Numbered from the stretch's first letter, positions 1 through 46,800 are shown. The stretch: 46,800 nucleotides of DNA from Bacteroidales bacterium (GCA_034678415.1 JAXDBV010000181.1:1-46800); one strand, 5' to 3'. Numbers and translations are program-made. Notes: generated by a model from the letters alone, not told the origin.

Positions 1-8705: not shown

Positions 8706-10691
8706 ATGAACAGTCAGGCAGTTATATTACGGGCAACTTTATGTTTGGCGCTGATCGGTACACCCTTGAAAATCTTTCCGCAGCGATGGATGGAAAACCT
8801 CGACAGGGGTGTGGTGGCCCTACGCCTCGGGGACGACAGCGTTTATGTCGGATGGCGCATGCTGGGTACCGATCCTGCGGATATAGGGTTTAACGTCTAC
8901 CGCCTCTCATCTTCCTCCAAAGCAGTAAAACTGAACCGGCAGCTGGTTGTCGAAAGCACAAACTTTATTGACACTCCGACCGGTGCTGGTGAGTCCCTCG
9001 CGTATTTTGTCCGGCCTGTCATAAAGAAAAAGTTGCTGGGCCCCTCCGACACGGCACGGGTATGGCAAAACAATTATCTCAGCATCCCCGTGCGGACGCC
9101 GGAAGGATACAGCCCCAATGATGTGTCGGCGGGAGACCTCGACGGTGACGGGCAATACGACTTCGTGGTGCATATGACCGGACGCGGGAGCGATAATGCA
9201 CGCGCCGGCTTCACCAGCGAACCCATCCTCGATGCATACAAGCTGGACGGGACATTCCTCTGGAGGATCAACCTGGGCAGGAATATCCGTGAAGGAGCCC
9301 ACTACACACAGTTCATGGTGTACGACCTCGACGGTGACGGGAGGGCTGAGGTAGCCTGCAAAACCGCCGACGGAACAATTGACGGGCAGGGCAATATCAT
9401 CGGTAATCCTGACGCGGATTACCGCACACAGGGCGAACCATGGGAGAGAGAAGCCATGAGGGCGGAACCTGAAAGGGGGAGAGAACCCGGAAGGTTCGGA
9501 AGGACGTTCCGTAGACCCACAGGCGGCCTGATCCTCTCAGGGCCGGAATACCTTACCGTGTTTAACGGGAAGACAGGAGCGGCGCTGGTGACCGTTCCCT
9601 ATATTCCCCCGCGTCATCCCGAAACAAATAATCCCACCGTTGACCAGATGCGTGAGGTATGGGGCGATGCCAGTGGGAACAGGATGGACCGGTACCTTGC
9701 ATGTATTGCTTACCTCGACGGGGAACGGCCCAGCCTGGTCATGTGCAGAGGGTACTATACCCGTGCCGTGCTCGCCGCATGGAACTACAGGGATGGCAAA
9801 CTGAATAACATCTGGGTGTTCGACTCCGATGACGGTACACCCGGTAATGAAACCTACCGGGGACAGGGAAACCATAACCTGAGCGTGGGTGACGTCGATG
9901 GCGACGGCAGGGATGAGATCATCTACGGTGCCTGTGTCATCGATGACAATGGCAAGGGATTGTATTCCACCGGCCTGGGTCATGGCGATGCTATCCATTT
10001 CTCCGACCTCGATCCTGAAAACCCCGGCCTCGAGGTGTTCAATATCCAGGAACGGTTTGATGATGCCGGTGCCAATTTCCGGGAGGCAGGGACAGGAAAA
10101 GTGCTGTGGAAGAAACCTTCCCTGCTGAAGGAAACCTTCGGCGGTGACAGGGGTGAAGGCCCGGGAAGAGGCTGTGCCATTAATATCGATCCCCGTTACC
10201 CCGGATCGGAATGCTGGGTCAAAGGAGCCGGCATCACCGACCTGTTCAGCGCCAAAGGGGAAGTGATCTCCGGCAAAACGCCTCAGGCATGCAACTTCGC
10301 AATATGGTGGGACAACGACCTGCTGCGCGAGCTGCTCGACGGAAATACCATCTTCAAATGGAACTGGGAGGAATCACGGCAGGATATCCTGTTCCGTGAT
10401 GACAACTGCCGTGCGGTAAACGGTTCGAAATCAACCCCCTGCCTGAGCGCCGATATCCTCGGCGACTGGCGCGAAGAAGTGATCTGGAGAACAGCCGACA
10501 ACAGGGAATTGCGCATCTATACCACCACCATTCCGTCAACAAACCGTTTTTACACCTTCATGCATGACCCGGTGTACAGGCTGGGAGTGGCATGGCAAAA
10601 CGTGGCCTATAACCAGCCTCCTCACACAGGTTTTTATATCGGGGACGATATGAAACCACAACTCCGCTGCAACATCAGGATTGCGAAGTGA
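8706..10691 (+). CDS. Rhamnogalacturonan lyase, PL11 (YesW/YesX-like)
   Basis: Motifs 'MENLDRGVVA', 'GDLDGDGQYD', 'NIREGAHYTQFMVYDLDGDG', 'GQGNHNLSVGDVDGDG', 'GHGDAIH' and 'QNVAYNQPPH'. Start moved to ATG 8706, which gives a signal peptide. Confidence 0.93.
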   Translation: MNSQAVILRATLCLALIGTPLKIFPQRWMENLDRGVVALRLGDDSVYVGWRMLGTDPADIGFNVYRLSSSSKAVKLNRQLVVESTNFIDTPTGAGESLAYFVRPVIKKKLLGPSDTARVWQNNYLSIPVRTPEGYSPNDVSAGDLDGDGQYDFVVHMTGRGSDNARAGFTSEPILDAYKLDGTFLWRINLGRNIREGAHYTQFMVYDLDGDGRAEVACKTADGTIDGQGNIIGNPDADYRTQGEPWEREAMRAEPERGREPGRFGRTFRRPTGGLILSGPEYLTVFNGKTGAALVTVPYIPPRHPETNNPTVDQMREVWGDASGNRMDRYLACIAYLDGERPSLVMCRGYYTRAVLAAWNYRDGKLNNIWVFDSDDGTPGNETYRGQGNHNLSVGDVDGDGRDEIIYGACVIDDNGKGLYSTGLGHGDAIHFSDLDPENPGLEVFNIQERFDDAGANFREAGTGKVLWKKPSLLKETFGGDRGEGPGRGCAINIDPRYPGSECWVKGAGITDLFSAKGEVISGKTPQACNFAIWWDNDLLRELLDGNTIFKWNWEESRQDILFRDDNCRAVNGSKSTPCLSADILGDWREEVIWRTADNRELRIYTTTIPSTNRFYTFMHDPVYRLGVAWQNVAYNQPPHTGFYIGDDMKPQLRCNIRIAK

Positions 10692-10919
10692 TACCCAATG
10701 AACAATCGGCGTGCTGCAAGGATCGCAACGGATGTTATTTTCCCGCCACTGTAGTAAAAAACCAATGTATTTCCCTTGACCGGTGGTGTATGTTTTTCTT
10801 TTTTTACAAGGTTTCTCCGCGGGTCGTTTGTACGAAGTATCATAGTATCACAGGGTAGCGTGCAGTGAAAGGGCTACCCCGTCACCAGCAGAAAGAACTG
10901 ACGGATGAAACAGAAATTA

Positions 10920-10968
10920 AATTACGTAATTAAATCCGATATTATTACGTAATTAATTCAATAATTAA
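10920..10968. repeat. AT-rich repeat: two ATTACGTAAT palindromes and a GTAATTAATTCA unit
   Basis: aattacgtaatt at 10920-10931 and attacgtaattaattcaataattaa at 10944-10968. The same motif recurs at 45845-45897. Confidence 0.75.
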
Positions 10969-12304
10969 ACACCTTTCCTCCTGCCATCACTTCCTGGTTC
11001 TCCTCGTCGAAGGTTACTTTTTCGCCGGTCTGCATAGCCGCTGTGACCATGATATCTGCAATGGAATGGTTATAGGCTGCCACCACGTCGGCGTTGCATT
11101 TTTTCCGGTTGCGCACGCATTCCATCCAGTTACGCATATGGGCGGTGGTCATGGAGTCGGCACCGGTATTGGCGGCTGTCTCGGTTACCATACCCGGCAG
11201 TTCCATCGGTTCAAGGAGGTTTTCTTTCATTCCCATCGGTTCGGCATACCTGGCGGTGAGGCCTCCGTCGGCGCTGATCTGGTTGGTGTCAAGGTTCAGT
11301 GTGCCGGCATTGGAGAAATACAGTTCCTTCACCCCGCCATAAGAATTGGTGAAACGAGATGAATACAGCACCTGGAATCCTTTACTCATGTCGTCGGCCG
11401 GCCCGTAATCCATCACTGCGGTGAGGGTATCGGCGTTTTCACGTCCGTCTTTCCATACGTAAATCCCGCCGTTGGCCGCCACCGAACGCGGATGTTCCAG
11501 TCCTGAAAACCAATGTACTGTATCGATCTGGTGAGCCATCCATTGACCGGGGATTCCTGATGAGTAAGGCCAGAACAGCCTGAATTCAACGTAATAACGC
11601 GGGTTCCAGGGTACAGGCGGTCGGTTGATGAGAAAGCGTTGCCAGTCGGTATCCTCCTCACGGATAGCCGCTACCAGCGACGGCCTGCGCCATCGTCCGG
11701 GCTGGTTCACATTCCATGTCATCTCCACCATCACGATATCACCAAACTTCCCCGACCGGATATATTCGGCAGCTTTAATATAATTGGCACCGGAACGGCG
11801 CTGCGACCCCATCTGGAAAACCCTTCCGCTCTCCTGCACCGCTTTCAGGGCTTCCCTGTTATCGCTCATGATCTCGGCAAACGGTTTCTCCACGTAACAA
11901 TCCCTGCCGGCTTTCACCGCTTCAATGGTGTGCCAGGCGTGCTGGAAATCAGCCGTGCTGATGATCACCGCATCCACATGCTTGCGGTCGTAAAGCTCAT
12001 CGTTATTCCTTGCCAGAAATACTTTTATCCCCTTTTCCTCAAAGAAAGCCCTGGCTTCTTCCCTCCGTCGTTTCCAGATGTCGGAGACGGCTACGATCTC
12101 AAAGTTGAGCTCCCGGGCCTGGCTCAGAAAGGCGGGGACAAGGGTGGCACGTGCGCGGTCAGACCAGCCGACGATCCCCACACGTATCCTGTCGTTTGCA
12201 CCCGTGATGCGCCGGTAACTGGCCGGTGTGAAGCCCAGCCCTCCCATGGCAATGCCTGCCGTGCCCAGGGCTGCCGTTTTAAGAAATGATCTTCTTCCTG
12301 TCAT
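10958..12304 (-). CDS. Tat-exported Gfo/Idh/MocA-family oxidoreductase (putative glycoside 3-dehydrogenase)
   Basis: Twin-arginine 'RRSFLK', 'GANDRIRVGIVG', 'YVEKP', 'QMGSQRRS' and 'HQID'. Confidence 0.88.
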   Translation of the reverse strand: MTGRRSFLKTAALGTAGIAMGGLGFTPASYRRITGANDRIRVGIVGWSDRARATLVPAFLSQARELNFEIVAVSDIWKRRREEARAFFEEKGIKVFLARNNDELYDRKHVDAVIISTADFQHAWHTIEAVKAGRDCYVEKPFAEIMSDNREALKAVQESGRVFQMGSQRRSGANYIKAAEYIRSGKFGDIVMVEMTWNVNQPGRWRRPSLVAAIREEDTDWQRFLINRPPVPWNPRYYVEFRLFWPYSSGIPGQWMAHQIDTVHWFSGLEHPRSVAANGGIYVWKDGRENADTLTAVMDYGPADDMSKGFQVLYSSRFTNSYGGVKELYFSNAGTLNLDTNQISADGGLTARYAEPMGMKENLLEPMELPGMVTETAANTGADSMTTAHMRNWMECVRNRKKCNADVVAAYNHSIADIMVTAAMQTGEKVTFDEENQEVMAGGKVFNY

Positions 12305-12336
12305 TTGAATGATATTAATAGTGTTTTTCGTACATG

Positions 12337-13701
12337 CTAATCCAACACTTTAATCTTGATGCTCCGGAACGATACCTCATTGCCATGATCCTGCAAAAGG
12401 ATATGACCTGAGGGAGCTTCGCCAAAGTCCTTCCAAATCTTGTATTTGCTTTCCGCCACCAGCTTCCTGAACTCATCGCTTCCCCGTTCATATTCCAGCA
12501 CCTTGAACCCGTTCAGCCAGTGTTCCACATGCATCCCCTTCGAGACGATCCTTGCCTGGTTCCATTCACCCATTGCATTCCTGCGTTTGTTTGTGGCCCT
12601 GATGAGGTCATACAACGAGGCCAGGGTACGGCTACCCTCGTGGTTCCCGAGCCTGGCATCGGGGTGGAGATCATCATCAAGAATCTGGTACTCAAGGCCG
12701 ATAGCCGATCCCTTGTTATGTTCCGATTCGGTAACGAAATACTTTATTCCGCTGTTGGCCCCGGGTGTGATGCGGAATTCCAGCTTCAGGTCAAAGTTGC
12801 TGAATTCATCCATGGTAACAATATCACCCCCGTTGACTGATTCTCCTCCGCCTGACGGGAGGACGGTGAGTATCCCGTTGTCTATGATCCATCCTTTTTC
12901 CGGGAAGTTGTCCTTGTATGCTCCGCGCCACCCGTTGCTGGTCTTGCCATCAAACAGGAGCCTCCACCCGTGTTCCGCTTCCCATACCGACAGGGTATTT
13001 GGTACCAGGTTCACCGGCTCGATTCCCATATCTTCCCTGATCCGGTATTTATCAAAATCTCCTGTGCATATCCGGATGTTTCTCCACCTTACCTTCTTCC
13101 CGGCGCTGGCCGTATCCTTTCCGATGGAGTGTACCTGCAGGCCGATGAAGCCGCTGCTTGTCAGGTTGTCGATGGTCCATGCAGCAGGGACTCCGTTGAG
13201 CCAGGTACGGATGGTATCTCCGATCGCTTCAATATGCAGGCTGTTCCAGTCCCTGAAGCGGAAGGCTGCCCTTGCTTTCTCGTTGTCGATCAGGGTATAG
13301 AGCCAGCCGCGTCGTGCCTCATCATAAATACCCCCGGTCCAGGCTCGCACGGAGGGATCGATCTCCACCTGGTAACCGTGTACGCGACCTTCCTGGTACT
13401 CAGGGAGGCTCAAGCTGCGGATCTGGATACCCGAGTTGAGCAGGGAATCAACCATGAACTCCAGCTCAAGTATGAAATCACCATAGTGCTCCGTGGTGCA
13501 GAGGAATGAATTCGGACTTCCCACGACAGTGGTACCCACGATCGCATGATCATCTACTGTATAGGATGCTGTGCCATTGACCAGCTCCCACCCCGTCAGG
13601 TCACGGCCGTTGAAGAGGCTGGTCCAGCCATCGCGCCTGTCTGAACAGCTGGTGGTTATAATGAGCAGGATAAGTGGAAGCAGATAACAGGTTTTTTTCA
13701 T
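12337..13701 (-). CDS. Tandem DUF1080 (3-keto-disaccharide hydrolase family) lipoprotein
   Basis: Lipobox TTS|C. Two repeats of 'W..LF(N/D)G....GW...NSGI...YQ...G.I.LQ.H...V..R.I.I'. Confidence 0.88.
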
Positions 13702-13709
13702 ATGGACTA

Positions 13710-14726
13710 TTATTTGTTTCTTACGGTTGATTCCCGGATGATCAGATGCGTGTTTACCTCGACGGTTCTTGCCGGTTTGGCCTGCTGCTTCCCGGCGATT
13801 TCTTCCAGGATGAGGTTGGCGGCATTGCTGCCCAGCCGGTGCGCATATTGTTCAACGGTGGTGATGGCCGGATCACAGAATGCCGTAACCTGTTCGTTGG
13901 CATAGCCCGCGACGGCGATGTCATCGGGCACCCGCTTACCGGCCTGCTTCAGGCAGAAGAGAACCCCCAGGGCGGCATAGTCGCCCGCCGATACAATGGC
14001 ATCGGGCAGGTCTTTTTTTAATAACCTGCCGACGCTGTCGAACCCAAACTGGTAGGTGAGTTCGCCGTCACAGATCATCGACGGATCAAGATCAACGGCA
14101 TATTCCTTCAATCCTTGCCGGAACCCTTCATACCTCTCCTTGTAGATATTCAGGTGCAGAGGACCGGTAAGGTAAGCAAAACGATGGAAACCTTCCTCCA
14201 CCAGGTGCCTGGCCAGCTCATAGCTCCCCCTGTAATTGGTGTTGACCACCATGCTTGACCGCAGATCGGTTCTTACCCTGTCAAACTGAACGAGCGGTAT
14301 CCCGTTCTCCGATATGACTTTCAGATGACCCGAAGAGACCGTCTCGTTGGAGATCGATATGATGATGCCGGCAACTCTGCTCCTCATGAGGGTTTTAATG
14401 TTTTCTACCTCTTTTCGGTAGTTTTCATTGGACTGGCAGATGATAAGACTGTATCCCGCCGGGCTGGTAACGCTTTCAATACCGCTGATGGTATCGGCGA
14501 AAAAGAACCGGTTGATCTTAGGAACGATGAGACCGATGCTATTAGCCTTGCCCGTTCTCAGGCTTGTGGCAATGGAATTGGGCCGGTAATTCAGTTCTTC
14601 TGCTGTCTTCTTCACCAGCTCACGGGTCTTTTTACTGATCCTCGGATGATTATGAAGAGCCCTCGAAACAGTTGATGCCGTGAGGTTTAACCGGCGGGCA
14701 ATATCATGTATGGTAACCTGCTTCAT
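13710..14726 (-). CDS. LacI-family transcriptional regulator
   Basis: HTH '[21 protein letters not shown]', hinge 'LNYRPN', and C-terminal '[10 protein letters not shown]' and 'LIIRES'. Confidence 0.95.
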
Positions 14727-14762
14727 GTTGATGATGTATCGTCACACCCAAAAAAATATATT

Positions 14763-14784
14763 GAAATGCAATCGATTGTATTTC
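14763..14784. promoter_or_regulatory. Putative LacI operator 1 (GAAATGCAATCGATTGTATTTC)
   Basis: 22-bp near-perfect palindrome with a CG centre, between divergent lacI and exuT. Core CAATCGATTG recurs at 22573 and 22821. Confidence 0.8.
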
Positions 14785-14858
14785 TCAATAAAATTATTAA
14801 ATTGTCGCGATACTGCAACGGATAAAAGTAATTTCAACAAATCTAAACAATTCAATTC

Positions 14859-16385
14859 ATGAACGAACTGTCAGCCAGAATCGGTAAATACCGGTGGACA
14901 ATCTGTGCACTTGTCTTCTTTGCCACCACTGTGAACTACCTCGATCGTCAGGTGCTTAGCCTTTTAAAAGACAGGCTTGAACTGGAATTCAACTGGAGCG
15001 ATTCGGATTATGCAAATATTGTTTCAGTATTCCAGTTTGTTTATGCTATTTCCATGCTTTTTGCCGGAAGGATCGTTGACTGGCTCGGCACAAAGATGGG
15101 ATATGCCTGGGCGTTGATTGTCTGGTCTGTAGGTGCCATGATCCATGCCCTGGCAAAAGGGACAGGCGGATTCATGGTTGCACGCGGTGTTCTCGGTTTT
15201 GGAGAATCGGGTAACTTTCCTGCCGCCATTAAAACCATCGCCGAATGGTTCCCGAAGAAAGAACGGGCGCTGGCCACAGGAATATTTAACTCCGGCGCCA
15301 ATGTCGGGGCCATACTGGCTCCGTTGACCGTCCCCTGGATCGCCCAGCACCTGGGCTGGAAAGCAGCATTCCTCATCGTGGGCGCAATCGGCCTGTCATG
15401 GCTTATCTTCTGGTTCTGGTTGTACGAAGTCCCTGCAAAGAGTAAACGGTTAGCACGGGCGGAATTTGATTATATACACAGCGATAATGTCGATGAAACG
15501 GGTGCTGCAGTGGTTGAAGATACCCAAAAGGTGCCGTGGTTCAAACTTCTCAGGTTTAAACAGACATGGGCTTTCAGCTTTGGTAAATTCATGACCGATG
15601 GGGTATGGTGGTTCTACCTGTTCTGGCTGCCGGCATACCTGAAAGCCCAGTATGGGATGACCGGGACAGAGGTGGCAATACCGCTGGCGGTACTGTATTC
15701 AATGTCTACCATCGGAAGTGTGATGGGCGGCTGGTTCCCGATGTATTTTATTAAAAGGGGATATGAACCCTATTCAGGCAGGATGAGGGCCATGCTGCTG
15801 ATAGCACTTATCCCGCTGCTGGTGTTGTCCGCCCAGTATCTCGGCGGTATCAGTTACTGGATGCCGGTGATTATCATTGGTATCGGTACTGCCGCTCACC
15901 AGGCCTGGTCAGCCAATATCTTTACCACGGTTTCCGATATGTTTCCAAAGAAGACGGTAGCCAGCGTGACAGGTATCGGCGGGATGGCTGGAGGCATCGG
16001 AGGCATTGTAATCACAAAATGCGCCGGATGGCTGTTTGATGGCTTCCGCAGTGCCGGTATCGCCAAAACATGGGTGGAGGCACAGGCTGCCAACATGGGT
16101 GAATTCGTTGAAAAGATACGCTCCCTCACACTGACAAACCGGCACGGTGATATAATTAACCTGGATAAAGTCGAACTGACAGGGCTACCGACAGAGGTGA
16201 TGCAGCAGGTCCAATCCATTGACCCGGCTATGTTTGATCAGTTGAAGACATTACAGATGCCGATCGTTCAGGGAAATATGACCACAGCATATACCATCGT
16301 CTTTGTTTTTTGTGCATTGGCTTACCTCATAGCATGGGTGGTGATGCACTTCCTCGTACCGAAATTCAAGAAGATTGAACTGTAA
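14859..16385 (+). CDS. exuT: MFS hexuronate transporter (ExuT-like) with an extra soluble insertion
   Basis: Motifs 'RWTICALVFFATTVNYLDRQ', 'GESGNFPAAIK..AEWFPKKERA.ATGIFNSG', 'WWFYLFWLP' and 'AHQAWSAN'. Confidence 0.88.
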   Translation: MNELSARIGKYRWTICALVFFATTVNYLDRQVLSLLKDRLELEFNWSDSDYANIVSVFQFVYAISMLFAGRIVDWLGTKMGYAWALIVWSVGAMIHALAKGTGGFMVARGVLGFGESGNFPAAIKTIAEWFPKKERALATGIFNSGANVGAILAPLTVPWIAQHLGWKAAFLIVGAIGLSWLIFWFWLYEVPAKSKRLARAEFDYIHSDNVDETGAAVVEDTQKVPWFKLLRFKQTWAFSFGKFMTDGVWWFYLFWLPAYLKAQYGMTGTEVAIPLAVLYSMSTIGSVMGGWFPMYFIKRGYEPYSGRMRAMLLIALIPLLVLSAQYLGGISYWMPVIIIGIGTAAHQAWSANIFTTVSDMFPKKTVASVTGIGGMAGGIGGIVITKCAGWLFDGFRSAGIAKTWVEAQAANMGEFVEKIRSLTLTNRHGDIINLDKVELTGLPTEVMQQVQSIDPAMFDQLKTLQMPIVQGNMTTAYTIVFVFCALAYLIAWVVMHFLVPKFKKIEL

Positions 16386-16651
16386 CAGGATCCGTGGGTA
16401 TCAACAGGATCTGAAGGGTTGCAGAAAGCTGTATAGCAGACAGGTGGGAGGCATGTTTTCTCACTGGGAAATTCTGTTCCGTTGATCCCCGGGGTCCCGA
16501 ATGTTTCAGCCAGGGGTGTTGCGGGATAAGTATGGCAGCCTGTTATGTGAGGAGAAGGTTGGCTGAAGGTCCGGCAACGTCATCCCGCGATGAGGTGGTA
16601 AGATTTATTCTGCCGGGATTGTAAGTCTCCTGATACCTGCCTTAACGGTAC

Positions 16652-18106
16652 TCAGACATTATACGTTGATGAGGCCGTTTCTCCTCCCCGGCCCGTCCAG
16701 TTGGTATGGAAGAACTCACCTCGTGGCCTGTCTGTTCTCTCGTAAGTGTGAGCCCCGAAATAGTCGCGCTGCGCCTGTAGCAGGTTGGCCGGCAGCCGTG
16801 CTGAACGATACCCGTCAAAGTAAGCCAGTGCAGAAGACAAAGAAGGTAACGCGATGCCGTTCATCGCGGCGGCAGCAACCACATTCCTCCATCCTTTCTG
16901 TGCCCGGAGCACCACCTCCCTGAAATACGGATCGAGCAACAGGTTTTCCAGCCCGGGGTTCCTGTCGAAGGCTTCCTTGATCTTGCCCAGGAACAACGAC
17001 CGGATGATGCATCCTCCGCGCCACAGGAGAGCGATCCCTCCGTAGTTCAGTTCCCAGCCGTATTCCTTTGCCGCTTCCATCATCAGTGTGTACCCCTGTG
17101 CATACGAAACGATCTTTGACGCGTACAGGGCGTTCTTCAGATCACCGATAAATGCTTCCTTATCACCATTGAAAGATGGCACGGGTCCTTTCAGTATGGC
17201 GGAAGCTTTCACCCTTTCTTCCTTCAAGGCTGAGAGACAACGTGCATAGACAGCCTCACCGATCAGCGTGAGGGGGATGCCCAGGTCGAGGGAGGTCACG
17301 GCGGTCCATTTGCCGGTGCCTTTTTGCCCGGCAGTATCGAGTATCTTCTCCAGCAAAGGTTCTCCGTCTGTATCCCTGTAGGCGAGTATGTCCCTGGTGA
17401 TCTCAATGAGGTAACTGTTCAGCTCCGATTCGTTCCATGCCTTGAACACCTGATGCATTTCATCATAGCTCATCCTGAGATAATCCTTCATCAGAAAATA
17501 GGCTTCTGTGATCAGTTGCATATCGCCGTATTCAATCCCGTTATGCACCATTTTGACGAAATGGCCAGCGCCATTATCGCCCACCCAGTCGCAGCATGGG
17601 GTGCCGTCTTCGACCCTGGCAGCGATAGCCTGGAATACCGGTTTCACGATATCCCATGCAGCTTTTGATCCTCCCGGCATGATGGACGGTCCGCGGAGTG
17701 CCCCTTCCTCACCTCCCGACACACCGGTACCGATATACAGGATGCCTTTTGCTTCCACGTATCCGGTTCTCCGGATGGTATCGGGGAAGTGGGTGTTGCC
17801 GCCGTCGATAATCACATCCCCTTTGTCAAGGAAGGGAAGAATCTGTTCAATGAACTCATCGACGGGTTTGCCGGCTTTAACCAGCATCATGATCATCCTG
17901 GGCCGTTTGATCGATTCAACCAGTTCCCTGACAGAATGAGTGCCAATAATGTTTTTTCCTGCCCCGCGCCCGTTGACGAACTTGTCCACCTTTTCGGTGG
18001 TACGGTTATAAACGGCAACGGTAAAACCATGGCTCTCCATGTTCAGTACAAGGTTCTCACCCATTACTGCCAAACCGATCAGTCCGATATCCGCCATCTT
18101 TTTCAT
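16652..18106 (-). CDS. gnd: 6-phosphogluconate dehydrogenase, decarboxylating (NADP)
   Basis: Motifs 'GLAVMGENL', 'YNRT', 'GVSGGEEGA', 'KMVHNGIEYGDMQ', 'GQKGTG' and 'QAQRDYFGAH'. Confidence 0.97.
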   Translation of the reverse strand: MKKMADIGLIGLAVMGENLVLNMESHGFTVAVYNRTTEKVDKFVNGRGAGKNIIGTHSVRELVESIKRPRMIMMLVKAGKPVDEFIEQILPFLDKGDVIIDGGNTHFPDTIRRTGYVEAKGILYIGTGVSGGEEGALRGPSIMPGGSKAAWDIVKPVFQAIAARVEDGTPCCDWVGDNGAGHFVKMVHNGIEYGDMQLITEAYFLMKDYLRMSYDEMHQVFKAWNESELNSYLIEITRDILAYRDTDGEPLLEKILDTAGQKGTGKWTAVTSLDLGIPLTLIGEAVYARCLSALKEERVKASAILKGPVPSFNGDKEAFIGDLKNALYASKIVSYAQGYTLMMEAAKEYGWELNYGGIALLWRGGCIIRSLFLGKIKEAFDRNPGLENLLLDPYFREVVLRAQKGWRNVVAAAAMNGIALPSLSSALAYFDGYRSARLPANLLQAQRDYFGAHTYERTDRPRGEFFHTNWTGRGGETASSTYNV

Positions 18107-18136
18107 ACCTGTATGTTTTGAACGTTGTGTAAAAAA

Positions 18137-19414
18137 TCAATGCATAGTAAATCTTGACCGGGTAGACCACAGGCCCAGCGCGGGATTGGATATATAAAAG
18201 ATTGTTTCCCCGTCGGCCAGGGTATTGAAGCCCTCGGTCAGGGTTGAAGGGCTATATTTTTCAAGCATACGATCCAGCGGTGCATAGCTGAAATTCACCC
18301 CTTCGATCTCCTCCTTGGTGAGGGTCCCCGGGCAGTAGGTGATTCGGAACCGGTTTTCCGGTGAACCGTGGATGAGATGAGCGGCGGCGGCAAGGTTGTT
18401 CCGCAAGTCTTCATTTTTTTTCACATAATCAAGTATTTCGGGGGTGGTACGGTATCCGTATTTCCTTATCAGTCGGTCAATTTCCAGGTCTTCTCCAAAG
18501 GTTTTCACCCCCGGGGCAAGCACAATAAGGTCACCCCTGTCAGCAATAGCCATCCTTGTGCGGTAGATGCTTTTATTTCCCAGCCATGTGCTTTTGAATT
18601 CGTCCCTGTCAAGGTATACCACCACTTTGTTCAGGGGTTCATCGAGCATCTCAAAGTTCTTCTCCAGGCTGAGATCGGCAGCCGTTGTGAAACATTCCAT
18701 ATCATCCCCGATGAACAGACCGTTCATTCCCAGTTTCATTTGTGTATCCCTTGAAACTACCGTATGGAGATAGATTACGGGGAGGTGAGATGCAAAGTGT
18801 TCGGAGGCGTAGTTCAATACTTTTCTCACCGGGTTAATCGCCCTTCCCATGATACGTTCCATGCCGTATACCGCTCCCAGGAAATGGCTTTTGTGGATCC
18901 CTTCAGTTCCTCCAGTCCCAACGAACAGGTTTTTGTTGTAGTTGGCCATGCCTATCACCTCGTGAGGCACTACCTGCCCCACAGAGAGAATGAGGTCGAA
19001 CCCTCCCTCCACGATCAGCCTGTTCACCTGTGCAGGCCAGGGATAATCGAGCTTTCCTTCTGAGACCTCCCTGATGAAATGTCCCGGTACCTCACCCAGT
19101 GTCAGAACATCCTTCCGCCAGTTATGGTGGCGGAAAAGGCTGGCCGGCACCCCCGGATACATTGACGCAATCTCTCCTGCGCTCATGGCAGCATGGGTGC
19201 CAATGGCCGGCAGGATATCCGTTACGGCTGAACCGTAGTATTCCAGGATATAGCCCGTAAGGATTCCGGCCATGGAATGAAAGCGGGTGAAATCGGGAGG
19301 GACAATAAGCACCTTCTTCCGTCTCCCGAGTGCATCCAACGCCCCAAACACAAGTGTTTTAATCTCTTCGCGAGAAAGAAAACAGTCCGATTCAGCAATC
19401 TTGTACCACAGCAT
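18137..19414 (-). CDS. LarA/DUF2088-family epimerase, probable D-mannonate/D-gluconate 2-epimerase (GntE-like)
   Basis: LarA N-terminal motifs 'PPDFTR', 'AIGTH', 'HNW' and 'VPHEVIG'. Lies between uxuB and gnd. Confidence 0.75.
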   Translation of the reverse strand: MLWYKIAESDCFLSREEIKTLVFGALDALGRRKKVLIVPPDFTRFHSMAGILTGYILEYYGSAVTDILPAIGTHAAMSAGEIASMYPGVPASLFRHHNWRKDVLTLGEVPGHFIREVSEGKLDYPWPAQVNRLIVEGGFDLILSVGQVVPHEVIGMANYNKNLFVGTGGTEGIHKSHFLGAVYGMERIMGRAINPVRKVLNYASEHFASHLPVIYLHTVVSRDTQMKLGMNGLFIGDDMECFTTAADLSLEKNFEMLDEPLNKVVVYLDRDEFKSTWLGNKSIYRTRMAIADRGDLIVLAPGVKTFGEDLEIDRLIRKYGYRTTPEILDYVKKNEDLRNNLAAAAHLIHGSPENRFRITYCPGTLTKEEIEGVNFSYAPLDRMLEKYSPSTLTEGFNTLADGETIFYISNPALGLWSTRSRFTMH

Positions 19415-19417
19415 CGT

Positions 19418-20308
19418 TTACTCTCCTCTTTTCCATGGGGGATTCTCGGGAAGGTATTTCATGAATTCCTTCATGAGGCTGTCCTGGTATGATCCTTTAT
19501 ATTTCATGGCAAGGAACATGTCCAGGCCTTCGGTATAGAATCTCTCCCACGAATGTTCCTCATGCCCCGGGTTTATCGGGAAGAAGAGGACACCGTTATC
19601 CCTGGCGGCATTCAGATCGCCCAGGGCGTCACCAATCATCAGGATCTTGTCTTTGTTGTACTTTCCTCCGGCGGCCAAATGCAGGTGTTCAGCCTTGGTC
19701 CCGTATTCCTGTCCGGCAATGAACTTCACATACTGATCAATGTCGTTCTCCTTCCATTCCCTTTCCAGAGCTTCCACCGGTGTTTGCGACACCACGATGG
19801 CATCACAATGACCGTTCATTTTTTCCAGCGATTCCCTCACGAAAGGGAAGGGAGGCATGCCGTATACCATCTCTTCAATGGCACGGTTTACTGCTTTTGA
19901 CCACTTCAGGCAGGTATGGATAAATGGATCGTCAACCGTTGCGGCATATTTTTCAAGGGCAGGGTTTCCCAGCTTTGTTTCTTTACCGGTCCATTCCTCC
20001 AAGGAGCGTGTGTCGTGCACACGGAAATGTCTTGCCCTTACCTCGGGCCGTTCGTTCATGAGTTTGAAGGCTTCGATTACGGCAAGGAACCTGTTAACCC
20101 CCCGGTGCACGGAATAGAGGTTCACAAACTCCCATACCTCACGCGCGTATTTCTGTATCTTCTGCAATTCGAAATGAAGGATGAGATTGGGGCAGAAGCA
20201 CTCCTTCTGCTTGATCTCCATCGTGTCGAAGGCACAGCCATCCGAGTCGATACCTATGAAGAATTCCCTTTCAGGTTTCAGGTTCCTTAAAATAGTCTGG
20301 GGATTCAT
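19418..20308 (-). CDS. HAD-superfamily hydrolase/phosphatase
   Basis: Motif I 'GIDSDGCAFD', motif II 'VVS', Lys in 'GTK', motif IV 'MIGDALGD'. Confidence 0.85.
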   Translation of the reverse strand: MNPQTILRNLKPEREFFIGIDSDGCAFDTMEIKQKECFCPNLILHFELQKIQKYAREVWEFVNLYSVHRGVNRFLAVIEAFKLMNERPEVRARHFRVHDTRSLEEWTGKETKLGNPALEKYAATVDDPFIHTCLKWSKAVNRAIEEMVYGMPPFPFVRESLEKMNGHCDAIVVSQTPVEALEREWKENDIDQYVKFIAGQEYGTKAEHLHLAAGGKYNKDKILMIGDALGDLNAARDNGVLFFPINPGHEEHSWERFYTEGLDMFLAMKYKGSYQDSLMKEFMKYLPENPPWKRGE

Positions 20309-20314
20309 AGATCA

Positions 20315-21610
20315 TTATTTTTTAAGGTATGCTTCAGGTTTGTAAGAAGGCAGTTTTTTTTCAGCAAAGACCGGTCTGAACCGGGTGAAACGCTGCAGTC
20401 CTCCCATCAGTGGCACGGAGGGCCAGTCGTTCCCGATCAGCGGTGCGGCATAGGTGATGAATGCATCGGTCACATCCGTTTTGTCGGGTGTGATCCATGC
20501 TGCGGGGAATGTACGTTCGGAGAGAGCCACTTTTTCGAGCGGTACCTTATCGTATCTCACCTGGTACATGGTTGATGGTTCCCTCAGCAGGGTGGCCATC
20601 CAGCCGTTGCCATGATGCACCGCGATATCTGCTGCCTTCTGTCCCAGCTTGTAAGCCTCATCGAGGTCGATGGTGGATGCATAAATGGCTGATGAGCGCT
20701 GATCGGTACCCATTACCTGGCCTCTGGCAGCTCCCCGGGCTTTGATTCCGGCCCTGTTCAGGTAGTTCACCACCATCTGGAACACCGACATCGCGCTTGA
20801 TCCATAGGAGGTATGACCAAAGGCATCCTTCACCTCTCCGAGGTCTCCAACATGGAATCCTTCCGAGACCACGACGATGCAACGTTTGTTTTTCTTCAGG
20901 CAGTCGTTGATCCTGTCAGCCATTTCTTCCATACTGATGTTTGTCTCGGCCAAGTAAATCTGCAGGGGCATCTCCCTGGCGGGATCGGCCAGGCGTGCCG
21001 CCGCAGGTATATAACCTATCTTCCTCCCCATGGCCTGGAGCACCAGCACAGGGTCGGCCGGCCATGAACCCATGTTCTCCTCGTTAGCATTCTGTACCAG
21101 GTGAGCCCAGTAACGGGCAACTGAACCATAGCCTGGAGTGTGGTCAATAAGCTTGAACTCATTGTCTCCGAGATCATTGTCAATGGTTTTGGGCACGCCG
21201 GTGGCGACCAGCTGGAGCCCTTTCTCCCGCGCCAGCTCACTTACCTTGAAGGCCGTATGCTGCGAGTCGTTGCCTCCGATGTAGAAGAAATATCCGATAT
21301 TATGGGCGGTGAACACCTGCATGATTCTTTCAAAATCACGGTGCTGGTTATCTTTCAGCTTGTAACGGCAGGTGCCGATGCTTCCCGCTGCGGGTGTGCT
21401 GCGGAGCAGGGCGATCTCTTCCCTGTCCTGGGCCGACAAATCGAGCAGTTCCTCCCTGAGTACACCTTCAATACCGTGCCAGCCGGCATAAATGGTGCCG
21501 AACAGGTCGGGATATTCGCGACATGCATCGATGATCCCGCGTAACGAATTGTTGATGACAGGCGACGGCCCGCCCGACTGTGCAACAACGATGTTTTTCT
21601 TTTTCTCCAT
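20315..21610 (-). CDS. Phosphofructokinase-A family protein, PPi-type signature, divergent sugar-binding motif
   Basis: Motifs 'QSGGPSPVIN', 'GTCR', 'GGNDS', 'PKTIDND', 'QAMGRKIG' and 'VVSEG'. Confidence 0.85.
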   Translation of the reverse strand: MEKKKNIVVAQSGGPSPVINNSLRGIIDACREYPDLFGTIYAGWHGIEGVLREELLDLSAQDREEIALLRSTPAAGSIGTCRYKLKDNQHRDFERIMQVFTAHNIGYFFYIGGNDSQHTAFKVSELAREKGLQLVATGVPKTIDNDLGDNEFKLIDHTPGYGSVARYWAHLVQNANEENMGSWPADPVLVLQAMGRKIGYIPAAARLADPAREMPLQIYLAETNISMEEMADRINDCLKKNKRCIVVVSEGFHVGDLGEVKDAFGHTSYGSSAMSVFQMVVNYLNRAGIKARGAARGQVMGTDQRSSAIYASTIDLDEAYKLGQKAADIAVHHGNGWMATLLREPSTMYQVRYDKVPLEKVALSERTFPAAWITPDKTDVTDAFITYAAPLIGNDWPSVPLMGGLQRFTRFRPVFAEKKLPSYKPEAYLKK

Positions 21611-21645
21611 GGTTATTCAAACATGCGGTTAGGTGATACGTGTTG

Positions 21646-22500
21646 CTAAACTCCTCCGTAAGCGCTATAGCCTCCGTCGACAGGAATTACCACACCCGTG
21701 ATGAATTTCGACAGGTCGGAAAGCAGGAACAGGGTTACACCCGTAAGCTCTTCCACCTGACCGTATCGCCCCATGGGTGTATTGGCAATGATCTTCTCCC
21801 CCCGTTTCGTGGGTTTCCCCGATTTCTCATCGATCAGCAGGAAACGGTTCTGGTTGGTGAGGAAGAACCCGGGGGCGATGGCATTGACACGAATGCCTGT
21901 TTTTGCCAGGTGTACCGCCAGCCATTGTGTGAAATTGTTAACAGATGCCTTGGCAGCGGAATAGGCCGGGATCTTGGTCAGCGGCCTGAACGAGTTCATG
22001 GATGATATGTTCAGGATTACTCCTTCGCCCCTGCGAACCATTTCGCTTCCGAACACCAGGGTGGGTAATAAGGTACCCTTGAAATTCAGGGCAAAGATCC
22101 AGTCAAATCCCTCGGGATCAAGCCCGAAGACGGTGTCCCTGATATTCCCGGCATCATCGGGAGTGATCTGTTCAAGGGCGGTAGTTGCCTTTGGAGAGTT
22201 GCCACCGGCACCATTGATGAGAAAATCCACCTTACCGAAACGACTGGTTATTTTACTGCAGGCCTCATCCAGGCTCGCTCTGTTGAGCACATCGGCTGCG
22301 ATACCGGCGGAGGGGCAACCGGATTCCTCCGTTATCTTCCCTGCCACCTCATTTGCCGCCGCCTCATTGATATCGACGATCGCCGTCCTGATGCCTGACA
22401 TTGACAGACCTCTGGCAATAGCCGAGCAAATGATCCCTGCTCCACCAGTGATTACAGCAACCTTTCCTTCAAGGTGCCGGTACATTTCCGTGTGTTTCAT
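21646..22500 (-). CDS. uxuB: SDR-family D-mannonate oxidoreductase (fructuronate reductase)
   Basis: Motifs 'TGGAGIIC', 'NGAGGN.PKAT', 'PLTKIPAYSAAKA', 'FTQWLAVH' and 'PGFFLTNQN'. Confidence 0.85.
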   Translation of the reverse strand: MKHTEMYRHLEGKVAVITGGAGIICSAIARGLSMSGIRTAIVDINEAAANEVAGKITEESGCPSAGIAADVLNRASLDEACSKITSRFGKVDFLINGAGGNSPKATTALEQITPDDAGNIRDTVFGLDPEGFDWIFALNFKGTLLPTLVFGSEMVRRGEGVILNISSMNSFRPLTKIPAYSAAKASVNNFTQWLAVHLAKTGIRVNAIAPGFFLTNQNRFLLIDEKSGKPTKRGEKIIANTPMGRYGQVEELTGVTLFLLSDLSKFITGVVIPVDGGYSAYGGV

Positions 22501-22545
22501 AATTATAAGGTATTGACCGAATCGTGATAACCATCATTTCCTCTA

Positions 22546-22553
22546 CAAAATTA
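22546..22553 (-). promoter_or_regulatory. Putative -7 promoter box for the uxuB-gnd operon
   Basis: TAATTTTG on the minus strand. The expected -33 position, 19 bp upstream, falls inside operator 2. Confidence 0.55.
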
Positions 22554-22571
22554 GGTATTATTCAAGAAAAA

Positions 22572-22583
22572 GCAATCGATTGC
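22572..22583. promoter_or_regulatory. Putative LacI operator 2 (GCAATCGATTGC)
   Basis: Perfect 12-bp palindrome upstream of uxuB. Confidence 0.8.
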
Positions 22584-22801
22584 ACTGATTTTTATTCTAT
22601 TCATGAAATATGAATATAATGCAAGAAGAATTTAATATTGATAACATTAGATTGTAATATAGTTAAATATTTATTAATAAAAGTAAAAGCATCGTTAATA
22701 TTATTTAGCCTACGTTTAGTTTATGACATAGAATGACACAAAACGTTAAGAAATGGATTTGATTATTCAATATAAGAGAAGGTGAGATGGAAATAAAACC
22801 A

Positions 22802-22809
22802 TAATTTTG
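22802..22809 (+). promoter_or_regulatory. Putative -7 promoter box for uxaE-uxaC
   Basis: TAATTTTG on the plus strand, 11 bp before operator 3. Confidence 0.5.
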
Positions 22810-22820
22810 ATTACTTTAGT

Positions 22821-22830
22821 CAATCGATTG
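22821..22830. promoter_or_regulatory. Putative LacI operator 3 (CAATCGATTG)
   Basis: Same palindromic core, upstream of uxaE. Confidence 0.78.
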
Positions 22831-22921
22831 CATTACTGATGATCGGGAGGCGGGAGCTCTACGGAGCGGGATACGGGGAAGCTTGAATATCAGTAAGTAA
22901 CATTAAAAACTTTACCATTGT

Positions 22922-24169
22922 ATGAGATTAGGAAAATACTCCTTTGGAACTGGTGACCGTTTCGGCCACCAGGGGGAAGCCCAGCTGAGAGCTATAATGA
23001 AAGCCAATGAGATGGGAATACATCTCATTCCTGTCTGGAACAAATCCTTCAGAGAGCATACCATCGTGCATTCGCAGCCGTCGGATGTAAGAAAGGAAGC
23101 CGATGAGGCGGTGAAGAATGCCGGATGGAAAGATGAATACTATGTGGATGCTGACCATATTAATATAAAGAATGTGGATCTGTTCCTTGATTGCAGCAAT
23201 TTTTTCACCATTGATGTAGCCGATTATATTGGCAGGCCGGCAGGGAAGGAAGAGACGGCGGCCTTTATTAAGAGGAACAGCAAGTATCTTGGCAAGCTGC
23301 AGATACCGGGGATCGATGAAGCCATTGAGCTTACCGGGGATCAGCTTGCGGCCATTGCCTCGCGGTACCTGTATGCCGTCACGGAGGCATCGCGCATCTA
23401 TCATCATATCGCAGCAAAGAAAGGAAGGGATAATTTTGTGGCTGAGATTTCGATGGATGAGGTGAGTGAGCCCCAGACACCCCTTGATCTATTCTTTATC
23501 CTTGGCGCACTTGCTGCCCTGCAGGTGGAAGCGCAGACTATTGCCCCGAGATTTACCGGAAGGTTCAATAAAGGAGTAGATTACGAAGGTGATGTGCAAC
23601 GGTTCGCAAAGGAGTTTGAAGACGACCTGCTCGTGATCGATCATGCCATCCGCGAGTTTGGACTGCCAGCCAACCTGAAACTCAGTATCCATTCCGGCAG
23701 CGATAAGTTTGCCATCTATCCTGCTATTGGACGGCTGATACGGAAATACGACAAGGGGATCCATGTGAAGACGGCTGGTACCACATGGCTCGAAGAGATA
23801 ATCGGGCTGGCTCTGTCGGGAAAGGAAGGATTGCATCTGGCCTGCGATATTTATGAAAAAGCGCTGGGCAGGTATGATGAGATGACCGGCCCGTATGTCA
23901 ATGTCCTTAACATTGACCGGCTACAATTACCCGATCCCCGGGAGATCAGGGCATGGAACAGTGAGAAATTTGCATCCGCCCTCAGGCATGAGGCCACCAG
24001 CAGTGAATACAATCCTCATTTCCGGCAGTTTATGCATGTGAGCTATAAGATTGCCGCGGAAGCAGGCAGCTATTTCACCGGTATGCTGAAAAAGCATGCG
24101 GCTGTTATTGCCGAACAGGTGACCCTGAACCTGTTTGACCGGCATATAAAACGTATTTTTAATTGTTAA
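22922..24169 (+). CDS. uxaE: Tagaturonate/fructuronate epimerase
   Basis: Motifs 'SFGTGDRFG', 'DADH', 'EISMDE', 'F.KGVDY.GD', 'KLSIHSGSDKF' and 'HVKTAGTTWLE'. Confidence 0.88.
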   Translation: MRLGKYSFGTGDRFGHQGEAQLRAIMKANEMGIHLIPVWNKSFREHTIVHSQPSDVRKEADEAVKNAGWKDEYYVDADHINIKNVDLFLDCSNFFTIDVADYIGRPAGKEETAAFIKRNSKYLGKLQIPGIDEAIELTGDQLAAIASRYLYAVTEASRIYHHIAAKKGRDNFVAEISMDEVSEPQTPLDLFFILGALAALQVEAQTIAPRFTGRFNKGVDYEGDVQRFAKEFEDDLLVIDHAIREFGLPANLKLSIHSGSDKFAIYPAIGRLIRKYDKGIHVKTAGTTWLEEIIGLALSGKEGLHLACDIYEKALGRYDEMTGPYVNVLNIDRLQLPDPREIRAWNSEKFASALRHEATSSEYNPHFRQFMHVSYKIAAEAGSYFTGMLKKHAAVIAEQVTLNLFDRHIKRIFNC

Positions 24170-24189
24170 AATAACAAGCTGTGACTATC

Positions 24190-25590
24190 ATGAAACCATT
24201 CATTGACGAGAATTTCCTCCTGTTCACGAAGACGGCACGGAAGCTTTTCCATGAACATGCCAGCCTGTTGCCTGTTATTGATTACCATTGTCATCTGAGC
24301 CCGAAGGAGCTGGCTGAAGACAAACGGTTCGGGAACCTCACCCAGGCCTGGTTGTACGGTGATCATTACAAATGGAGAGCCATGCGGACCAACGGGGTGG
24401 ATGAGAAATACTGCACCGGTGATGCCAGCGATGAGGATAAATTCATGAAGTGGGCCGAGACAGTGCCTCATACTCTTCGCAATCCCCTGTACCACTGGAC
24501 CCACCTTGAACTGAAGAGGTATTTCGGGTTGGATGCACTCCTGGGACCTGACACGGCTAAGGCTATTTACAACGAGGCATCGGCAAAACTTGTAACGGCT
24601 GATTATTCCGTGCGCAACCTGTTGAGAAAGATGAAGGTCGAAGTGGTGTGTACCACGGATGACCCGGTCGATACACTGGAATATCACCAGAAGCTGAAAT
24701 CCGACGGCTTCGAGATAAAGGTGCTGCCCGCCTGGCGTCCGGATAAAGCCATGATGGTTGAGAATACAGAGAATTTCAACCGGTATATCCAACAGCTGGA
24801 GCAGGCAGCAATAATGGATATCGTGTCGTTTGATGATTTAATAGCTGCCCTCAGGAAACGGCATGACTACTTTGCCGAAAACGGATGCAGACTATCCGAC
24901 CACGGACTTGAAACCGTGTATGCCAGTGATTATACGGCCACTGAAATCAATCATATTTTTAAGAAGCTCAGGGAGAGAAAATCCCTGGAACATGAAGAGA
25001 TCATCCGATTCAAGTCGGCCATGCTGTATGAGTTTGGTGTTATGGACCATGAGAAGAACTGGGTGCAGCAATTTCACCTGGGAGCCCTGCGCAACAACAA
25101 CACTCGTATGTTCAGGCAGCTGGGACCGGATACCGGGTTTGATTCAATCATCGACACGGAGATGGCCAGGCCTCTTTCCCGTTTCCTCGATCGTCTTGAC
25201 CGGGATAACCGCCTGGCAAAAACGATCCTCTACAACCTGAATCCCCGGGACAATGAACTGATCGTTACCATGGCAGGCAACTTCCAGGACGGATCGGTGC
25301 CCGGCAAGATACAGTTTGGCTCAGCCTGGTGGTTCCTCGACCAGATGGACGGGATGGAGAAACAGCTGAATGCCCTTTCAAACCTGGGATTGCTCAGCCG
25401 TTTCATTGGTATGCTCACCGATTCAAGAAGCTTCCTGTCTTACCCGCGACATGAATATTTCAGGCGTATCCTGTGCAACCTGGTGGGCAATGATGTGGAA
25501 AAAGGACTGATACCTGACGATATGGAACTGCTGGGTCCATTCATCGAAGGGATCTGCTATTATAATGCCAGACAGTATTTTGGTTTTTAA
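24190..25590 (+). CDS. uxaC: Uronate (glucuronate/galacturonate) isomerase
   Basis: Motifs 'IDYHCHL', 'GDHYKWRAMR', 'NPLYHWTHLEL', 'GSAWWF.DQ' and 'TDSRSFLSYPRHEYFRR'. Start set at ATG 24190. Confidence 0.96.
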   Translation: MKPFIDENFLLFTKTARKLFHEHASLLPVIDYHCHLSPKELAEDKRFGNLTQAWLYGDHYKWRAMRTNGVDEKYCTGDASDEDKFMKWAETVPHTLRNPLYHWTHLELKRYFGLDALLGPDTAKAIYNEASAKLVTADYSVRNLLRKMKVEVVCTTDDPVDTLEYHQKLKSDGFEIKVLPAWRPDKAMMVENTENFNRYIQQLEQAAIMDIVSFDDLIAALRKRHDYFAENGCRLSDHGLETVYASDYTATEINHIFKKLRERKSLEHEEIIRFKSAMLYEFGVMDHEKNWVQQFHLGALRNNNTRMFRQLGPDTGFDSIIDTEMARPLSRFLDRLDRDNRLAKTILYNLNPRDNELIVTMAGNFQDGSVPGKIQFGSAWWFLDQMDGMEKQLNALSNLGLLSRFIGMLTDSRSFLSYPRHEYFRRILCNLVGNDVEKGLIPDDMELLGPFIEGICYYNARQYFGF

Positions 25591-25863
25591 TATACAGTAA
25601 CCTGCCTCTTTTCACTCCTGCGCTTTATTTCCCGGCAGGATGAGCACCATCCTGGTGATGATGGACAGGTTAATGTAGAGAAGACCGCCGACCCGGAGCA
25701 GCTTTTTACAAGGTCGTTTCATAGCGGTTTCTTAACGATTACCCTCCCTGGTGCCTTGGAAACACGATTCCCTGCGGTTGAGAAACCATCTGTCTTTTGA
25801 CTGAGCCCGGACAGTGAAATAATGCTAATGCACCTGTGCGATTCACTCCTGGACTGCCAAAGT

Positions 25864-26283
25864 CTATTTCTGGATTAAATATTTATAGAACCTTGAGAAT
25901 TCATGTCTGATCTCATCCCTTACCCGCCGGAAGACAGCCAGTTGTTCTTCTTCTGTTCCCTTTGCTTCTGCGGGATCATCAAAATCGATGTGTAGTCTTG
26001 ATTTTACTTTACCCCAGAACACGGGGCAGTTTTCCTTAGCAGCATCGCATACCGTCACAAGGTAATCGAACTCTTCATTGACGAACAAGTCGGCATTCTT
26101 TGGTCTGTAATCTGAAATGTCTATGCGGGTCTCCTTCATCACCTTCACTGCTTTGGGATGTACAGCATCAGTGGGGAAAGTACCGGCTGAATATACATCC
26201 AGGGTTGGGTCGAAGGATTTGAGGAATGCCTCCGCCATTTGACTCCGGCATGAATTACTGGTACAGAGAATGAGTATTTTCAT
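25864..26283 (-). CDS. arsC: Arsenate reductase, LMW-PTP/thioredoxin type
   Basis: P-loop 'CTSNSCRSQMAE', 'TVCD.A.ENCP' and 'DDPA...FRRVRDEI'. Confidence 0.9.
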   Translation of the reverse strand: MKILILCTSNSCRSQMAEAFLKSFDPTLDVYSAGTFPTDAVHPKAVKVMKETRIDISDYRPKNADLFVNEEFDYLVTVCDAAKENCPVFWGKVKSRLHIDFDDPAEAKGTEEEQLAVFRRVRDEIRHEFSRFYKYLIQK

Positions 26284-26549
26284 GGTACAGGGAAAGTTAT
26301 TAAAAGGGTGAACAGGGAGAAATTATGAACCCGGTAAGATATCTCATCACCGACTTCATAAACACATCGGTTCCGGCAGGATCAAGCGGTTGTGTATTTC
26401 CCAATGCCATTACTACCTCTTATGCAGCCAAATGTACTTAAAAATTTAGTATCCTGACAAATAAGTACAACATCATTGTTATGCATAATAATAAAATACC
26501 TCAGGTCAATATGTGATGTGAGGTTGTCCGGATTCCGACAGAGCCGGCG

Positions 26550-28235
26550 TCAGGAATAGAGATAGCGTTTTATTTTCTGTGTGGCTGTTTTCTCAAAAGG
26601 CTGAGGCTGGTATATCACTGCATGCAGCTGTGAGAATTTATTTACCCGGGCATTCACGTATGTCAACAGTTCTTTCAGCAGGTCATCGATCACTTGTTCC
26701 ACGTTTCTCACGGCTTCCTGCCGGACTTGTTTTGCATCGTTCAGGAATACCTGGAGTCGTGCTTCCACCTCTTCTTTGTTCAGGTGGACGAGGGCTACCA
26801 GCTTGTCTTTGTGTTTTACAACAACCGATTCCAGCACGTGGTGAAAGGTATTGATCACCGATTCGATCTCCTCGGGAATAATATTTTTCCCGTTGGCACC
26901 AATGATGATGTTTTTCAGGCGGCCGTTGATATGCAGGTTTTTCTGCTTATCGATATATCCCAGGTCGCCCGTGCGGAACCACCCGTCGGATGTCATCACC
27001 TCGGCGGTGAGGTCAGGTCTCTTATAATAGCCTTTCATAACATTAGATCCGCGAACCAGGATTTCCGGCAGTCCGGTCTCAGGATCGTTCCGGAGTGACA
27101 CCTCCACCTCAGGCAGGACGCGTCCGGTAGATTGAAAACGGATGTTTTTTCCTATGCCTCCGGCCACGAGAGGCGATGTTTCAGTAAGTCCGTAACCGAT
27201 AGCAAAGGGGAACCGTGCTTCACGCAGGAACTGTTCTACCGTTGCATCAAGCTTTGCACCGCCGATACCGAAAAATTTCAGCCTTCCTCCAAAAGTTTTC
27301 ATCAGTTTCCTTCCGGCCGCCAGGTGCAACAGGCGCCGGAAGAGGGGGATGGCATAAATGAAACGCAAGACAGGATGGTGGGTAAATTTGGGCAACACGC
27401 TGTTTCTGAATACTTTCTCAATCACCAGAGGAACACTGAGCATGAGGGTGGGTCTCACTGCAGCCAGTGCCGGCAGCAGCACGCTGGCGGTAGGCGGCTT
27501 ATCAAGGTAAACAATCTGCGAACCACCGAGGAGAGGCATCATCAACCCGATTGTGTTTTCATACGTATGCGCCAGGGGAAGGATGGAAAGAAATACATCA
27601 CCGGTAGTGGCCGGCTGTACAGTAAATCCCTGCAGGGCATCAAACACAATATTTCTGTGCGTCAGCATTACTCCTTTGGAGTTCCCGGTAGTGCCTGATG
27701 TATAAATGATAGCTGCCAGGTCGTCCTCGTTCACTTCGGCAGGTATCAGGCGGAGATCTGCTCCCGGCCGGTTCATTGACGTATCTGCCTTCCAGTTCTC
27801 ATCCCGGAGTGAGTCATCCGTGACGGTAAGATCCTCAAGGAGTACCCTGTGCTGCAGATCGGGCAGGTCTTCTCCTTCGATCCTTGCCAGCTGTTTCTCC
27901 GAGGCAATAAGAAGTTTGGAAAGAGAGTGGTTCAGCACCTGCCGGATCTCGGCCGGTGTGAACTCAGGCATCACGGGAACAGCAATGGCTCCCATGCTCG
28001 TGACAGACAGATAGGCAACAACCCAATTGGGCATGTTAGGTCCCAGTATAGCTACCCTGTCACCCTTACGGATCCCTTGTTGCTGAAGCTTTGATTGAAA
28101 ATTTGAAATCATCCTTCCCAGCTCAGCATACGTAATCGCTTCGTTATTTACATATGAGAGACAAGGCAGGTTGTTGTATTCGCGTATCCCGTGTAAAACA
28201 ACCTCGCGGATGGTTTGTCGACCTGGTAGTTTCAT
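26550..28235 (-). CDS. Long-chain fatty acid-CoA ligase (AMP-binding)
   Basis: Motifs 'IIYTSGTTGNSKGV', 'GYGLTETSP' and 'NVMKGYY...GWFRTGDLG'. Confidence 0.92.
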   Translation of the reverse strand: MKLPGRQTIREVVLHGIREYNNLPCLSYVNNEAITYAELGRMISNFQSKLQQQGIRKGDRVAILGPNMPNWVVAYLSVTSMGAIAVPVMPEFTPAEIRQVLNHSLSKLLIASEKQLARIEGEDLPDLQHRVLLEDLTVTDDSLRDENWKADTSMNRPGADLRLIPAEVNEDDLAAIIYTSGTTGNSKGVMLTHRNIVFDALQGFTVQPATTGDVFLSILPLAHTYENTIGLMMPLLGGSQIVYLDKPPTASVLLPALAAVRPTLMLSVPLVIEKVFRNSVLPKFTHHPVLRFIYAIPLFRRLLHLAAGRKLMKTFGGRLKFFGIGGAKLDATVEQFLREARFPFAIGYGLTETSPLVAGGIGKNIRFQSTGRVLPEVEVSLRNDPETGLPEILVRGSNVMKGYYKRPDLTAEVMTSDGWFRTGDLGYIDKQKNLHINGRLKNIIIGANGKNIIPEEIESVINTFHHVLESVVVKHKDKLVALVHLNKEEVEARLQVFLNDAKQVRQEAVRNVEQVIDDLLKELLTYVNARVNKFSQLHAVIYQPQPFEKTATQKIKRYLYS

Positions 28236-28379
28236 CCCGTATTACTTCCTGTTTCTGCAAATGTACGGTTAATTTTTTGATTTATTTTTAAGCTTTACAG
28301 GCAATGACAAACAGCTGCCCCATGTTTTGTCATGGCACGAAAGGCCTGAGATGACATCGATCAAGTCGGAACAGGAAAC

Positions 28380-28520
28380 CATGGCAAGAGCTTTCATGTT
28401 CTTACCCGGATACCCCGTTGCTGTTGCATTGATTGCGGGGCGAGCTCTTTGTGCTGTCAGCAATCGCCGGTTAAGCACGAACAGGAAGGAAGAAGCAGCG
28501 TTCGTAAGGAATTCTGCGAG
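28380..28520 (-). pseudogene. Possible relic of an ArsG/cytochrome-c-biogenesis-type arsenic permease
   Basis: Minus-strand 'LLTAQRARPAINATATGYPGKNMK' resembles my recalled consensus 'LLTAISPCPLATNITAIGYISKD'. Lies directly after the arsR relic. Confidence 0.45.
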
Positions 28521-28614
28521 AACTTATCCCATCTTCCGTTAACAATGTACAGATCACCCGTTGCCGCATGACTGATCTGCCTGAATTTTCAAAACCAGTT
28601 ACACGGCATTTTCA

Positions 28615-28896
28615 TCAGCGGTACTTTTCATCATAATTGTCCCTGTTCAGGCAATATGTGATACGGGGATGATTGATTTCTCCCCGGATGCGACCAGCCT
28701 TTTTAATTCGTTCATATGTTGTGTAAGTGTTGATTTGGCTCTTGGCAGCACTTCCGACAGGTGGGTGCCAAACGCGTATGTATGGGGGGAGAGGAGGTCA
28801 GGGATAAACATTTGCAGGGAAGGTCCCATGGTCATGGCTAATCTTGCAGCATCCTTCGGTGATTCTTCCTGGCGTAATTTCCCGGGCGGGTAACAT
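28615..28896 (-). pseudogene. arsR: Frameshifted ArsR-family regulator relic
   Basis: 'ARLAMTMG...LSEVLPRAKSTLTQHMNELKR' continues in another frame as 'IRGEINHPRITYCLNRDNY'. This matches the Bacteroidota ArsR pattern 'LPLAQSTVSQHLKELK..GLIQGEI..P...YCIN'. Confidence 0.7.
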
Positions 28897-28930
28897 GAAG
28901 GAAATCTGACCGGGTGGGGGCAAAGAAATC

Positions 28931-30373
28931 TTATCGTTTTCTCAGGATATCCAGAGCACACATATAACCGCAGTAGATAGCTCCGGAGAATCCCCCTCCA
29001 TATTTACCCCAGGCGGATGCCACATACAGGTTGTCAAGCAGGTCCGTTTCTCCCGACCGGGTTTTCCCCGGTGCCTGTGCAAAGCCATACACCGCCCCGC
29101 CGGGATTCATGGTATACCGTTCAATCGTTCTTGGTGTACCTGTTTCATAGTATTCGATGAGGTGCTGGAGGCCAGGGAAGAATGAGTCCAGCCTTTGTAT
29201 GAATGTCCGGGCTACCGTTTCTTTTTTCAATCGATACTGTTCCTCCTCCATTTGTTCCCAGTCGGAAGAATAATCGGTACAACAGACGGCTCCCACGCTT
29301 TTTCCCTCGGGTGCCAGTGCTGAATCGAGCTGGCCGTAGTCAACAAAAACAAAACTTCTATTTGCGAAAGGGCCCCTGTTGTTCCCTGCAATATCTGCCT
29401 GGGTTTTCACGGACGGATCGAAGAAGAAGGTGGAATAATGGCGGTTTCCTGTCTCTTTCAGTGGTTTGCTGAATCCGAAATAGACAGTGAGCAGCGATGG
29501 GCCTATGGTCAGTCCCATGATTTTCTCTTCCATAAGGCTTCCCGGTTTCCCAGGCAACAGGTCTTTTGCAACCTTTGGTATGGCTGCATTCACAATGACG
29601 GTATCGGCCTGTGCCTGTGTCTGCAGTTTCCCGGAGCTTTTTTCCCGGAAGATGACGCCGGTAGCTTTTCCTCCCTCCACAAGTATTTTCTCGGCTACAT
29701 TTCTGAGCAGTACATCTCCTCCATATTGTTGAATCGATCCGGCAAGATAATCGGAGAGCACCTGTGATCCTCCGCGAATGAAGTTACCTCCCCCCGAGAA
29801 GTAACTGGCCTGCGCAATGGCATAATAGTTCAGCGACAGTGCGTATGGATCATCATGGAAGTAGCCGAGGTTTCCCAGCAGTACCAGCTTGAGATCATCA
29901 TCCCTGATGATGGAATCGAGAAAATCACCCACACTCATGTCGGGCATTCCTTCTGATTCTTTCATTATCTGCCGCGCATTGAGCAACCGGTGGAAGTAGT
30001 CATTGATCCCTTTTTCTTCCTGTGGAAATCGTTCTCTCAGGGCTTGTTTAGCCCGTTCCGGTTCATGGGGCATGACCATGTCCACACGGTTGTTCACGAA
30101 CCGGTAAAGTTCAGGTACTTTGAGGAACACCACCTTGTTGGATACCCCGAGGTCCCGGAAGATCCGTGTCTTCATATCCCGTTGGTCGAGGCCGTCCATC
30201 TCATGCAGTCCCGCTTCAAGAATAAAATCTTTCCGCTTAAAGGATGTGGCACATCCGCCCGGTTTATCATGCTGTTCGATGAGCAACACCTTTTTACCCT
30301 CCTTGGCCAGCTTTGATCCGGCCGTAAGTCCGCCCAGACCGGCACCGATGATAATCACGTCGTACTTTTTCAT
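28931..30373 (-). CDS. FAD-dependent oxidoreductase, phytoene desaturase/retinol saturase family
   Basis: Motifs 'IIGAGLGGL.AG..LAK.GKKVL..EQH..PGGC', 'GGSQ.LS..L', 'TPRTIERYT.NPGGAVYG' and 'GGGFSGA'. Confidence 0.87.
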   Translation of the reverse strand: MKKYDVIIIGAGLGGLTAGSKLAKEGKKVLLIEQHDKPGGCATSFKRKDFILEAGLHEMDGLDQRDMKTRIFRDLGVSNKVVFLKVPELYRFVNNRVDMVMPHEPERAKQALRERFPQEEKGINDYFHRLLNARQIMKESEGMPDMSVGDFLDSIIRDDDLKLVLLGNLGYFHDDPYALSLNYYAIAQASYFSGGGNFIRGGSQVLSDYLAGSIQQYGGDVLLRNVAEKILVEGGKATGVIFREKSSGKLQTQAQADTVIVNAAIPKVAKDLLPGKPGSLMEEKIMGLTIGPSLLTVYFGFSKPLKETGNRHYSTFFFDPSVKTQADIAGNNRGPFANRSFVFVDYGQLDSALAPEGKSVGAVCCTDYSSDWEQMEEEQYRLKKETVARTFIQRLDSFFPGLQHLIEYYETGTPRTIERYTMNPGGAVYGFAQAPGKTRSGETDLLDNLYVASAWGKYGGGFSGAIYCGYMCALDILRKR

Positions 30374-30384
30374 ACTTTACGGAT

Positions 30385-31557
30385 TTAGTTGTCCTGGCCG
30401 GGAACAGGAAATCTTCTGAACGGGGCATTCCTGTCAAACAGATACCGATATGTTATGTAATGCTTGGCTGGTACGCTTCCCACGGAGAGGAAGATCTTGC
30501 GCATTTTGGGATTGAAATCGCCCACCCATGAGAATTCAATCTCACGGTAATGCTTTTTTCGTTCAAATACCTTTGACAGGTGGTAAATGATGGCCGATTC
30601 GATCCCCAGGCCCTGGTACCCGGGTATGACACCCATGAGCACACCCCTTGCACGGGTCATGGTCTTCCTTTGTTTCAGGTAGAGGAATTTGAGCATATTC
30701 CACAGGTGCATCTTGCCATTGAGGTGCCTGAGGATCATGTTCACATCGGGATACATCAGGTAGATGGCGATGGGTTTTCCCTCATGGTATGCCAGCCAGA
30801 TAAACTCCTCCTCTATAATGGCTTTTCCTTTTTTTAGCCATTTGACAATATACTCCGGCTGGAGGGGTTCAAAATCCTCCCTGAACGATTTCCAGGCAAT
30901 GTTATACACCTCAGCAAAATCGGCGACATACTTATCCATCTTCTTCCATGAGAAGTGTTCGAATGAGTATCCCGGCTTTTTCCCCACCCATTCTGCGATT
31001 TTCATGAACCGGTCGGGGAGAGGCCTGGTAAGATCAAGGTGGAATCCTTCCTGCTTATAGTAGAGTCTGAATCCATATGATTCAAACAGATCCTGGTAGT
31101 AATTGTGGTTGTATGCTATCTCAAAGGACGGATGGGTAAATCCGTCGACCAGCAGGCCCCAGTAACGGTCACGGTCGCCGAAGTTTATGGGTCCGTCCAT
31201 CGCATGAAATCCTTTGTTCCTGAGCCACTCACGTGCGGCATCGAACAGCATGGCAGCCGCATTCCTGTCATTAATACATTCGAAAAAGCCAATCCCTCCG
31301 GTGGGCAGGTCCCCGTTAACAGCCGTCTTTTCGTCGTAAAATGCAGCGATTCTGCCGGTCAATAGACCGTTATTGTCCTTCAATACCCAGCGAATGGCAT
31401 CCCCGTGACGATAATAAATGTTTTTTGAGGGGTTGAAGATGTCATCAATATCCTTGTCAAGCGGGCAAACCCAGGTATCGTCGTTGCGGTAAATCCATTT
31501 TGCTACAGCGATAAAATCCTTCCTGTTTCTTTTGCCGGTCACCTCTTCCAGTTTCAT
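30385..31557 (-). CDS. GNAT-family acyltransferase (YghO-like / bacterial ceramide synthase-like)
   Basis: Motifs 'IY..D..WV.PL..D....F.P.KN', 'GRIAAF', 'GFFECIND', 'GLLVDGF', 'GV.PGYQGLG' and 'E.SWV...N..M'. Confidence 0.75.
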   Translation of the reverse strand: MKLEEVTGKRNRKDFIAVAKWIYRNDDTWVCPLDKDIDDIFNPSKNIYYRHGDAIRWVLKDNNGLLTGRIAAFYDEKTAVNGDLPTGGIGFFECINDRNAAAMLFDAAREWLRNKGFHAMDGPINFGDRDRYWGLLVDGFTHPSFEIAYNHNYYQDLFESYGFRLYYKQEGFHLDLTRPLPDRFMKIAEWVGKKPGYSFEHFSWKKMDKYVADFAEVYNIAWKSFREDFEPLQPEYIVKWLKKGKAIIEEEFIWLAYHEGKPIAIYLMYPDVNMILRHLNGKMHLWNMLKFLYLKQRKTMTRARGVLMGVIPGYQGLGIESAIIYHLSKVFERKKHYREIEFSWVGDFNPKMRKIFLSVGSVPAKHYITYRYLFDRNAPFRRFPVPGQDN

Positions 31558-31587
31558 TCCCGTAGTATAAATTATGGTGAACAGGTG

Positions 31588-33366
31588 TTAATAGTTGTGT
31601 TTCTGGTAGATATCGGCCAGTACATGGCTGTAACGGTTGAGTATGAAGGAGCGTCTGAGCTTGAGGGTGGGGGACAATTGTCCTGATAAGGGTGACCATT
31701 CTTCCGGAACAAGGCGGAACCTCACAATTTTTTCGTATTCAGACAGGGCTTTGTTGATACGGTTGATGTCATCGCTGATCATTTTTTGCACCTGTGGCAG
31801 CCGGATCAGGCTGTTTTTGTCTGTCACAGGTATCTTTTCCGTCTCACACCACTGTTCAAGATAGGAGAAGTTGGGTGAGATGATGGCGCTGGCAAACTTC
31901 TCATTTTCGCCCACCACCATTACCTGGTCGATATATACCGATTCCCTGAACTTGTTTTCAATGATTTGTGGTGCGACGAATTTACCGTTGGAGAGTTTGA
32001 ATATCTCTTTTTTCCTGTCGGTAATCTTCAGGAAACGGTTGTCTACCCAACATCCGATGTCACCGGTACGGAACCATCCATCTTCGTCAAAAGCTGCGCG
32101 GGTCAATTCAGGATCTTTGTAATAGCCGAGCATCACGTTATGTCCTTTACAAAGGATCTCTCCGTCATCAGCGATTTTCACCTGTATGCCGTCGATGAGT
32201 GTTCCCACGGTTCCCAGTTTTACATCGGGCAGGGTAGTTTTATTAATCGTTATAATAGGGGATGTTTCGGTAAGGCCGTACATATTGATGGCTTTTATTC
32301 CTGCCGCCCAGAATATTCTTTCTATCCTGGGCTGGAGGCTGGCTCCGCCGCAACCCACGAGTCTTACCCTGCCGCCCAATGCTTCCCTCCACTTGCTGAA
32401 TACCAGCTTGTCGGCCAGCCGTAGCTTCAGGCGGTAGAACCTGGAGCTTTCATCATCGGTCTTATAACGGAATCCCAGGGATACAGCCCAGAAAAAGATG
32501 AGACGTTTCAACCCGGTCAGTTTTTCCCCCCGCGCGATGACTGTACTTATGATTTTTTCCAGGATACGGGGCACGGCATCGAACCCGTCGGCTCTGATCT
32601 CTTTCATATTGGATGCAATGGTGCCCATGTTCTCGGCATAGTAGATGGTACTGCCGCTGTATTGAGTCTGGTAATTGCCCAGTCGGCCTCCCACGTGGCA
32701 CAATGGAAGGATGCTAAGGTACTTGTCGGTGGAGGTGAGACAGAATACCTCTGCTGCCGCCAGGAAATTCCTGACAAGGTTTTTATGAGACAACAACACA
32801 CCTTTCGGTGTACCTGTAGTCCCCGATGTATAGATCAGGGTGGCAGGATCATCGGCCTGTATGTCTGTTTTCCTGCGTTCAAGGTCACCAATGAATTTGT
32901 CTGCCATCTTTTCTCCAAGACTTACTATATCCATCCATGACCTGGCACCCGCCATATCATCAAAGGTATATATGTTGTCAGCATTGACCGACCGGTTGGC
33001 CTGTGCTATTTTTTTATACAACGCGGGATCACCGGCAATAACCATCCTGGCATCGGAATGATCCAGGATATAGGTATAATCATCATTACTGAGGGAAGTG
33101 AACACAGGGACATGAACCACACCGGTCATGGCCATTCCCATATCGGCGAAATTCCATTCGGGACGGTTATTGGTAACGGTGAGGATCTTATCCCCTTTCC
33201 GGAATCCCAGCGCCAGCAATCCGCAGGCAAATGATGTGGCAAAGCGGATGTATTGTTCTGCTGTATAGGTTATCCATTGCCCGTCCTTTTTACAGGCGAA
33301 AGCATCATGACCGGGAAACTTCTCCCTGTACCTTTCAAGAAGGTCAAAAATCCTGGTTATTTCCAT
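31588..33366 (-). CDS. Long-chain fatty acid-CoA ligase (AMP-binding)
   Basis: Motifs 'LIYTSGTTGTPKGV', 'YGLTETSP', 'GWFRTGDIG', 'ITDRKKEIFKLSNGKFVAPQ' and 'PTLKLRR'. Start moved to ATG 33366. Confidence 0.92.
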   Translation of the reverse strand: MEITRIFDLLERYREKFPGHDAFACKKDGQWITYTAEQYIRFATSFACGLLALGFRKGDKILTVTNNRPEWNFADMGMAMTGVVHVPVFTSLSNDDYTYILDHSDARMVIAGDPALYKKIAQANRSVNADNIYTFDDMAGARSWMDIVSLGEKMADKFIGDLERRKTDIQADDPATLIYTSGTTGTPKGVLLSHKNLVRNFLAAAEVFCLTSTDKYLSILPLCHVGGRLGNYQTQYSGSTIYYAENMGTIASNMKEIRADGFDAVPRILEKIISTVIARGEKLTGLKRLIFFWAVSLGFRYKTDDESSRFYRLKLRLADKLVFSKWREALGGRVRLVGCGGASLQPRIERIFWAAGIKAINMYGLTETSPIITINKTTLPDVKLGTVGTLIDGIQVKIADDGEILCKGHNVMLGYYKDPELTRAAFDEDGWFRTGDIGCWVDNRFLKITDRKKEIFKLSNGKFVAPQIIENKFRESVYIDQVMVVGENEKFASAIISPNFSYLEQWCETEKIPVTDKNSLIRLPQVQKMISDDINRINKALSEYEKIVRFRLVPEEWSPLSGQLSPTLKLRRSFILNRYSHVLADIYQKHNY

Positions 33367-33465
33367 GGGGATTGTTCTGCAAGGATTACTGTTATTAAAG
33401 GTAAAGATAATCAATTATTAAATCTGATAAATCTGACGTCCCTGAATCCGGCCGGAAAAAGAAAA

Positions 33466-34596
33466 TCACGACAGGTCGATTGATGTGAGGTATGCAGGGG
33501 TGTTCCTGAAAACATCCTTCTCCTCCTCGCTGTAATTACTGAAGCGGGCGTAGATCTTAACCGGTTTTCCTTTGAACACTGTGTTAAGGGTTCCCAGATG
33601 ACCATGGTTTTTCAGGTCGTGGTATATGCTGCTGTCAATATCGATCCAGCTCAGGGAAACATTTCTTTTAAATTCAGCCAGTACGCTCTCCATCAGTTTA
33701 ACAATATCGGCCACATGGCCGGGTTTATAATACAGGGCATCCATACCGACAAAATGCAGGGTGCCGGGAGAGAATATCCTCCTCATAACGGGCAACCTGC
33801 CGATGACTTTAAACATGAACCAGCCCCACAGTTCAGGTAGCTCAACCACATGCAGGGTGCCCGCTTGTGCATTTACCGCCGCGGTGATAGCCCCGTTTTT
33901 CCTCATCACGAAATACTGGCCTTTCCCGTTGGCATAATCAAGGGTGTAGAGGGAGTAAGGTTTGTAGAAATCGCAGAGCAGCTTCTCAAGGCTTTCCTTT
34001 TCCCACGGTTTTGCCCTGTCAAATCCTTCATGTTTCCTTGGATTGATCCTGCTGAAAGGGAAGGTGGCGGCAGAACGGATATGTTCGTACCCTGCCTTCC
34101 TGATAATATTTTCAGAACGCTGGTTATAGGCTTCCAGGCAGTTATATAGTAAATACTGATGGTTTTCTCCCGGCTCCAATAATTTCAACACTTCAGGATT
34201 GGTAAGTACCTCCAGTATTTTTTCCTTGATGGATCCTTCACGCACGGGCCGGCGTTTCTTTCTTGTTTCTTTTTCCTGTCCTACCAGTTTTCGCTGGTAA
34301 GGGGTGTCAATGGAGAAGTATCGGACATAAAATGAGGGATGGGCTTTGCCACGGGTGAAGATGGTTCGTTTACAGAAAGCGATAATCCCTACCAGCCTCG
34401 ACTGTCTCCGGCCTGTGATGAAAAAGATGTTATCGCCGTACGACATGATCTGGTTTTGCACGCCCCTGAGAGCGTAACGGAATCCACCGGGATTGCCGAT
34501 CACGGTCCGTTTGAGAAGCGCCAGCTCATCGTCCCGCAACTCATTGGCCACAGTGATCTCAAACTTGCCTATGGATATTTTCTGGATAATATTCAT
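33466..34596 (-). CDS. Hypothetical protein, possible tandem-GNAT fold
   Basis: 376 aa ORF. 'LVGIIAFC...FYVRYFSIDTPYQRK' and 'N.RS...I.KAGY' resemble GNAT motifs A and B. Confidence 0.5.
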   Translation of the reverse strand: MNIIQKISIGKFEITVANELRDDELALLKRTVIGNPGGFRYALRGVQNQIMSYGDNIFFITGRRQSRLVGIIAFCKRTIFTRGKAHPSFYVRYFSIDTPYQRKLVGQEKETRKKRRPVREGSIKEKILEVLTNPEVLKLLEPGENHQYLLYNCLEAYNQRSENIIRKAGYEHIRSAATFPFSRINPRKHEGFDRAKPWEKESLEKLLCDFYKPYSLYTLDYANGKGQYFVMRKNGAITAAVNAQAGTLHVVELPELWGWFMFKVIGRLPVMRRIFSPGTLHFVGMDALYYKPGHVADIVKLMESVLAEFKRNVSLSWIDIDSSIYHDLKNHGHLGTLNTVFKGKPVKIYARFSNYSEEEKDVFRNTPAYLTSIDLS

Positions 34597-34683
34597 AACT
34601 GTTAATTATTCAGGAGATGTAAGGACAATGGGGTAGAATGAAACTAAACTGTGATTTCCGCAAGGAAGACTTATGAGATCATG

Positions 34684-36051
34684 TTATGATTCATTGTTAT
34701 GAATGTTGAAGGCTGAAAGAATATCAGAAACGAACCGGTTATAATCCATCATCTTTTCGCCATAACCAAGCCTGATGATGATCATGTTCCGGGAAGGAAT
34801 GATATATACCAGTTGACCCATAAAACCGCGGAAGTAGAATATATCCCCGGGACAGTCGGGCAGTTTTCCTCCCCTGTTAAGCCAGATCTGCGCGCCATAG
34901 TCACCGTTCGATCCTTCCGCTGGTTGGATGGAATAGTCCACCCATCCGGGGGGGAGGATGGTATCACCTGCGAACACTCCTTTGTTGAGGAAGAGAAGGC
35001 CAAAGCGTGCCCAGTCGTGGACTGAGGCAAAGCAGTAGGATGAACCCGTAAACGTACCGGCGGCGTCCGCTTCCAAAAGGGTATTGCGCATCCCTAACCT
35101 GTTGAAAAGAGACGTGTGGGGGAACAGGTGATACTCATGAATATCGTTGAAACAATGACGGATAATCCCAGAAATAATATTGGTGTTTCCCGACGAATAA
35201 TGCCATACCTCGCCGGGTTTGCTTGCCGCAGGTCTTTCAATGGCATACTTATACATGTCTCCCTTCATATACAGCATCCTGGTAACATCCGACAGGTCAA
35301 AGTACGCTTCCACCCATTCCAGTCCACTGACCTGGTGCATCAGGTGGTTCAGCGTGATCTCCTTTCTTTCATCGCCGGTCCATTCGGGAACAGGGGCGGG
35401 AGCGTCAAGTACCAGTTTCCCCTGGCCAACGAGTATGCCCACCATGGCATTGGTAATGCTCTTGCTCATCGACCAGCCAATCAGCTTCGTATCGGGAGTG
35501 ATATCACCGGCATATCTTTCGCGTACCGGCAGGTTTTTATATATCACCATGACGGCCAGTGTTTTGAGCGACGGTTCGGCCCCTTCCGGATCAAATACAC
35601 GGTTAATGGCTGTGTCGAGAAGCGGATAATTGATTTCAGGAAAGAGGGTGTCCCTGTAACGGTTTCCGAGCGGCCAGTCAATGGTGTCGGGGTCGGACTG
35701 CAGCCGGGGGATATCCGTGACAGCCTGGGCACGGATGGAGTCTTCATCAGCATCGGCCACGGGAGTGGCTCCCAGGCCTTCACGGTACACCGCCTTCCTG
35801 CGGGCCAACCCCAGCAGACTGGCTGTAACCGACTGATCTTCATAATTCACCTTCGTTTTGGCCAGTGTCACCGGGAAGAAACTCTGCGCACGCACTTCTT
35901 CAGGGCTGCGATCAGCCATGAACAGGCTGGAACACATGAGCTTAGCGGATATGCTGGTGAGGATGGGCAGGCGCGGCCACACCCAGAAAACACCCAGAAT
36001 AACCGCAATTGCCACAATGAACAGAAGGATACGAATGATGATCTTTTTCAT
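34684..36051 (-). CDS. Serine hydrolase, beta-lactamase/AmpC-like family, membrane-anchored
   Basis: SxxK 'WSMSKS', 'WHYSSGNTN' and 'DWARFG.LFL..G'. N-terminal TM helix. Confidence 0.88.
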   Translation of the reverse strand: MKKIIIRILLFIVAIAVILGVFWVWPRLPILTSISAKLMCSSLFMADRSPEEVRAQSFFPVTLAKTKVNYEDQSVTASLLGLARRKAVYREGLGATPVADADEDSIRAQAVTDIPRLQSDPDTIDWPLGNRYRDTLFPEINYPLLDTAINRVFDPEGAEPSLKTLAVMVIYKNLPVRERYAGDITPDTKLIGWSMSKSITNAMVGILVGQGKLVLDAPAPVPEWTGDERKEITLNHLMHQVSGLEWVEAYFDLSDVTRMLYMKGDMYKYAIERPAASKPGEVWHYSSGNTNIISGIIRHCFNDIHEYHLFPHTSLFNRLGMRNTLLEADAAGTFTGSSYCFASVHDWARFGLLFLNKGVFAGDTILPPGWVDYSIQPAEGSNGDYGAQIWLNRGGKLPDCPGDIFYFRGFMGQLVYIIPSRNMIIIRLGYGEKMMDYNRFVSDILSAFNIHNNES

Positions 36052-36248
36052 GACTCAGGTTTTGTTCGGGTCATTAAAGTAAGATAATCCTTGTGTATTT
36101 TCAAATTTATGGATTCAAAATGTGCCGGCCAGGCTTTTCCGGTATTAACACGATTAGCGACCATTGAAAAAATATCGTCGGAAAGCCTGTTCTGGCAAGT
36201 ATTTTGCTCATGAACCATTAGGTGGGAAACCCATTAAAAATGCAGGTC

Positions 36249-37550
36249 ATGAAAAAACATATCTACATCGTTTTCATCCTGATACTCTCTTGCTCGATCA
36301 GTGGTCTTTCGCAGCGAAGATCAACTGAGCAGCCGGATGATAAAAGAGAGAAGAAAGAAGTACCCGATGTACGCCCTGCCGGTTCTTCTGAGCCGTCATC
36401 ACGGGAAAGGGATGAACAGGTCAGCAGGCCCGCGGAGCAGCCACGGCCTGAACGTGAACTTGAGAGGAATGTCGTTCCCTCTCCTCAGGTTGAAAAGAGG
36501 GAAGCACAGGAGGTAAGGACGTATGAACCGCCGCAGCCGGCACGTGAACCCGAAAGGGAAGTGTCACGTGTACAGAGCCCCTCTGAAGAACGGACGATAC
36601 GCTCCTCGGCCACGGAGGATGATACACGTCGCACCAGCAATCAATCCCGGCCGGAGAGCCGGGAGGGAACAGCCGGCGTAAGGAATGCTGATCAGCCACG
36701 CCAGGAGAGTGAACCGGCTGACAATACACGTATTGAAAGACCGACGGAAGAGGGGAAGGTCCGTGCACGGGAGACCGGCAGTATGTCACGCACCCGGGTT
36801 GCATCTTCTCCGGAACCGGCCGACGGACGAAGAAGGGAGACCGACAGCCCGACGGAACAGACCGGCAGTTCATCCGACGGTACACGCCCTGATGATACAA
36901 GAAGACGGGCAGCCGGTTCACAAAGGTCTGCGGATAAACCCTCCGGGATTTCAACAGGTACAATAAGGCCTGAAATCGACCGCAGTAGCGAAAAGGTCAA
37001 TATGAGGCCAGCGATTACCCGCGTCTATAAGCCCGGTGAAAGAGGAGTGTACCGTTCCGACAGAAGACATAATTACGACCGGGTCGTACCTTACCATTAC
37101 GACAGGCATCCTGACAGGATTCACCGGTCCATGAACCGTCCACTCCGGACCCCGCCCCGGCTGAATATTGTCTGGAATATTGAGATATACCACTTCTATG
37201 CCGACCTGTATCCGGTAATAAGCTACTGGGATTATGACCCGTGGTATGAAGTGTACACCATACCGGCTTATGACGCCATTGATCATATCGGCCAAGTAAG
37301 AAGGGTATTTGGACGGGTGCAGGAGACCTACTACTACCCCTTGTCAGATGAATATTTCCTGTATATAGGAGCTTTCTTTCCTTACCAGGATTTCACCGTG
37401 ATCATTCCCGGCAAGATAGCCCGCAGGATCTCCAGGAATCCTGAAAAGTACTTTTTACGTGAGGACATAGTTGTTACTGGACTGATAACCGAGTATGAAG
37501 AAAGGCCGGAAATGATCGTCAAAAAACGATCACAGATCGAACGATATTGA
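36249..37550 (+). CDS. Exported hypothetical protein with a long low-complexity region and a C-terminal folded domain
   Basis: Signal peptide MKKHIYIVF...GLS|Q, about 230 aa of R/E/P/S/T-rich sequence, then an aromatic-rich C-terminal domain. Start set at ATG 36249. Confidence 0.7.
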   Translation: MKKHIYIVFILILSCSISGLSQRRSTEQPDDKREKKEVPDVRPAGSSEPSSRERDEQVSRPAEQPRPERELERNVVPSPQVEKREAQEVRTYEPPQPAREPEREVSRVQSPSEERTIRSSATEDDTRRTSNQSRPESREGTAGVRNADQPRQESEPADNTRIERPTEEGKVRARETGSMSRTRVASSPEPADGRRRETDSPTEQTGSSSDGTRPDDTRRRAAGSQRSADKPSGISTGTIRPEIDRSSEKVNMRPAITRVYKPGERGVYRSDRRHNYDRVVPYHYDRHPDRIHRSMNRPLRTPPRLNIVWNIEIYHFYADLYPVISYWDYDPWYEVYTIPAYDAIDHIGQVRRVFGRVQETYYYPLSDEYFLYIGAFFPYQDFTVIIPGKIARRISRNPEKYFLREDIVVTGLITEYEERPEMIVKKRSQIERY

Positions 37551-37558
37551 TGCAGATG

Positions 37559-37593
37559 AAAAGAAGCTGCTTCCATCGAAGCAGCTTTTTTTT
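37559..37593. terminator. Intrinsic terminator, probably bidirectional
   Basis: Hairpin aagctgcttc-catc-gaagcagctt followed by a T-run and preceded by an A-rich stretch. Sits between convergent genes. Confidence 0.85.
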
Positions 37594-37615
37594 ATCTGAA
37601 TTCCTCTCGTCCCGG

Positions 37616-38356
37616 CTAATCGAATTTCGAAAATTTATATACAAAGGAGATGCGCGTTTCGTTCATGACAGGGCCATGATCTTCCTGGAAAAATGGAGTG
37701 ATCATATAGGTAAATCCCATTCCCACCCCGCTCTTTTTATGCATAAGAAGAGCATTCACACCATACTTGGTATGATTGAGGGGGTAGTCCCTGAATTCCT
37801 CATTCTTCACCAATTCAACCTCTTTTTCCCCATCGGCTTTGAATTTCCTCTTCAGCTTTCCGCTGAGGTACAGGTCAATAAATCCTCCCGCTGAAAAATG
37901 CATGGGTCCCAGGGAAACGTCAAGGTTCAGCGGGAAATATACACTGCTGTATACCAGTTTGCTCTTCCCGTATCCGAAAAAAGTATTTACATAATCATGG
38001 TCGGGATCAGGATCTTCTTCGTATACTATCTGATCATTTTCATTGCCAATCACAAGATTGTCGGCAAAACGGTATTTATTGATGGCCAGGCCGACTCCCA
38101 GGCTGAGGTTTGCCGTCTCAGAACCGACAGTAATAAGATCCAGGGAATATCGACCGGTAAAAATGTCGAAAAGAAACCCTGATCCGAATCCATTGATGCT
38201 GGTGCGGAAATCTGTAGCATCGGGACCGGTGAAGAAGTTATATGCAATGCCTCCGTCAGTCCTTAGATTTGACATATATTTCACCTGGGATGAAGCCAAC
38301 AAAGGAAAGAAGAACATGGCGAGAAGGAGCAGTCTTTTTTCAAGGGATGATTTCAT
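37616..38356 (-). CDS. Outer-membrane beta-barrel protein (PorT/porin-like)
   Basis: Signal peptide ending ASS|Q. Alternating amphipathic strands, including 'KSKL..S....PL.L' and 'Y.ITPFF....GP'. Confidence 0.6.
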   Translation of the reverse strand: MKSSLEKRLLLLAMFFFPLLASSQVKYMSNLRTDGGIAYNFFTGPDATDFRTSINGFGSGFLFDIFTGRYSLDLITVGSETANLSLGVGLAINKYRFADNLVIGNENDQIVYEEDPDPDHDYVNTFFGYGKSKLVYSSVYFPLNLDVSLGPMHFSAGGFIDLYLSGKLKRKFKADGEKEVELVKNEEFRDYPLNHTKYGVNALLMHKKSGVGMGFTYMITPFFQEDHGPVMNETRISFVYKFSKFD

Positions 38357-38473
38357 GTGCTTGTTTTTAGGGTTTAGATATGCAAGTTACATTTTTTAGC
38401 ATATAAAAAAGGAAATCAGCGATTGTATTTTTTAGTACATTGATACGGAATTCAAATACAAAGAACAGGCGAT

Positions 38474-39592
38474 ATGAAAGCGTTACGGTTCACACTGGTT
38501 GCATCCTTCCTCATGATCCACCCGGGAATGTGGGGTCAGGCTCCGCAGAGGCCACGGGCGATGGGTTTTGTCACGGGTGAAATGGCTACGGGGCTCTTCA
38601 ACGCCATCACCGACGTGCCGGGGGTGGCGGTAGGGCATAAAACCCTCATCAGAGGGGATTCAGTAAGAACAGGCGTCACCGCCATCTTGCCCCACCAGGG
38701 AAACCTTTTCCAGGAAAAAGTGCCGGCAGCTATCAGCGTATTCAACGCGTTTGGCAAACTGGCAGGGTATACCCAGGTGAAGGAACTGGGAAATATCGAA
38801 ACACCGGTAATCCTCACCAACACACTCAATGTGGGTACTGCCGTCGAAGCAGTTGTTCAATATACATTGCAGCAGGAAGGAAACGGGGACGTACGGTCGG
38901 TGAATGCTGTGGTGGGAGAGACCAATGATGGCGGCCTGAACGATATACGGGGGATGCATGTGAAAAGAGAGGATGTATGGGAGGCTATCAGGTCTGCTGC
39001 CGGCGGTGCAGTGGCAGAAGGTTGTGTGGGAGCGGGAACAGGAACCGTTGCCTTCGGATTTAAAGGAGGTATCGGAACTTCATCGCGCATTCTGCCGGAA
39101 TGGGATGGGAAAGTATATACCGTGGGAGTGCTGGTACAGACAAACTTCGGCCGTGACCTGGTGATACATGGCGTACCAGTGGGATATGAGCTGAGAAAAA
39201 GAGCGGAGGAGAACAGGAGCGGATCATGCATGATCGTGATCGCCACCGATGCCCCTCTCTCTGAAAGAAACCTTGAACGAATGGCCAACAGGGCATTCAT
39301 CGGCATGGGTCGTACCACCACCGTGATGTCAAACAGCTCGGGCGATTATGCCATCGCCTTCTCAACCGCTTACCGGATCCCCCACCGTTGTGATTCGGCT
39401 ACCTATCCGGTTCCCCGATTACTGTCAAACGACAGGATGACAACCCTGTTCAGAGCCGTTGAGGAAGCAACAGAAGAAGCCATATACAACTCCCTGTTCA
39501 TGGCTGTTACTACTTCAGGAAGTAACAATAACCTGATCGAAGCATTGCCCGTTAAAAAGGTTATGAAGATTATGAATAAATACGGAAGATGA
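38474..39592 (+). CDS. dmpA: DmpA-like L-aminopeptidase/D-esterase (peptidase family P1/S58)
   Basis: Motifs 'NAITDVPGV.VGH', 'GETNDG.LND', 'GFKGGIGTSSR', the autocleavage 'GSCMIVIATDAPL' and 'EEAIYNSL'. Confidence 0.88.
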   Translation: MKALRFTLVASFLMIHPGMWGQAPQRPRAMGFVTGEMATGLFNAITDVPGVAVGHKTLIRGDSVRTGVTAILPHQGNLFQEKVPAAISVFNAFGKLAGYTQVKELGNIETPVILTNTLNVGTAVEAVVQYTLQQEGNGDVRSVNAVVGETNDGGLNDIRGMHVKREDVWEAIRSAAGGAVAEGCVGAGTGTVAFGFKGGIGTSSRILPEWDGKVYTVGVLVQTNFGRDLVIHGVPVGYELRKRAEENRSGSCMIVIATDAPLSERNLERMANRAFIGMGRTTTVMSNSSGDYAIAFSTAYRIPHRCDSATYPVPRLLSNDRMTTLFRAVEEATEEAIYNSLFMAVTTSGSNNNLIEALPVKKVMKIMNKYGR

Positions 39593-41091
39593 TCCGGAAA
39601 CTGACATTGTTTTTTATCGTATTGATAATCAGTCCAAACATCTTTGGCATATCTTATTATGTTGCGGTAAATGGAGATGATTCCAATAACGGCACCTCGG
39701 TGAGCACCCCGTTTGCCACCCTTTCCAAAGCATTGGGCCTTGTAAAGGCGGGTGACGTTATTTACGTGGGGGGAGGCACTTACCATTTTACCTCATCCCT
39801 GGAAATATCGGTGAGCGGTAATGTCAACGACAGCTGCCGGCTCATGGCTTATCCGGGCGAACGACCCAGGCTTGACTTCTCTGGTACCCCCCTGGGTACA
39901 CGCGGTATAAAGCTAAAAGGTGACTACTGGCACATAAAGGGATTTGATGTGTGTAAGGCAGGTGACAACGGGATACATATCTCCGGGGGGAATAATGTGA
40001 TCGAATTCTGCCGTTTCTTTGAGAACGGGGACAGTGGCTTGCAGCTAAGCAACGGGGCACACCATAATGCCATTATTAACTGTGATTCTTATTTTAATGC
40101 CGATCCCACCGACTATGGTGACGCGGATGGCTTCGCCTGTAAGATGGATGTGGGGAGCCATAACCGGTTTTACGGCTGCCGTTCCTGGCTCAATGTGGAT
40201 GACGGATGGGACGGATATCTCAGGGGAGCCGATGATGTGACTTCATCGATAGAAAACTGCTGGACATGGAGAAACGGCTACTTTAAAGATGGAACAGACG
40301 CCGGGCCCAGCGCCAACGGCAATGGATTTAAAACGGGTGGCAGCGATGACAAAACCCTGAAACATAACGTTACACTTAAAAACTGCATCGCATTTGATAA
40401 TAAATCAAAAGGATTCGATCAGAATAATAACCGGGGCAGCATGATCCTGTACCATTGTACAGGCTACCGGAACGAGGGGAAAAACTACAGTCTGAGCCAG
40501 GAACTGGCCGAGGGGAAAATACTGGAAGTGAAAAACTGCGTGGCAGTGGATGGGAAGGTGAGTATCGCTGCCTTTGCCCTTCAGCTTACCAACAGCTGGA
40601 TGGAACCTTTCATCGTATCCGTTGAGGATTTTGTGAGCCTTGATACCACAGGGATCTCACAACCCCGGAAACCTGACGGCAGCCTGCCCGATGTGGATTT
40701 TCTCCACCTTGCCGAAGGCAGCGATCTTATCGACGGCGGCACCAATCTTGGATTCCCGTTCCTGGGAGCAGCCCCCGATCCGGGCGCTTTTGAATTTGAT
40801 CAGGTGAATAGTATTTATCCCGCTTTTCAGGATGATGAAGGGTATTTCAGGCTCAGGCTGGGAAGGAATCCCGTTGATGATCTACTCGATATTTATTTTG
40901 AAATATCCGTGGCAGATGAAATCACCTGGATGATTTGGGATATGCAAGGCAGGACCCTCTGTACGAGCCGCCGGCACTATCCGGCAGGACCGGGAAATGT
41001 CATTGTTCCCACTGGTGATTTACCCGCTGGTGTCTATATATTTGGTATGACTGCGAACCGCGGCGTACAGTATATCAGGTTCGTAAAATAG
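39589..41091 (+). CDS. Pectate/rhamnogalacturonan lyase PL9 with T9SS C-terminal domain
   Basis: Motifs 'DADGFACK', 'N.DDGWD', 'GNGFK.GG' and 'GFDQNNN'. C-terminal domain 'NPV...IWDMQGR...LPAGVY...RFVK'. Confidence 0.88.
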   Translation: MIRKLTLFFIVLIISPNIFGISYYVAVNGDDSNNGTSVSTPFATLSKALGLVKAGDVIYVGGGTYHFTSSLEISVSGNVNDSCRLMAYPGERPRLDFSGTPLGTRGIKLKGDYWHIKGFDVCKAGDNGIHISGGNNVIEFCRFFENGDSGLQLSNGAHHNAIINCDSYFNADPTDYGDADGFACKMDVGSHNRFYGCRSWLNVDDGWDGYLRGADDVTSSIENCWTWRNGYFKDGTDAGPSANGNGFKTGGSDDKTLKHNVTLKNCIAFDNKSKGFDQNNNRGSMILYHCTGYRNEGKNYSLSQELAEGKILEVKNCVAVDGKVSIAAFALQLTNSWMEPFIVSVEDFVSLDTTGISQPRKPDGSLPDVDFLHLAEGSDLIDGGTNLGFPFLGAAPDPGAFEFDQVNSIYPAFQDDEGYFRLRLGRNPVDDLLDIYFEISVADEITWMIWDMQGRTLCTSRRHYPAGPGNVIVPTGDLPAGVYIFGMTANRGVQYIRFVK

Positions 41092-41092
41092 A

Positions 41093-42439
41093 TCATCGCT
41101 TCCCCGGACGGTTCAGGTATTCCTCCAGCATGGTATAGCCGGATGGCGATATTTTGTTGCGGTCTTCCGGATTGCCAGGATTCAGATTGTTCATTCGCTC
41201 CCATTCATCCGGCATCCCATCCCTGTCGGTATCGGTTTTCACATCATAGGTTCTCAACATCGGCCATCCTTCCGTGTTACGCTGGGAATCAATAATACCT
41301 GTTCGGGGTCCATAAGAGTCGCCAAACGTACATTTTCCGGCTCTTGTCTCCCTGATAATCCTTGTGTCGACAGCATCGCGCTGCGGCAATACCGCACCGG
41401 CATGCTTCAGCACAAGCCGGTAGGCTTTTCTTGCGTTGTGGGTGGTGACGGGTGCGGCATTGAAAGGTTTGTTAACCCTGATATCCTGTTGTGAGGCAAA
41501 GTCACCCTGCACGCCCCCGGCCCAGTTATCCGATGATATCATCTCTGATCCTCTGACATAGTTCCCGTTAAGATACCACCTTCCTTCGGAGTCGAACGGT
41601 TCGACAATACGGTGGATCACTGATTTTATTGTTGCCGGCCCCGCCTTGTAATAGTTTTTGATCATGTTCTGTTGTCCCATCTCTCCTCCATAGGCACTGT
41701 TATATCCCCAGTTGAAAATGACATTATTCCTGAAGTCGACGATCTCCGTTTCCCTGGTGTCAGGGTGGTATCGTGCCCCGCAGAACCGGGGGTTACGGCT
41801 GCTGTGGCTAGCCAGCAGGTTGTGATGGAAAGAGGCGCCCATTCCTCCCCATATGCCTCCAAATCCATGTTTTCCCTTGGGATGGCCGGCATTATAAAGG
41901 CTTTCAGAGATGAGGCACCACTGAAGGGTAACGTTCCGGTTATCATAGAATGAGGCGGCCTCATCCACAGACCAGCTCATGGAGCAGTGGTCAATGATGA
42001 TATTTGTATGCCGGATGCACGATATTGCATCCTTTGGCTCCTCCGCTGGAATATCATTGCCCGGCCTGAACCGGATATACCGTATGATAACATTATCCGC
42101 ATCGATGGATACGGTATGGTTTTTAATACAGATGCCGTCGCCCGGGGCTGTCTGCCCGGCGATGGTTACATCTCCTTTGGAGATTATCAGTTTACGTTGC
42201 AGCTCTATGTTGCCCGATACGGCAAAGACGATGGTTCTTGGTCCGGTTTTGTTCAGCGCCCAGCGCAGCGATCCGTGTGGAGCTCCGGTTACGGAATCGG
42301 CCAGGGTGGTTACGATATACACGTCACCACCCCTTCCCCCGGTGGTATATCTTCCGGCCCCCTCGGCTCCGGGAAACGCCGGTAGCTGTGAATGAACCTG
42401 CAGGGGTATGAATATACATAAGGCAAATACTATTCTCAC
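41093..42439 (-). CDS. Pectate lyase PL1
   Basis: Motifs 'AFPGAEG.G..TTGGRGG', 'TIAGQTAPGDG', 'IDHCS.SWSVDE', 'RNPRF' and 'D.DGMPD.WE'. Confidence 0.92.
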   Translation of the reverse strand: MRIVFALCIFIPLQVHSQLPAFPGAEGAGRYTTGGRGGDVYIVTTLADSVTGAPHGSLRWALNKTGPRTIVFAVSGNIELQRKLIISKGDVTIAGQTAPGDGICIKNHTVSIDADNVIIRYIRFRPGNDIPAEEPKDAISCIRHTNIIIDHCSMSWSVDEAASFYDNRNVTLQWCLISESLYNAGHPKGKHGFGGIWGGMGASFHHNLLASHSSRNPRFCGARYHPDTRETEIVDFRNNVIFNWGYNSAYGGEMGQQNMIKNYYKAGPATIKSVIHRIVEPFDSEGRWYLNGNYVRGSEMISSDNWAGGVQGDFASQQDIRVNKPFNAAPVTTHNARKAYRLVLKHAGAVLPQRDAVDTRIIRETRAGKCTFGDSYGPRTGIIDSQRNTEGWPMLRTYDVKTDTDRDGMPDEWERMNNLNPGNPEDRNKISPSGYTMLEEYLNRPGKR

Positions 42440-42457
42440 TGTACCCAGTCTGTATTA

Positions 42458-44143
42458 TTATAATATCTCGATCGATGTGGCCTTCACTTCCTCGCCAATG
42501 ACAGTCGCTGTTCCTGCAACGGAAGGTGTGACCGATTGTATCCTTATATTCTCCGTTTTTTCTCCCCTTATTTCAATACCGGTTTCTTCCATATTCGGTA
42601 CATCAAGTCCTGCAATATCCACGTTCATGCTATTATATATCTGTATTGCTGGCTTGTTTTTAATGACAAGGCGTATATTCCTGACATACACCCCGTTGGC
42701 ATCCATACAGGTGAGCCCGTTATCGGCTTCCATATGGATATTTTCCAGCATGACATTTTCCAGGTTCAGTTCAGGGAGACCCTGGAGGAACAGCGCTTGC
42801 ATAGCACCTTTACAGGTGATATTCCTGATGGAGATATTCCTGAACCGGGGAGTCTCCTCCGTCATGGGGGGATATGTACCGGTACCACCCTTATTCTTTT
42901 CTTCCTCCAGCATCTCAGGAACCGACAAACCATTATAATACAGGTTGAAAGATAGGGCGTAGGTAGGGATATTGATCATATCGATATCGGAGTAGAAGAT
43001 GTTTTCTACTGTTCCTCCCCGTCCCCGGGTGCTTTTAAAACGTAGGCCCACATCCGTGCCGATGAAGGTACAGCCCGAGGCATGAATATTCCTTACCCCT
43101 CCTGACATTTCGCTGCCAATAGTGATGCCTCCGTGTCCGTGGTACACGATACAATTTCTTATGACTACATTCTCCGTTGGCAATCCCCTTTTCCTGCCAT
43201 CCTCATCCTTTCCCGACTTGATGCATATGGCGTCATCCCCCACATCGAAGCTGCAGTTATGCACGAGGGCATTCCTGCACGATTCAATGTCAAGTCCATC
43301 GCCGTTTTGGGAGTACCAGGGGTTCTTCACCGTGATGTTACGGATGGTGAGGTTTTCACACATCAGGGGATGGATGCACCACGCGGGGGAGTTTTGAAAC
43401 ACGGGCCCGTCAAACAGCACCTTGTTGCACTGTATCAAGCTTACCATCACCGGTCGCAGGAAATCTTTTATTGCTTTATAGTCTTCAATGCTTTGCAATT
43501 GCCTGGGCACATTCATCTCGCTGATCTTTTGTCCATGCTGGTAAGATGCCGAGGGGTACCATGTCTTGCCATCTTTATCGACGATGCCGCCCGACCTGAC
43601 CAGTGTCTTCCATTGTGATTCGGTGGTCTTGCTTTTCTTCACCGGCCTCCATACCTCACCTGTACCGTCAAAGATCCCTTTTCCGGTAAAGGCAATGTTC
43701 TCAAGGTTTTTTCCATAGACAGGCGACAGGCAGCGGACAGTGTTATACCCTTCGAAGCTGGTTTCAATCAACGGGTATAGATCTTTATCGGCGCTGAAGA
43801 TCACAAGGGCGCCTTCTTCTGTATGAATATTGATGTTGCTTTTAAGGATGATGGGGCCGGTAAGCCACAGCCCACGCGGTATGATTACCCTCCCGCCGCC
43901 CCTGGCCGAAACATGATCAATGGCATCAGCAAAAGCCTGCGAATTCAGTATCTGCCCCCCGCTGACAGCGCCAAAGTCAGTGATGGAAACAGCGTAATCG
44001 GGAATCACCGGTTCTGATACTACCGGCATCTCAAACTCAAGGTTCTCAAACCGTGCGTGTGAGGGAGCCACCCCTTTTTCAACCGGCGCACATGAGAAGA
44101 CGAAAAACAAGAGAATGATATACGGCAAAATGATACGGTTCAT
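42458..44143 (-). CDS. Glycoside hydrolase family 28 (polygalacturonase) lipoprotein
   Basis: Motifs 'NGDGLD', 'GDDAICIKSG', 'GHGG..IGSE' and 'RFKS'. Lipobox VFS|C if the start is ATG 44143. Confidence 0.92.
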   Translation of the reverse strand: MNRIILPYIILLFFVFSCAPVEKGVAPSHARFENLEFEMPVVSEPVIPDYAVSITDFGAVSGGQILNSQAFADAIDHVSARGGGRVIIPRGLWLTGPIILKSNINIHTEEGALVIFSADKDLYPLIETSFEGYNTVRCLSPVYGKNLENIAFTGKGIFDGTGEVWRPVKKSKTTESQWKTLVRSGGIVDKDGKTWYPSASYQHGQKISEMNVPRQLQSIEDYKAIKDFLRPVMVSLIQCNKVLFDGPVFQNSPAWCIHPLMCENLTIRNITVKNPWYSQNGDGLDIESCRNALVHNCSFDVGDDAICIKSGKDEDGRKRGLPTENVVIRNCIVYHGHGGITIGSEMSGGVRNIHASGCTFIGTDVGLRFKSTRGRGGTVENIFYSDIDMINIPTYALSFNLYYNGLSVPEMLEEEKNKGGTGTYPPMTEETPRFRNISIRNITCKGAMQALFLQGLPELNLENVMLENIHMEADNGLTCMDANGVYVRNIRLVIKNKPAIQIYNSMNVDIAGLDVPNMEETGIEIRGEKTENIRIQSVTPSVAGTATVIGEEVKATSIEIL

Positions 44144-44159
44144 GATGCAACCTGTATAA

Positions 44160-45842
44160 TTATTTATTGTCTTCATTGTTCTTTTCTATTCTGAACCAGT
44201 CGATATCCAGTCCTCCGGCATCATTGACAAATCCGTTGCTCAGGGCGAAGAATCCTGTTTTGGCGCCGATCCACATACCGGGGCTGGCATTGAACACTTC
44301 CCCGCAGGTGATGAACTGCCGGCCATCGGTGCTGTAGCTGAAGCTGCATGATGCACCCGACTCAACCTTCACCCGTAAGTAAACCTCCGGTTCCTGAATT
44401 TCTTCCGAATATATGATTTTTTCTTCTGTTCCCTTGTTTGCGCCTGTACATTGCACCACGCGTACAAAGAGTTTTTCGCCGGCACGCATGAGGGAGATGT
44501 ACTGGTAATCCTGTCCCATCATCACCAGGCCTGCTTCATCTCCTTCAGCCCTGGGGTGGAATATCACTGAAGCGGTGGCTGTAAATGCCTCGGCGGGGAG
44601 TTTCTGCAGAAACAGGTTTGGCACATCCCAGAGGTTGCGGTAGTGGTCTGGCCTGGCGATGCAGTTAAGACGATAGAACCCCATCAGTCCGGCCGGATAT
44701 CCCCAGGTGATGGAAGGGTTGGCATGCCACTGCCATTGCAGCCCCGACGTGGGACCGTTGAACTCGTCACTTTCAGGAGGTGTGACAACAGGATACACCA
44801 TAGCCACATCGGGTTTCCTGAACGATGTCACCGGTTCTCCAATGCCGTCATTGTCACTGTCTGTACCAATAACAGGCCAGTCATCAACCCATTGCATCGG
44901 CTGAAGATGAACCACACGTCCGTAAGGGCCCTTATCCTGGAAATGGATGAACCAATCCTCGCCGGTATGCGTGTTCACCCAGGCTCCCTGATGCGGCCCG
45001 TTAACTGAAGTGTTCTCCTGTGCAAGAACGATCCTTTCCTCGTATGGACCATAGATATTCTTTGAGCGCAACACCAGTTGCCAGCCATATTTGACACCGC
45101 CGGCAGGGGCAAAGATGTAATAATATCCGTTCCGTTTATAGAATTTGGGCCCTTCGACGGTGGGGTGTGCAGGGTGGCCGTCGAATACCATAACCCCGTT
45201 GCCGGTCACCCGGCAGCTGACAGGGTCCATTTTACATACGATCAGCACACTTTTTACACCGGCGCGGCTGCCGGCAAAAGCAAAGACGAGGTAAGCATTC
45301 CCGTCATCATCCCAGAGGGGTGAGGGATCAATCAGTCCCTCTCCCGCCATTACAAGCTGGGGCTCACTCCAGGGACCGGCAATACTGCCGGATCGTACCA
45401 GGTAAATACCCCTGTCGGGATCAGGGTAGAAGATATAAAACTCATCGTTATGATAGCGCAGGCACGGAGCCCACACACCTCCCCCATGCTGTGAGGTGTT
45501 AAACACTTCTGTGGGTGAAAGCAACGGAAGGGCATGACCCACCAGGTTCCAGTTGACAAGATCCTTTGAATGGAGAAGCGGTAACCCCGGAACACAGTTG
45601 AACGAGGAAGCTGTCATGTAAAAATCATCCCCCACCCGTATGACATCCGGATCGGAATAATCGGCATGGAGGACGGGATTCCTGTAGGTGCCGTCTCCCC
45701 GGTCGGCTTGCCATACCCCTGGATCCGTTTTTTTTGCCTCACCGTCCTGGTCCCTGTTTTCTTTCCCGGCGAAACGCGTCTGACAGGTTACACCTGACGA
45801 AAGAACCAGTATGGCATTGATATACAACAGGATACGTTTCAT
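44160..45842 (-). CDS. Glycoside hydrolase family 43 with C-terminal beta-sandwich
   Basis: Motifs 'NPVLHADYSDPDVIRVG', 'WAP', 'IDPS', 'EGPKF' and 'HQG'. Confidence 0.92.
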   Translation of the reverse strand: MKRILLYINAILVLSSGVTCQTRFAGKENRDQDGEAKKTDPGVWQADRGDGTYRNPVLHADYSDPDVIRVGDDFYMTASSFNCVPGLPLLHSKDLVNWNLVGHALPLLSPTEVFNTSQHGGGVWAPCLRYHNDEFYIFYPDPDRGIYLVRSGSIAGPWSEPQLVMAGEGLIDPSPLWDDDGNAYLVFAFAGSRAGVKSVLIVCKMDPVSCRVTGNGVMVFDGHPAHPTVEGPKFYKRNGYYYIFAPAGGVKYGWQLVLRSKNIYGPYEERIVLAQENTSVNGPHQGAWVNTHTGEDWFIHFQDKGPYGRVVHLQPMQWVDDWPVIGTDSDNDGIGEPVTSFRKPDVAMVYPVVTPPESDEFNGPTSGLQWQWHANPSITWGYPAGLMGFYRLNCIARPDHYRNLWDVPNLFLQKLPAEAFTATASVIFHPRAEGDEAGLVMMGQDYQYISLMRAGEKLFVRVVQCTGANKGTEEKIIYSEEIQEPEVYLRVKVESGASCSFSYSTDGRQFITCGEVFNASPGMWIGAKTGFFALSNGFVNDAGGLDIDWFRIEKNNEDNK

Positions 45843-45844
45843 AA

Positions 45845-45897
45845 ATTACGTAATTAATTCAGTAATTGATTCAATAATTAATTCAGTAATTAATGCA
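45845..45897. repeat. Four tandem 12-bp units (RTAATTRATKCA) preceded by ATTAC
   Basis: gtaattaattca / gtaattgattca / ataattaattca / gtaattaatgca at 45850-45897, immediately upstream of the GH43 ATG. Confidence 0.85.
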
Positions 45898-46138
45898 TTT
45901 CTTTCCTCTCATGGTCTTTTCCGGTGCAACCCCGGTATCGCAGGAATAAAAACCGGATGTTTTCATGGGGTATCGCTGTCTGATGATAAACTGAACCGCC
46001 CTCTGTGTCTGTGTTTCAGGTTATTTCCCGCACAGTGCCCCGGGAAGGTATATCTTGTCAAACACCTGCGATGTGAAGGAGAAGAACAATTTACCTTGCC
46101 AGCGGATGTACAGCCGGCGGATATTTCAATCATACATC

Positions 46139-46800: not shown

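Follow-up and report, generated by a model that had tools for sequence, protein, structure and literature searches.

A diverged phosphofructokinase-family protein is the most likely sugar-acid kinase of a hexuronate gene cluster in a Bacteroidales bacterium

A gene cluster of a Bacteroidales bacterium raises the question of which enzyme phosphorylates the sugar acid on the way from hexuronates to pentose phosphates. The window, i.e. the whole stretch of DNA analysed, comprises 46 800 nucleotides (GCA_034678415.1, JAXDBV010000181.1:1-46800). On its minus strand, five genes separated by gaps of 35, 6, 3 and 30 bp encode, in this order, an SDR-type fructuronate reductase/D-mannonate oxidoreductase (UxuB, 21646–22500; NF006132, 370 bits, cut-off 281), a diverged PRK14072-type kinase of the phosphofructokinase (PFK) family designated PFKx (20315–21610), a HAD-IA hydrolase with a large cap (HAD, 19418–20308; PF13419, 27 bits), a putative nickel-pincer-dependent hexonate (or 6-phosphohexonate) 2-epimerase (LarAH18, 18137–19414; NF052594 'NPN_18_hexonate', 646 bits, cut-off 500) and the NADP-dependent decarboxylating 6-phosphogluconate dehydrogenase Gnd (16652–18106; TIGR00873, 768 bits). 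On the plus strand follow the tagaturonate/fructuronate epimerase UxaE (22922–24169; PF16257, 200 bits) and the uronate isomerase UxaC (24181–25590; PF02614, 710 bits; NF002794, 653 bits). ORF coordinates and family scores agree with the tight operon divergent from uxaE-uxaC that the initial annotation had described; the ORF coordinates leave an intergenic region between uxuB and uxaE (22501–22921), which presumably carries the promoters and an operator. The operon is neighboured by a LacI-family regulator (13710–14726, minus strand; PF00356 and Peripla_BP_3), an MFS transporter that is probably a hexuronate importer (14859–16385, plus strand; PF07690, 185 bits) and pectin-degrading enzymes. 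Homologues of UxaE (52–64% identity) and of the transporter (44–79%) are present in related clusters.

UxaC, UxaE, UxuB and Gnd are all encoded in this one locus, as a Thermotoga-type uronate-to-6-phosphogluconate pathway requires. Most likely, it is PFKx that performs the sugar-acid kinase step missing from this route of pectin-sugar breakdown, and we assign a probability of roughly 0.6 to the reading that the cluster encodes a hexuronate-to-pentose phosphate route which avoids the Entner-Doudoroff steps and has PFKx as its sugar-acid kinase. In the step order that we propose, galacturonate or glucuronate would be isomerised by UxaC, tagaturonate converted to fructuronate by UxaE, and fructuronate to free D-mannonate by UxuB; the kinase and the nickel-pincer epimerase LarAH18 would lead from mannonate to 6-phosphogluconate, from which Gnd would form ribulose-5-phosphate. 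PFKx would be a PFK-A-family enzyme moved off fructose-6-phosphate (F6P) and would transfer a phosphoryl group to the terminal hydroxyl of a sugar acid that is not yet phosphorylated. Its substrate is likely to be mannonate or gluconate and, in some lineages, possibly also 2-keto-3-deoxygluconate (KDG). Such a job is so far undescribed for the PFK family.

A Pfam scan of the window covered 32 ORFs (29 non-overlapping ones from the 150 aa ORF list, UxaC, the ORF at 28931–30373 and a 139-aa ORF at 25864–26283), six of which were assigned to no family. No further kinase or dehydratase known from the classical routes is encoded by any of the 32, as had been noted before. The 90%-complete source genome was searched as a whole. 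A canonical gluconate kinase or uxuA-kdgK-kdgA carrying the flux elsewhere in it had been named as part of the evidence against the proposal; neither UxuA nor a GntK above cut-off, of the SKI type (TIGR01313) or the FGGY type (TIGR01314), was found in the whole genome, nor were UxaA, Zwf or PfkBx, the KdgK-like kinase described below. A single Eda is encoded on a different contig, and the Gnd of the operon is the sole copy found (tblastn, one match). LarC (501 bits) is encoded on contig C114, therefore the NPN cofactor can presumably be made. Furthermore, the genome encodes a transaldolase and three other PFK paralogues, one with a GGDDT/PKT pattern; because of these paralogues the glycolytic PFK role is already filled, which supports a sugar-acid kinase function of PFKx. 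On the other hand, contig C242 carries two orphan kinases, one KdgK-like of the PfkB family (37% to KdgK) and one XylB-like of the FGGY family, and either could in principle perform the hexonate kinase step.

PFKx passes the profile cut-offs of PF00365 (127.1 bits, cut-off 30.9) and NF010675/PRK14072 (375.1 bits, cut-off 273) and is thus a member of the PFK-A family; in the NCBIfam scan it matched PFK families only, and no gluconate kinase family. NF010675 is named diphosphate-fructose-6-phosphate 1-phosphotransferase, and a score above its curated cut-off counts against a sugar-acid substrate. The same is true of Arg296 and Arg305, which are kept at what we take to be the positions where classical PFK binds the 6-phosphate of F6P. 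GGNDS, PKTIDND and QAMGRKIG are all found in the translation. Among 31 PFKx orthologues, D115 (GGNDS) and K141 (PKTIDND) are invariant, as are the catalytic or phosphoryl-transfer residues D144, R196 and R82, which presumably correspond to E. coli D127, R171 and R72 (Asp of TIDND, Arg of MGR and Arg of the TxR motif). The signature of PPi-dependent PFKs consists of Asp and Lys at positions 104 and 124, respectively, in the numbering of the E. coli enzyme, and we assume that Asp115 and Lys141 occupy these donor-signature positions. Pyrophosphate is predicted as the phosphoryl donor from these two residues, both of which are family-wide, and it is from this donor that we infer an 'ATP-sparing' pathway. 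The PPi-type residues pointed out in the initial annotation are therefore present but no special feature of PFKx, GGNDS and the Lys of PKTIDND being the norm throughout the PRK14072-like family. Its altered sugar-site motif, QAMGRKIG, has proved distinctive: the Gln replacing Glu before MGR is clade-specific, like YGSS for LGG, TDQR and an insert of six residues that follows PKTIDNDL. PFKx falls within a well-supported clade (99), to which the insert and the Gln are common. The other branch of this clade sits in glycan clusters; since it adjoins NTP-transferases in 25 of 27 loci, an F6P kinase function is improbable for this branch as well.

The order UxuB-PFKx-HAD-LarAH18-(PdxB)-Gnd recurs among 80 loci with PFKx (72–79% identity) in Bacteroidota, Ignavibacteriota and others. 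Of 75 loci offering 1 kb or more of room, 74 have HAD immediately downstream of PFKx. Among loci with room, LarAH18 was matched by tblastn in 67 of 71, a full-length Gnd is present in 55 of 59 and a full-length UxuB ORF precedes PFKx in 60 of 70; for the four loci without LarAH18, the epimerase was found elsewhere in their genomes (5/5 genomes checked). At L022 and L029, a PFKx-HAD-Gnd trio occurs without UxuB, UxaE or LarAH18, and loci of Melioribacteraceae combine PFKx with UxuA, Eda, KduI and KduD. UxuB appears to yield free mannonate, since its orthologue (63%) adjoins UxuA in L173 and the UxuA of L179 likewise has a UxuB next to it, though a more distant one (43%). Mutual exclusion of the PFKx clade and gntK had been proposed earlier as a check; a SKI-type or FGGY-type GntK above cut-off was found in 0 of 50 PFKx genomes, and the kinase of complementary distribution is PfkBx. 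Zwf is encoded in 39 of these 50 genomes, so that Gnd need not depend on PFKx there, and Gnd as a constant neighbour also fits a pentose phosphate role of PFKx; both points count against a sugar-acid kinase.

PfkBx is a KdgK-like PfkB kinase that reaches the cut-off of no curated family (reference copy L183:9572-10651). Its distribution was compared with that of PFKx in 201 genomes of the order, which are related and mostly MAGs and 42 of which encode LarAH18. Ten of the 42 have PFKx only (including G068, whose intact 470-aa copy was missed by the first threshold), 29 PfkBx only, one both and two neither (Fisher p = 4.7e-7, uncorrected for kinship). The genome with both, G122, is a contaminated MAG (1120 contigs, 6% contamination); the two with neither are 98% complete and count against PFKx as the kinase. 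Switches between PFKx and PfkBx are seen inside three families (f1, f11 and f37), and PfkBx was found in none of 50 further PFKx genomes. PFKx is confined to genomes with LarAH18 (10/10, plus 5/5 exceptions), on which PfkBx depends likewise (30/31). Thirteen LarAH18 loci lack both PFKx and HAD; PfkBx adjoins LarAH18 in nine of them, mostly as UxuB-PfkBx-LarAH18-(PdxB)-Gnd, and is encoded elsewhere in the genome in the remaining four. L176 retains just a 120-aa remnant of PFKx (residues 4–40 joined to 344–419), and the same genome has PfkBx. Comparative genomics thus points to non-orthologous displacement, with PFKx as the functional equivalent of PfkBx, and because of this pattern PFKx is very probably the sugar-acid kinase of the pathway. 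The earlier proposal that a PFK paralogue replaces the missing gluconate or mannonate kinase gains strong support from synteny, from the near-perfect complementarity with PfkBx and from the lack of GntK in the 50 PFKx genomes; taken as a whole, the earlier interpretation is partly supported.

A simple kinase model leaves the constant HAD partner unexplained, as did the initial annotation, and this counts against the model. HAD is present in 11/11 PFKx genomes compared with 5/31 other LarAH18 genomes, and a HAD-Gnd fusion exists (P0274). Its motifs DxD, S/T, K and GDxxxD are intact (no variation in D21, D23, S174/T176, K205, D227 or D231 across 31 sequences), and the cap is inserted after motif I, as in phosphatases or mutases of subfamily IA; the AF2 model (pLDDT 94) has HAD-IA enzymes as Foldseek neighbours (TM 0.4–0.5). 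A HAD paralogue is linked to PdxB, 4-phosphoerythronate dehydrogenase. Most likely, HAD serves either to edit what PFKx forms as a by-product or to clear a Gnd inhibitor; an editing phosphatase with a link to Gnd is one possible role. More tentatively, PFKx might be a promiscuous PPi-dependent 6-kinase for D-mannonate, D-gluconate and KDG that, in anaerobic members of Bacteroidota and Ignavibacteriota, has repeatedly taken over from both KdgK and the PfkB hexonate kinase; it would in that case be the first member of the PFK-A family known to use a sugar acid that carries no phosphate. HAD as its dedicated editing phosphatase would then clear misphosphorylated products or Gnd inhibitors, e.g. 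6-phosphomannonate or 4-phosphoerythronate.

Heptose activation proceeds by kinase-plus-HAD-phosphatase steps. By analogy, PFKx and HAD might form a two-step unit in which one phosphate is added by PFKx and a different one taken off or relocated by HAD, so that the two together, and not PFKx by itself, deliver the correct 6-phospho product. The adjacency of the two genes, their co-occurrence, the fusion with Gnd and the intact catalytic motifs would all suit such a unit, which we nevertheless consider quite improbable: the pathway shows no evident phosphorylated input, a hexonate has one primary hydroxyl only, PfkBx manages without HAD in 25 of 29 genomes and HAD is kept without PFKx in five. 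Rather unlikely, too, is an ordinary reversible PPi-dependent F6P or sedoheptulose-7-phosphate (S7P) kinase serving the pentose phosphate flux made by Gnd, with another enzyme, e.g. one of the orphan kinases on C242, phosphorylating the hexonate. S7P kinase activity of PPi-PFKs is described as established in PMC12203962 and PMC7029132, and such a role would agree with the NF010675 score, the annotation of the nearest solved structures as PPi-PFKs, the trio without UxuB or LarAH18 and the presence of orphan kinases in the source genome. It is disfavoured since it gives no reason for complementarity with a KdgK-like sugar-acid kinase that is conditional on LarAH18, for the restriction of PFKx to LarAH18 genomes or for a PFKx remnant where PfkBx is present; moreover, the source genome already has its other PFKs and a transaldolase, and the sister branch of the clade belongs to glycan clusters. 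Very improbable, finally, is that PFKx phosphorylates the hydroxymethyl group of a keto-uronate, D-fructuronate, and that the later steps act on phosphorylated intermediates. Fructuronate resembles F6P with a carboxylate for the phosphate, so the reaction would be chemically analogous to that of PFK; UxuB and UxaE are constant neighbours, and the family name TIGR04382 provides a precedent, the 5-dehydro-hexonate 6-kinase of inositol catabolism. Yet UxuB is found next to UxuA, a user of free mannonate, the trio at L022 and L029 lacks both UxuB and UxaE, and the Melioribacteraceae loci pair PFKx with UxuA, Eda, KduI and KduD.

PFKx as a sugar-acid kinase can be compared with several known systems. 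PRK14072-type PPi-dependent 6-phosphofructokinases, which include methanotroph enzymes, share with it the fold family, the length, GGNDS or a related motif, PKTxDND, MGR and the donor-signature Asp and Lys; 3hno and 3k2q are the closest solved structures (about 250 bits over the full length). PFKx differs in forming a discrete clade, identity falling from 50–64% to 43% or less at the next representatives, in its invariable sugar-acid operon setting and in its exchange with a PfkB kinase. PfkBx, mostly found in the slot of PFKx where it adjoins LarAH18, has an unrelated fold, is presumably ATP-dependent and usually occurs without HAD. For HAD, the 4-phosphoerythronate proofreading phosphatases yeast Pho13 and B. 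subtilis CpgA (PMC6449344) offer a lead rather than an assignment: as described there, the phosphatase prevents a phospho-sugar acid from inhibiting 6-phosphogluconate dehydrogenase, and HAD is tied to Gnd by fusion and adjacency, although its sequence kinship is no closer than the HAD superfamily. In Lactobacillus suebicus, according to PMC6978723, a kinase for mannonate and a 6-phosphomannonate 2-epimerase, the genes for both unassigned, likewise phosphorylate a hexonate, before or after C2 epimerisation, to reach 6-phosphogluconate; the reported assays of this activity used ATP, and GntK homologues were the candidates, whereas here a PFK- or PfkB-family kinase acts, in our proposal, with a LarA homologue. 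That the operon encodes a LarA-family epimerase, as stated in the initial annotation, is confirmed, but by NF052594 it belongs to group 18 of the superfamily, separate from the tested GntE groups LarAH19 and LarAH20; PMC7583248 gives the function of group 18 as hypothesised and untested. The Thermotoga maritima route UxaC-UxaE-UxuB-GntE-GntK-Gnd (Rodionova 2012, via PMC6978723 and PMC7583248) follows the same logic, from hexuronate through fructuronate, mannonate and 6-phosphogluconate to pentose phosphate, with a LarA-family epimerase in both organisms. As these sources describe it, that route uses the tested GntE2 (group 20) and GntK; here LarAH18 stands for the former, and the slot of the latter is taken by PFKx and HAD or, in sister operons, by PfkBx.

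Comparative data favour PFKx, a diverged PRK14072-type PFK-family protein encoded in the window, as the predicted sugar-acid kinase of the uronate pathway, a reading to which we assign a probability of about 0.6. The initial annotation had proposed that a PFK paralogue replaces the missing kinase; this received strong comparative support from synteny and from an apparent mutual displacement with another kinase, PfkBx, and stays a prediction made from sequence. The ORF listing and profile scans bore out the tight operon uxuB, PFK-like gene, HAD, LarA and gnd, divergent from uxaE-uxaC. UxuB (21646–22500, minus strand) is an SDR protein matching NF006132 'D-mannonate oxidoreductase' with 370 bits (cut-off 281). 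It is followed on the same strand by PFKx (20315–21610; PF00365, 127 bits; NF010675/PRK14072, 375 bits, cut-off 273), the HAD-IA hydrolase gene HAD (19418–20308; PF13419, 27 bits; no NCBIfam family), LarAH18 (18137–19414; group 18 of NF052594 'nickel-dependent putative hexonate epimerase', 646 bits, cut-off 500) and Gnd (16652–18106; TIGR00873, 768 bits). The intergenic gaps in this order are 35, 6, 3 and 30 bp. UxaE (22922–24169) and UxaC (24181–25590), identified by the same listing and scans, are divergent from this operon.

According to the profile scans, genes for a LacI regulator and an MFS transporter adjoin the uronate genes, and the window also carries pectin-type genes for a PL11 rhamnogalacturonan lyase, a Pel9A-like enzyme, GH28 and GH43; these surroundings point to pectin use. 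Beside the LacI gene, a GFO/IDH/MocA oxidoreductase adjoins a 3-keto-disaccharide hydrolase-domain protein (301 bits; 10958–13701, minus), and Gfo-type oxidoreductases recur within related LarAH18-Gnd clusters (loci L090, L176, L178 and L187). Two AMP-binding enzymes, a GNAT-domain protein and a flavin amine-oxidase-like protein (26550–33414, minus) show no relation to the uronate genes. Three neighbouring minus-strand ORFs at 874–5877 contain, by Pfam scan only, a Peptidase_C14 caspase domain (132 bits), MACPF (47 bits) and a thiol-activated-cytolysin domain (154 bits), and could be a pore-forming protein set of environmental Bacteroidota.

The lack of uxuA, uxaA and gntK noted for the window holds beyond it. 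Genome-wide searches of the own assembly (3.3 Mb, 367 contigs, 90% complete) found neither UxuA nor UxaA, nor Zwf. No SKI-type GntK was found in this genome, the two weak matches being an APS kinase and a shikimate kinase, and no FGGY-type GntK, the matches being glycerol, xylulose-like, fuculose and ribulose kinases plus an unassigned one that adjoins a rhamnose-isomerase-like gene. The Gnd of the window is the single Gnd of the genome, which also carries one copy of Eda on a different contig, a short transaldolase/FSA-type gene, LarC and an H+-PPase. Three other PFK genes are present: one of PRK06830 type (GGDGT), one 'mixed' (GGDDT and PKT) and one of PRK03202 type. This makes PFKx the fourth paralogue, and on present evidence glycolysis does not require it. 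The PRK03202-type PFK (contig C214, L001:1468-2610) scores highest in the genome (394 bits) and has GGGGT for GGDGT and MGH for MGR, which is unusual for an active ATP-PFK.

For the analysis of synteny, one genome per species was scanned and the best 80 PFKx loci of 184 relatives were compared. These belong to Bacteroidales, Cytophagales, Chitinophagales-labelled MAGs, Ignavibacteria, Melioribacteraceae, one Rhodothermaceae MAG and one Fibrobacterota-labelled MAG. Neighbours were counted by tblastn with the window proteins among loci with sufficient room. HAD directly follows PFKx in 74 of the 75 loci that offer 1 kb of room or more (the exception is L051), a full-length UxuB ORF lies upstream in 60 of 70, LarAH18 is matched in 67 of 71 (as a full-length ORF in 63 of 71), and full-length Gnd is present in 55 of 59. 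In many Bacteroidales loci a PdxB-like gene (433 bits, cut-off 434) is located between LarAH18 and Gnd. Two loci (L022, L029) consist of PFKx-HAD-Gnd only, and two from Melioribacteraceae (L079, L088) combine UxaE-like, Eda, UxuA, PFKx and HAD genes with ORFs resembling KduI and KduD and with genes of a TRAP transporter, the KduI, KduD and TRAP genes having been identified by eye only. All five genomes behind these four loci and L055 have LarAH18 and Gnd elsewhere; in one genome (G042) the arrangement is UxuB-LarAH18-Gnd-transketolase, with the kinase gene absent there. One genome (G251) has two PFKx-HAD pairs, one adjoining Gnd (L029) and a more diverged one (70% and 54% identity) following UxuB-LarAH18 (L193, contig C9).

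Some loci without PFKx have a 359-aa PfkB-family kinase, PfkBx, between UxuB and LarAH18. Four queries were run against 201 genomes of the order, evenly drawn and including the own genome. LarAH18 matched 42 genomes, PFKx 10 (E <= 1e-150), HAD 16 and PfkBx 31 (E <= 1e-80); a further genome (G068) has an intact 470-aa PFKx copy, itself carrying an insert, that fell below the first threshold. Among the 42 LarAH18 genomes, 10 have only PFKx, 29 only PfkBx, one both (G122; 7 Mb, 1120 contigs, 6% contamination) and two neither (G209 and G241, each 98% complete, rechecked at E <= 1e-40). Fisher's exact test gave p = 4.7e-7 for this exclusion, a value that overstates it because the sampled genomes are kin. 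Switches between the two kinases occur inside three families (f1, own genome versus G175; f11; f37), and PfkBx was found in none of 50 further PFKx genomes with the query and threshold that had matched 31 genomes of the sample, a positive control for this negative. In LarAH18 loci lacking both PFKx and HAD, PfkBx lies beside LarAH18 in 9 of 13, mostly as UxuB-PfkBx-LarAH18-(PdxB)-Gnd, and elsewhere in the genome for the remaining four. Conversely, 30 of the 31 PfkBx genomes hold LarAH18. A 120-aa PFKx remnant (L176:3474-3836, genome G226), in which residues 4–40 are joined to 344–419 and about 41–343 are deleted, precedes an intact HAD-LarAH18-GFO-Gnd row in a genome that has PfkBx. PfkBx is 58–83% conserved across nine loci (within L179–L190; reference L183:9572-10651) and related to KDG kinases, reaching no curated family cut-off. 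As it occurs together with a canonical KdgK in three loci (L179, L182, L189), it is not simply KdgK and is a candidate hexonate (mannonate) kinase. We read this pattern as non-orthologous displacement, in which PFKx (with HAD) and PfkBx would share one job.

Among solved structures, 3hno and 3k2q, both PPi-PFKs from structural genomics, come nearest to PFKx (about 250 bits over the full length in a PDB sequence search). PFKx was compared with 90 rows, made up of the three other PFK paralogues of the genome and 87 full-length representatives of 50% clusters. The PPi-type residues noted initially (Asp in GGNDS, Lys in PKTIDND) are present, but they are the norm across the PRK14072-like family and not special to PFKx. 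The altered sugar-site motif held up: Gln for Glu before MGR marks the PFKx clade, together with a six-residue insert after PKTIDNDL, YGSS for LGG, and TDQR. Identity to the representatives is 64, 61, 51 and 50%, and then directly at most 43%. In a FastTree phylogeny that left out three degenerate rows (P0210, P0228, P0245), PFKx, its four nearest representatives, P0154, P0271 and a 'GGNGT / AQTFGR' branch with the same insert and Gln form one clade (support 99). Among 68 metagenome loci fetched for this sister branch, an NTP-transferase homologue lies within 2.5 kb downstream on the same strand in 25 of the 27 whose sequence continues for 2.5 kb or more in that direction, and NeuB, DegT and GT2 genes place the PFK-like genes (L103–L163) in glycan-biosynthesis clusters. 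The branch is therefore probably a sugar kinase for nucleotide-sugar synthesis or activation, and the wider clade has probably abandoned F6P. Mean column identity is 86% across 31 PFKx orthologues, in which R82, D115, K141, D144, D146, R196 and E250 are invariant; we take these to be catalytic positions from their E. coli numbering and roles. Pro187 and Thr302 presumably correspond to the F6P 6-phosphate ligands Arg162 and His249 (E. coli numbering). An argument for a new substrate from the loss of these ligands was dropped, because both positions vary throughout the PRK14072-like family.

HAD is found in 11 of 11 PFKx genomes versus 5 of 31 other LarAH18 genomes of the sample; it is retained without PFKx in L173, L174 and L176 and stands alone in L172 and L175. 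All four HAD motifs are invariant. A confident AF2 model (pLDDT 94) has generic HAD-IA phosphatases and mutases as Foldseek neighbours (TM 0.4–0.5), including a mannitol-1-phosphate phosphatase domain, beta-phosphoglucomutase, phosphoglycolate phosphatase, the BT2127 pyrophosphatase and CbbY, and a PDB sequence search gave no match below E = 0.03. As Foldseek and the protein atlas returned generic HAD-IA neighbours only, they offer no clue to the substrate. A predicted PFKx–HAD complex (score 0.00, mark 0.32) was weighed neither way, and two apparent PFK-HAD fusions (P0300, P0303) were discarded as gene-call artefacts with low-complexity read-through in their middle parts. An in-frame HAD-Gnd fusion (P0274, 803 aa, 14 member sequences) is 53% identical to the HAD family and 61% to the window's Gnd in its respective parts. 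The own genome has a second HAD paralogue (contig C149, L177:902-2965; 53% to the operon HAD), whose gene immediately precedes that of a bona fide PdxB (449 bits, cut-off 434); the position of PdxB differs from that in many related loci, where it lies between LarAH18 and Gnd. 4-Phosphoerythronate inhibits 6-phosphogluconate dehydrogenase and is removed by proofreading phosphatases, according to the accessible part of PMC6449344. Together with the fusion and the PdxB-linked paralogue, this suggests that HAD is a putative editing or protective phosphatase. Such a role leaves the greater need of PFKx for HAD, compared with PfkBx, unexplained, unless PFKx is the less specific kinase.

In L173 UxuA has an orthologue of the same UxuB (63%) as its neighbour, and in L179 a more distant UxuB (43%). 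Since UxuA uses free mannonate, the kinase step most likely comes after UxuB, and its substrate would then be mannonate or gluconate. In L. suebicus extracts mannonate is phosphorylated first and 6-phosphomannonate then epimerized (PMC6978723, accessible part), and the GntE groups with assay data, LarAH19 and LarAH20, use unphosphorylated mannonate, group 18 lying outside the tested set in the accessible part of PMC7583248; here either the kinase or the epimerase may act first. PPi is a tentative choice of donor, predicted solely from Asp115 and Lys141, and we consider it roughly half as probable as the kinase assignment. The order as a whole is PPi-minded, with an H+-PPase in 179 of the 201 genomes, which makes this enzyme useless as a marker splitting PFKx from PfkBx holders.

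Against PFKx as a sugar-acid kinase weigh its PFK family score, its Gnd linkage, the unexplained HAD and the orphan kinases of the own genome. One of the latter is a KdgK-like PfkB kinase, 37% identical to a KdgK of Bacteroidales, and the other a XylB-like FGGY kinase; both lie on contig C242 with uninformative neighbours. KDG may be a further substrate: in G042 and G046, PFKx-HAD lies among KDG-making genes (UxuA; KduI-like and KduD-like, named by eye) and KDPG-cleaving Eda, and no KdgK homologue was found in either genome at E <= 1e-40. The same search found none in 8 of 15 PFKx genomes with full-length UxuA; one query and threshold can miss divergent PfkB kinases, so that KDG is only a lead. 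Absence of UxuA was rejected as a general PFKx feature (20 of 50 PFKx genomes match UxuA), as was a general argument from Gnd without Zwf: the own genome lacks Zwf, yet 39 of 50 PFKx genomes carry it.

Near-identical DNA occurs in metagenomes from anaerobic digesters, landfill and wastewater; four of the digester runs possibly represent the sample from which the assembly came. In three metatranscriptome runs of one study, short contigs from a close relative, mostly 95–99% alike, touch UxaE and all five operon genes (Gnd, LarAH18, HAD, PFKx and, at its 5′ end together with the intergenic region, uxuB). None of them spans a gene junction by 31 letters, and as contigs of an RNA library they give only a weak hint of expression, stretches lacking coverage being uninformative.

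If PFKx is indeed the sugar-acid kinase, the fermentation of pectin and uronates in anaerobic digesters, landfills and sediments would gain a PPi-driven entry step, and automatic '6-phosphofructokinase' annotations of PFKx genes would need correction. The analysis also indicates that 6-phosphogluconate dehydrogenase may have a proofreading phosphatase linked to it. In our literature search, no paper connected gluconate, mannonate or KDG with a protein of the PFK family; Table S1 of PMC7583248, which gives the genomic context of LarAH group 18, may already name a neighbour of PFK or PfkB type. With PFKx as such a kinase, the PFK family would accept substrates beyond phosphorylated ketoses, only F6P and S7P being named as substrates, and the word gluconate being absent, in the accessible part of a 2025 review of the superfamily (PMC12203962). 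PFKx, PfkBx and LarAH18 are concrete gene candidates for the cell-extract activities that the accessible part of PMC6978723 leaves without assigned genes. Confirmation would establish a new activity for the PFK-A family within a known kind of pathway.
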